From an uncultured Clostridia bacterium (GTDB lineage Bacteria > Bacillota > Clostridia > Peptostreptococcales > Anaerovoracaceae): a stretch of DNA of 47,572 bases. Shown in pieces: positions 1 through 47,572 of the stretch (position 1 is the first letter of the stretch; each line of letters begins with the position of its first letter). Below the pieces are notes generated by a model that worked only from the letters and a program-made list of their open reading frames with translations, searched no databases and was not told the DNA's origin. Made by a program: the position numbers and the translations under genes. The DNA lies in NCBI GenBank assembly GCA_945644815.1, contig CALZFA010000001.1, positions 1 through 47,572 on the forward strand, read 5' to 3'.

Positions 1-85
1 TACCTGACTCTTTTATTACAGTGAGGTGTTGAATTTTGCCGCTCTTAGGATTAAATCCACTCAGGAAAGGAAATTTTGTCATACC

Positions 86-1324
86 ATGGAAAAACTTCAG
101 AAACTGTTTATCGAAATTTTTTGTTCCCATGTCGATGGTTCATCCCCTATGCCACATAAAATTGTCTTTGGCGGAAAACGCAGAAAATCCCTGGAATGCA
201 CCAGAGTTACCATGCGGCCGCTTATGCTTGGGGGCAAGCTGTTATTTCAGGCAGAATACACATATCCCAAGAAAGTCACACACACAAATCTCGAAGCAGC
301 AGATGCCGTAAAACTGGCCCTTACTCTCGTTGCCGAAGATTTCAAGCAGGTCAACATTTTTACAGAGTCTGAAGAAATCCAGGTGCTGGCCTCAAAACCG
401 GAAAACCCTCGCATTACCAAAAAAAAGACCGGTGCCGTCTCCGGGGCCGGAGAGAGCCGTACCCCTTCCTGCTCTGCTCAGCTGTCTCACAACAGAACCA
501 AAAACTATATTATACCTGACGGAATTCCCTGCGACTTTCTCATTGAACTGGGTGTAATGGGTGATGATGGCAAAGTCTTTCCTCGCGCCTACAGCAAATA
601 TCGTCAGATAAACAGATATCTGGAAATTGTCGACGACGTGTTTGAATATCTGCCTCAGGACCATACTCTCCGTATCATTGACTTCGGCTGCGGCAAGGCA
701 TACCTTACCTTTGCCCTCTACCACTATCTGAAAATAATAAAGGACCGTGATGTTGAAATCATCGGCCTTGATTTAAAAGAAGACGTTATACGGTTCTGCA
801 GCGATGTGGCCCGACGTCTTGGATATAACGAGCTTAAGTTTCTTATGGGCGACATTGCAGACTATAGCAATGACCGTGCCGACATGGTGGTTACGCTTCA
901 TGCCTGCGATACGGCTACAGACTATGCCCTTATTAATGCTGTAAAGTGGGGGACCGAGGTCATTCTCAGTGTTCCCTGCTGCCAGCACGAGCTTTTCAGT
1001 CAGATAAAGAACGATCTGCACCAGCCTATCCTCAAATACGGTATTCTCAAAGATCGTCTCACCGAATACCTCACCGACGGTCTCCGTGGACTTAAACTTG
1101 AGTCCTGCGGCTACGATGTGACTATGATTGAATTTACCGGTTTGGAACACACTGCCAGAAATATTATGATAAAGGCGATTAAGACAGAACCCAATGCCGC
1201 AGATAAAAGAACTGCTCAGGCAAATGCCAGAGCAGCCGCCGCAAAAGCCCGTCGTGCTCAGGAGCAGTACCGGGCTCTCTGCGAGTTTTACAATGTGACG
1301 CCAACCATAGATAAGCTTAAATAA
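86..1324 (+). CDS. class I SAM-dependent methyltransferase (start uncertain: GTG 26 or ATG 86)
   Basis: ORF 26..1324. SAM motif I IIDFGCGKAYLT, acidic GLDL after motif I, and DMVVTLHACDTATD. Ala/Lys/Arg-rich C-terminal tail. Confidence 0.7.
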   Translation: MEKLQKLFIEIFCSHVDGSSPMPHKIVFGGKRRKSLECTRVTMRPLMLGGKLLFQAEYTYPKKVTHTNLEAADAVKLALTLVAEDFKQVNIFTESEEIQVLASKPENPRITKKKTGAVSGAGESRTPSCSAQLSHNRTKNYIIPDGIPCDFLIELGVMGDDGKVFPRAYSKYRQINRYLEIVDDVFEYLPQDHTLRIIDFGCGKAYLTFALYHYLKIIKDRDVEIIGLDLKEDVIRFCSDVARRLGYNELKFLMGDIADYSNDRADMVVTLHACDTATDYALINAVKWGTEVILSVPCCQHELFSQIKNDLHQPILKYGILKDRLTEYLTDGLRGLKLESCGYDVTMIEFTGLEHTARNIMIKAIKTEPNAADKRTAQANARAAAAKARRAQEQYRALCEFYNVTPTIDKLK

Positions 1325-1357
1325 TATAATACATGTGTCAGAAAAAACAAAAATAAC

Positions 1358-1417
1358 AAAAAGTAAACCTATCTTTTCATTTTTCAATGGTTTGCTGACT
1401 TGGTAGGTTTACTTTTT
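1358..1417. repeat. large-loop hairpin element, copy 1 (14-bp perfect stem AAAAAGTAAACCTA/TAGGTTTACTTTTT, 32-nt loop); probable bidirectional terminator between convergent genes
   Basis: Read directly from the sequence. A/T runs flank it on both sides. It shares arms and a loop core with 26449..26510. Confidence 0.6.
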
Positions 1418-1446
1418 ATCGAAGCGAAGTTTTCACGGTGCCGATC

Positions 1447-3267
1447 TTATGCTCTTTCCAGCAGCACTCCTGCCTTAAAGAGGTCACCGTCTACTGTCAA
1501 TATAAACTCTCCCTCCATAAGCCTGGTAAGATCCTTGGCTATAGCAAGCCCCAGGCCGCTGCCTTCCGTATTCCTTGATTCGTCACCTCTCGTAAATCTT
1601 TCCATAAGTTCTTCTGCAGAGATGTTAAGCTGCTCCCCGGAAATGTTCTTGATTTCCAGCAGTACTTTGCCCTCCGTGTCCTTGATGTGGTCTGAATCCG
1701 GACCGGAACCGGAGTCTCTGCTTTCTGCATCTTTGCATTTACTGCTTATATTCACATATACCCTGCTTCCTTCAAGTGCATACTTGCTCACATTACCCAA
1801 AAGGTTTTCAATGACTCTCCACAAAAGCTGCCCGTCAGCCATGACCTGTACTCCAATGTCTTTACCGTCGGCATCTTTGCCTCCCAGCTCATTCTTTACT
1901 ATAACCGAAAGTCCCCTTGCCTTCAGCCTCTGATCCATCTCGCCCAGACTCTGGCTGACCAGCGCTGCTAAATCAATAGGTTCCATGTGAACAGGGATGG
2001 CGCCGCTTGACGCCTTTGCTGCTTCAAAGAGATTCTCAGTAAGCACCTTAAGTCTCTGAGTCTTTTCATCTATAATTTCCAGATAAGCAGGTGCATTAGC
2101 ACTGTCAAGACCTTCCGTCTTAAGCAGATCTATATATGAAACCATGGACGTGAGCGGAGTTTTGAGGTCGTGGGATACGTTGGAAATCAGTTCAGTCTTC
2201 ATACGCTGGTTCTTGAGTTCGTTCTGTACCACAATGCCGGTGGCTTCAGAAATATCATTTATATCTGCAGCCAGTCTGTCAAGCTCTCCCTTTACTCCCT
2301 GAGAATCTTCTTCTACAGGAATCTTCCAGTTCAGATCTCCGCCTTTTACCTGGGACACACCTTCTTTGATATTGGTAAACTTCTTCACCATCCGAGGTAC
2401 AAAGATAAAAATCAGCACTACTACAACAGGCAGTCCAAGCCAGGTTGCACACAGAAAGGCTCCTGCCACAAGTACTCCCATAACCTTGAACAGGGTGCCG
2501 TCGCTTTCCTTGAAAGTTCTCTTTATTCCACCGAAGAAACCTCGCAGCTTTCTGTATAGCCATATCACAACTCCGCCTATCAAGGATTTTTCCCAGAACT
2601 TGTGAGCCTTAAGCTTCTTTACCAAAGGCAGGAAGCACAGCACGGTCAGTACAATGCAGACCGCCATTCCGGCAATACACAGCTTAATAATGAATGAATT
2701 GCTTGGTCCAAACCAGTGATCGTCAGTTACAGTTGGCACGAATACTTCCGTCCAGGAAGTCATGGAAAACAGCTTGACTACAGGAGCGCACAGAGCCACT
2801 GCTGCCGTGGCGAAACCACAGACACCTGCTATATGCAGCTCCGACCATAGTCTGTCGAACCAGCTGAGATGAATAGTTCCGTCATCATTCCGCGAAAACC
2901 TGCCGGTCAGAACAGACAGGACCACCACAGCCATCACCGTAATCACAGCCGCGGTTACCGCCCATGTTATGAGATTAGCAAGCATATCGCTGTATGCATT
3001 CATATCCGGTATATGTACAAACCATGAATTGTATTCCGTCCATTCCTTTTCGCCTTCGGCTTCCAGATAACTCTCCAGATCCATCAGAGATGACAGACAA
3101 ACGGACAGACTTGCCAGAATTCCGCATGCCGTACCGCTGACTATGGCCACAAGCCATGCCAGGCCGTACAGCGTACCCAGACCGCCCTTTCCGGCTGTCT
3201 TGACTGCTCCGGACATATCGGCACCGGTGTTCACATCATCATCAATATTTTTCAATTTTGTATCCAA
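1447..3267 (-). CDS. sensor histidine kinase (HisKA + HATPase_c) with a large polytopic N-terminal domain; start is TTG at 3267 and uncertain
   Basis: H-box SHDLKTPLTSM, N-box ENLLGNVSKYA, G2 GSGLGLAIAKD. About 8 hydrophobic segments in the first ~330 aa. Lies directly downstream of a response regulator. Confidence 0.85.
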   Translation of the reverse strand: MDTKLKNIDDDVNTGADMSGAVKTAGKGGLGTLYGLAWLVAIVSGTACGILASLSVCLSSLMDLESYLEAEGEKEWTEYNSWFVHIPDMNAYSDMLANLITWAVTAAVITVMAVVVLSVLTGRFSRNDDGTIHLSWFDRLWSELHIAGVCGFATAAVALCAPVVKLFSMTSWTEVFVPTVTDDHWFGPSNSFIIKLCIAGMAVCIVLTVLCFLPLVKKLKAHKFWEKSLIGGVVIWLYRKLRGFFGGIKRTFKESDGTLFKVMGVLVAGAFLCATWLGLPVVVVLIFIFVPRMVKKFTNIKEGVSQVKGGDLNWKIPVEEDSQGVKGELDRLAADINDISEATGIVVQNELKNQRMKTELISNVSHDLKTPLTSMVSYIDLLKTEGLDSANAPAYLEIIDEKTQRLKVLTENLFEAAKASSGAIPVHMEPIDLAALVSQSLGEMDQRLKARGLSVIVKNELGGKDADGKDIGVQVMADGQLLWRVIENLLGNVSKYALEGSRVYVNISSKCKDAESRDSGSGPDSDHIKDTEGKVLLEIKNISGEQLNISAEELMERFTRGDESRNTEGSGLGLAIAKDLTRLMEGEFILTVDGDLFKAGVLLERA

Positions 3268-3949
3268 TTCCCCACACCACCTTTAAATATTTAGGATTTT
3301 TAGGGTCAATTTCTATTTTTTCCCTGATGCGTCTGATATGTACCGCGACGGTGTTTTCCGGACTGTAAGCCGGTTCGTTCCACACCGCCTCGTAAATCTG
3401 ACCGATGCTGAACACCCTTCCGGCGTTTTCCGTGAGAAATTTCAGTATACCATACTCTATGGGAGTCACGGTCACCTGTTCGCCGTCCACTGTAACCAGC
3501 TTCTGCCTGTCATCCACAGTGAGGCCCCCTGAGCAGTAAACCCCTTCTGCCTGCTGCTGCCCTCCTGCGATGCTGCCCAGATTCACATATCTTCGTATCT
3601 GGGATTTAACCCTTGCTACAAGTTCCAGAGGGTTGAAAGGCTTGGTAATATAGTCGTCTGCACCTACATTGAGACCCGTAATCTTATCGTAGTCCTCTGA
3701 TTTTGCAGAAAGCATGATTATAGGAATGTTTTTTTCCTCTCTGATTTTCATGGTTGTCTGCACCCCGTCCATTCTCGGCATCATTACATCCATTATGATC
3801 AGGTGAAGTTCCTGCTTTCTTGCAATATCCAAAGCCTGTACCCCGTCAAAGGCCTTGAACACATTGTATCCCTCGTTTCTCAGGTAGATTTCAATAGCTC
3901 CCGCGATTTCTCTGTCGTCATCGCACACAAGAATATTGATGTCAGACAT
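3242..3949 (-). CDS. OmpR-family response regulator
   Basis: Receiver motifs ILVCDDD, IIMDVMMP and KPF. Winged-helix C-terminus ending VWGIGYKIE. AGGAG lies 7 nt upstream of ATG 3949, and the annotated ORF start at 3964 sits inside that RBS. Confidence 0.9.
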   Translation of the reverse strand: MSDINILVCDDDREIAGAIEIYLRNEGYNVFKAFDGVQALDIARKQELHLIIMDVMMPRMDGVQTTMKIREEKNIPIIMLSAKSEDYDKITGLNVGADDYITKPFNPLELVARVKSQIRRYVNLGSIAGGQQQAEGVYCSGGLTVDDRQKLVTVDGEQVTVTPIEYGILKFLTENAGRVFSIGQIYEAVWNEPAYSPENTVAVHIRRIREKIEIDPKNPKYLKVVWGIGYKIEKY

Positions 3950-4039
3950 TTTTGCTCCTTTCAAACTCTCTATGCTCCTATGTTAAAACAGGATTATTAC
4001 AAATAAAGTTGGTATTTTCTTAAGAAATTTTTAAATTGT

Positions 4040-5350
4040 CTATTGCGACGCAACTATCTGCTGCAGCACCTTGTTTGCTACAGGTCCCGCTACCTGGGCA
4101 CCGTAACCGCCGTTTTCCACACACACAGCAAAGGCATATTCTCCCGAAAAACCGCAGAACCAGCTGTGAGGCGCTTTTCCCCTGCCCACCTCTGCTGTTC
4201 CTGACTTGGCATGCAGTTCAAGGCCGGGATAGTTTGAATCACCGTAATTTGATTTTACATTGTTTCTCATCATATCCTTAATACGAGCTGCTGTTTCATC
4301 ATTCAGAAGTGATACCGTTCCGGTTCTGCTGCCCTTGATAAGGCATGGTTCCGATGCTTTACCTCCGCCTGCCAATGCGCCCATATAAACCATCATTGAA
4401 AGAGGGTTAACCTGATCCTCAAACTGGCCGATCCCCGCCCAGCCTATATTTATGTTGTAGGTATCAAAATTGAAACTCCCTGCTGCCGTTTTAATGCCGT
4501 TTACATCATAGCTTGAAGTCAGCCCCAGTTTCTCTGTATATTCAGACATAATGTCTCCACCCAGTTCTACCGCCAGGGCAGCATAGGCGCAGTTACAGGA
4601 ATTTGACAGTACACCGTATATATCCATGGTGCCGTGAACCTTAGGGCAGGTTATCTTCTCACCGTCAATAACATGACTGCCTGTACATTTAAATGTCCAT
4701 GCATCCAGATCATCTTTATTTTCGATAGCCGCTGCAGTTGTCACCAGTTTAAAGGTGGAACCCGGAGTGAAGGTTGCAGAAAAAACCTTGTTTATATATG
4801 TTCCGGACTGTACTGATGCAGAGTTTACACTGCTTGCCGGGTCAAGGGTCGGTTTGCTTACCAGACAGACTATTTCTCCGGTTTTCCAGTTATAGACCCC
4901 TACAAAGCCGTTTCTGCTGCCCAGCGCCTTATAGGCCTCAACATTGGCGTCGGCATCAATGGTAAGTTTAACATTTCTTGATGCACCGGTCAGAATGGGG
5001 TTTGTCCCTGTAACAAAATTATAACCAACCATTTTGCTGCGGAATGCGTTGTTGGCTGCCGTCACTATGTTATAACCTTTGTCTCCCACTACATGCAGTG
5101 TTGCTTTTCTCACATCAGCGTCCTCATTGTACCGGGCTCCCTCCTCGCTGTTATTTAAAAGCAGGGTTCCGTTTCTGTCATAGACCGCACCTACTGCAAG
5201 CTGACCATCAGTATATATATGTTTGTTAGCATAAAATGACGCCCATTTGCTTCCGTTGGCTTCAAGCCGAAATACAAATAAACCAAGCCCGATTACCAGA
5301 ACCGCAGCTAAAGTGAGACACAAGACGGCCCTTTTTTCAAGTTTTTTCAT
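4040..5350 (-). CDS. class B penicillin-binding protein (PBP2/PbpA-like transpeptidase)
   Basis: SxxK (GSTFK), SxN (LSNSCN) and KSG (KSGTAE) motifs. N-terminal membrane anchor. ATG 5350 follows GGAGG and overlaps the upstream FtsW-like stop (ATGA). Confidence 0.85.
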   Translation of the reverse strand: MKKLEKRAVLCLTLAAVLVIGLGLFVFRLEANGSKWASFYANKHIYTDGQLAVGAVYDRNGTLLLNNSEEGARYNEDADVRKATLHVVGDKGYNIVTAANNAFRSKMVGYNFVTGTNPILTGASRNVKLTIDADANVEAYKALGSRNGFVGVYNWKTGEIVCLVSKPTLDPASSVNSASVQSGTYINKVFSATFTPGSTFKLVTTAAAIENKDDLDAWTFKCTGSHVIDGEKITCPKVHGTMDIYGVLSNSCNCAYAALAVELGGDIMSEYTEKLGLTSSYDVNGIKTAAGSFNFDTYNINIGWAGIGQFEDQVNPLSMMVYMGALAGGGKASEPCLIKGSRTGTVSLLNDETAARIKDMMRNNVKSNYGDSNYPGLELHAKSGTAEVGRGKAPHSWFCGFSGEYAFAVCVENGGYGAQVAGPVANKVLQQIVASQ

Positions 5351-7089
5351 CTTTTCGCGCCTCCTTTCACCGCCAGGCTGGCCTGTTCCCTGGTATCTGC
5401 CGCCTTCAGAAATGACAGCAGCGCCCATGAAACCATCATGCTGGTTCCTCCGTTAGACACAAAGGGGAAGGTTACTCCTGTAAAGGGAAGCATATCTACT
5501 GAACCGAAAACATTGAGAATGGTCTGAAATACAAACATGCTCATGGCTCCGCAGGCGGCGATGGTATAATAAGTGGACCGTCCTGCCATAATAGAGCCTA
5601 CGGCAAATACCGCCAGCGTCACTATGGAAAGCACCGCCAGCACAGCTATTATCAGCCCCCACTCTTCTATGAGCATTCCGAAAACCATGTCCGTATCAGC
5701 TGCCGGAACCTCCTCAAGCCAGCCCTCTGCAGGTCCGCAGCCGATAAGCCCGCCGCCGGCAGCTGCACTCATGGTTCTTGTCTGTTGGAATCCGGCAGCA
5801 TCCATAATATCGGGATCCCAGGCATGGCCCCATGTGGCAAACCTCTTTGCAATATATGGTTTGAAGCTGAGTATAACAAAACCTCCGGCAGCGGCCACAC
5901 CGATGATAAGTATCAGTTTGGAGAAATCCCCGCTTCTCAGGAATGATATTATCAGGAAAGTGACAAAGAAAATTATAGCTGTTCCAAAGTCTCCCATAAG
6001 CCCCAGGCAGCCAAAGCAAAAGGCAGAAAAGCCCATAAATATCCATAGATTTTTCTTTTGGAAGAGTTCGTCCAAAGTGGCTGCTCCTATCCATATAAAC
6101 GCCACCTTTACCAGCTCCGATGGCTGAAAACTTAAACCGCCTATTTCAAGCCAGTTCTTTGCACCGAAGCCTATAGTTCCAAAAATGAGATTGACAAAAA
6201 GGAGCAGCGCCGAACCCCCCATTAGAAACCACCTGAGCGCTTTACAGCGCTCCAGATTCCTCATAAAAACGCACATTACAAACATGATTGCAACACCCAG
6301 AGCCGCCGCAACAAATTGCTTGTACATCTTTTCAGGGGCAGAACTTGCCACCACGGCAAGGCTGAGAGTCGACAGGAAAAAGGCTATGGTTTCCATTTCA
6401 AATCCCGTCCTTCCCATACTTCTGAGCACTCCGGTGTATATCCACATAACAGCACAGAGCCCACCTATTGAAATTACTGCTTCATCCAGATAATCAGGTC
6501 CCAGCGTAACCCAGAGCTGCATGATGGTCAGCACCTGAAAGAGAGTAAGAGCCGCCAGTGTAGGCCCAGCTGACATGACTTTGGTATCCGATCTTCGCAT
6601 GGCGGTGTTGTTGTTTTTTTCCTCCAGACTGATGGGAAGCAGAGTGAATTCTGTCAGCCCCGCTCTCAATGTATCTCCGTATTCAAGCTTGATAGGCGGA
6701 CCCATTTCGTTTTCTTTGCTTATCTTGATATCTTCCAGATAGGTTCCGTTTTTTGAACCCAGGTCTCTGTAGGTCCACTGTCCGCTGCTTCCCCTCATCA
6801 GTATCCCGTGATTTCTGGAAATGGTGCTGTCTGAAGCCTGTATATCGCAGCTTTTTGCTCTGCCGATAACATTTTCCCAATGAGTTATGGGCACGCTTAT
6901 TTCTTCGGCGGGACTTACATAGCCCTGCCCATCAGAAGCGTACGTTGTCATGTGCATATACGCCCATACTTCAGCAGGGTTTTTTGCCTTTATCAGTGAC
7001 AGTATACAGCGTGCAAGTATATACACTGCCAGGGCAACAAAGGCCCATCGTCCCAGATTATCAATTATCTGCATCAGGTTTAAATCCAT
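5347..7089 (-). CDS. FHA-domain / FtsW-RodA-SpoVE (SEDS) fusion protein
   Basis: One N-terminal TM segment, then an FHA signature (VIGRAKSCDIQASDSTISRNHGIL...YRDLGSKNGTYL), then about 10 TM segments of the SEDS family (PSELVK, FPFVSNGGTS). Confidence 0.85.
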   Translation of the reverse strand: MDLNLMQIIDNLGRWAFVALAVYILARCILSLIKAKNPAEVWAYMHMTTYASDGQGYVSPAEEISVPITHWENVIGRAKSCDIQASDSTISRNHGILMRGSSGQWTYRDLGSKNGTYLEDIKISKENEMGPPIKLEYGDTLRAGLTEFTLLPISLEEKNNNTAMRRSDTKVMSAGPTLAALTLFQVLTIMQLWVTLGPDYLDEAVISIGGLCAVMWIYTGVLRSMGRTGFEMETIAFFLSTLSLAVVASSAPEKMYKQFVAAALGVAIMFVMCVFMRNLERCKALRWFLMGGSALLLFVNLIFGTIGFGAKNWLEIGGLSFQPSELVKVAFIWIGAATLDELFQKKNLWIFMGFSAFCFGCLGLMGDFGTAIIFFVTFLIISFLRSGDFSKLILIIGVAAAGGFVILSFKPYIAKRFATWGHAWDPDIMDAAGFQQTRTMSAAAGGGLIGCGPAEGWLEEVPAADTDMVFGMLIEEWGLIIAVLAVLSIVTLAVFAVGSIMAGRSTYYTIAACGAMSMFVFQTILNVFGSVDMLPFTGVTFPFVSNGGTSMMVSWALLSFLKAADTREQASLAVKGGAKR

Positions 7090-7121
7090 TTTATCTTACC
7101 TTTCGCCTTTTAGCTCTGTAC

Positions 7122-7150
7122 TATAGAAAAGAGCAGGTTTTCCTGCTCTC
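7122..7150 (-). terminator. intrinsic terminator after the ABC-2 operon
   Basis: Minus strand reads AGAGCAGG-AAAA-CCTGCTCT followed by TTTTCT. Confidence 0.7.
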
Positions 7151-7197
7151 ATTATATACGAAACAAGTAAAGGTTGCAAGAAACCTGCCGCTTCGGC

Positions 7198-8595
7198 CTA
7201 TCTGTCACGTATCATTTTTACTGCATCTTTAATTGAAGGCTTCTGCCCGCGGTACAGTGCCATGGCTCTGTAAAGCTTTCCCGCCGCAGCCACCAGCAGA
7301 ATGGCTGCCGCCACCGTGATAACCATGGAACCGATGCCGTATTTCAAAGGAATGAGGCCAAGCAGGATTTTTGAAGGCGTCACCATCACTGCCGTAAACG
7401 GTATCCAGTCAAGGATTGCTTTGAGCCATCCCACATCCGAGCCCATGCCCTCGATGCCGCCGCCGTAAATGGCTGCAAAGAAGCTGATTATCAATATCAT
7501 GGTAAATACCATATTAGTGGATGAAAGGTCCTCCTGCTTACCGGCAAGAGAGCCTCCTATAGCAGCCAGTGAGCAGTAAAGAATCACCCCAAAAAGAGCC
7601 ATGACAACAGCTGCAATTAAAGTCCCCGCCGAAAACATTCCGTCTGTAACAGTCGCCGCCAGCCGGAGAACTTCGGCAGCCGGATTGCCGGCATCCGGGT
7701 TTACGACCTGTGCCGCTTCTCCCCCTATTACAAAACCCAGTACAAGAGCCAGGACCCAGCTTATGAGCTGAAGCATGCCGGAAAGGGATATAGCAAGGAG
7801 TTTTCCCATTATCATAGCCGCCGGCTTTACTGCAGTCAGGAACACTTCCATGAGTTTGGAGTTCTTTTCCATTACAACACTGCTCGCCACGCTCGAGCCG
7901 TATATTAATACAAAGAAATAAAGTACCATTATGTTAACAAATGTAATCACCATGGAAACGAGTTCCTTCACTCCGTCTGTTTCTGTCTCTGCTGATGCGC
8001 CGTCCCCGTCTGTTTCCGATGGATTGAGCCTTTCTCTTGCACTTTGAGCATACTCGTCCAAAAGAGGTATTAACAGCTCTGCCGCTGACCGGGAGAGACC
8101 TCCTTCCGGTACAAGCAGATTGAGTTCATAGTCCTTTCCTATTTTATCCGCTGTAAGAACAATCACATCGTTCCTGCCTGAAGCCTCCTTTGCCGCTTTA
8201 TCCATATCATTTCCAAAATACTTTGTATCAATGTCAAGTCCGGCATATGCTTTCAAGTATTCTGCAAAGCCATAAAGTTCTTCAAGACCATCCTCGCTGC
8301 GATCCACTATGAAAAGATATTTCAGGTTGTCAAGCTCATTTTCTTCCTCTGCGTAATCGCCTGTTTTTTCCCCTTTTTCTGCTTCTTCGCCTGTCACTTC
8401 CATGGCCTTCTGCATACCCGCCTCATTCTCCGGTTCGCCGTCCCTGATAAGCTCACGTCCGGCCAGAACGCCAATGGGTATCATCAGACAAAGCATTGCA
8501 ACTATCAGCGTCGAGGCAATATATCCCTTTGTTTTTATATGATGCAGGAAAGTAAAAGAGAAAATCTTCCCAAAACCTCTGAATTCCTTTTTCAT
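7198..8595 (-). CDS. ABC-2 family transporter permease (YhaP/NatB-like, large extracytoplasmic acidic loop)
   Basis: N-terminal TM segment, acidic loop, and 5 C-terminal TM segments. Translationally coupled to the upstream permease. Confidence 0.7.
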   Translation of the reverse strand: MKKEFRGFGKIFSFTFLHHIKTKGYIASTLIVAMLCLMIPIGVLAGRELIRDGEPENEAGMQKAMEVTGEEAEKGEKTGDYAEEENELDNLKYLFIVDRSEDGLEELYGFAEYLKAYAGLDIDTKYFGNDMDKAAKEASGRNDVIVLTADKIGKDYELNLLVPEGGLSRSAAELLIPLLDEYAQSARERLNPSETDGDGASAETETDGVKELVSMVITFVNIMVLYFFVLIYGSSVASSVVMEKNSKLMEVFLTAVKPAAMIMGKLLAISLSGMLQLISWVLALVLGFVIGGEAAQVVNPDAGNPAAEVLRLAATVTDGMFSAGTLIAAVVMALFGVILYCSLAAIGGSLAGKQEDLSSTNMVFTMILIISFFAAIYGGGIEGMGSDVGWLKAILDWIPFTAVMVTPSKILLGLIPLKYGIGSMVITVAAAILLVAAAGKLYRAMALYRGQKPSIKDAVKMIRDR

Positions 8596-9551
8596 CTGCC
8601 TTCCCCCTTTCCTGCCATCGCAAGTATTTCCCCAAGCTTAATTCTCCGTCCCGTGTGGATGATAAGTCTGTCGTATACTTTGCCTGAAATTTTATAGAGA
8701 ATAATCGCCAGAAGGAATTGAATTGCCCATGATCCAATCAGAAGCCTCCAGCCTATATCTCCCATTACGAAATATACCGGCGCACTGAAAGATGATACAA
8801 AGGGACACAGCGTCATGGCTATAGTCAGTGCTTTCCCTCCCATTGGCATGGTTATGGTTGAAATTATGTATCCTGCCAGTATTACCATAGTACCTGCCAT
8901 GTTGGCCGATTCCATATCCTCCATAGTGGAACAGCCTGCTGCTGACAGGGCCGATATCTGTGAAAACAGCAGAAATGCCAGTACCAGAGATATGAGAATT
9001 ATAAGCATCAACTCAGGTCCGATGGTAAGCAGCCCTTTGGAAATCCCCAATCCGGCCAGCACATCACCTATAAACGATACATCTGTGAACAGTCCGGTGA
9101 CAGCACAGGAAAGAGCAAACAACGCTGCTCCGCCCATGAGCATGGTTATCATGAAGGCCATAACTGCCAGAAGTTTACCAAAAATTATGGCCTCGGATCT
9201 GATGCTTATCATTAGGGTTTCCACCAGTTTTGAGCTTTTTTCCTCCACTATGGCTCTTACAATATATGTAGCCGAAAATACTGAGATTATCATTACCAGT
9301 ATGGCATAACCGTATTGAACCGCATACCGTGTATCAAAGTCGTCAGGCCCGTTTTCCAGATAACCTTTTAAGGTGTCCGCATATATATAGATTTCTGTTG
9401 GACCGCCTATATCTTTCGCTCCTCCATCCCCCAAAAGAACCGATGCCACAGGCACCGACAGAATCAGGACGGCAAAGAGTATGCCGAAAACTATCCGGTT
9501 TGACTTATTTTTGAACAGCTGCAGCAGAGTAAATTTAAACACCTTACTCAT
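8592..9551 (-). CDS. ABC-2 family transporter permease
   Basis: Polytopic membrane protein. ATG 9551 overlaps the ATPase stop (CATGAGTAA). Confidence 0.7.
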   Translation of the reverse strand: MSKVFKFTLLQLFKNKSNRIVFGILFAVLILSVPVASVLLGDGGAKDIGGPTEIYIYADTLKGYLENGPDDFDTRYAVQYGYAILVMIISVFSATYIVRAIVEEKSSKLVETLMISIRSEAIIFGKLLAVMAFMITMLMGGAALFALSCAVTGLFTDVSFIGDVLAGLGISKGLLTIGPELMLIILISLVLAFLLFSQISALSAAGCSTMEDMESANMAGTMVILAGYIISTITMPMGGKALTIAMTLCPFVSSFSAPVYFVMGDIGWRLLIGSWAIQFLLAIILYKISGKVYDRLIIHTGRRIKLGEILAMAGKGEGR

Positions 9552-10464
9552 GATAATCACCCACTTTTTCCACAAAAATCTCATGAAGGCTGGGTTCTCT
9601 CAAATCGAAGGTGACCACCTGGATACCGGCGTCTATGAGCCTCCCCAGAAGAGCATTGGCCTGTTCCTCGCCGTCCACCCTCAGCTGATATTCAGTTTCC
9701 TTCATCGTAATGATGCGTGCACCGGACTCCCCTATGTAAGACTGTGCATCCTGCTCCGTCTTCAGCTTCAGGTTGACTCTCCCGTAGCTCTTTTTGATTT
9801 CACCCAGATGCCCCTGAAGCACAGTTTTAGAGCGGTCCAGAATTGTGATGTCTGTACAGAATTCCTCTACGGTTGCCATCTGATGGCTGGACATTATAAG
9901 ATACTTTCCCTTGGCTATTTCCTCCCTTATTATTCCCTTGAAAAGGTCTGTATTTACCGGATCCAGCCCTGACAAAGGTTCGTCAAGTATGATAAGTTCG
10001 GGATCGGATATAAGAGCAACCATAAACTGTATCTTCTGCTGATTACCCTTGGAAAGCTCATCTGCCAGCTTGGGTTTTGTCTTTTTTTCAGGAAAAAGAT
10101 ATTCCGTTGCCCCCAGCTTTTCCGCCCAGTATGCAATTCTCTTTTTTGCCTCCTCTTTAGATACTCCGCGAAGCCCGGCAAAATACATGAGCTGATCCAT
10201 TAATGAATACTTGGGATAAAGACCCCTTTCTTCAGCCAGATAGCCTACATTGCAATTATCCATGGTCAGCGGCTGCCCGTTCCAGATCACCTCTCCTCCA
10301 TCCTTTGCCAGCATGCCCAGCATCATTCTGATTGATGTTGTTTTGCCGGCACCGTTGGTTCCCAGAAGGGCGTACACTCCGGGCTTCTTCATTTCAAAAC
10401 ACAGGTTATCCACTACCACTTTCTCACCGTATTTTTTATATAAATTCCTTACTTCCAGACCCAT
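9544..10464 (-). CDS. ABC transporter ATP-binding protein
   Basis: Walker A GTNGAGKTT, signature LSKGNQQK, Walker B LIILDEP. Confidence 0.9.
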   Translation of the reverse strand: MGLEVRNLYKKYGEKVVVDNLCFEMKKPGVYALLGTNGAGKTTSIRMMLGMLAKDGGEVIWNGQPLTMDNCNVGYLAEERGLYPKYSLMDQLMYFAGLRGVSKEEAKKRIAYWAEKLGATEYLFPEKKTKPKLADELSKGNQQKIQFMVALISDPELIILDEPLSGLDPVNTDLFKGIIREEIAKGKYLIMSSHQMATVEEFCTDITILDRSKTVLQGHLGEIKKSYGRVNLKLKTEQDAQSYIGESGARIITMKETEYQLRVDGEEQANALLGRLIDAGIQVVTFDLREPSLHEIFVEKVGDYHE

Positions 10465-11277
10465 TTACTTTTTTCCTCCCTTGTCAAGTCTCATAGCCTC
10501 TCTGCAGTATGACACTGTCATAACCAGCCATATTATACTTACCGCTATACATGGAAGCGGCCCGGTTTTAAAAGCAATACTGAGAATTGCAGTAATTACC
10601 CATAAAAAAAGGCAAGCTAACCCTGCTGACTTATATGCCTTATATGCGGATTTATATATCATCATTTTCTCCATTTCGTCGCAGCTCTCTTCCCACTTGT
10701 CACGGAATTTTGAATCGTAGACGCTGCCTGTTTTTGACGGGTTCATTTCCTTTTCCAGATCCACCATGAGCTGCTGCTGCTTAGTCTGCACCAGACTTCC
10801 GACGATGAATACCACTACAGTCACGATCATTAAAACATGGTTGCTTGATACGAAGTATTCCAAATCAGCCATGATTATTCCAAAGAAAAGCATCTGTAGT
10901 ATGATCATAACACTTAGCACAGACATTCCCCGGGAAATTTTGTTCTCCACAGTTTCGATTGCTTCCTCGTCAGGCTCTCCATTCTCCCCGGCATCAAGAA
11001 TAGCTTTTTCGTATAATTGCCTGGCTTTTTTGTTTATAACACAGCAGGAGATATATCCTGCCACCCCCAAAGTTATGATAATCCACGGGCTTATTATATT
11101 TAATATAAGCCATGCCATATCTGCCACGCTGCCTGATAAATCACTGTGTGCCACAAAGGAACTGATTCCTCCTGCAATTCCTCCGATGAAGGCCCACACT
11201 ATAAGCATTGGAACGAATTTCTTTAATGCTGCTTTGTTTTCTTTTTTGTTCTTTTCCGATTTGATGTTATCTCTCAT
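10465..11277 (-). CDS. membrane protein, DUF3169-like partner of a small XRE regulator
   Basis: About 6 TM segments. GAGGAGGAGG RBS before ATG 11277. The family name is from memory of the common XRE + DUF3169 pairing. Confidence 0.5.
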   Translation of the reverse strand: MRDNIKSEKNKKENKAALKKFVPMLIVWAFIGGIAGGISSFVAHSDLSGSVADMAWLILNIISPWIIITLGVAGYISCCVINKKARQLYEKAILDAGENGEPDEEAIETVENKISRGMSVLSVMIILQMLFFGIIMADLEYFVSSNHVLMIVTVVVFIVGSLVQTKQQQLMVDLEKEMNPSKTGSVYDSKFRDKWEESCDEMEKMMIYKSAYKAYKSAGLACLFLWVITAILSIAFKTGPLPCIAVSIIWLVMTVSYCREAMRLDKGGKK

Positions 11278-11488
11278 CCTCTGATACCTCCTCCTCATAC
11301 CTGAAAATATCCTCCACTTTGGCATTGCATATCTTGGCTATTTTCAGAGCCAGTGTCACCGACGGCGAATAATCACCTCGTTCTATCTGACTTATGGTCT
11401 GTCGGGATACTCCGGCAAGCTCACCCATCCGTGTCTGGTTGACACCTATTCGCGCACGGTATTCCTTCAGATTGTTATACAAAGGCAT
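11267..11488 (-). CDS. XRE-family helix-turn-helix transcriptional regulator (73 aa)
   Basis: HTH LAGVSRQTISQIERGDYSPSVTLALKIA. GGAGG lies 8 nt upstream of ATG 11488. Confidence 0.9.
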   Translation of the reverse strand: MPLYNNLKEYRARIGVNQTRMGELAGVSRQTISQIERGDYSPSVTLALKIAKICNAKVEDIFRYEEEVSEDER

Positions 11489-11511
11489 TTTGTCTGCCTC
11501 CTTCCCGTTTT

Positions 11512-11574
11512 TTGACAACTTTATTTGTCAATCGCAGTATATCATTGACAACTTTACTTGTCAATATGTTTTTA
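11512..11574. promoter_or_regulatory. two copies of a 20-bp palindrome TTGACAACTTTAYTTGTCAA (11512..11531 and 11555..11574); putative XRE operators overlapping the promoter
   Basis: Read directly. Each has perfect 7-bp arms TTGACAA/TTGTCAA with a 6-nt spacer. The copies are 43 bp apart and lie 24-86 bp upstream of the XRE start codon. Confidence 0.6.
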
Positions 11575-11633
11575 ACATTTCAGGGCTGTTTAGAAGTAAA
11601 CTCCCCCCTGAAATCATAATTGTTGCCCCATAA

Positions 11634-11677
11634 TAAAAACTGCCACACCATTCAGGGGCATGGCAGCTTTTTTTCAT
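11634..11677 (-). terminator. terminator after the APC permease (A-run / CTGCCA...TGGCAG / T-run)
   Basis: Minus strand reads AAAAAAAGCTGCCATGCCCCTGAATGGTGTGGCAGTTTTTATT. Confidence 0.55.
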
Positions 11678-11683
11678 AATGTC

Positions 11684-13123
11684 TTATTTACTCTTTTTCC
11701 GGTTAATAGCCATCCCGACTATCATAACTACCGCAAAAATAATCAGGTAGAACAGCACCGGACAGGCGAATCTGCCTTCAGCAGCTGCCGCCTGATAAGG
11801 CTGAATTCCGTGAGCATAGATGGCCGCAATTACCATGAATACGCTTCCGATAATTCCAAGTGCCGGGGCCACATATCTCTTTCCGAAGCTCATGTCTGTC
11901 GCCTTTCTCATAAAGTTGATGAAAATAGGTATGTACATTGCATAAACAGTGATGATAGCCAGCTCTGATGAGTCAAAACCGAATACTCCGAACCATGCAA
12001 ACGGTGCCAGGTTAGCGCCGTAGAAGAAGAAGAACCAGATTGCTGCCAGAAGCAATCCGAAGATTGCAGCATTATGAGGCATATTGGTGCTCTTGTCTAT
12101 CTGTCCGAATACTTCAGGCTTAGGGCCTTCATTTCTTGCTGCAAGAGCATATAATCCCCTGGTGCAGGCCAGCATAAGACCGTTAAGTGTACCCATACAT
12201 GAAATTGCAACAAACAGGTTAAGGATGTTTCCGAAAACTCCTCCGAAAATATTTATAAACGCAGTAGTTGCACCGTCGTTCATGAGTGTCTGAACGTCTG
12301 CGCCGCCTGCAGTCCCGATAAAGTAGAACAGGTATATAGCCACTATGATGATACCGCCTGTAATAAGGGCAATCGGCAGATTTTTCTTAGAATCCTTAAG
12401 CTCTGCATTGATTGATGTTGCAATAATCCATCCTTCATAAGCAAAAGCGGTAGCAACTACAGCTCCGAAAAGAAGGTTGCCGTTAGGTGTATCGGCTGTT
12501 CCCGTATATGAAAGGTTTTCTACTAAAGTGCCGTGTTCTCCGAAAATACCTACGATGGTTCCCACTACAGCAAGCAACAACAGAGGAATCAGCTTAATAA
12601 CAGTTGTTCCAACCTGGAAACGGCCTGCAATCCTCGGTGAAAGTGCATTCATAGCGTAAGCTGCACAGAGGAAGAACAGTGACAGTGCCATACATTCAGG
12701 ACCTACAACGCAGCCGCCCTCTGACGCCGGAATCGAAAGTGTAATGCTTGGAAATGCTGTTGTAAGGAACACCAGCGTATATCTTGCAGATAACCAGGCA
12801 AGAACCGAAGTGAGTGAAGGAGAATATATAAGGGCCATAAACCAGCCTATTGCATATCCGTATTTGCTTCCCACAGTAGCCTCAGCATAGTCTACGATGC
12901 CGTTTACCTTTTCATACTTCGTAGCCATGATTGCAAAAGCAGATATACAGCAAAGCATAATTGCGCCGCCGATGAGCCATGCCATAATTCCCAGGGACAT
13001 ATTTCCCTCGGTTTTTTGCAGAATAGTCTGCGCCTTAAAGAATACCCCTGAACCTATTACAATACCGACTACCATGCAAATAGCGGTTGCAAGGCCGTAT
13101 TTCTTATGAAGACCATTTTCCAT
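11684..13123 (-). CDS. APC-superfamily amino acid permease
   Basis: 479 aa with 12 TM segments. N-terminal GSGVFFK-type motif typical of the family. Confidence 0.8.
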   Translation of the reverse strand: MENGLHKKYGLATAICMVVGIVIGSGVFFKAQTILQKTEGNMSLGIMAWLIGGAIMLCCISAFAIMATKYEKVNGIVDYAEATVGSKYGYAIGWFMALIYSPSLTSVLAWLSARYTLVFLTTAFPSITLSIPASEGGCVVGPECMALSLFFLCAAYAMNALSPRIAGRFQVGTTVIKLIPLLLLAVVGTIVGIFGEHGTLVENLSYTGTADTPNGNLLFGAVVATAFAYEGWIIATSINAELKDSKKNLPIALITGGIIIVAIYLFYFIGTAGGADVQTLMNDGATTAFINIFGGVFGNILNLFVAISCMGTLNGLMLACTRGLYALAARNEGPKPEVFGQIDKSTNMPHNAAIFGLLLAAIWFFFFYGANLAPFAWFGVFGFDSSELAIITVYAMYIPIFINFMRKATDMSFGKRYVAPALGIIGSVFMVIAAIYAHGIQPYQAAAAEGRFACPVLFYLIIFAVVMIVGMAINRKKSK

Positions 13124-13333
13124 ATCATTTTTCTCCTAATCTTTCCTAAACTTTAGTCGTCTAAACTAATAATCCATATTGTAGCACAATACAAACCCAT
13201 ATACAAGTTCTTTGTTGTTGAAACACATTTTTTTTACACATTCTTTCTGCACCGGCTCTTTACGAAGTTTTCGGGATAATGTATAATTTACATATGACTT
13301 CAAAACTAATCTCAGTATATGCGGAGGATACAT

Positions 13334-14482
13334 ATGAAATATACTCAATTCAAAGACTCAAAGATTTCCCGTCTGGGCTTCGGCACCATGCGTCTTCCAA
13401 TGCACAAGGACGGCACAATAGACTACGAAGCGGGAAAGGAAATGGTAGACTATGCTCTTTCCCACGGCATTACCTACTTCGACACAGCATACAAATACCA
13501 TGCCGGAGAAGCAGAGAACTTCTGCCGCGCGGCTCTTTCAAAGAGATACCCTCGGGAAACTTTCTATCTGGCCGACAAAATGCCTGCGTGGCTATGTAAA
13601 ACCCAGCAGGACGTGAAGGATATTTTCGAGGACCAGCTTAAAAAATGCGGCGTTGATTATTTTGATTTTTACCTTCTTCACAATGTTGATGAAGAAGTGT
13701 GGCCTGTTATCAGTAAGCTTGATGTGATATCAATCCTTAAGGAGGAACTTGCAAAGGGCCGTATCAGACATCTGGGATTTTCCGTTCACTGTGAACCTGC
13801 CCTTCTGCGTGAGATTCTTGAAAATCATTCCGATGACCTGGAATTTGTACAGATCCAGCTGAATTATATGGACTGGGACTATATCAACGCAAAAGAGCTT
13901 TATCAGATCTGCCGTGAATATAACAAGCCTATTATCGTTATGGAGCCTCTTCGCGGAGGAATGCTTTCAAATCCGCTGAGCGAAAGAAGCCGCAAAATTC
14001 TTGATAAAGCCGGAGAGGACAGAGGTCTGTCATATACTGATTTTGCTTTGGGCTATGTTGACGGTCTGGATGGCGTCGTGTGTACTCTTTCCGGGATGTC
14101 CAGCCTCAAACAGATGCAGGAAAATGTGGATTTTTATAACAGCGGCGGTCTTGAAAAAAGACACCTTGGTGCTATTCGGGAGGCGGTTTCCGTACTCCGG
14201 AGTGACATTCTCATACCTTGTACCGGCTGTGGCTACTGCTTTGAATGTCCTCAAGAAATTCAGATTCCGAAGATTTTCAGCGGCTACAACGAAGCAGCAG
14301 CCAAGGGTTTCCACTATATTTGGGGGTCTCTGTCGGGAATATATAAAAAACTGGGTCCTAACGGCAAGGACTGTATCGGCTGCGGCAACTGCGAAAGCCA
14401 CTGTCCGCAAAAAATAAAAATCATCGACCTTCTCAAACAGATCGACGATAAATATAAGGAACTGGAAAAAGCCGGCGAATAA
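13334..14482 (+). CDS. aldo/keto reductase with C-terminal 4Fe-4S ferredoxin-type domain
   Basis: AKR N-terminus (ISRLGFGTMRLP, FDTAYKYH). Two CxxCxxCxxxCP motifs: CTGCGYCFECP and CIGCGNCESHCP. GGAGG before ATG 13334. Confidence 0.85.
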   Translation: MKYTQFKDSKISRLGFGTMRLPMHKDGTIDYEAGKEMVDYALSHGITYFDTAYKYHAGEAENFCRAALSKRYPRETFYLADKMPAWLCKTQQDVKDIFEDQLKKCGVDYFDFYLLHNVDEEVWPVISKLDVISILKEELAKGRIRHLGFSVHCEPALLREILENHSDDLEFVQIQLNYMDWDYINAKELYQICREYNKPIIVMEPLRGGMLSNPLSERSRKILDKAGEDRGLSYTDFALGYVDGLDGVVCTLSGMSSLKQMQENVDFYNSGGLEKRHLGAIREAVSVLRSDILIPCTGCGYCFECPQEIQIPKIFSGYNEAAAKGFHYIWGSLSGIYKKLGPNGKDCIGCGNCESHCPQKIKIIDLLKQIDDKYKELEKAGE

Positions 14483-14489
14483 TCGCCGG

Positions 14490-15818
14490 TCATTTTTTTA
14501 AATCTCCGTTGGCCGGATTGTCAAGAACTTTTCCGCCCTCAGTGAATCTCGAACCATGGCAGGGACAGTCCCAGCTATGCTCCGTCTCATTCCATTTAAG
14601 ACTACAGCCCATATGAGGACATCGTTTTTTTGCCGGAATCATCAGATTGGCCGCCGCCTCCCACCCGTTGATGAAAAGCTGAGGTTTTATCATGCTTCTG
14701 GACGGGTCAAAAACCTTAGCATAAGAGCTTCCTTTTTCGGTTATCATATCTGCAAGAATCATGGCTGCTGTCATGGATGATGTCATCCCCCACTTGTTAT
14801 ATCCCGAGGCCACAAAACACCCCGGCATATTTTTTGAATAGTGTCCGATGTACGGCACACCGTCAAGGCTCATGCAATCCTGTGCAGCCCAGGAAAATGT
14901 CACTTTGCTGTCAGGATAATACCGTCGGGCAAATTCTCTGAGTTCCTGCCAGTTGCCTCCTTTTTTGCCTGTTCGGTGACCGCCTCCTCCAATGAGAAGT
15001 GTATCTTCAAAGCTTCTGAATGACATTCCCTTCTTATTTTCATCAACATACATTCCATGAATCTTAGGGACATTATTCAGCGCCATAACGTATGATCGGT
15101 GCTGATACAGCTTAAGAAAAAACAGTCCGTGTTTGTTATTCAAAGGAAAATGTGTTGCAAACACAGCTTGCCTGAATATGATTTTTTTGCCCTTGTCGGT
15201 AAGGGCCATATACATTTTTCCGCCGACATGGCCTTCAACAGGTATAAACTCCGCTATGAGAGTATTCTGATATATATTGAGACCTTCAGCTATGCGGGAA
15301 AGGAACTTCAGAGGATTAAACTGAGCCTGATTGTTGAAGGCAAGTGCTCCTGCCACCGGAAAAGGCAGTTCCGTTTTGTCAGAAAGATTGCTGTAAAATC
15401 CGATCCGTGCCAGGGCATCAGCTTCATTTTCCAGATTCTTCAGACTTTCCTTAGAATAGACATAGGAGGTTTTTCGCTCAAAATTACAGTCAATTTCCGT
15501 ACATAGCTCCGCAAATTTTTCCACTGCTGCGAGATTGGCATGAAGATACATAGCTGCCGCTTCAAGTCCCATGCCTTTAAGTATTTTATTATAAATGAGC
15601 CCGTGTTGAGCCGTAATCTTGGCAGTAGTGTTTCCCGTAATGCCGGAGCAGACGGTACCGGCCTCGCAAAGAACATAGTCTACCCCTCTTTCCTGAAGAA
15701 AATGTGCGCACAGAATGCCTGTAATTCCTCCCCCTATTATGAGAACATCAACCTTCATATCACTTTCAAGCTCCGAGAACTCCGGCAGCTTTGTGCCTGA
15801 TTTCCATATTGAATCCAT
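14490..15818 (-). CDS. FAD-dependent oxidoreductase with C-terminal Rieske 2Fe-2S domain (YhfW-like)
   Basis: Dinucleotide fold VLIIGGGITG. Rieske motif CPHMGC...CPCHGS. GGAGG 10 nt before ATG 15818. Confidence 0.8.
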   Translation of the reverse strand: MDSIWKSGTKLPEFSELESDMKVDVLIIGGGITGILCAHFLQERGVDYVLCEAGTVCSGITGNTTAKITAQHGLIYNKILKGMGLEAAAMYLHANLAAVEKFAELCTEIDCNFERKTSYVYSKESLKNLENEADALARIGFYSNLSDKTELPFPVAGALAFNNQAQFNPLKFLSRIAEGLNIYQNTLIAEFIPVEGHVGGKMYMALTDKGKKIIFRQAVFATHFPLNNKHGLFFLKLYQHRSYVMALNNVPKIHGMYVDENKKGMSFRSFEDTLLIGGGGHRTGKKGGNWQELREFARRYYPDSKVTFSWAAQDCMSLDGVPYIGHYSKNMPGCFVASGYNKWGMTSSMTAAMILADMITEKGSSYAKVFDPSRSMIKPQLFINGWEAAANLMIPAKKRCPHMGCSLKWNETEHSWDCPCHGSRFTEGGKVLDNPANGDLKK

Positions 15819-15892
15819 AATAATACCGCCTCCCGCAAAATACATCTTTAGTCTTTGCCAAAGGCGGTAAATTATACATCAATTTGGCATTG

Positions 15893-16945
15893 CTACCACA
15901 GTCCCAGCACATGCTGCATTGCCAGTGATACTATGCTGATCATCACCCAGCAGGCAAACCCCAGAGCAATAGGTTTCGCACCGGTTTTAATCAGCTTTAC
16001 AATATCCGTTTTAATACCGATAGCGCTCATAGCCATAACGATAAAGAACTTGCTGACTCTTTTAAGAAAAGAAAAGAGTGCTGCTGCCGTTTCAAGGGCT
16101 GCTCCCGTAAGTGTCTGATTAACTACAGTGGTAACGGCAGATGCCAGTACAAAGTATATAATAAAGGCAGGGACCATCTTTATGATGTTAAGCTTCTTCC
16201 CCTCAACATTTGTCCTTTTTGCCTGTACTACAGAAAGCACTAAAGTAATAGGTATAATAGCAAGGGTCCTGGTCAGTTTTACAATTGTGGCGTATTCAAG
16301 AACTTCGCCGCCTGTACCGTGAAGAGTATCCCACACCGATGCCGCTGCCGTAACAGATGATGTATCGTTAATTGCTGTTCCCGCAAAAAGACCGAAGCCT
16401 GCATCAGTAAGGCCTATCATGTCACCCAAGGTAGGAAATATCAGTGCCGCCACAACATTAAAAAGGAAAACCACCGAAATTGACTGAGCAATCTCCTCGT
16501 CGTCGGCTTTGATTACCGGAGCTGTAGCAGCAATTGCAGAACCACCGCAAATTGACGAGCCTACACCTATGAGGACAGCTGCCCTGGCAGGAACCTTAAA
16601 CAGTCTGAATACGATGTATGCCACAATCAGGGATGTGGCTATGGTTGAGAGGATAATGGGAAGAGATGACATCCCCACCTTTCCTACAGTAGCCAGGTTT
16701 AGACCGAATCCCAGCAGTACAACAGCCGCCTGCAGCACTTTTTGAGAAGTGTAGGAAATGCCTTTTTTAAGTTTTTCCGCACCGCCTATCCCGGTAAAGG
16801 TTCCCAAAGCTATACCTATCAGTATTCCGAAAACAGGTGCCCCCACAATTTCAAGAACCGGCGCAAGGTCCACAATCAATGTGGCAGCTGCTGCAATTAC
16901 AATACAGACAAGTATTCCCGGAGCCATTTCAGATAATCTCTTCAC
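15893..16945 (-). CDS. YeiH/UPF0324-family membrane protein (putative sulfate exporter family)
   Basis: 350 aa, about 10 TM segments, Gly/Ala-rich. Family assignment is from overall resemblance. Confidence 0.6.
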   Translation of the reverse strand: MKRLSEMAPGILVCIVIAAAATLIVDLAPVLEIVGAPVFGILIGIALGTFTGIGGAEKLKKGISYTSQKVLQAAVVLLGFGLNLATVGKVGMSSLPIILSTIATSLIVAYIVFRLFKVPARAAVLIGVGSSICGGSAIAATAPVIKADDEEIAQSISVVFLFNVVAALIFPTLGDMIGLTDAGFGLFAGTAINDTSSVTAAASVWDTLHGTGGEVLEYATIVKLTRTLAIIPITLVLSVVQAKRTNVEGKKLNIIKMVPAFIIYFVLASAVTTVVNQTLTGAALETAAALFSFLKRVSKFFIVMAMSAIGIKTDIVKLIKTGAKPIALGFACWVMISIVSLAMQHVLGLW

Positions 16946-16972
16946 TTTTTAATTCCTCTTTCCTTTTGTGTT

Positions 16973-18910
16973 TCATTCCAGCTCGAAAGCACCTGTGTAA
17001 AGCTGATAGTATCTGCCCTTCTCAGCCATGAGATGTTCATGGTTTCCTCTCTCGATGATTCGTCCGTTTTCCATGACCATTATAACATCGGCATTTTGAA
17101 TCGTAGATAAACGATGAGCAATTACAAATACCGTCCTTCCCTTCATCAGATTGTCCATGCCACGCTGAACGATGGCCTCGGTTCGAGTATCTATAGAAGA
17201 TGTTGCCTCATCGAGAATCATTACAGGCGGGTCAGCCACAGCGGCTCTGGCTATTGAAATCAGCTGCCTCTGGCCCTGTGACAGTCCGCTGCCATCGCCT
17301 TCCAGAACTGTGCTGTAGCCTTTAGGAAGCATACGTATGAAGCCATCAGCATTGGCCAGCCTGGCCGCCTCAATACATTCCTCATCAGTGGCGTCAAGCT
17401 TGCCGTATCTTATGTTATCCATAACAGTACCGGTAAACAGGTTCACATCCTGCAGCACAACGCCCAACGAACGACGCAGGTCTTCTTTTCGGATGTTGTT
17501 GATGTTTATTCCGTCGTACTGAATCTTGCCATCGTCAATATCGTAAAACCTGTTTATCAGATTTGTTATAGTGGTCTTTCCTGCACCGGTAGCTCCCACC
17601 AGGGCCACCTTCTGTCCCGGCTCTGCATAAACGGTAATATCGTGAAGAACCATAATATCATCTGTATAGCCGAAATCTACATCCTTAAGGTTAATCTTCC
17701 CCTTAACCTCTATAAGATTACTGCCGTCTTTCCATGCCCAAATGCCCGTATGCTCGCTGCACTCCTCAAGGCTTCCGTCCTCTCTCAGTCGAGCATTTAC
17801 AAGCGTTACCGTTCCGCGATCCTCTTCTGACGCCTCATCCAGCAGTTCAAATATCCTCGAAGCACCGGCCATAGCCATGATCACGGAATTGAGCTGCTGA
17901 GAGATCTGCGCTATAGGGTTGACAAAGTTTCTGGACAGTATCAGAAAAGACGCTATGGTCCCCAGAGTCACCACAGGTTCTCCTCCCAGAGAAATATTTG
18001 TAACCCCTGCAATCCCCATATAACCACCTACTATTGCAATGACCACATAAAGCACATAGCCCAGACTTCCCATGAGAGGCATTACAATATTGGCCAGAAT
18101 ATTGGCTTTGGTCATGTTCTCGCAAAGTTCCTTATTCTTACCGTCAAAGACCTCCTGAGCCTTTTCCTCATGGCAAAAAACCTTAACAACCTTCTGCCCG
18201 TTTATCATTTCCTCAATATATCCGTTAACATCAGCCAGGCTTTTCTGCTGCTTCACAAAGTATTTGCCCGACATCCCGGCAATTTTTTTCATCACCGCAA
18301 GAATGACGAAGGTAAACACCACTGTAACCAGAGTCAGCCATATGCTCAGATGCAACATTGATGCAAACACGGCTATCATGGAAAGCATTGACGAAAACAG
18401 ATTGGGAAGGCTCTGAGAAAGCATCTGTCGCAGGGTATCCGTGTCGTTTGTATAATGGCTCATAATATCGCCGTGAGTCCTGCTGTCAAAATATCTGATG
18501 GGTAAAGTCTGCATGTGGCTGAACATTTCATTTCTGATATCCTTAAGGACACTTTGTGAGATTACAGCCATGGTTCTGTTGTAGAACAGGCTTGCCAAAG
18601 CCCCTGCCCCGTATAGACATCCCATCATGACGATGGCTTTGAAAAGGCCTGTATACACAGGTGCGGCCTCAAGAAGCAGTGGGGTGATGTAGCTGTCAAT
18701 GAGGGTCTGCATGAAAAGAGATGAGCCTACGCCGGCCAAAGTGCTGACTATTATGCATATGAACACGAATATCATTTTTACCCTGTACTGGCTCAGATAA
18801 GATAGCAGTCTTTTGATGGTTCCCGGTTTTATACCTGTAGGTCCGCCTGCATACATGCCCCTTGCGCCCGGAGGCCCGCCGTGGGGTCCTCTCATAGTCA
18901 TTCTGCTCAT
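16973..18910 (-). CDS. ABC exporter, fused permease/ATPase (heterodimer half)
   Basis: 6-TM domain followed by Walker A GATGAGKTT, signature LSQGQRQ, Walker B MILDEATS. Confidence 0.9.
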   Translation of the reverse strand: MSRMTMRGPHGGPPGARGMYAGGPTGIKPGTIKRLLSYLSQYRVKMIFVFICIIVSTLAGVGSSLFMQTLIDSYITPLLLEAAPVYTGLFKAIVMMGCLYGAGALASLFYNRTMAVISQSVLKDIRNEMFSHMQTLPIRYFDSRTHGDIMSHYTNDTDTLRQMLSQSLPNLFSSMLSMIAVFASMLHLSIWLTLVTVVFTFVILAVMKKIAGMSGKYFVKQQKSLADVNGYIEEMINGQKVVKVFCHEEKAQEVFDGKNKELCENMTKANILANIVMPLMGSLGYVLYVVIAIVGGYMGIAGVTNISLGGEPVVTLGTIASFLILSRNFVNPIAQISQQLNSVIMAMAGASRIFELLDEASEEDRGTVTLVNARLREDGSLEECSEHTGIWAWKDGSNLIEVKGKINLKDVDFGYTDDIMVLHDITVYAEPGQKVALVGATGAGKTTITNLINRFYDIDDGKIQYDGININNIRKEDLRRSLGVVLQDVNLFTGTVMDNIRYGKLDATDEECIEAARLANADGFIRMLPKGYSTVLEGDGSGLSQGQRQLISIARAAVADPPVMILDEATSSIDTRTEAIVQRGMDNLMKGRTVFVIAHRLSTIQNADVIMVMENGRIIERGNHEHLMAEKGRYYQLYTGAFELE

Positions 18911-20670
18911 ACCGCATCACCGCCTTTCCTATTCTGGCTTTCGTAAACCTCTCTGTATATTTCGCTTCTTTCCATAAGCTCAGCGTGAGTGCCGCAATCT
19001 GCCACCTTTCCTTCATCCATTACGATTATCTTGTCCGAATCCTGCACCGATGAAATTCTCTGCGCTATGATAATCTTTGTCGTGTCAGGAAGCTCACTGG
19101 CAAAAGCCCTTCTTATAAGTGCATCGGTTTTCATATCCACCGCACTGGTGGAGTCGTCCAGAATGAGAATCTTTGGCTTCTTGAGAAGGGCTCTGGCAAT
19201 ACAGAGCCTCTGCTTCTGTCCGCCGGATACGTTGGTTCCCCCCTGCTCTATATATGTGTCATAGCCGTCTTCGAACTTTTCTATAAACTCGTCGGCACAG
19301 GCAACACCGCACGCATGGCGGATCTCTTCGTCAGTGGCATTTTCATTACCCCAACGCAGGTTTTCTCTGATGGTGCCTGAGAAAAGAACATTCTTCTGGA
19401 GCACCATGGCAACCTGATTTCTCAAAGTTTCCATATCATAATCACGCACATCCACACCGCCTACCTTGACTTGCCCCTCGCTTACATCATAGAGCCTGGG
19501 TATCAGCTGAACCAGACTGGATTTTGATGAGCCCGTTGCGCCTATTATGCCAACAGTCATTCCCGAATCGATATGAAGATTTATATTATCAAGAACTTTC
19601 TTTGTATCGGAGCCTTCATCGGCCTCTGAGTACCTGAATCCTGTATTTACAAAATCTATGGAGCCATCTTTTATTTTCGTAACCGGATTTGCAGGATTTT
19701 TTATTTCGCTCTCCTCATCGAGAAGCTCTACGATTCTTTCGCCGGAAGCCTTTGCCATGGTCATCATGGCAAATATCATAGAAATCATCATCAGGCTCAT
19801 AAGAATCTGCATGGTATATGTTATCATACTCATAAGCTGCCCTGTGGTCAGCCCCAAAGCTGCATCATTTCCGCCGGCCACTATCATTCTGGCTCCTATC
19901 CATGAAATCAGAAGCATACAGATATACATACATGTCTGCATAAGCGGTGACACGAAAGCCATGGTTTTTTCAGCTCGGGAGAAGTCCTTGTAGATGTTTC
20001 CCGAAACCTCTCCGAACTTTTCGTTTTCGTATTTCTGGCGGTTAAAGGATTTGACAACTCGCACTGCATAAAGGTTTTCCTGAACCACATTGTTAAGTTT
20101 GTCATAGGTTCTGAAAATTTTGTTGAACAGCGGATAAACCTTTTTGATTATCATGAACATGCCAATTCCCATTGCCGGCAGGACGGCCAGAAATATAAGG
20201 GATAACTTATGATTTACGCTGAAAGAGGCAATCAGTGCAAAAATCAGCATCCCCGGCGCCCGCACCGTAATTCTTATTATCATCTGAAATGCCTGCTGCA
20301 CGTTGGTTACGTCTGTTGTAAGTCTGGTAACTATGCTGCCCGTAGAAAATTTATCTATGTTGGCAAAGGAAAATTCCTGCACCTTATTGTATAAGGCCTG
20401 CCTCAGATTTTTAGCAAAGCCTGCAGATGCCGTTGGTGCGGTTTTCCCTGCCAGTACTCCGAATGCCATTGCCAGCACAGCCGCAGCCAGAAGAATTATT
20501 CCGTATTTAGTGACTTCTCCCATATCGCCGGCATCTATGCCGTTGTCTATCAGCTGCGCCATCAGGAGCGGTATCACTATCTCCATAAGTGCTTCAAGGG
20601 TTACCAGAACCGGAGTTATAACTGCATATTTTTTATATTCTCCTACATATTTCGAAAGTGTTTTAATCAT
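18907..20670 (-). CDS. ABC exporter, fused permease/ATPase (heterodimer half)
   Basis: 6-TM domain followed by GATGSSKSS, VSGGQKQR and LILDDSTS. ATGA overlap with its partner gene. Confidence 0.9.
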   Translation of the reverse strand: MIKTLSKYVGEYKKYAVITPVLVTLEALMEIVIPLLMAQLIDNGIDAGDMGEVTKYGIILLAAAVLAMAFGVLAGKTAPTASAGFAKNLRQALYNKVQEFSFANIDKFSTGSIVTRLTTDVTNVQQAFQMIIRITVRAPGMLIFALIASFSVNHKLSLIFLAVLPAMGIGMFMIIKKVYPLFNKIFRTYDKLNNVVQENLYAVRVVKSFNRQKYENEKFGEVSGNIYKDFSRAEKTMAFVSPLMQTCMYICMLLISWIGARMIVAGGNDAALGLTTGQLMSMITYTMQILMSLMMISMIFAMMTMAKASGERIVELLDEESEIKNPANPVTKIKDGSIDFVNTGFRYSEADEGSDTKKVLDNINLHIDSGMTVGIIGATGSSKSSLVQLIPRLYDVSEGQVKVGGVDVRDYDMETLRNQVAMVLQKNVLFSGTIRENLRWGNENATDEEIRHACGVACADEFIEKFEDGYDTYIEQGGTNVSGGQKQRLCIARALLKKPKILILDDSTSAVDMKTDALIRRAFASELPDTTKIIIAQRISSVQDSDKIIVMDEGKVADCGTHAELMERSEIYREVYESQNRKGGDAV

Positions 20671-20724
20671 CTTTCCTATGCACCCTCTCTCATTATTTTT
20701 TTATGTAATCCGATAATTATACCA

Positions 20725-20759
20725 TAAAAAAAGACGGGACTCAACGACGAGACCCGTCT
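20725..20759 (-). terminator. intrinsic terminator after hydA
   Basis: Minus strand reads AGACGGGTCTC-GTCGTT-GAGTCCCGTCT followed by TTTTTTT. Confidence 0.85.
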
Positions 20760-20779
20760 CAAAACTGAAGTTTTGGTGA

Positions 20780-22537
20780 CTAATCTATGTTTTTTCTGTC
20801 TACAAAATGGGTGTGAAGCAGCTTGTGTGCCTTCATGCCCCCTGCCATGCCCAGATACTCTTTATAAAGTTTTTTGATTGCCGGATTGTTATGAGACTTT
20901 CTGATAAATTTCTCCATGTCACCCTTATAAAGGGCCTTGGCTCTCTTTTCCTTAAAGTCTACCCAGTTTCTTACATCGGAAACCTGAAGTGGCTGACCGC
21001 CTCCGTTAATGCAGCCTCCGGGACATGCCATAATTTCAATAAAGTCAAAATGCTCCCCTGCTTTCACCCTTTCCATAAGCTTTCTTGCATTTCCCAGTCC
21101 GTGAGCCACAGCCGCCCTTATATTAAGGTCTGCAATTTTAACCTCTGCCACCTTAATATCCTCAAGCCCTCTTACTTCCACATAATCGATGGAATCAGAG
21201 CTTACACCGTTAATAATGTCGGCGACGGTTCTGAGAGCTGCCTCCATTACGCCTCCTGTGGTTCCGAAAATAAGGCCTGCACCTGTTGACTGTCCCAATG
21301 GATCATCAAAGCTGCCGTCTCCTATGGCATTAAAGTCAATTCCAATGGACTTAATCATTCTGGCCAGTTCTCTGGTGGTAATAACTAAATCTACATCCGC
21401 TCTTCCGTCCACGGATAATTCCGGCCTCTGTGATTCAAATTTCTTCGCAGTACAAGGCATAACCGATACTACGACTATCTTATCCGGATCAAGACCGTTT
21501 CTTTCCGCAAAATAGCTCTTGGTAATGGCTCCCAACATTTCATGAGGAGACTTGCATGTGGAAAGGTTAGGAATCATTTCCGGGAAATTATGCTCACAGA
21601 ACTTGATCCATCCCGGTGAGCACGATGTGATAAGCGGAAGCACCCCGCCGCCTCTGATCCTATCAATAAGTTCCGTACCTTCCTCCATAATGGTAAGGTC
21701 CGCTCCCGTATTTGTATCGAAGACTTTGTCAAAGCCAAGCATTCTCAGGGCTGTAACCATCCTGCCTGTCACATCTGTTCCTATTGGGTTTCCGAATTCT
21801 TCGCCGAGGGCAGCTCTTACAGCAGGAGCCGTCTGGACCACCACATATTTATCCTCATCATAGAGGGCATCCCATACAGCATCGATATCTCTGTGCTCCT
21901 GCAGTGCTCCTGTAGGGCATACGTTAATGCACTGACCGCAGCTTACGCACATTGTATCATCAAGACTTTTATTTCCCGCCGTCCCTATGACGGTGTTAAA
22001 TCCCCTGTTTATGGCAGATATAGCGCCTACCGTCTGAATATTATTGCAGATGCTTATACATCTTCTGCAAAGTACACAGCGATTAGGGTCTCTCTGAATA
22101 GAAATTCCGTCATCCATATCCACGGCAGCGTTCTGTGTAACCGTTTCCTGATATTTTCTGTAGCTGCTGAAATGAACGTCCAGCATATTGGCAAGAGCCT
22201 GCAGCTCGCAATGAGAATCGGAACGGGTACAGCTCTGGCATATTGCCGGATGATTTGAAAGAATCAGCTCCATATTCTTTTTGCGGACTTTTATTATTTC
22301 CGGTGAATGAGTTCTTACTTCCATCCCGTCGTATACCGGATAAACACATGCAGGTTCCAGGCTTTTTTTACCCTTGATTTCCACCAGACACATTCTGCAG
22401 CATCCTATTTCACTTACATCCTTAAGAAAGCACAGAGTAGGGATATGGATGTTGATCTCCTTAGCAGCCTCTAAAATAGTATAATCATCAGGTACATAAA
22501 CCTGGATTCCGTCGATTTTAACATGAACTTTTCCCAT
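20780..22537 (-). CDS. hydA: [FeFe]-hydrogenase catalytic subunit, HydA of a HydABC/Hnd-type complex
   Basis: N-terminal 2Fe-2S domain, a His-ligated cluster (NHPAICQSCTRSDSHC), and two 4Fe-4S motifs. H-cluster motifs P2 MPCTAKKFE and P3 EIMACPGGCINGGGQP are canonical, but P1 reads TSCSPGW. GGAGGTGG before ATG 22537. Confidence 0.9.
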   Translation of the reverse strand: MGKVHVKIDGIQVYVPDDYTILEAAKEINIHIPTLCFLKDVSEIGCCRMCLVEIKGKKSLEPACVYPVYDGMEVRTHSPEIIKVRKKNMELILSNHPAICQSCTRSDSHCELQALANMLDVHFSSYRKYQETVTQNAAVDMDDGISIQRDPNRCVLCRRCISICNNIQTVGAISAINRGFNTVIGTAGNKSLDDTMCVSCGQCINVCPTGALQEHRDIDAVWDALYDEDKYVVVQTAPAVRAALGEEFGNPIGTDVTGRMVTALRMLGFDKVFDTNTGADLTIMEEGTELIDRIRGGGVLPLITSCSPGWIKFCEHNFPEMIPNLSTCKSPHEMLGAITKSYFAERNGLDPDKIVVVSVMPCTAKKFESQRPELSVDGRADVDLVITTRELARMIKSIGIDFNAIGDGSFDDPLGQSTGAGLIFGTTGGVMEAALRTVADIINGVSSDSIDYVEVRGLEDIKVAEVKIADLNIRAAVAHGLGNARKLMERVKAGEHFDFIEIMACPGGCINGGGQPLQVSDVRNWVDFKEKRAKALYKGDMEKFIRKSHNNPAIKKLYKEYLGMAGGMKAHKLLHTHFVDRKNID

Positions 22538-22553
22538 TTTATTGCCACCTCCT

Positions 22554-24419
22554 TTATGCATTCTTCATTATGGACTTGAACGGACACTTGCTCATGCAGA
22601 CACCGCACTTGATACACTTGTCCTGATCGATAACATATGGCCACTCCTTGCTGCCGGAAATGGCGCCCACAGGGCAGTTCTTTGCACAGATACCGCAACG
22701 CTTGCAGCTTTCCTTTTCGATGATGTATCTGAGCATGGAGATACAAACTCCCGCAGGACATTTCTTATCTCTCACATGAGCTATGTATTCATCTTTAAAA
22801 TATTTCATAGTAGAGAGTACCGGGTTTGGTGCTGACTGCCCCAGTCCGCAGAGTGCTCCCCTCTGAATGGCCTCGGAAAGTTCCTCCAGTTCGTCAAGGT
22901 CCTCCATAGAGCCTTTACCCTCTGTAATTCTTGTAATTATTTCAAGCATTCGTTTGGTACCGATACGGCAAGGCGGACATTTACCACAGGACTCTTCAAC
23001 GGTAAACTCCAGGAAGAACTTTGCAATATCCACCATACATGTGGTTTCGTCCATTACAATGAGACCTCCCGATCCCATCATGGAACCCAGACTTGTGAGG
23101 GAGTCGTAGTCTATAGGCGTATCGATGAGATCCGCCGGTATGCATCCTCCTGAAGGCCCCCCTGTCTGAGCAGCCTTGAACTTTTTATCTCCCGGGATTC
23201 CTCCTCCGATATCATATATAATTTCTCTCAGGCTGGTTCCCATAGGGATTTCAACCAATCCGGTATTATTAATCTTTCCGCTTACGGCAAAAACCTTTGT
23301 CCCCTTGGATTTCTCCGTTCCGATAGAATTATACCATTCCACGCCTTTTACAATAATCTGCGGCACATTGGCAAAGGTTTCCACGTTGTTTAGCACCGTC
23401 GGCTTACTAAAAAGGCCTTTTTCCGTAGCACGCGGCGGCTTAGGCCGAGGTTCACCCCTGTTTCCTTCTATGGAAATCATCAGAGCCGATCCCTCTCCGC
23501 ATACGAAAGCTCCCGCACCAAGTCGGATTTCTATATCAAATTCAAAGCCTCTGCCAAGAATATTCTTACCCAGAAGCCCGTATTCTCTTGCCTGCGCAAT
23601 GGCAGTTCTGAGTCTTTCCACTGCTATAGGATATTCAGCTCTTATGTACACAAATCCCTTGTGAGCGCCCACAGCATAACCTGCGATGGCCATTGCCTCA
23701 ATTACAGAATGCGGGTCGCCTTCTAAAATGGAACGGTCCATAAAAGCACCCGGATCTCCTTCATCAGCATTGCAGCAGATATACTTTTCTTTACTTTCCT
23801 GTTTTGCCGCGGCTTCCCATTTGACCCCTGCCGGGAATCCTCCGCCGCCTCTTCCTCTCAGCCCTGACTCTTTGATTGCGTCAATAACATCTTCCGGCTC
23901 CATTTCGGTCAGAACCATGGAAAGTGCCTCGTAGCCGTCAAAAGCGATGTACTCGTCTATGCATTCCGGATCTATACGGCCGCAGTTTCTCAGTGCGACT
24001 CGCTTCTGCTTGGAAAAAAATTCTGTTTCATTTTGGGATATCAGTCGTTCCACCGGCCTTCCGCCTTTAATATGACATTCCCATATCTCATCAAGATCAT
24101 CCGGGTTAACCTGGGTATACATATAATTCCCCGGCTGTACCATAACAATAGGACCTTCTGCACAAAGTCCGAAACAGCCCGTCTTTACTATGGCAACTTT
24201 TTCATTTAAACCGTCTTCTGCCATTAGCAGGTTCAACTTTTCAAGGAGCTTTCCCGACCCTGACGAGGTGCAGCCTGTGCTGCCGCATACCATTATATGG
24301 ATGTCTGCTCCGTCATAGTCTCCCACGCCGATTCTTGCCCCTATTTTCTTCAGGCTTTCCTCTCTCAGCTCTCTTATTTCGGTAATTGTTTTATAATCTC
24401 TCTTTTTCTCTGCTGTCAT
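22554..24419 (-). CDS. hydB: NuoF-like flavoprotein subunit HydB (NAD(P)H/FMN, multiple Fe-S clusters)
   Basis: N-terminal thioredoxin-like 2Fe-2S domain, GRGGGGFP FMN/NADH motif, ESCGKCPPCR, and a C-terminal 2x CxxCxxCxxxCP. Confidence 0.9.
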   Translation of the reverse strand: MTAEKKRDYKTITEIRELREESLKKIGARIGVGDYDGADIHIMVCGSTGCTSSGSGKLLEKLNLLMAEDGLNEKVAIVKTGCFGLCAEGPIVMVQPGNYMYTQVNPDDLDEIWECHIKGGRPVERLISQNETEFFSKQKRVALRNCGRIDPECIDEYIAFDGYEALSMVLTEMEPEDVIDAIKESGLRGRGGGGFPAGVKWEAAAKQESKEKYICCNADEGDPGAFMDRSILEGDPHSVIEAMAIAGYAVGAHKGFVYIRAEYPIAVERLRTAIAQAREYGLLGKNILGRGFEFDIEIRLGAGAFVCGEGSALMISIEGNRGEPRPKPPRATEKGLFSKPTVLNNVETFANVPQIIVKGVEWYNSIGTEKSKGTKVFAVSGKINNTGLVEIPMGTSLREIIYDIGGGIPGDKKFKAAQTGGPSGGCIPADLIDTPIDYDSLTSLGSMMGSGGLIVMDETTCMVDIAKFFLEFTVEESCGKCPPCRIGTKRMLEIITRITEGKGSMEDLDELEELSEAIQRGALCGLGQSAPNPVLSTMKYFKDEYIAHVRDKKCPAGVCISMLRYIIEKESCKRCGICAKNCPVGAISGSKEWPYVIDQDKCIKCGVCMSKCPFKSIMKNA

Positions 24420-24423
24420 ATGC

Positions 24424-24909
24424 CTATGCCTCCATCGCCTCATACTTATCGATTATATCGTCAATGTCAGCTTCCGTCAGTCTGCCGTACACTTCATCGT
24501 TTACGGTGATAACAGGCGCAAGACCGCAGGCTCCTATGCACCGACAAGCATCTAAGGAAAATTTTCCATCTTCTGTACATTCACCGACCTCGATTGCCAG
24601 CCTTTCCTTCAGCTTATTGAGAATATCCGCTGAACCTTTGACATAGCAGGCAGTTCCCATACAGACATTTATTTTAAATTTTCCCTTCTTTGTCAAAGAA
24701 AACTGGGAATAAAAGGTGGCCACTCCGTAAACCTTAGCCACCGGCTCTCCAAGACCTTCGGAAATTTTTTTCATAACATCCTCCGGAAGATAGCCGTATA
24801 TGGCCTGAGCCTCGTGAAGCACCGGGATAAGAGCTCCCGGCATATCCTTGTGCTCTTCAATAACCTTTGCAAGCATTTCATCCATTAAAGCCTGGTTCTC
24901 ACAACACAT
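24424..24909 (-). CDS. hydC: NuoE-like 2Fe-2S subunit HydC
   Basis: Cys pattern CMGTAC...CRCIGAC. AAGGAG RBS. Confidence 0.9.
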   Translation of the reverse strand: MCCENQALMDEMLAKVIEEHKDMPGALIPVLHEAQAIYGYLPEDVMKKISEGLGEPVAKVYGVATFYSQFSLTKKGKFKINVCMGTACYVKGSADILNKLKERLAIEVGECTEDGKFSLDACRCIGACGLAPVITVNDEVYGRLTEADIDDIIDKYEAMEA

Positions 24910-24966
24910 AAATCTGTTTCTCCTTAACTTACTGTCTCACTTTTTTAAATGTTTTTAGCTGTTACA

Positions 24967-24995
24967 ATATTAACATGTGTATACATAATTCACAA
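24967..24995 (-). promoter_or_regulatory. putative sigma-A promoter of hydCBA (TTGTGA-17-TAATAT)
   Basis: Read on the minus strand, about 55 nt upstream of the hydC ATG. Confidence 0.45.
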
Positions 24996-25029
24996 GAAAA
25001 ACCGACAAAAAAATATTGTTTTTTTGTCG
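24993..25029 (-). terminator. second A/T-rich hairpin (11-bp perfect stem CGACAAAAAAA/TTTTTTTGTCG) plus T-run
   Basis: Read directly. It lies immediately downstream of the rplT terminator. Confidence 0.45.
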
Positions 25030-25037
25030 TATAATAC

Positions 25038-25068
25038 GCAATAAAACCGGAGCTTTTTCACTCCGGTT
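25038..25068 (-). terminator. intrinsic terminator after rplT
   Basis: Minus strand reads AACCGGAG-TGAAAAAG-CTCCGGTT followed by TTATT. Confidence 0.75.
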
Positions 25069-25084
25069 CTACAGACTTTCTTTT

Positions 25085-25444
25085 TTATTTTGCAACTGCC
25101 TTCTTAGCTGTTTCGCAAAGAGCTGTGAAAGCCGGTGCATCATGGATAGCCATTTCTGAGAGCATTTTTCTATTGATTTCGATGCCGCTCTTCTTAAGAC
25201 CGTTCATCAGCTGGCTGTAGCTGATACCGTTCATTCTTGCGCCTGCATTGATTCTCGCAATCCACATCTGTCTGTACTGTCTCTTCTTTAACTTTCTGCC
25301 TACATATGCAGATCTTAAGGATCTCATTACTGCCGGGTTCGCAGCCTTGAACTGTTTGCTTCTGGCTCCGTAGAAGCCTTTAGCTAATTTTAAGATTTTT
25401 TTATGTCTCTTGTGTGCGTTAACACCTTTCTTTACTCTTGCCAT
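25085..25444 (-). CDS. rplT: 50S ribosomal protein L20
   Basis: Begins [18 protein letters not shown]...; unmistakable L20 sequence. Confidence 0.97.
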
Positions 25445-25471
25445 TTTTCTTACCTCCTGAATCCTTTCAAA

Positions 25472-25672
25472 CTATTTTGCCATTGATCTGAGCATTCTCT
25501 TTAAGTCAGCACTTGTTAAAACTGTGGACTTTCTCAAGCCTCTTTTTCTCTTAGCTGTCTTCTTAGTAAGAATATGGCTCTTATATGCCTTATTTCTCTT
25601 AATCTTTCCGGATCCGGTTAATTTAAGTCTCTTACATGCTCCTCTGTGGGATTTCATCTTATTCTTTGCCAT
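25472..25672 (-). CDS. rpmI: 50S ribosomal protein L35
   Basis: 66-aa basic protein beginning [15 protein letters not shown]. Confidence 0.95.
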
Positions 25673-25724
25673 GATGATTTTTCTCCTCCTATATAAATGT
25701 AAATCGTTTGTAACTAATGAAAAA

Positions 25725-26240
25725 TTATTTTTCGGTTTTAGGTCCGAGCACCATTGTCAAGCTTCTGCCTTCAAATAAAGGCTTTTTTTCTATCACGCTC
25801 ACATCGGCTACACTGGCCGCAAAAGCGTTCATAACCTCCATACCTCTTGCCTGGTAGTCTCTTTCTCTGCCTCTGAATCTCAGACTCACCTTGACTTTAT
25901 CGCCATCCTGAAGGAATTTCGAAGCGGTTTTAGCTTTAACCTGTATGTCATGGTCTTCAATAAACGTGCTGAGCCTGATTTCCTTAATCTGCGTGGTTTT
26001 CTGCTTCTTCTTGGCTTCTTTCTCCTTCTTCTGGAGTTCATAACGATATTTACCGTAGTCAAGAATCTTGCATACCGGCGGTTTGGCATTAGGTGAAATG
26101 TTGACAAGGTCAAGCTTCTTTTCTTCTGCCAGATTCAGCGCTTCGTCTATTGACATAACACCGAGCATAGTTCCATCCGTGTCAATAACTCTAACTTCCT
26201 TATCACGAATTTCTTCGTTGATCAAATTTTCCTTGCTAAT
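25725..26240 (-). CDS. infC: translation initiation factor IF-3, ATT start codon
   Basis: [15 protein letters not shown]... is a conserved IF-3 sequence. AGGAGGTG lies 7 nt upstream of ATT at 26240..26238. The longer ORF reaching 26291 runs through the RBS and the attenuator. Confidence 0.9.
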
Positions 26241-26396
26241 GGCTGAGCACCTCCTAAAAAAATAGCGGATACAAGTCAGTATCCGCCTCATTACACCCCC
26301 GCAAAAGGTGTTAATTTCAACATATCAACCCGTACCGGCGACATGGCCTGTCAGGTGAGAAGCGGATTACTTCTTCTTCGTTACCTGAATAATATA
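26241..26396 (-). promoter_or_regulatory. L20-leader-type transcription attenuator of infC-rpmI-rplT (terminator hairpin 26265..26286 plus T7)
   Basis: Minus strand reads GCGGATAC-TGACTT-GTATCCGC-TATTTTTTT directly before the infC RBS. An upstream GTAATCCGC can pair alternatively with the 5-prime arm of that hairpin. Confidence 0.65.
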
Positions 26397-26420
26397 CCAC
26401 CGGTTAAGGGTCATTGTCAA
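26391..26420 (-). promoter_or_regulatory. sigma-A promoter of the infC operon (TTGACA-18-TATATT with TGn extension)
   Basis: Read on the minus strand. Confidence 0.6.
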
Positions 26421-26448
26421 GCATTTATTTTCAAAGGACATTATATTT

Positions 26449-26510
26449 CAAAAAGTAAACCTAATTTTTTTATTTTCAACGGTTTTTTGCGGGTTCGGCA
26501 GGTTTACTTT
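26449..26510. repeat. large-loop hairpin element, copy 2 (11-bp stem AAAGTAAACCT/AGGTTTACTTT, 37-nt loop); probable terminator of the mrp-like operon
   Basis: Shares CAAAAAGTAAACCTA ... TTTTCAAYGGTTT ... AGGTTTACTTT with 1357..1417. Confidence 0.6.
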
Positions 26511-26562
26511 CGCATAACGTCATGACATTCCGGCAGGTTTGCCTCTACCTGACACTATGGCA

Positions 26563-28398
26563 TTATGACACGCCCTGTACCTTGAGAACTACCATCACAA
26601 CCGTAACTATAATAAGTGCCAACAGTACATTTATTGCTACCAGCATTCCCGCCGGCTTCATGAGCACATCGTCATCCTCGATTCCCCCCTGCCGCCGCGG
26701 AACTTTTATGCCCATATTCTCAAGCATAGCTGCAGGACTGTGTAAATAGCAACTCCCGACTGTCACTAACTTAAAGGCAGCCGTGCCGCAGGCGTCAAAC
26801 AATCCTGATACTGCGGCAGATGTCCATCTGACTGCGCCAGCCAGCGGCTTCCTGTAAAACCAGTCAAAATCCAGAGTTATAGCCTTATGTGGAGCCATAT
26901 GGTCAATATACATTACAAACACAATAGTCGCCGCTGCAAAAATCTCTATATACTGAGTTACGTGATCCACGGTGAAAGGATGACCATCGGATCCGAAAGG
27001 TGTGAGCCCGTAAATAAGGCTCGGCATCACGCCTATGAGCACACAGCCGACAGTACCCATGATCAAAGCTATTTTCACATTCAGTGGAACCGGCTTCACC
27101 TCAATGTCGGTACATACGCCGGTGCATCTGTTGACGTGTCCGTCAGTATGTTTACCGGAACAGTCTTCTTCAGATTCGCCATCAGCATTCCCGAAGAAAA
27201 CAAAATAATTCACCTTAAGCGCTATGGAAAGCAGCGTTCCCACGCTGGCCACCATTAACAGTATCTCAGCTATATGATACCCGCCCGCAGCCATAGCGTT
27301 CATTACCAGAGACTTGCTTACGAAACCGTTTAGCAAGGGAAACCCCGCTATGGACAAGGATGCAATAAGAAAGCATACTGCCGTCAGAGGCATCTTATGG
27401 TAAAGACCTTTCAGATCGCTTATTCTCCTCTTTCCCGTAGATGCAATTACGGCACCGCAGCACATGAACAGCACGCCTTTATAAAGAATATTGTTGAAAG
27501 TATGGGCTGCAGCACCGTCTATTCCCAGAGCACCTCCCACCGCCGCGGACGCTACAATATAGCCTAACTGACTGACTATATGATAAGAGAACAGCCTGCG
27601 AAGGTCATTTTCTATAAGTGCCATTGATGCTCCGTATATAGCCATGAAAACACCCACCCACAGCAGGAATTCAGTTCCCGCAAAGAGGCGGATAATATAA
27701 AACATACCTACTTTTGTAGTAAAGGAGGCCATATAGACCGTTCCGCCCACAGGCGCCTCCGGATAGGCATCGGAAATCCAGCTGTTGAGAGGAGGAATTG
27801 CAGCATTTACGGCAACTCCGAGGAAAATCAGCCAAAAGGCTGCGTCTCCTGTACCTGTCAGACAGGTTATAGCCATAGAGCCTCCTGCCACTTTTATGAT
27901 AATTCCCGCCAGCAACATATTGCCGCCCAGCAGATGTATCATAAGGTAACGGAACCCTGCTTTTGATGCGCTCTCTGTTTTGGCTGATGTTATAATCAGC
28001 CACGATGATACTGCCATTATTTCCCAGAAGATAACCAGAGAAATCCAGTCGCCTGCCAGAACTGCACCCATAGAGCTGCCTGCATATACAGCCTCAAAGC
28101 CTGTTTCGAAACGGCTTTTGGAGTTCAGGGCATATACCGCTCCAATAATGGATGCCACCGAGAAAATTATAAGAAACATCTTTGTCAGGTCATCCACATG
28201 AAGTAACTCCAGTGTTATGCCGGGCAGTATTTCTACTGAAAGGATGCTGTTACCATCAAGTCCAAAGACCGCCACAGCCGCCAGCAAAGGTCCTGCAATC
28301 ATCAGAACCTTACGCAGCCTTTCCGGAACAGCCGTCATCACAATTCCGAATAATATTAAAACCAGTCCGGGATGGAGGTTGTTAAACATTACCCTCAC
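26563..28398 (-). CDS. MrpD/NuoL-M-N family antiporter-like subunit (third copy) with a Cys/His-rich loop
   Basis: Proton_antipo_M-type polytopic protein (WEIMAV, NAAIPPLNSW, HTFNNILYKGVLFM). Start is either 28398 (GTG) or 28389 (ATG). Confidence 0.8.
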   Translation of the reverse strand: MRVMFNNLHPGLVLILFGIVMTAVPERLRKVLMIAGPLLAAVAVFGLDGNSILSVEILPGITLELLHVDDLTKMFLIIFSVASIIGAVYALNSKSRFETGFEAVYAGSSMGAVLAGDWISLVIFWEIMAVSSWLIITSAKTESASKAGFRYLMIHLLGGNMLLAGIIIKVAGGSMAITCLTGTGDAAFWLIFLGVAVNAAIPPLNSWISDAYPEAPVGGTVYMASFTTKVGMFYIIRLFAGTEFLLWVGVFMAIYGASMALIENDLRRLFSYHIVSQLGYIVASAAVGGALGIDGAAAHTFNNILYKGVLFMCCGAVIASTGKRRISDLKGLYHKMPLTAVCFLIASLSIAGFPLLNGFVSKSLVMNAMAAGGYHIAEILLMVASVGTLLSIALKVNYFVFFGNADGESEEDCSGKHTDGHVNRCTGVCTDIEVKPVPLNVKIALIMGTVGCVLIGVMPSLIYGLTPFGSDGHPFTVDHVTQYIEIFAAATIVFVMYIDHMAPHKAITLDFDWFYRKPLAGAVRWTSAAVSGLFDACGTAAFKLVTVGSCYLHSPAAMLENMGIKVPRRQGGIEDDDVLMKPAGMLVAINVLLALIIVTVVMVVLKVQGVS

Positions 28399-28687
28399 CG
28401 TCCTTTCTCAAGGATGTGCTGCTGCCTTCGCAGTCACCGGCGCTGCCGGAATCACAGCAGTTGTCAGTTTCATAATAGGCCTCATCCCTCTGCAGAATCT
28501 TAGCCATAACAACCTTGGCCAGCAGAATCAGTGCCCAGCCACCGGCAAAACCGATTATCAAATCGAATCCCGGCACCGTGTTCCACAACATATGGTAATG
28601 AGGATGGGCAAAAAGAACTTCAATTATAACCGTTAACGCCATTACGCCTGCAAGGAGAAGATAAACTGATTTTTTCTTTTTAAACAA
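28382..28687 (-). CDS. small 2-3 TM membrane protein with a Cys-rich acidic tail (probable TTG start at 28687)
   Basis: GGAGGTGG lies 8 nt upstream of the TTG. KKKK precedes the first TM segment. The gene sits between two antiporter-like subunit genes. Confidence 0.5.
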   Translation of the reverse strand: MFKKKKSVYLLLAGVMALTVIIEVLFAHPHYHMLWNTVPGFDLIIGFAGGWALILLAKVVMAKILQRDEAYYETDNCCDSGSAGDCEGSSTSLRKDGEGNV

Positions 28688-30230
28688 TTGCTCCACCTCC
28701 TCCGGATATGGACTCAGCAGCAATAACCGCCAAGTCATAAAGATGCGGACCCGCGTCAGGCATTATGCCCAGCACCAGCGATACTACCGCTGTTATAACT
28801 ATAGGAATAAGCATGGCCGGTGCAGCATCATTGTATCCGGCATGTCCGCCATACTTCTCTCCCACAGTCTGAGCATGTCCGGAAATTTCCGCAGATCTGT
28901 CGCTCTTTCCAAAGAAAACACGTACCACCGGAATCAGATAGCTCAGAGCCAGAAGTGCCGCCGCTACCAGCACGGCGACAAAAAGAGGTTTGCCCGCAAT
29001 CAATGCGCCTCTTATTATATTAAACTTGCTTACAAATCCGGCAAGCAACGGAAGACCTGCAATCCCAAGAGATGCCAGACCGAAGCAGGCGCAGGTTACA
29101 GGCATCTTTTTTGCCAGACCGCCCATAGTGCTTATCTCAGACAGACCCGTTGTCACATATATAGCCCCCGCGCACATAAACAGAGTAATCTTCAGAAATG
29201 CATGAGCCACAATGTGAAACATTGCACCGGTAATACTGTATGGCGCCAGCACGCTGATTCCCAGCACAATGTAAGAAAGCTGGCCAATAGTGGAGAAGGC
29301 CAAACGCGCCTTGAGATTATCCTTCCTCATTGCGATAAAAGATGATAACAGAATAGTAGCCACAGCAAACCATGCAAGGATTTTGTCGGCACCGCACCAT
29401 CCTGCGGCCTCAGGGCCGAATACATAACATACCACTCTCAGCACACAGAAGGCTCCCGCCTTTACTACCGCCACCGCATGAAGCAGTGCACTCACCGGAG
29501 TAGGGGCTACCATAGCAGAAGGCAGCCAGCCGTGAAGAGGCATAATACCTGCCTTGACAGCTCCTCCGCCAATCATCAGTAAAAACAACATGAGCATAAG
29601 CCCCGTACTGACACTTCCGGGATCTATGAATCCCCCCGCCTTAAATTCGCAGGTTCCGTAGATCACATAAACAGCTGCAACAGCCGCAAAAAACAGCTGT
29701 CCGCTGATAAGTGTATAGGCGAGATATTTTCTTCCGGAAGCCCTCGCCTTATCATCGCGGTAATGCACTACCAAAGGGTATGTGGCCACCGTAAGCATTT
29801 CGTAGAAAATAAAGAATGTCAGCAAATTTGCAGCAAAGGAAATTCCTATTGTCGATGAAAGGCACACTGCAAAGGCCGCAAAGTATCCTGTCTGATTTTT
29901 TTCATGATGACCCCTCATATATCCGATTGAATACACGGAGGTGACAATCCACAGCCCCGACGCAACGCAGGCAAATATCATACCTGCAGCATCTGTCCGG
30001 AAAGCCAGCTCTACGCCGTCAACAATTTCCCACAGGCAGAAGTAATACTCATTACCGGCAAGAACCGCCGGCACCATAGAAAACACCAAAACCGCCTTGA
30101 TAACGGCTGCTGACAGGGTTATACCCTCCCTCACGTTAGGCCTCACATTGTTTCCGAAGAAGAGTATGAGAAGTGCTGCAAGAAGAGAAATAACAACAGC
30201 AAGAAAAGGTTTTATACTTAATATCGTCAT
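28680..30230 (-). CDS. MrpD/NuoM-N family antiporter-like subunit (second copy)
   Basis: 516 aa and polytopic, with WLPSAMVAPTPVSALLHA and HAFLKITLFMCAG motifs. Confidence 0.85.
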   Translation of the reverse strand: MTILSIKPFLAVVISLLAALLILFFGNNVRPNVREGITLSAAVIKAVLVFSMVPAVLAGNEYYFCLWEIVDGVELAFRTDAAGMIFACVASGLWIVTSVYSIGYMRGHHEKNQTGYFAAFAVCLSSTIGISFAANLLTFFIFYEMLTVATYPLVVHYRDDKARASGRKYLAYTLISGQLFFAAVAAVYVIYGTCEFKAGGFIDPGSVSTGLMLMLFLLMIGGGAVKAGIMPLHGWLPSAMVAPTPVSALLHAVAVVKAGAFCVLRVVCYVFGPEAAGWCGADKILAWFAVATILLSSFIAMRKDNLKARLAFSTIGQLSYIVLGISVLAPYSITGAMFHIVAHAFLKITLFMCAGAIYVTTGLSEISTMGGLAKKMPVTCACFGLASLGIAGLPLLAGFVSKFNIIRGALIAGKPLFVAVLVAAALLALSYLIPVVRVFFGKSDRSAEISGHAQTVGEKYGGHAGYNDAAPAMLIPIVITAVVSLVLGIMPDAGPHLYDLAVIAAESISGGGGAIV

Positions 30231-30233
30231 TCT

Positions 30234-31760
30234 TTAAAGCACCTCCATTATCGTAGTTCTCAGTATACCGTTTACTATAAATGAATTGCCCAGTCCCAAG
30301 GCGATTATCATAAGAGCGGCAGACACGATAGGAATCAGCATTTGCAAAGGCACTTCGGTCTTTCCTGTCAATTTTCCATATCCGTAATATTCTTCCGGTG
30401 CAGCAGGCTCCGAAACAGTCTTTTCTCCCATGAACATTTTCTCAAATATTCTGAAAAAATAGATGGCACTGAGCAGACTGCTTATTATTAGCACGGCCAC
30501 ATATAAATACTGTCCGTTCTGAATAGCTCCCAAGGCAAGATACCATTTGCCGAAGAATCCGGCAAAGGGCGGCAGCCCTATCATGGAAAGAGCAAGCACA
30601 ACCAGCGCTCCGCATGTCACCGGCATTTTGCGATACACCTGTCCCAGCCGGTCAGTGTAGTGAATTCCGTATCGATACTTAAAGGCAGCTGAGGTATAGA
30701 AGAGCCCGGTCTTCATAAATGCATGGCTCAAAATGTGAAATACGGCACCGGCTATTCCGTAGAAATTACCTATGGCAAAGCCCAGGGCTATATATCCCAC
30801 CTGTCCTATGCTGGAATATGCAAGAATTTTGTTGTACTTATCATAACGCAGTGCTTTGAGGGAACCGTAAAGTATTCCCAGTACCGCCATAATCCCTATT
30901 ATATTGAAAATTGTTTTCATCATCGGCAGACTGCTGTCGAAGATGCAGAAGAAAAACCTGAACATTGCATAGGCAGGTATTTTTATCATCACTCCTGCTA
31001 TCATCGGGTCGGCGGCAGGATGAGCATATGAGTGTGCCGCCGGCTGCCAGCCATGGAGGGGGAACAGAGCCATCTTAATTCCGAAGCCCACAATAAGGCA
31101 GGCCATTGCAATGGCAATAAGAGGTAAATTATCTACCCTCTGAAGGCGAACCGCCAGGTCTGCCATATTGAGAGTTCCTGTTGCCGAATACAAAAATCCT
31201 ATTCCCAGCAGATACATGGATGCTCCGATTGTTCCCGTCAACAGGTATCTGAAAGCCGCAATCGGTCCCTTTTCTTCACCGATAGCAATCAGTCCGTATC
31301 CCGAAAGAGCTACGATTTCCATAAAAACATACAGGTTGAAAGCGTCACCTGTTGAAGCAATACCTAAAAGGCCTATTACAAGGAAACAAAGTATTGAATA
31401 ATATCCCGCACTTTTGAATGGCGCATTTTTGTCCGCTTCTTCAAAGGGGCTGCTGAACAGAGCTGTCATAGCTCCTATAAAGCTTACCAGCACTATTATG
31501 ATTCCGTTTACTCCGTCAATTACAAATTCAACACCATAAGGGGGCTCCCAGCCTCCCAGATAGTAGTGCACCGCTTCCCCGGACTGCACTATACCTGCAA
31601 GCTGAATCAGACTCAGAACAAAGACAACGAAAAGAAACACAATTACGGTTCTTTTCCCAAGAGACGGACTCAGACGACTGAGCAGAGGACACAAGACAGC
31701 TGCACATAATGGAATGACTACTATCAGAACAGGAATATGGGATATGAAAAATAAATTCAT
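30234..31760 (-). CDS. MrpD/NuoM-N family antiporter-like subunit (first copy)
   Basis: Polytopic, with LHGWQPAAHSYAHPAADP and HAFMKTGLF motifs. ATGA overlap with mrpC. Confidence 0.85.
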   Translation of the reverse strand: MNLFFISHIPVLIVVIPLCAAVLCPLLSRLSPSLGKRTVIVFLFVVFVLSLIQLAGIVQSGEAVHYYLGGWEPPYGVEFVIDGVNGIIIVLVSFIGAMTALFSSPFEEADKNAPFKSAGYYSILCFLVIGLLGIASTGDAFNLYVFMEIVALSGYGLIAIGEEKGPIAAFRYLLTGTIGASMYLLGIGFLYSATGTLNMADLAVRLQRVDNLPLIAIAMACLIVGFGIKMALFPLHGWQPAAHSYAHPAADPMIAGVMIKIPAYAMFRFFFCIFDSSLPMMKTIFNIIGIMAVLGILYGSLKALRYDKYNKILAYSSIGQVGYIALGFAIGNFYGIAGAVFHILSHAFMKTGLFYTSAAFKYRYGIHYTDRLGQVYRKMPVTCGALVVLALSMIGLPPFAGFFGKWYLALGAIQNGQYLYVAVLIISSLLSAIYFFRIFEKMFMGEKTVSEPAAPEEYYGYGKLTGKTEVPLQMLIPIVSAALMIIALGLGNSFIVNGILRTTIMEVL

Positions 31761-32137
31761 TTTTTCCACCTCTTTCCTGTTATGTCTTCTTCTTCGATGC
31801 TGCCGTAGATTTCCTTAATCTTCATAAGCAATGCCAGTGCCACCCCGGTGGTTCCGAGGCTGACCACAATAGCAGTCAACATAAGAGCGTGAGGCAGAGG
31901 ATTGATATATGCATCCGCACCGAGAAGATTTTCTACAACCACCGGGAGAGTTCCATGCTCCTTCTGTCCAAGAGCCAGGAAAAAAAATATAATGGAAACC
32001 TGCATGATATTCATGCACATGATTTTTTTCATATAGTTACCGCTGGAAACCATGCCAAAAATACCCAATCCCATAAGGATGAAGGTCATCATGTATATTC
32101 CCTTTTCTGCTAAAAATGTTTCTATTATGTCAATCAT
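31757..32137 (-). CDS. mrpC: MrpC/MnhC (NuoK-like) subunit
   Basis: 3 TM segments. INPLPHALMLTAIVVSLG motif. Confidence 0.8.
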   Translation of the reverse strand: MIDIIETFLAEKGIYMMTFILMGLGIFGMVSSGNYMKKIMCMNIMQVSIIFFFLALGQKEHGTLPVVVENLLGADAYINPLPHALMLTAIVVSLGTTGVALALLMKIKEIYGSIEEEDITGKRWKK

Positions 32138-32915
32138 CAAATTCTGTCCTTTCCAGCACCACTTCAAGAATGTTTATAATGGTCGCCATTACGCAGACCA
32201 CAACGCCTATTTCAATTAACAGTATTCCCGTACCGTGAAGCTGTCTTATCTGTTCTGCCGTATCCGCTCCAAAAGGCAGTTTGCCATACTCGAGGAAATT
32301 ACCACTGCCTGCCATAGGTAAAAGACCCGTGAGAATGTAAATAAAAACCCCCACACCGGCAATCACGGCTGCCGTCTCCTCTTTCAGATTCCCAAGACTG
32401 CTGTTGAAACTTGGGATAATCCTGTCTATCATGTATGCGATTGCAAGGAGCGCCCCTGCCTGGAATCCTCCTCCCAGGCTTAATTCTCCGTGAACCAATA
32501 CATAAAAAGCATATATTACAATAACAGGAACAATTATGCGGAAGGCTATATCCAGCACGGTGCTGCCGAAACTTATCTGCAGTCTTTCCTTCCTGCTCCT
32601 TTCAGGTTTAGTGACCTTGGCTGTGGTTGAAAGCACCATAAGAGCAGTGACTCCTGCCAGAAACATTACACATGTCTCAAAGAGAGTATCAAACCCTCTG
32701 TAATCGGCCAGCACTGCTGTTACCATGTTGTGTGCCCCCGTGTCCTCCAAAGAGTTTTCTATATAGTAGTCTGAAAGATACGTGTGCACAGGTGCTTTTG
32801 CGTCATCCACAGCAGGCAGCAAATCGGGGAACAAAAAGAAAACACCTATAACGACTGCAATTACGAAAAATACACCAACAATCTTTTTTCTATCCTTGTT
32901 TCTGTCCATATTCAT
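32130..32915 (-). CDS. mrpB: MnhB-domain subunit (MrpB-like)
   Basis: NMVTAVLADYRGFDTLFE motif. Confidence 0.8.
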   Translation of the reverse strand: MNMDRNKDRKKIVGVFFVIAVVIGVFFLFPDLLPAVDDAKAPVHTYLSDYYIENSLEDTGAHNMVTAVLADYRGFDTLFETCVMFLAGVTALMVLSTTAKVTKPERSRKERLQISFGSTVLDIAFRIIVPVIVIYAFYVLVHGELSLGGGFQAGALLAIAYMIDRIIPSFNSSLGNLKEETAAVIAGVGVFIYILTGLLPMAGSGNFLEYGKLPFGADTAEQIRQLHGTGILLIEIGVVVCVMATIINILEVVLERTEFDD

Positions 32916-33160
32916 TTACACCGCCTGCTGATAGATTTAATGGCAATAATAAAGTAAACTGTTGATATTACACCGATTACAGCCTCAGTAAAGGCTACGT
33001 CCGCCGCTCCTGCCAAAATATAAAGAATCATAGCTGAGAAGCTGAAGGCACAATATATGATGGTTAATGCCAGCAGATCCTTTCCGAAAATAATTACTAT
33101 AGTTATTGCGATAAGCAGGAGAAGAAATGCTCCCTCAAGTAAAATCGGAGACATCAGCAT
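32912..33160 (-). CDS. MbhD/DUF4040-like small subunit (MrpA C-terminal / MrpB N-terminal-like)
   Basis: 82 aa, 3 TM segments, GAADVAFTEAVIGV motif. Confidence 0.65.
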   Translation of the reverse strand: MLMSPILLEGAFLLLLIAITIVIIFGKDLLALTIIYCAFSFSAMILYILAGAADVAFTEAVIGVISTVYFIIAIKSISRRCK

Positions 33161-33474
33161 CCACTCCCTTCTTTTTCATCTGCGTTTTTTGCGTTCTCTT
33201 TGTAAGCAACCCTATCAACTATATGTGTTCCGATAGGTCCTGCCAACATTGAAACAAACATAACCAGAAGAATTTTTATTCCTGTTGTATCAAAGCCCTG
33301 GTAAATAAAAAGGCCTATACAACACAGGCTTATCCCCAGGGACTGTCCCAGACCTATAGCGTGAAGCCGGCTGTAAAAATCCGGAAACCTCAGTATGCCG
33401 ATTACCGATGAAGTCATAAAAAACAACCCGGCAATGATAAATATTACCGTAAATACACATCTAATTTCCGTCAT
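33154..33474 (-). CDS. mrpG: MrpG/MnhG subunit
   Basis: GILRFPDFYSRLHAIGLGQSLG motif. GGAGG RBS. Confidence 0.8.
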   Translation of the reverse strand: MTEIRCVFTVIFIIAGLFFMTSSVIGILRFPDFYSRLHAIGLGQSLGISLCCIGLFIYQGFDTTGIKILLVMFVSMLAGPIGTHIVDRVAYKENAKNADEKEGSGC

Positions 33475-33742
33475 CTTTTTCGCCTCCTTCTCCGCTCATA
33501 AACTTGGCGACTATGACCGAGCTGACAAAGCCCAGAATCGCAAAGGAAAGAGCAATGTCCACATACATTTCTTTCCGGCCGTCCACAAAACCGATCATCA
33601 TAAGAAAAAGTGTCACATTTGCACTCATGGCCAGAATGGCCGCAAAACAATTATAAAAGCCCCGTTTTTTGAAAAGCATAAAAAGCAGGGGAAAAGAAAG
33701 CAAAACAGATGCAACAAGGCATATAATTAAAATAATCTGCAT
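33461..33742 (-). CDS. mrpF: MrpF/MnhF subunit
   Basis: 3 TM segments. DIALSFAILGFVSSVIVAKF motif. AGGAGAG before ATG 33742. Confidence 0.75.
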   Translation of the reverse strand: MQIILIICLVASVLLSFPLLFMLFKKRGFYNCFAAILAMSANVTLFLMMIGFVDGRKEMYVDIALSFAILGFVSSVIVAKFMSGEGGEKDDGN

Positions 33743-33767
33743 ATTTATCTCTCCTTTCAAATACATG

Positions 33768-34361
33768 CTATCCTGCAGCTGCGGAAATATCCGTGGCTTC
33801 AGACTGTGTCAACGGAACAAAACTGCAGGTTTCGCCGTAAAGGGCAGCTATTTTACGCTGCATAACGCCTGTCATGAGCCCTCCGGCTGTAGCCTCCGTA
33901 AGGGCGTGTACCTGGAAAACCCCCTCGTCGTCAACATCAAGGGTAATAGTACCCGGCGTAAGAGTAATGGATGTAGAAAGCAACGCTGCTGCCGTTGGGT
34001 TTTCATAGTCCATTTTGAAATAAATCACGTGGGGCTTTACATCGGACTTTTTGAAAGCAGCCTTCGTCACTGCAAGTCCCGAAAGGAAAATTTCCTTTAA
34101 AAGCCACAAAAAAAATGCAGTGAACTTAAATATATTTACATTCAGCAGAAAAAAAACCTTTCCGCTTTTTTCATTTTTCACCGTGAGAAAAGGCGCACAG
34201 ACATAGGCCGTCAACAGAGAAAACCCTGCGCCCATAACAAGAAACTCTGGGTCTTCATTGCCTGAAAGAAGCAGCCAAATGATAAAAACAAATGTACTCA
34301 ACTCAACAAAACAGGTCAATGGAGACCCATTGACCTTAAAATTCCCTAAATTAAATTTCAT
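33768..34361 (-). CDS. mrpE: MrpE/MnhE subunit
   Basis: SITLTPGTITLDV motif. First gene of the cluster. Confidence 0.8.
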   Translation of the reverse strand: MKFNLGNFKVNGSPLTCFVELSTFVFIIWLLLSGNEDPEFLVMGAGFSLLTAYVCAPFLTVKNEKSGKVFFLLNVNIFKFTAFFLWLLKEIFLSGLAVTKAAFKKSDVKPHVIYFKMDYENPTAAALLSTSITLTPGTITLDVDDEGVFQVHALTEATAGGLMTGVMQRKIAALYGETCSFVPLTQSEATDISAAAG

Positions 34362-34382
34362 AGAATCCTCCGTTATTAACTG

Positions 34383-34412
34383 ATTATACTATCAGGCAAT
34401 GATGCCTGTCAA
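34383..34412 (-). promoter_or_regulatory. near-consensus sigma-A promoter of the mrp-like operon (TTGACA-18-TATAAT)
   Basis: Minus strand reads TTGACAGGCATCATTGCCTGATAGTATAAT. The spacer contains the palindrome CAGGCA-TCAT-TGCCTG. Confidence 0.65.
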
Positions 34413-34489
34413 GAAATATTAGCATTTTCTTAACATCAAAACACCTGTTTACTTTTTGTTCGTGCTGTGCTAAAATAAGTTAATAAAAG

Positions 34490-34501
34490 GAAAATATGTT
34501 C
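34490..34501 (+). promoter_or_regulatory. LexA (SOS) box GAAAATATGTTC
   Basis: 11 of 12 positions match the Firmicute core GAACATATGTTC. It lies 19 nt upstream of the lexA ATG. Confidence 0.6.
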
Positions 34502-34519
34502 ATGGAGAGGTGAGGTTTT

Positions 34520-35185
34520 ATGCTGAAAGAAAGAGAAAAGCGTATACTGGATTATATGAAGGAGGAAATCAGGACAAAAGGCTATCCTCCCACGGTTAGA
34601 GAAATCGGTGCCGCATTGGGTATTAAATCAACTTCCACCACTCATAAGGATATTGAAAGCCTGGTAAGGCAAGGCTATCTTGTAAAGGACCCGTCTAAAC
34701 CTCGTGCGCTTATGGTAGTTGATCCATACGAAAAGAACGGTCATGTAAATGTTTCCTCCGGTAATTCCGACGCGGTTCACGGGGTTTTCCCTGAAACCGA
34801 AATCGCAGAGATACCAATTGTGGGAAGAGTTGCTGCGGGAACACCTATTCTTGCTGATGAGAACATAGAAGGTTCTTTTCCTGTTCCTGCCAGATTTGCC
34901 GGTACCGGCACCAGTTTTATGCTTCGTGTAAGAGGCGAAAGCATGATTGAGGCCGGAATAATGGACGGAGATCTGATTCTGGTCCATCAGACCACAGAGG
35001 CCAATAACGGCGAAATTGTAGTAGCCATGATCGACGGCTTTGAAAGCGAAGCCACAGTCAAGACTTTCTATAAAGAAGACGGTCACATCAGACTTCAGCC
35101 GGAGAACAGTGCCATGAGCCCGATAATAGTAAAAGACGCCACTATTCTGGGAAAGGTGAAAGGCGTCTTCAGATATTTTTCTTAG
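34520..35185 (+). CDS. lexA: LexA repressor
   Basis: N-terminal wHTH (GYPPTVREIGAALG), cleavage site VAAG, and catalytic residues in GESM and VKTF. Confidence 0.95.
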   Translation: MLKEREKRILDYMKEEIRTKGYPPTVREIGAALGIKSTSTTHKDIESLVRQGYLVKDPSKPRALMVVDPYEKNGHVNVSSGNSDAVHGVFPETEIAEIPIVGRVAAGTPILADENIEGSFPVPARFAGTGTSFMLRVRGESMIEAGIMDGDLILVHQTTEANNGEIVVAMIDGFESEATVKTFYKEDGHIRLQPENSAMSPIIVKDATILGKVKGVFRYFS

Positions 35186-35186
35186 A

Positions 35187-35256
35187 TAAAAAACAATCCC
35201 CTATAGCTGTCCTGAAAAAATATATCAGCCGATTAATGGGGATTTTTTAATTGTTT
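35187..35256. terminator. A-run / AATCCCC ... GGGGATT / T-run hairpin with a 36-nt loop between convergent lexA and the lysO-like gene
   Basis: Read directly. The large loop is atypical for a terminator. Confidence 0.4.
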
Positions 35257-35262
35257 ACTGCA

Positions 35263-36270
35263 CTATCCGATGAAAAGCGGTACCAGCAAAGGTACTGCAG
35301 CACTCATCATCATTCCCATACAAAAAGAATATACCACAGTCTCCGGTCTGCAAGATCTTTCAACAATAGGCATGCATATATCCATGGCTGCTACTCCGGG
35401 AATGGCCGTCGCTTCAAGATAGCCGATTTTCTGTGCTGCCAGCGGAATTATTATTATTCCCAAGGTCTCACGAATTACATTGTGCATAAATGACACGGCT
35501 CCTGCCACCGCATGACCGGCCTCTGCAATTGCCCCCGGAGCAAAGGTGTACCATCCGAATCCGGCACTGACAGCCACCGCCTCTCTCACTGTCAAAGACG
35601 AAATCATACCGTAAAGAGCTCCAAATACAAGGCTTCCTATAATGGCCGCAATGGGAACCAAGATCACCCTGATTCCTGCTGTTTTCAAACTTCTGATTAC
35701 GTTTCCGTCAAGACCGAGATTAAATCCTACAAATCCCAGCAGTATGCATATTCCGACTACCAGCCAGTTCCCCGACATTTCCTGAAATAATGCAGTATCG
35801 ACAAAAACCCTGGGTATCAGCAGGTATCCTGTAATCATTCCTGCAGCAACACAGATGAGAATAAAAACGGTTGTTTTAGCCGCGCCGTCTTTCTGCTCAG
35901 TCTTTTCCAAAGCTGATTCCTCTGCTTCGGCTGCTTCTTGAATCAGCTCCTCAAGTTCGCGGTTTTCTTCAATCCCGGGCGCAACTCCCTGTCTGTTCAG
36001 TCCGGTAATCTTCCTCAGAACCGTTACCGCCGCCATGCTCCCCAAAACGGTAAAAAACGTGATCAGAACTGCTTGAATCCCGATTGTTCCAAGGCTTGAT
36101 GTGACTTCTTTATTGGCACCCATTCTCAGCCCCATTATGAATACAAGTATGTAAATCACAGCATTCAGCGCTCCGCCGATAAATCCAAAAGAGTCTTTAC
36201 GGCTGTCAAGCCTGGAGGCGGCTATGTAACATAATATCATTATTCCCCAATACAAAAACAAAAGCTTCAT
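35263..36270 (-). CDS. LysO/YbjE-family (DUF340) membrane protein, paralog 2
   Basis: Two hydrophobic halves joined by an acidic linker (EELIQEAAEAEESALEKTEQ). C-terminal half contains GFGWYTFAPG...IPLAAQKIGYLE. Confidence 0.65.
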   Translation of the reverse strand: MKLLFLYWGIMILCYIAASRLDSRKDSFGFIGGALNAVIYILVFIMGLRMGANKEVTSSLGTIGIQAVLITFFTVLGSMAAVTVLRKITGLNRQGVAPGIEENRELEELIQEAAEAEESALEKTEQKDGAAKTTVFILICVAAGMITGYLLIPRVFVDTALFQEMSGNWLVVGICILLGFVGFNLGLDGNVIRSLKTAGIRVILVPIAAIIGSLVFGALYGMISSLTVREAVAVSAGFGWYTFAPGAIAEAGHAVAGAVSFMHNVIRETLGIIIIPLAAQKIGYLEATAIPGVAAMDICMPIVERSCRPETVVYSFCMGMMMSAAVPLLVPLFIG

Positions 36271-36304
36271 AACGTCTTTCCTTTCCGGCATTATTGCGGT
36301 ATCT

Positions 36305-37330
36305 CTATCCTATTATAACAGGTACCAGCACCGGCACCAGAATGCTCAAAACAACCCCCGACACAAATGAATATACAGCAATGTCACTTCTCGTGGATTT
36401 TTCAACTATAGGCAAGCATACGTCCATGGCTGCCGCTCCCGGCATTCCCGTAGTTTCTATATACCCGATTTTCTGGGCAACCATAGGAATAAGCAGTATA
36501 GAGAATAGCTCTCTCATTACGTTATGAAGAAATGCCACTGCGCTGGCAGTCAGATATCCGGCTTCCATAATGATACCCGGTGCAAGGGTATACCATCCGA
36601 AACCGGCGCCTATGGCCGCAGCCTCTTTTAAGCTCAGGCCCATAAGCATTCCGCTTACAGAAGCACCTACAAGAGTAGCGATAACTACCGCGATTGGGAA
36701 CACTATGATTCTGAATCCCACTTTTATGAAATTTTCGATTACGGTACCGTCAAGTCCCAGATCTATTCCTACAAACAGCAACAGCAGGCACAAGCCTATT
36801 TTAATCCCCAGACCTGCCATATTATCAAAGCTTTCCATATTTCCCTGAAAAGCACTGCGTATTACAAAATATCCGATGAGCATACCCGCGGAAGCGGCTC
36901 CCAATATGAGAAGAGTCATCACATTGATGCCGCCTTTTTTGTTTTCTTCTTCAGCTTCTAAAGTCTCCGCAGCTTCTTCTATTTCTTCAAAGGCTTCTTT
37001 TTCCTGACTGTTCATTCCGGCTTTTTTATCCGTGTTATTCAGTCGGCCGTATCTGTCAATCCCCATAACTTTACGTGCCGCGGTGATTGCGGCAATAGAG
37101 AGCACCATTGAGGCAATTGTAATAACAAAAGCTGTAATTCCTATGGTCTTCAGGTTCTCTGTTATTTCTCTGTTGGCACCCATCCTCATTCCCATCAGAA
37201 GCACCAGACACGTAATGGCAACAGTCTGCGCCTTCCCCGTCCAGGAAAGCTTATCTTTATATTCATTTATCCTGCTTCCGATAAAATACCCTACAGCGGT
37301 AATTCCGAGATATAAAATTAAATCAGACAT
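36305..37330 (-). CDS. LysO/YbjE-family (DUF340) membrane protein, paralog 1
   Basis: Same architecture as paralog 2 and collinear with it (GFGWYTLAPG...IPMVAQKIGYIE). Confidence 0.65.
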   Translation of the reverse strand: MSDLILYLGITAVGYFIGSRINEYKDKLSWTGKAQTVAITCLVLLMGMRMGANREITENLKTIGITAFVITIASMVLSIAAITAARKVMGIDRYGRLNNTDKKAGMNSQEKEAFEEIEEAAETLEAEEENKKGGINVMTLLILGAASAGMLIGYFVIRSAFQGNMESFDNMAGLGIKIGLCLLLLFVGIDLGLDGTVIENFIKVGFRIIVFPIAVVIATLVGASVSGMLMGLSLKEAAAIGAGFGWYTLAPGIIMEAGYLTASAVAFLHNVMRELFSILLIPMVAQKIGYIETTGMPGAAAMDVCLPIVEKSTRSDIAVYSFVSGVVLSILVPVLVPVIIG

Positions 37331-37435
37331 TTTATCAATTCTCCCAAAAATTATTGCCGGGCATCAATCACTTTTTGCCCTTTCTTCATACTTGACTATT
37401 CTATCATTTTCCTTCAAAAATGTCTACATATTCCC

Positions 37436-37464
37436 TTGACAAAAGTCCACATATCCTTTATATT
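37436..37464 (+). promoter_or_regulatory. sigma-A promoter TTGACA-17-TATATT for pyrP-pyrR
   Basis: Read directly. Confidence 0.65.
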
Positions 37465-37485
37465 TACACACAGAAAAAGAACATC

Positions 37486-37576
37486 TTTAAATCGGTACAG
37501 AGATACCGGCAAGATTTAAATATACTCGGTGAATTGCTGTGAAATGTTGGGTCTTGCTGTATGCAAGGCTTTTTTT
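37486..37576 (+). promoter_or_regulatory. PyrR-binding anti-antiterminator hairpin (37486..37520) plus attenuator terminator (37551..37576)
   Basis: UUUAAAUCGGUA-CAGAGA-UACCGGCAAGAUUUAAA resembles the PyrR binding loop (ARUCCAGAGAGGYU class). It is followed by GUCUUGC-UGUAU-GCAAGGC-U7. Confidence 0.7.
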
Positions 37577-37650
37577 ATAGGAATTTCCTGAATAATATCT
37601 TAGATGTTCCTTTGCAATACTATAACCAATACCAAGAGGAGAAACAAATC

Positions 37651-38958
37651 ATGCAAAATCACGAACCAATTTATGATGTACGCACCCTGGGTGCAGGAAA
37701 AACCATTATTCTCGGGCTTCAGCACACCTTTGCCATGTTCGGTGCAACCGTGCTTGTACCCATTCTAACAGGTCTTCCCATTTCTACAACACTGCTCTTT
37801 GCAGGTCTGGGAACACTCTTGTTCCATTTGGTAACCAAAGGACAGGTTCCGGCATTCCTGGGCTCATCCTTCGCTTTTCTGGGAGGATATGCGGCAGTTG
37901 CTCCTTTGCTTGAGGACGGTTCTCCTAACACGGAAATGCTGCCTTACGCCTGCGGCGGAGTCTTCTGCGCCGGAGTGGTTTATCTTATTCTGTCAGCCTT
38001 AATCAAGGGCTTCGGAGCAAAAAAAGTAATGCGCTTCTTCCCTCCGGTAGTGACGGGGCCGATTATTATTTCCATCGGCCTGATTCTGGCGCCTACTGCT
38101 ATCAGTAACTGTGCTACCAACTGGCCTGTAGCCATTATTGCTCTGGTAACGGTTATCGTATTCAACATCTGGGGCAAAGGAATGTCAAAGATTGTTCCGA
38201 TTCTTATCGGTATAATCGTGTCATATGTGGCAGCACTCTTAATGGGCGATGTAAGCTTTGAGGGCTTCAGCGATGAGGCAGTTCTCGGCCTTCCGCCTAT
38301 CACTATTATGAAATTTGATATAAGTTCAATAATCACCATTATGCCTCTGGCTCTGGCTACCATGATGGAGCACATAGGAGATATTTCTGCTATCGGTGCA
38401 ACTACCGGCAAGAACTACATTGCAAAGCCGGGTCTCCATCGGACTCTGTTAGGCGACGGTCTGGCTACCTGCCTCGCGGCTGCTTTCGGTGCTCCTGCCA
38501 ACACCACATATGGTGAAAACACCGGTGTTCTTGCCCTTACCAAGGTTTATGACCCGAGAGTAATGCAGATTGCCGCAGTATTTGCAATCATCCTTTCCTG
38601 CGTACCTAAGGTTGCCTTCATAATAGAAAGCATTCCTACAGCTACCATCGGCGGCATTTCATTTATTCTGTACGGAATGATTTCCGCCATCGGTATCAGA
38701 AACGTTGTGGAAAACAGAGTAGACTTTACAAGAAGCAGAAATACTATTATAGCTGCCCTCATTCTGGTATGCGCACTCGGCTTCAACTCCATCGGCGGAA
38801 TCTCATTTACGGTCTTTGGGGCTACAATCTCCCTCTCAGGCCTTGCCATCGCATCGCTTGTCGGAATCATTGTAAACGCAATTCTTCCGGGCAACGAGTA
38901 CGAATTCAAGGAAAGTGCTGATGAGAACAACGACAAGTTCCAGACATACAAACTTTAA
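37651..38958 (+). CDS. pyrP: uracil permease (NCS2 family)
   Basis: LGLQHTFAMFGATVLVP and GENTGVLALT motifs. AAGAGGAG RBS before ATG 37651. The ORF-track start at 37561 lies inside the attenuator terminator. Confidence 0.85.
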   Translation: MQNHEPIYDVRTLGAGKTIILGLQHTFAMFGATVLVPILTGLPISTTLLFAGLGTLLFHLVTKGQVPAFLGSSFAFLGGYAAVAPLLEDGSPNTEMLPYACGGVFCAGVVYLILSALIKGFGAKKVMRFFPPVVTGPIIISIGLILAPTAISNCATNWPVAIIALVTVIVFNIWGKGMSKIVPILIGIIVSYVAALLMGDVSFEGFSDEAVLGLPPITIMKFDISSIITIMPLALATMMEHIGDISAIGATTGKNYIAKPGLHRTLLGDGLATCLAAAFGAPANTTYGENTGVLALTKVYDPRVMQIAAVFAIILSCVPKVAFIIESIPTATIGGISFILYGMISAIGIRNVVENRVDFTRSRNTIIAALILVCALGFNSIGGISFTVFGATISLSGLAIASLVGIIVNAILPGNEYEFKESADENNDKFQTYKL

Positions 38959-38961
38959 TAA

Positions 38962-39531
<570 letters not shown>

Positions 39532-39613
39532 CGGTGTTGTCTCATAAAATTTCAAATTATAATAACCCCTCTATGATAGCCCCGGGTTAATAAGGAGTTG
39601 TTTTAGAAATGAT

Positions 39614-39665
39614 GGTGTAATCTCGGTAAAATGGGGTTACACCTTTCCTTTTCTTTTCTGCTTTT
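39614..39665 (+). terminator. putative pyrR terminator (GGTGTAA-16 nt-TTACACC followed by a T-rich tract)
   Basis: Read directly. The large loop lowers confidence. Confidence 0.4.
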
Positions 39666-39804
39666 GAGTTCCTCAACCGATTTCATTAACTTTTTTATGT
39701 CTTTTATGCCGCAACATCAAATAGAATTATGCAAATAAAGAACTTCTAAAGAACTGCCGATTAACGATTACAATTAACGAAATCTTGACAGAGCACCAAC
39801 GGCT

Positions 39805-39857
39805 GATGAATAAAACTCCACCAAAATCATAAAAAACGGCAAAAATGGTGGAATTTT
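39805..39857. repeat. hairpin module A (AAAACTCCACC - 24-nt loop - GGTGGAATTTT)
   Basis: Direct repeat of 39972..40017, 44 of 46 positions identical, offset 160 bp. Confidence 0.8.
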
Positions 39858-39971
39858 GTCGACTGATTGTACGCCCGAAGATCATGTAATAAAATGTGAA
39901 ACATTGAAATTTCAACATTTGTTATACGTTCGCTTTAGAGCAATAGGCCTCGAAGCGCCTCCAGTAAAGCA

Positions 39972-40024
39972 AAAACTCCACCAAAATCATAAAAAACGGA
40001 AAAAATGGTGGAGTTTTATTCATC
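39972..40024. repeat. hairpin module B (AAAACTCCACC - 24-nt loop - GGTGGAGTTTT); likely terminator of the minus-strand transporter gene
   Basis: Perfect 11-bp stem. Right arm plus flank (40007..40024) is an 18-bp perfect inverted repeat of 39805..39822. Confidence 0.8.
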
Positions 40025-40122
40025 GGTCAAAAGCCCTGCAATGCCACAAATGAGTTAAGCTAATTATGCTTCCTTATCCACCCGCATCATTGATAAAGAG
40101 GGATTTTTAACGCTCACTTCTC

Positions 40123-41448
40123 CTACAGAAGAGGTGCCACAAGGATGGCGCAAAGCGCAATAGGAATATTATAGCACAAGGCTGTCGGTACACATGTATC
40201 CCAGATGTGGTCGTGCTGTCCGTCAGCGTTGAGACCGCACGTAGGTCCCAGAGTTGTATCCGATGCCGGAGAGCCTGCATCGCCGAGAGCTGCGGCAGCT
40301 GCAATGAGCATTACAGTTCCACCTGCGCTGAATCCCATCTGAGCACAGAGCGGCACGTACAGCACTGCCAGTACAGGTATGGTTCCGAAAGATGTACCGA
40401 TGCCGATAGTGATAATAAGACCTATGAGCATCATTACGGCTGCAGCGATAAACCTGCTTCCTCCCATAATGTAAAGAGAAGCTTCAACTAGTTCTCCTAC
40501 GGCTCCTGTCTCATTCATAACGTTGGCATAACCTGCAGCCACCAGCATGATAAAAGCGATAACACCCATGATAGAAAAACCATTTTTTACTACAGTCTCA
40601 AGTGCACTAATCTTTACTGCGCCTCCGGCGACCATGATTATGATTCCGGTGAGAGCACCCAGCGGCAGGGAATCTGTGATAAGATTGATAATTAAAGTTC
40701 CTGCTGCAGCAACAAGAGTAACCCAGTGAGCCGCTGTCATCTTAAGCTGAACAGGCTTGCCGTTTTCGTCAAGTTCTGCAGGAGCCGCACCTGCCACCTC
40801 AAGATTTTGATACTCTCTCGGTTTTCTGAAGGCAAAGACGGCTGCCACAAGTCCAACGATCATTGCAGCACCAAGGGGCCATGTGTAGTGCCACACATCT
40901 CCTACCTCGATGGCCATTCCGTTAGCCTGTAGATTGTCCGAAATAAGACCATGAAAAATAAAGCCGAAACCAAAAGGCAGAGCTATGTACGGTGCCTTAA
41001 GTCCGAATGCGAGAGCACATGATATGTTTCTTCTGTCCAGCTTCATTTCATTCATAACATGAAGCAATGACGGTATCAATATAGGAATAAAGGCGATGTG
41101 AACCGGAATAAGGTTCTGAGAACAGCAGGCTATAAATGTCAGAGAAATAATAAGAGCCAGCTTGTTCCTTCCTACCACGTGAGAAATTTTCTGCGAAAGA
41201 ATTTCCGTTATTCCTGTATAAGCCATACCGCTTGCCAGTATTCCCAGCAGGATGTAGCTGAGAGCAGTTTGTGCGTTGCCTCCCATTCCCGAAATCAAGA
41301 CTCCCATGGTATCCACTATGGATATTCCCGCCAGAAGGCCTGCTGCCATGGCAGAAATCAGGAGGGAAAGCAATACATTAATCTTAAGCATGCAGAGTAC
41401 TATGAGAAGAACTACAGCAACTACTATAGGATTCAAAATAATTTCCAT
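40123..41448 (-). CDS. Na+/H+ antiporter-family (YuiF-like) transporter, probable amino-acid/organic-acid carrier
   Basis: 441 aa and polytopic. Resembles the YuiF/Na_H_antiporter family. AAGGAG RBS. Confidence 0.6.
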   Translation of the reverse strand: MEIILNPIVVAVVLLIVLCMLKINVLLSLLISAMAAGLLAGISIVDTMGVLISGMGGNAQTALSYILLGILASGMAYTGITEILSQKISHVVGRNKLALIISLTFIACCSQNLIPVHIAFIPILIPSLLHVMNEMKLDRRNISCALAFGLKAPYIALPFGFGFIFHGLISDNLQANGMAIEVGDVWHYTWPLGAAMIVGLVAAVFAFRKPREYQNLEVAGAAPAELDENGKPVQLKMTAAHWVTLVAAAGTLIINLITDSLPLGALTGIIIMVAGGAVKISALETVVKNGFSIMGVIAFIMLVAAGYANVMNETGAVGELVEASLYIMGGSRFIAAAVMMLIGLIITIGIGTSFGTIPVLAVLYVPLCAQMGFSAGGTVMLIAAAAALGDAGSPASDTTLGPTCGLNADGQHDHIWDTCVPTALCYNIPIALCAILVAPLL

Positions 41449-41492
41449 GTTTTTACTCCTTTTGTGTGTTAAATTGTTACATCACTAAAATA

Positions 41493-41508
41493 TGCAACAA
41501 TCGCGCCA
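41493..41508 (-). promoter_or_regulatory. sigma-54 promoter P1 (TGGCGC-GATTG-TTGCA)
   Basis: GG-N10-GC on the minus strand. The -12 element lies about 45 nt upstream of ATG 41448. Confidence 0.75.
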
Positions 41509-41516
41509 ACGCCTTT

Positions 41517-41567
41517 TGAGCCATTTTTAGCTCATCTCCCCGAGCTCTATGAACCATTTATGGCTCA
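41517..41567. promoter_or_regulatory. pair of 18-bp palindromic sites (TGAGCCATTTTTAGCTCA, TGAACCATTTATGGCTCA); putative enhancer (UAS)
   Basis: Read directly. The sites are 33 bp apart and lie 119-169 bp upstream of the -24 element of P2. Confidence 0.65.
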
Positions 41568-41684
41568 GGATTAATGCCCCGATCGCTTTTTTTAGTTCCG
41601 CTTTTGGAAACAGGACCCTACAAATCGCGCAAAAACGCCGCGAAGCCGGTTTTTCTCTTTTCTCTCGGAATCCTTGGCAAAAGT

Positions 41685-41700
41685 TGGCACGGCTTATGCA
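41685..41700 (+). promoter_or_regulatory. sigma-54 promoter P2 (TGGCAC-GGCTT-ATGCA)
   Basis: GG-N10-GC, about 70 nt upstream of ATG 41772. Confidence 0.7.
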
Positions 41701-41771
41701 TTATATAGGGGCAAAAGAAAAAAATAGCACTAAAACCCAAAACAATAACGAAATGAACGGAGGTAACCAAA

Positions 41772-42011
41772 ATGACAAACAAGAAACAATTATTAGACTA
41801 TGCTTTTACAGAAGCCGTTTCAACTTTAAACCTTAATTCCCTGACAAAAGAAGTTGCCGAAGAAGCAATCGCTACTGCAATGTTCGGATATGCAGAGCGC
41901 GAAGGCTATGAATTCACAAAGGAAGAGGTACACGCTACAATTGTTGCCGGTATGGAAACGATGGCTAAATCAAAAGCAGACTTCACTTTTCAGACTTGGA
42001 CAATGAAATAA
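41772..42011 (+). CDS. 79-aa acidic, predicted helical protein of unknown function
   Basis: GGAGG lies 8 nt upstream of the ATG. It has its own sigma-54 promoter and its own terminator. I recognise no motif. Confidence 0.6.
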   Translation: MTNKKQLLDYAFTEAVSTLNLNSLTKEVAEEAIATAMFGYAEREGYEFTKEEVHATIVAGMETMAKSKADFTFQTWTMK

Positions 42012-42031
42012 GTAAAGAATGAACGAGACAG

Positions 42032-42061
42032 AAAAAGGATGCTTCATCAGCATCCTTTTTT
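42032..42061. terminator. bidirectional intrinsic terminator (AAAAAGGATGCT-TCATC-AGCATCCTTTTT)
   Basis: 12-bp perfect stem between convergent genes. Confidence 0.85.
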
Positions 42062-42068
42062 CTTTCTG

Positions 42069-44147
42069 TTAAAGGTCGTGTTTTAATTTCTTTCGCGCCA
42101 GAGTGGTCTGCGGTATACCTAAAAATTCCGCAGCTTTTCTGGTCGTTCCTTTCTTTTTGAGAGCGTAGGCTATGATTTTCTTTTCCTGCTCGTCCATAAG
42201 CTGATTAAAATCTATTCTCTCCACTCCGTTCATTTCTTTTCTCATGTCAAGAACAATCTCACCCAGCATATTTCTGTTAATAAGTTCATCTACGGCATAC
42301 CCGTCGATGACATCGTCTTTTTCGGCTATATACAGTCTATGCACGGTGTTTTCCAGTTCGCGCACATTGCCCGGCCAGTGATATTCCTCAAGCTGCCTGT
42401 ATGCGTCTTCAGAGAACTCCTTCTCTACACCGTACTTCTCACTGTAATTTTTAAGGAAAGCCTCTGCAAGGCAGGAGATATCCTCCTTCCTGAAGCGAAG
42501 AGGAGGTACGTTGATCAGACAGATATTCAGTCTGTAATAAAGATCTTCTCTGAAATGTCCCTCTTCCACCAGTTTTTTCAGAGGAATATTGTTAGCACAT
42601 ATTACTCGCACATTGACGTGCTTAGGCTTTGTCCCTCCCACCCTATAATATGTGCTTTCCTGAAGTACTCTCAGAAGTTTGGACTGCATGCTCAGAGAAA
42701 GGCTCCCTATTTCATCAAGAAACAACATCCCATTGTTTGCAAGCTCGAAATATCCTTCCTTTCCTCCTGCCTGGGCACCCGTAAACGAACCTTTCTCATA
42801 TCCGAAAAACTCTGATTCTGCCAAATTTTCCGAAATAGTTGCACAGTTTATCTTGACGCAGGGTTTATCTTTTCGGCTGCTGTTCTGATGAATCAGGTTA
42901 AATACCTTTTCCTTGCCGACGCCGGTTTCTCCCTGTATTATCACATTGCAGTCATATTGAGCAACGTTAAGGACTTCTTCCACCATTTCGGCCGTCACCC
43001 GACTTTTATATATAAAGCCGTCTATCTGCCGTGCTGCCGCCTGGGTTCTTTCTTTAAACGCAGTGCGGACTTTCTGCGGTCTCTTCTTTTTACCTGCATA
43101 AAATGCATCCAGTCGGCGCAGAGCGGGTTCTGTCTGTTCCACAATGGTGAGCGCAAATTCATAGGCATTGCTGCTGTAACCATCAAGTCCATAGTGAGTT
43201 ATATCCTTTCCCAGACAGTCTACCACCAGAAGTCCGTGACAATATCTGTTGTTCATGCTCGTATAGCATACCAGACCGTTATCCTTTGATATGAGCGAAG
43301 CTACGCTTTCGCAGCCCTTTATGTTTTCCAGGTTTATTACAGCATCAAATCCGTTTTCTTCTTCCATGGACATTATTTTTTTTACCGCCTCCATAGGCTT
43401 ACTCAGGTCCACAAAATAAATTCCGTCCACCAGCGGACCAAAGATGATTTTCAAATCTTCTCTGGTTATCCCTGCAAAGTATGCCCCGTCAATAACAAAT
43501 TTCACTGTAACCGGGCTGTCATTACTGTCTTTGACCATCTGAGAATAATATATAGCCTCCGCTATATTGCTGCCGATAATAGCTGCTTTGTTTATTTTGC
43601 GGGGTTTCAGCTCGCAGGATATGCCGTAAATGCTGCCCTCTTCCTCAAGGGCTCTTACGAGATGTATTGTGCTCATTGCGTACGGTTCATCAATCTTAAC
43701 CATCTGAACCGTCTCAAAGCATATGGCGTAACCCGTGCATCGTATTCTGCCGTAGTTTACATCTATCTCGCCGATTTCATCAATAGAAGCCGGCAGACCC
43801 GCCATAGGCGTAAGACATATAACGTCATCTCCAAGCTTCAGTTTTCCCAAGTCAAACCCCGGTGAAGTTTCTTCAATAGTGCCGATAAAAAGGGCACTGC
43901 TCTCTGTATATGGGTTATGGAACTTGCCTCGTTCCTTAACAATCTTAATAATTCTTTCTCTGATTTTCTCATCATCGTTATCGCAGACACTGCATAACTG
44001 AAAGAAGTTTTCCCGTTCGAGCACTATGCCGCTCAGACGGATTCTGATTTCTCCTTTTTTTAGCTCAGGATCATTGTCTAACTTCCATGCTGTCACAGGA
44101 AGGCTTCCTGCAGGTTCAATTACCCGGTTTAACCCGAAATTTTTCAT
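42069..44147 (-). CDS. sigma-54-dependent transcriptional activator (bEBP) with a Kdd-like N-terminal sensor domain
   Basis: GETGVGKE, ESEFFGYEKGSFTGA (GAFTGA loop), LFLDEIG, and a C-terminal Fis-type HTH. GGAGGAG before ATG 44147. The longer ORF reaching 44225 would cover the UAS sites. Confidence 0.85.
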   Translation of the reverse strand: MKNFGLNRVIEPAGSLPVTAWKLDNDPELKKGEIRIRLSGIVLERENFFQLCSVCDNDDEKIRERIIKIVKERGKFHNPYTESSALFIGTIEETSPGFDLGKLKLGDDVICLTPMAGLPASIDEIGEIDVNYGRIRCTGYAICFETVQMVKIDEPYAMSTIHLVRALEEEGSIYGISCELKPRKINKAAIIGSNIAEAIYYSQMVKDSNDSPVTVKFVIDGAYFAGITREDLKIIFGPLVDGIYFVDLSKPMEAVKKIMSMEEENGFDAVINLENIKGCESVASLISKDNGLVCYTSMNNRYCHGLLVVDCLGKDITHYGLDGYSSNAYEFALTIVEQTEPALRRLDAFYAGKKKRPQKVRTAFKERTQAAARQIDGFIYKSRVTAEMVEEVLNVAQYDCNVIIQGETGVGKEKVFNLIHQNSSRKDKPCVKINCATISENLAESEFFGYEKGSFTGAQAGGKEGYFELANNGMLFLDEIGSLSLSMQSKLLRVLQESTYYRVGGTKPKHVNVRVICANNIPLKKLVEEGHFREDLYYRLNICLINVPPLRFRKEDISCLAEAFLKNYSEKYGVEKEFSEDAYRQLEEYHWPGNVRELENTVHRLYIAEKDDVIDGYAVDELINRNMLGEIVLDMRKEMNGVERIDFNQLMDEQEKKIIAYALKKKGTTRKAAEFLGIPQTTLARKKLKHDL

Positions 44148-44173
44148 TTCTCCTCCAAATGTTTCATATGTGA

Positions 44174-44222
44174 TGTGCCGTTTTTGGCTCAAGCTTCGTT
44201 GCATTGTACCATTTTTGGGTCG
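44174..44222. promoter_or_regulatory. second pair of the same 18-bp motif (TGTGCCGTTTTTGGCTCA, TGTACCATTTTTGGGTCG); putative UAS for P3
   Basis: The sites are 31 bp apart and lie 112-160 bp upstream of the -24 element of P3. Confidence 0.6.
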
Positions 44223-44332
44223 CATTTGTCAACTCTCAGGCATAAGAATCAGGACTTTTTCTCATTGAGTTTAAGATAGCAAGAGTTCTGTTCTCAATGT
44301 GCTGCCGGGTTTTTGCTAATTTTTTATCAAAT

Positions 44333-44348
44333 TGGCACACAACTTGCT
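44333..44348 (+). promoter_or_regulatory. sigma-54 promoter P3 (TGGCAC-ACAAC-TTGCT)
   Basis: GG-N10-GC, about 55 nt upstream of ATG 44403. Confidence 0.8.
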
Positions 44349-44402
44349 CTTTAGTGAAATGTACTGATGAATTTTACATTAAAGAAAAGGAGAAATTATC
44401 AA

Positions 44403-45905
44403 ATGAATTTTTTAAAGGCTTTCGTTAAGTTCGTTCCTGTATTCGTTTTGGCCGGACTGATGATTTTTGGAAAAGGACATCTCTTCGACGGGCAGGACGC
44501 AATGGTCGCTGCTCCCATCGCTTTCCTCGTTGCAGTTGTAGTTGCAATGCTTGTGGAAAAGAAGAAATGGCAGGAATGTCTGGACGCAGCTATGAATTCC
44601 GTTAAGAACATCTTAGTGGCATTATTCATTCTCATGCTGGCTTATGTAATGGCAAACTGCTTCATGAGCTATGGAGTAGGTGCTTCTGTAGTAAATATTG
44701 CTTTAAAGCTGGGCGTTACCGCTAAATCTGTTGCCTGCGTGGGTCTTGTCTGCACTGCTGTACTTTCGGTTGCTACAGGTACCTCATGGGGAACCTTTGC
44801 TGCCTGTGCACCTATTTTCTTATGGCTGTCTCACATTGTAGGCGGAAATATAGGCCTTACAGTATGTGCCATTGCAGGCGGCGCTTGCTTTGGCGACAAC
44901 ATCGGTCTCATCTCCGATACCACCATCGTATCTTCCGGTATTCAGGGGGTTCAGGTTACTGATAGAATCAGGCACCAGGGTGTATGGTCAGTTTCCTGCC
45001 TTGTTTTAGCTGCCATCGCATTCTTTGTTGCTGCAGTGGTAATGGGCTTAAACGGAACAGGCGATGCTTCCGCGGTAATGGACAACATTACTCCTGAAAT
45101 TCAGGCTTTCCTCGAAGAGGAACGTCCGGCTGCCCTCGACCTCCTCAATCAGGTTGCTGACGGCGTAGCTATTTACATGGTAACTCCTCTGGTTCTTGTA
45201 ATTGTTCTGGCTGTTATGGGGGTTAACACCTTTGCCTGCATCGGAAGCGGTATTATTTCTTCCTACATTTTGGGTCTTTTTGCAGGAACCGCAGGTTCTG
45301 TTCAGGATTTCTTAGATAACTATTTATATACAGGCATAGAGGATGCCGGGTCTTGGGTAGTTCCCATGATGATGTGGGTTGCAGCATTCGGCGGCGTAAT
45401 GCAGCTTATGGATGCTTTTGCTCCTCTTGCAAATCTCATTGCAAAGATGTCAAAAAAGGTAAGACATTTGCTTGGATGGAACGCTGTTCTCTCCCTTCTG
45501 GGAAATGCGGCTCTTGCTGATGAAATGGCTCAGATTGTTACAATCGGGCCTGTTATAAAGCAGGTTACAGAAGACAATGTCGTATGCGAAACAGAAGAAG
45601 CTGCTTATAAGCTGAAACTAAGAAACGCTACCTTTGGTGATGCTATGGGCGTATTCGGTTCACAGCTCATTCCTTGGCATGTATACCTTGGTTTCTACAT
45701 CGGTATCACTGCAGGAGTATATCCTTTGGTGGAGTTTACAAACATAGACTTTATCAAATACAATTTCATGGCTATGATTGCCGTTGCTTCGCTTCTCATT
45801 CTGACCTTTACAGGACTGGATAGATTCGTGCCTATGTTTAAAATGCCTACGGAACCTGAGGTTCAGTTAAAGAAGAACCTCAGCAAGGACGAGCAGGCTG
45901 CCTAA
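44403..45905 (+). CDS. NhaC-family transporter
   Basis: 500 aa and polytopic. Resembles the Na+/H+ antiporter NhaC family. AGGAG RBS. Confidence 0.65.
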   Translation: MNFLKAFVKFVPVFVLAGLMIFGKGHLFDGQDAMVAAPIAFLVAVVVAMLVEKKKWQECLDAAMNSVKNILVALFILMLAYVMANCFMSYGVGASVVNIALKLGVTAKSVACVGLVCTAVLSVATGTSWGTFAACAPIFLWLSHIVGGNIGLTVCAIAGGACFGDNIGLISDTTIVSSGIQGVQVTDRIRHQGVWSVSCLVLAAIAFFVAAVVMGLNGTGDASAVMDNITPEIQAFLEEERPAALDLLNQVADGVAIYMVTPLVLVIVLAVMGVNTFACIGSGIISSYILGLFAGTAGSVQDFLDNYLYTGIEDAGSWVVPMMMWVAAFGGVMQLMDAFAPLANLIAKMSKKVRHLLGWNAVLSLLGNAALADEMAQIVTIGPVIKQVTEDNVVCETEEAAYKLKLRNATFGDAMGVFGSQLIPWHVYLGFYIGITAGVYPLVEFTNIDFIKYNFMAMIAVASLLILTFTGLDRFVPMFKMPTEPEVQLKKNLSKDEQAA

Positions 45906-45940
45906 ATTGCAGACCTGTACGTGCCTGCCCATAATTATTA

Positions 45941-45968
45941 AAGCCCTGCAGCATGCGGGGCTTTCTTA
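45941..45968 (+). terminator. intrinsic terminator after the NhaC-like gene
   Basis: AGCCCTGC-AGCAT-GCGGGGCT followed by TTCTT. Confidence 0.65.
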
Positions 45969-46029
45969 TAGAATGCATATGCAGTGCCTTTCCCGAATAA
46001 ATTGATATATGTCTTGGCGGAGGTTCTGT

Positions 46030-46899
46030 ATGAAAAAAAAAGATTATCTGCTTCTGTTTTTTTTAGTACTCCTTATGGGGGCCGGTATTATATCATATGC
46101 AGACTCCTGCAGCAGAAAGGCTGCGGGCCGGTCCCTTTCTCTTTCGGATTCAAGAGATGAAATTGACATCCCCGTTCTTATGTACCACAGCTTTTGCAAG
46201 GACTCTTCCGGCGAAAACGAATATACAATTTCGGCAGACAGATTTGAAGGTGATCTTAAATGGCTACGCGATAAAGGCTATACAACCATATTCCCCTCCC
46301 AACTTATTTCCTACGTTAACGAAGGAGCCATGCTGCCGAGCAAGCCTGTCATTCTCACTTTTGATGACGGTTTTGCCAACAATATGCTCTATGCATTTCC
46401 ACTTCTCCAAAAATATAACATGAAGGCCGTTATTGCCCTTATAGGGTCTGAATCCGACAAAAGCTCTTCCGACATCTACCGCAACCGCGAACACGGTAAT
46501 CTTAACTGGGGTGAAGTAGCAATCTTATCACAATCCGGTTTAATAGAGTTTGCCAGCCACACCTACGACCTCCACTCCATTTCCCAGGAGCGAAAGGGTG
46601 CCGACAGAAAATCAGGAGAGAGCTCTGACCAATACAGAAATATACTTACGGAAGATCTGCTGAAAAATCAGGACCTAATTGAAAAAGCCACCGGATCTTT
46701 TCCTACTGCCTTTGCCTGGCCTTACGGCTCATATCCCGCTGATCGCATTGCCGATCCCATTTTAAGGGATCTGGGATTTCTTGTAACCTTCACCTCTTAC
46801 CAGCATACAAGCGGCATAACCCGCGGTGAGCCCGACAGCCTCTTCGGCCTGGGAAGATATCTTCGCACGCCTTCCTTTGACATTGAAAAGATAATCTGA
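46030..46899 (+). CDS. secreted/membrane-anchored polysaccharide deacetylase (NodB homology domain)
   Basis: Signal anchor, then PVLMYH, ILTFDDG and FASHTYDLH motifs. GGAGG before ATG 46030. Confidence 0.8.
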   Translation: MKKKDYLLLFFLVLLMGAGIISYADSCSRKAAGRSLSLSDSRDEIDIPVLMYHSFCKDSSGENEYTISADRFEGDLKWLRDKGYTTIFPSQLISYVNEGAMLPSKPVILTFDDGFANNMLYAFPLLQKYNMKAVIALIGSESDKSSSDIYRNREHGNLNWGEVAILSQSGLIEFASHTYDLHSISQERKGADRKSGESSDQYRNILTEDLLKNQDLIEKATGSFPTAFAWPYGSYPADRIADPILRDLGFLVTFTSYQHTSGITRGEPDSLFGLGRYLRTPSFDIEKII

Positions 46900-46944
46900 T
46901 AGAATAGACCTGATAAAAATACTGATATTACGGAGGTCATATCG

Positions 46945-47112
46945 ATGTGCAAAAATGAAGATAGAAACAACGAAAACAGAAAGGTTGACGTTACCGTAAA
47001 CGTAGATGTTTCCAAGATCGTAAGAAATGCGGCAATAGCAGGCGTGCTGATTGTAGGCATAGTCTTCGGATGCAGCACCTACAGAAAACTTTGTGCCTGG
47101 GAAAAAGAATAA
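46945..47112 (+). CDS. 55-aa single-TM protein (below the ORF-track length cut-off)
   Basis: GGAGG lies 8 nt upstream of the ATG. Sequence is MCKNEDRNNENRKVDVTVNVDVSKIVRNAAIAGVLIVGIVFGCSTYRKLCAWEKE. Confidence 0.45.
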   Translation: MCKNEDRNNENRKVDVTVNVDVSKIVRNAAIAGVLIVGIVFGCSTYRKLCAWEKE

Positions 47113-47134
47113 TAACTTTTTAAAGGAGAACTAA

Positions 47135-47503
47135 ATGATTTTACAGGAATCAGGCGAAATGTATCTTGAGACTATATATATTCTGCTGAAGGAACGTCCC
47201 TCCGTCCGCGCCATAGATGTGGGTGAATATATGGGTTTCAGTAAGCCCAGCGTCAGCAGAGCACTGGGTCTTCTCAAGGAATCGGGTTATGTCTGCTCCG
47301 ACAAAGACGGATATCTTTCCCTTACCGAATCCGGAACAAAAACGGCAGAGAAAATATACGAAAGGCACACTCTGCTTACGCAAATGTTTCTTTCTCTGGG
47401 GATTGATGAAAAAACCGCCTCTGCTGATGCCTGCAGGATCGAGCACGTTATAAGTGACGATACTTTCAGCGCTTTGAAGAAGCATTTCGGGCAGAAAAAA
47501 TAA
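47135..47503 (+). CDS. DtxR/MntR-family metal-dependent transcriptional regulator (short form, no SH3 domain)
   Basis: EMYLETIYIL, wHTH VSKPSVSRALGLLKESGYV, and a dimerisation/metal region ERHTLLTQMFL...ACRIEHVISD. AAGGAG RBS. Confidence 0.85.
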   Translation: MILQESGEMYLETIYILLKERPSVRAIDVGEYMGFSKPSVSRALGLLKESGYVCSDKDGYLSLTESGTKTAEKIYERHTLLTQMFLSLGIDEKTASADACRIEHVISDDTFSALKKHFGQKK

Positions 47504-47510
47504 GCCTCTT

Positions 47511-47572
47511 CGGCTTACGGCTTATGCCGGCGGCTTATGGCTTGCGGCTTATGGCTTATGCCGGTGACTTAT
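47511..47572. repeat. degenerate tandem heptamers GGCTTAT/GGCTTGC running to the window edge
   Basis: CGGCTTA CGGCTTAT GCCGGC GGCTTAT GGCTTGC GGCTTAT GGCTTAT GCCGGTG ACTTAT. Confidence 0.7.

Follow-up and report, generated by a model that had tools for sequence, protein, structure and literature searches.

A sigma-54 activator with a Kdd-derived, predicted non-catalytic sensor module flanked by NhaC-type transporter genes in Clostridia

A number of transcription factors carry sensors derived from enzymes, among them the aminotransferase-like MocR/GabR, the kinase-like ROK/NagC, the shikimate-kinase-like BzdR and the Rossmann NADH sensors of the Rex type. Among the one-component switches of amino-acid fermentation in Clostridia, sigma-54 activators (bEBPs) take first place, and many of their sensor domains are unassigned. 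OrdR (ord-ort-ora-orr-nhaC), PrdR, LeuR and CdsR are clostridial amino-acid-responsive bEBPs (Nie et al. 2019, PMC6615313), of which OrdR and PrdR exemplify how sigma-54 and bEBPs control both the breakdown of amino acids and transporters of the nhaC type (PMC6615313). In Bacillus thuringiensis, the lysine aminomutase gene kamA is under a sigma-54 activator with a PAS sensor, KamR (PMC4428206). An enzyme-derived sensor module has been described within the bEBPs as well, in the Fe_hyd_lg_C-containing EBPs (PMC6615313). As for the enzyme that concerns us here, L-erythro-3,5-diaminohexanoate dehydrogenase (Kdd) is, according to a review, the only reported beta-amino-acid dehydrogenase (PMC9902596).

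In this study, we describe a bEBP gene with a Kdd-derived N-terminal module, found in a stretch of 47,572 nucleotides from an uncultured Clostridia bacterium (hereafter the window, meaning the whole stretch that was analysed). We consider it probable that its product is a one-component sigma-54 activator, in which a non-catalytic Kdd-paralogue sensor licenses sigma-54 transcription of the flanking transporter genes.

Gene, domain architecture and Kdd ancestry

The regulator gene occupies positions 42069..44147 of the minus strand, within an ORF that extends over 42069..44225, and encodes 692 aa, as established from the translation, the ribosome-binding site and Pfam and NCBIfam matches. The start at 44147 (MKNFGL), given in an initial annotation made from the sequence alone, is correct: a GGAGGAG ribosome-binding site lies 5 nt upstream of the ATG, and the homologues begin at the same MKNFG. 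The motifs quoted in that annotation are all found in the translation (GETGVGKE, GSFTGA and LFLDEIG, together with TTRKAAEFLGIPQTTLARK, MKNFGLNRVIEPAGSLPVTAWKLDND, IIKIVKERGKFHNPYTESSALFIGTIEE and AAIIGSNIAEAIYY), and its assignment to the bEBPs agrees with the Pfam matches described below.

The bEBP core is intact. The sigma-54 interaction AAA+ domain and its lid (42288..43013, minus strand; residues 379-620) match PF00158 (E=2e-64, 216.6 bits vs a cutoff of 20.2) and PF25601 (E=7e-21), with Sigma54_activat placed at residues 379-545 and AAA_lid_14 at 551-620. Both Walker A (GETGVGKE) and Walker B (LFLDEIG) are present, and the sigma-54 contact loop reads GSFTGA, a GAFTGA variant that keeps the key F and T and is also found in the relatives P0001 and P0002. 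The C-terminal Fis-type HTH (42081..42212, minus strand; residues 646-689) matches HTH_50 (E=4e-6, 26.8 bits vs a Pfam cutoff of 27) and HTH_8 (E=4e-4, 20.5 vs 22), in both cases with a significant E-value but marginally below the cutoff, which relatives such as P0022 exceed. Between the Kdd-aligned part and Sigma54_activat runs a linker (43014..43112, minus strand; residues 346-378), and the pLDDT of the AlphaFold model is low after about residue 350.

The N-terminal module (43113..44147, minus strand; residues 1-345), made of an N-terminal lobe and a Rossmann-like lobe, is homologous end to end to Kdd, and the collinearity that the initial annotation had proposed is thus borne out. The NCBIfam model NF052381 (Lys_ferment_KDD) matches residues 5-153 with E=1.4e-31 and 109.8 bits, the equivalog cutoff of 200 not being reached. 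In a phmmer search against the PDB, the significant matches were only the Kdd entries 7DL0, 7DL1, 7DL3 and 7DL7, with residues 4-344 aligned to residues 8-344 of the 7DL3 chain (E=2e-16, ~22% identity). The AlphaFold (AF2) model reaches a pLDDT of 92.9, and its top Foldseek matches are seven Kdd chains (E 3e-28 to 4e-26, i.e., ~1e-27; TM 0.65-0.78), followed, after an 18-log gap, by generic MDR alcohol dehydrogenases at E~1e-9; the model leans towards the Kdd fold because its input alignment contained Kdd enzymes. Profile, sequence and structural comparisons of residues 1-345 therefore all give highly significant matches specifically to Kdd, and a chance resemblance is ruled out by the NCBIfam, phmmer/PDB and Foldseek E-values.

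A Pfam scan of residues 1-380 gave no match, which is not evidence against homology, since the release scanned was without the KDD_N model (PF26370). The family is included in newer Pfam, and precomputed PF26370 matches are found in P0001 and P0002 (41-42% identity) and in all fused members looked up. The initial annotation had left open whether the architecture was already curated; the co-occurrence of KDD_N and Sigma54_activat is indeed visible in precomputed annotations, and the names given to these KDD_N-bEBPs so far are no more than generic ones ('sigma 54-interacting transcriptional regulator' or 'TyrR').

Flanking transporter genes, promoters and candidate operators

The regulator gene is flanked by NhaC-type transporter genes on both sides. 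The divergent one (44403..45905, plus strand; 500 aa, AAAGGAG RBS, PF03553; alternative ATG at 44367) weakly resembles NhaC and the NhaC-type ArcD over its full length, and it adjoins the regulator gene in ~20 loci/species, as well as that of the 36%-identical relative P0008. It is preceded by a sigma-54 -24/-12 promoter that matches the consensus perfectly (TGGCACACAACTTGCT, 44333..44348, plus strand), with an equivalent in nearly all orthologous loci. About 110-160 bp upstream of this promoter, a repeat search revealed two candidate sites 31 bp apart, UAS1a (TGTGCCGTTTTTGGCTCA, 44174..44191) and UAS1b (TGTACCATTTTTGGGTCG, 44205..44222), whose motif is specific within the window; the pair is conserved in orthologous loci. 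The divergent gene is predicted to be the primary target. UAS1b overlaps a sigma-70-type promoter-like site of the regulator gene itself (44203..44232, minus strand; TTGACA, 18-nt spacer, TG-extended TACAAT, 11/12 matches), and so the regulator probably also represses its own synthesis through this site.

On the other side of the regulator, a second pair of candidate sites, identified by repeat and motif search and conserved in loci, consists of UAS2a (TGAGCCATTTTTAGCTCA, 41517..41534) and UAS2b (TGAACCATTTATGGCTCA, 41550..41567), 33 bp apart. The four sites define a putative operator, a tandem 18-bp palindrome of the form TGAnCC-AWWWWT-GGnTCA with a distance of 31-33 bp between the copies and one pair in each flanking intergenic region. 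When a PWM built from the four UAS sites of the window alone was applied to independent loci, its matches were ~30-fold more frequent in the intergenic DNA flanking the regulator (2.23 vs 0.076 hits/kb) and were found upstream in 20 of the 22 loci. Palindrome pairs and -24/-12 promoters are conserved across ~20 species, from which we assume that sigma-54 is present in this genome, the ORFs annotated in the window including no rpoN. Another perfect sigma-54 consensus, at 31827-31842 (minus strand), lies inside an Mrp antiporter cluster with no UAS motif nearby and was set aside as probably due to chance. An Rfam scan of the whole window returned nothing, neither a lysine riboswitch nor any other known RNA near the transporter or LysO genes.

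The second NhaC/YuiF-type transporter gene (40123..41448, minus strand; 441 aa, PF03553 and PF13726), also a predicted target, is found in ~9 orthologous loci, where UAS sites and a sigma-54 promoter lie ahead of it. In the window, the promoter-like sequence (TGGCGCGATTGTTGCA, 41493..41508, minus strand) aligns with the promoters of the relatives and has one mismatch, located in its -24 element. The ~60-75 bp present in relatives between the UAS pair and this -24 element are missing here, leaving the UAS2 pair at only ~9-60 bp from it. Because of this proximity and of the -24 mismatch, the second transporter may be poorly activated in this organism.

On the opposite strand, a sigma-54 promoter-like sequence with one consensus mismatch (TGGCACGGCTTATGCA, 41685..41700, plus strand) precedes a conserved 79-aa ORF (41772..42011, plus strand), a predicted sigma-54-dependent target. 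The promoter sequence aligns identically in 7 loci, and promoters precede the ORF in other loci as well. A stem-loop terminator with a 13-bp stem (42031..42061) separates this ORF from the convergent regulator gene. The ORF product, 39-87% identical across loci, gave no Pfam or NCBIfam match, and its 66 homologues are all named 'hypothetical'; the AF2 model, computed with an alignment from database homologues, is a three-helix bundle (pLDDT 81) without significant Foldseek match.

The ORF lies next to the regulator in ~16 loci and is present in three tandem copies in one of them (L023), which, together with its own sigma-54 promoter and its lack of a recognisable enzymatic or DNA-binding fold, might suggest that the Kdd-like module docks a protein through which the AAA+ core is controlled, either the co-regulated 79-aa product as a feedback anti-activator or the transporter, with no metabolite involved. 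PspA for PspF and NifL for NifA would be models for such a partnership, and since Kdd is oligomeric in crystals (12 chains across two entries), the fold does offer protein interfaces. However, the ORF is absent from several orthologous loci that keep regulator and transporter (L007, L015 and L022 among them) and from the surroundings of distant family members, and the invariant N-terminal-lobe motifs RGKxHNP and RVIEP are better explained by a retained small-molecule pocket, so that we regard a protein partner as an improbable signal. Small ORFs beside three of those distant members (L035, L036 and L037) were compared with the 79-aa ORF and showed no homology to it.

Lost and retained features of the sensor module

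The most conspicuous change with respect to the enzyme is found in the dinucleotide-binding loop (43554..43574, minus strand). In alignments to Kdd, the enzyme's I-I-G199-A-N-G202-K-S-G205 corresponds to I-I-G192-S-N-I195-A-E-A198 of the regulator, in which Ile replaces the second glycine and Ala the third, and a Glu lies between the two. The degeneration of the loop claimed in the initial annotation is thus right, GxxGxxG reading GxxIxEA by alignment. Such replacements of Rossmann loop glycines should block pyrophosphate binding. The G-x-x-G-K-S-G loop is kept in 42 enzyme-length representatives, and of the 51 columns that the stand-alone enzymes conserve, 23 differ in the regulator, including SGG, now SSA, and SMATSF, now SMNNRY. 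The genuine kdd genes near related regulators score 218 (L030) and 241 (L031) bits against the Kdd model, i.e., above the cutoff of 200, vs 110 for the regulator. Kept from Kdd are the motifs RVIEP and RGKxHNPxT and residues D268, E280, G291 and G323-Y324, while E310, an NADPH-amide contact in the enzyme (PMC9902596), is replaced conservatively by Asp; the residue roles are those given in one review (PMC9902596), combined with conservation. None of the lysine-fermentation genes kamA, kamDE, kdd and kce is found in the 47.5-kb window. All together, these changes lead us to infer that catalysis and cofactor binding have been lost, and the module is most likely a non-catalytic small-molecule sensor.

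With the N-terminal domain as query, a word-indexed search gave only 5 homologues, and an exhaustive HMMER search was needed. About 24 full-length orthologues (44-89% identity) were obtained; loop degeneration is found in all 20 that were examined and throughout a clade of ~17 cluster representatives, which is monophyletic in an NJ tree without support values. In the sensor, 33 positions are invariant among the orthologues, among them R8, E11, P12, W21, N25, E33, R73, K75, N78, P79 and D268, as well as the first loop glycine, G192; the sensor is therefore under constraint. The invariant residues cluster in the N-terminal-lobe motifs common to the enzymes (RGKxHNP, RVIEP).

More basal fused relatives, such as WP_256319004 of Intestinimonas massiliensis and P0103, P0059 and P0040, keep the loop as G-A-x-G-[KR]-x-G along with most enzyme-conserved residues, and their genes lie directly upstream of kdd-kce(BKACE)-transporter operons. 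Their position beside real kdd-kce operons supports the proposal of the initial annotation that an enzyme paralogue was recruited as a sensor. A clear sigma-54 promoter precedes kdd in L030; with a strict regex, none was detected in L031, L032, L035, L038 or L039, L031 having only a weak TGGAACGAAATATGCA before kdd. Control of kdd by the fused bEBP is hence supported in those loci by gene adjacency, and by a clear promoter in L030 alone.

These canonical loops, the high confidence of the predicted Rossmann-like lobe, the invariance of G192, the acidic equivalent of E310 and the retention of G323 could also be reconciled with a Rex-like lobe that still holds NAD(P)H/NAD(P)+ by means of a non-canonical loop and reports the redox state of the cell in place of a specific metabolite. 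Against such a role, the Ile at the tight-turn glycine and the adjacent Glu are conserved clade-wide, the predicted targets are transporters rather than redox enzymes, and among orthologues the conservation of the protein is lowest in the Rossmann lobe (21-87% identity, vs 67-95% for the AAA+ domain), which makes redox sensing quite unlikely. Finally, that the module has remained an active dehydrogenase of 3,5-diaminohexanoate or a related beta-amino acid, its turnover coupled to activation in a PutA-like bifunctional protein, is very hard to believe: the full-length fold, many charged or conserved N-terminal-lobe residues (with Asp for E310 and with G323 and Y324 kept) and the intact GxxGxxG of some fused relatives speak for it, but the loop carries Ile, Ala and Glu in the regulator and all orthologues, the enzyme columns mentioned above are lost, the score falls short of the Kdd cutoff and no pathway partner genes are nearby.

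We thus favour a non-catalytic sensor of a small molecule, and propose the following sequence of events. The Fis-type HTH would bind the tandem palindrome pairs in both flanking intergenic regions, as the conserved motifs suggest; effector binding to the Kdd-like module would then free the AAA+ core, by analogy with other bEBPs, and the AAA+ ring would remodel the sigma-54 holoenzyme through the GSFTGA loop at the -24/-12 promoters. The genes activated would be the divergent NhaC-type transporter, the 79-aa ORF and the second NhaC-type transporter, and in the clade of the window the regulated genes are predicted to be transporters, not lysine-pathway enzymes. Our best guess for the effector, given where the domain comes from and what kind of genes it is predicted to control, is an amino-acid-like compound, i.e., a basic, diamino or beta-amino acid or a substrate of the transporters. 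Lysine, beta-lysine and 3,5-diaminohexanoate may be named as examples; since the window has no lysine-fermentation genes, a lysine-pathway ligand is a guess from ancestry.

Comparison with known systems

Like OrdR, PrdR, LeuR, CdsR and KamR, the regulator described here is a one-component protein encoded beside its predicted targets, with a UAS and -24/-12 logic in the control of amino-acid catabolism or uptake. The PrdR model is the best NCBIfam match for its C-terminal 330 residues, covering residues 355-686 only (330 bits vs a cutoff of 795). The sensors of those regulators are PAS, GAF, ACT, PrpR_N and similar domains, with no Kdd-like domain listed (PMC6615313), and the TGAnCC-N6-GGnTCA sites differ from the common TGT-N10-12-ACA type (PMC6615313). 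With the Fe_hyd_lg_C EBPs, MocR, ROK, BzdR and Rex, the regulator has in common the concept of an enzyme fold used as a ligand module, often to control the enzyme's pathway of origin, whereas fold and output domain differ. To our knowledge, in none of these systems is a Kdd/MDR-type dehydrogenase joined to a sigma-54 AAA+ activator. Our literature search found no description of the KDD_N-sigma-54 activator architecture, nor of a regulator for the kdd-kce step of lysine-to-butyrate fermentation.

It is conceivable, and we put it forward tentatively, that the KDD_N-bEBPs are an uncharacterised class of sigma-54 activators that records the passage from enzyme to pseudoenzyme sensor. If so, the signal for the basal, loop-keeping members would be 3,5-diaminohexanoate, on which the paralogous enzyme of the neighbouring gene acts, and these members would activate the kdd-kce-transporter operons of gut bacteria that ferment lysine and produce butyrate; they are obvious candidates for the regulation of the kdd-kce step in Intestinimonas and other gut commensals. 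In Anaerovoracaceae and related Clostridia, the derived clade, to which the regulator of the window belongs, would have lost cofactor binding, changed its ligand specificity and been rewired to genes for the uptake of amino-acid-like compounds (NhaC, DcuC, GPH, EamA). The family would add a dehydrogenase-derived type to the known bEBP sensors, and its 18-bp operator, compact promoters and single-protein sensor might serve as biosensor parts for beta-amino or diamino acids.

Kdd (NF052381, PF26370; 3,5-DAHDH) has whole-length homology and a two-lobe MDR-like fold in common with the sensor; in contrast to this stand-alone lysine-fermentation enzyme of ~345 aa, which deaminates 3,5-diaminohexanoate oxidatively with NAD(P) and whose gene clusters with kamA, kamDE, kce and kal, the module of the regulator is fused to an AAA+ core and an HTH, has GSNIAEA for GxxGKSG and has no kam or kce genes nearby. 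The intact-loop KDD_N-bEBPs have the same KDD_N, Sigma54_activat and HTH_50 architecture (~32-34% full-length identity to the regulator) and precede genes for kdd (218-241 bits), BKACE/kce and TRAP transporters or amino-acid permeases, whereas the regulator of the window has lost the loop and is flanked by NhaC-type transporters. A natural series can be drawn from the stand-alone enzyme, through an intact-loop fused paralogue beside the enzyme gene, to a dead-loop fused protein that would act as a pseudoenzyme controlling transporters.

The activator and the origin of its putative sensor module

The minus-strand ORF at 42069-44225 encodes a 692-aa product from an ATG at 44147 (MKNFGL...), which is the biologically sensible start because a Shine-Dalgarno sequence, GGAGGAG, lies 5 nt upstream of it and the homologues share the identical MKNFG start. 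Every peptide string quoted in the initial annotation was found in this translation. In Pfam, residues 379-545 match Sigma54_activat (E=2e-64), 551-620 AAA_lid_14 and 646-689 HTH_50/HTH_8. The NCBIfam models of bacterial enhancer-binding proteins (bEBPs; PrdR, NifA, NorR and others) match the last ~330 residues only, each scoring far short of its equivalog cutoff. At the level of sequence, the bEBP core is intact.

The N-terminal 345 residues are a homologue of Kdd, the L-erythro-3,5-diaminohexanoate dehydrogenase of lysine fermentation, as three independent tests concordantly indicate. The NCBIfam Kdd model NF052381 matches residues 5-153 (E=1.4e-31; 110 bits, for a curated cutoff of 200). 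Among all PDB sequences, the only significant phmmer matches are those of 3,5-diaminohexanoate dehydrogenase (7DL0/1/3/7; E=2e-16), aligning residues 4-344 of the regulator with residues 8-344 of the Kdd chain. Finally, residues 1-370, modelled with AlphaFold2 from a 62-sequence alignment (pLDDT 92.9, pTM 0.91), brought seven Kdd chains to the top of a Foldseek search (E 3e-28 to 4e-26, TM 0.65-0.78), followed by generic MDR alcohol dehydrogenases (E~1e-9, TM ~0.45-0.53), a fold match to be read with the caveat that Kdd enzymes were in the alignment behind the model. The proposed collinearity with Kdd is borne out in both sequence and fold. The Pfam scan found no match in the N-terminal region solely because the local model set did not include the newer PF26370, a family named KDD_N that is precomputed on relatives.

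The dinucleotide loop had been noted to differ from that of Kdd, and the alignment agrees: Kdd I-I-G199-A-N-G202-K-S-G205 corresponds to I-I-G192-S-N-I195-A-E-A198 in the regulator (GANGKSG against GSNIAEA). In a Rossmann fold, an Ile at the tight-turn glycine and an adjacent Glu should block pyrophosphate binding, and Ile195 with its neighbouring Glu should have this effect here. An exhaustive HMMER search supplied 42 representatives of enzyme length that stand alone, and these were compared with the regulator along with the 7DL3 sequence; of the 51 columns with at least 85% conservation among the enzymes, 28 are retained in the regulator. Those lost include G202/K203/G205 (I/A/A), G94-G95 of the SGG motif (S-A) and T300/F302 of SMATSF (N/Y), as well as Q22, S125, L131, P164, D166 and G321; those kept include R12, E38, R83-G-K85, N88-P89, T91, D247, D268, E280, G291 and G323. 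E310 of Kdd, which hydrogen-bonds the NADPH amide (PMC9902596), is replaced by Asp. With NF052381, genuine kdd genes located beside related regulators reach 218 and 241 bits, and this domain 110. Judging from these residues, the N-terminal module is most likely not a Kdd enzyme, and the loop and motif losses support the proposal that a catalytically dead enzyme paralogue serves as the sensor. A dinucleotide sensor of the Rex kind is improbable in view of the same losses and of the nature of the predicted targets, and an active enzyme in fusion with the regulator is, because of these losses, unlikely.

The regulator also carries a CxxC pair, C52 and C55 (QLCSVCDND; about 43983-43994), which is invariant among 21 aligned orthologues and absent in Kdd enzymes and more distant fused relatives, and which might have a redox or metal-related role peculiar to this clade.

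Fused relatives and a possible evolutionary path

An exhaustive search of 1.84 billion cluster representatives yielded 539 KDD_N relatives at E<=1e-3. About 25 of the best 150 of these are 680-717 aa long, the remainder of the 150 being mostly ~340-360 aa enzymes or shorter fragments, and the bEBP architecture was present in every fused-length representative scanned or looked up. The fused proteins fall into two groups by their loop: a degenerate group (about 17 representatives, including the protein described here), with patterns such as IIGSNIAEA, IIGNSLVEI, ILGRDILSI and IIARDLISA, and a smaller intact group, in which G-A-x-G-[KR]-x-G is kept (representatives P0059, P0080 and P0103) or near-canonical (P0040, P0064 and P0101). 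In a crude neighbour-joining tree, which carries no support values, the degenerate-loop proteins group as a single clade, and the intact-loop fused proteins branch between this clade and the enzymes. A one-genome-per-species scan gave about 24 relatives that are full-length and 44-89% identical, most of them labelled just Bacillota or Clostridia; the named ones are MAGs of Anaerovoracaceae, Candidatus Fimisoma and Oscillospiraceae, several of which come from goat gut or rumen, and Anaerovorax sp. IOR16. The loop is degenerate in 20 of the 20 aligned full-length orthologues, which share 43-81% identity with the window protein in the N-terminal lobe of the sensor, 21-87% in the Rossmann-like lobe and 67-95% in the AAA+ core; the 33 invariant sensor positions lie mostly in the N-terminal lobe.

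Intact-loop fused members sit directly upstream of lysine-fermentation genes: the genes after P0103 (a cluster of 300 members, including Intestinimonas massiliensis WP_256319004) are kdd, BKACE (kce) and DctPQM; P0059 is followed by kdd and by genes for an amino-acid permease, BKACE and a 4HBT thioesterase; and P0040 by those for BKACE, a membrane protein and DctP. At the related locus L030, the promoter TGGCATACAGCTTGCA stands ahead of kdd. The window itself (47.5 kb) contains no lysine-pathway genes, and the regulators of its group, together with P0008 (36% sensor-domain identity), adjoin a divergent gene for a 500-aa NhaC-type transporter. Among other degenerate-loop proteins, P0009 adjoins a DcuC-type transporter, P0013 a protein that from its sequence resembles a GPH/MFS transporter, and P0019 an apparent class-III aminotransferase, with a sigma-54 promoter present; the Anaerovorax locus L020, where such a promoter is also present, has EamA, B3/4-domain and PNPOx-like neighbours. 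The simplest reading is a three-step path from enzyme paralogue to sensor to transporter control: a kdd paralogue would have been fused to a bEBP core and used for sensing a pathway intermediate, the cofactor loop would then have been lost in one descendant lineage, and this loop-less lineage would have been rewired, mainly to transporter genes.

A few relatives depart from these architectures. P0111 (1094 aa) and P0134 (1063 aa) join an intact-loop Kdd-like domain to an acyl-CoA synthetase (AMP-binding) domain, a different and apparently enzymatic fusion of the Kdd fold. P0010 (363 aa), with a degenerate loop and without an AAA+ domain, represents either a gene call cut short or a KDD_N protein of the sensor type that stands alone, and P0004 (260 aa), in which the first ~150 KDD_N residues are joined to an aminotransferase fragment, may be an assembly or frameshift artefact.

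Promoters, operators and neighbouring genes

Both genes flanking the regulator encode NhaC-superfamily transporters (PF03553), the 500-aa one being weakly similar, over its full length, to NhaC and to ArcD, an arginine/ornithine antiporter of the NhaC type. A pattern search located a perfect -24/-12 consensus at 44333-44348 (+), about 55 bp 5' of the ATG of this transporter (44403), and promoter-like sequences with one mismatch at 41493-41508 (-), ahead of the 441-aa transporter gene, and at 41685-41700 (+), ahead of a 79-aa ORF (41772-42011). An independent repeat search revealed paired, similar sequences of 17-18 nt in both intergenic regions, at 44174-44191 (UAS1a) and 44205-44222 (UAS1b), spaced by 31 bp, and at 41517-41534 (UAS2a) and 41550-41567 (UAS2b), spaced by 33 bp. 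These four candidate activator sites share the palindrome TGnnCC-nTTTnT-nGnTCA, whose sole further match in the 47.5-kb window with up to two mismatches is at 9064. Orthologous loci repeat the promoters before the divergent transporter, the small ORF and the second transporter, with the palindrome in tandem pairs that lie about 85-170 bp upstream, refining the operator consensus to TGAnCC-AWWWWT-GGnTCA. To avoid circularity, a PWM was built from the four sites of the window only; over independent loci, it matched at 2.23/kb in regulator-flanking intergenic DNA versus 0.076/kb elsewhere, with an upstream match in 20 of 22 loci and a pair 29-35 bp apart in 13 of 22. The regulator gene has a strong sigma-70-like promoter at 44232 to 44203 (-), with TTGACA, an 18-nt spacer and TG-TACAAT (a near-consensus extended -10). 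UAS1a lies within the predicted 5' leader, and the overlap of the promoter with UAS1b suggests negative autoregulation, that is, that the regulator represses its own gene.

Compared with six close relatives (L001, 8678-8747; L003-L006; L011), the window has lost, at 41508-41517, about 60-75 bp of the DNA that separates the UAS pair from the sigma-54 promoter for the 441-aa transporter gene. Only about 9 bp separate UAS2a from the -24 element, which reads TGGCGC, not TGGCAC, and activation of this gene may be impaired in the window genome. In several orthologues, a high-scoring operator palindrome (e.g. AGAACCATTTTCGGGTCA) occurs about 700 bp into the regulator coding sequence (L003 6700, L006 6691, L011 6694, L004 806, L002 2023, L005 6697), the corresponding copy in the window regulator scoring too low to count as a match. 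Such a palindrome could work as an operator within the gene, or could simply follow from conservation of the encoded peptide. The sequence TGGCACTGGCATTGCT at 31827-31842 (-), a perfect match to the sigma-54 consensus, falls between MnhB-like and Proton_antipo_M genes within an Mrp-type Na+/H+ antiporter cluster, with no operator motif nearby, and is probably a chance occurrence.

The 79-aa ORF (+) is convergent with the regulator gene, from which it is separated by a stem-loop with a 13-bp stem (42031-42061). A conserved sigma-54 promoter and a UAS pair of its own belong to this ORF, which occurs in about 16 orthologous loci and, in L023 (8172-8828), as three tandem copies. Its 66 homologues, all named 'hypothetical', seem confined to close relatives; it matches no Pfam family, and its model, a three-helix bundle (pLDDT 81), gave no Foldseek match. 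The protein may be a feedback modulator. That the Kdd-like module senses a partner protein, for example by docking the 79-aa protein, is less likely than that it senses a metabolite, as the ORF is absent from several loci that retain regulator and transporter.

Two tandem LysO-family (PF03956) lysine-exporter paralogues, for which Rfam detected no lysine riboswitch, lie at 35263-37330 (-), at a distance of 5-9 kb from the regulator. In many orthologous loci, too, the regulator has one or two LysO homologues no more than a few kb away, a proximity that may reflect general synteny only. A membrane-anchored PgaB/IcaB-like polysaccharide deacetylase gene (46009-46899, +) follows the divergent transporter gene and is kept in several orthologous loci, and two Polysacc_deac_1 genes follow the DcuC-type transporter beside the distant member P0009 (L035, 11723-13457), by either co-transcription or coincidence. 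A HydABC-type [FeFe]-hydrogenase gene set (hydrogenase large subunit, Nuo51-like flavoprotein and 2Fe-2S thioredoxin-like subunit) and a multi-subunit Mrp antiporter cluster, at 20780-24909 (-) and 26563-34361 (-), fit an anaerobic fermentative Clostridia genome.

Proposed mechanism and comparison with known systems

The intact bEBP core, the Kdd-derived module with its degenerate cofactor loop, and the sigma-54 promoters and candidate operators conserved at three transcription units nearby lead us to propose that the module would act as a non-catalytic effector-binding domain gating the AAA+ ring. The effector would be an amino-acid-like molecule, akin to the cargo of the neighbouring transporters, and activation would induce uptake.

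Enzyme-derived sensors are already known as a concept, for example in Fe_hyd_lg_C EBPs, and occur in regulators such as MocR/GabR, the ROK repressors, BzdR and Rex. Whether the present architecture was already curated had been left open: databases do tag the domain as KDD_N, but the proteins are named just 'sigma 54-interacting transcriptional regulator' or 'TyrR', and we found no description of a KDD_N-bEBP in the literature searched, the Intestinimonas lysine-fermentation paper not mentioning any regulator. The domain catalogue in PMC6615313 comprises only PAS, GAF, HPr, PrpR_N, ACT, CBS, Fer4, Fe_hyd_lg_C, FeS, V4R and RR. Our analysis supports, from sequence comparison, the view that this bEBP carries a sensor of a new class derived from an enzyme, and that the branch of the class with a degenerate loop is a putative pseudoenzyme. 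This uncharacterised, compact family offers a directly testable evolutionary series and includes a candidate for the regulator of the kdd-kce step when gut bacteria ferment lysine to butyrate. Functionally, the window regulator resembles the Clostridial one-component bEBPs reconstructed by Nie et al., which include OrdR (with nhaC as a target), PrdR, LeuR and CdsR (PMC6615313). Another comparable protein is KamR of B. thuringiensis, which acts on kamA via a PAS sensor (PMC4428206). None of these five has a sensor like Kdd.
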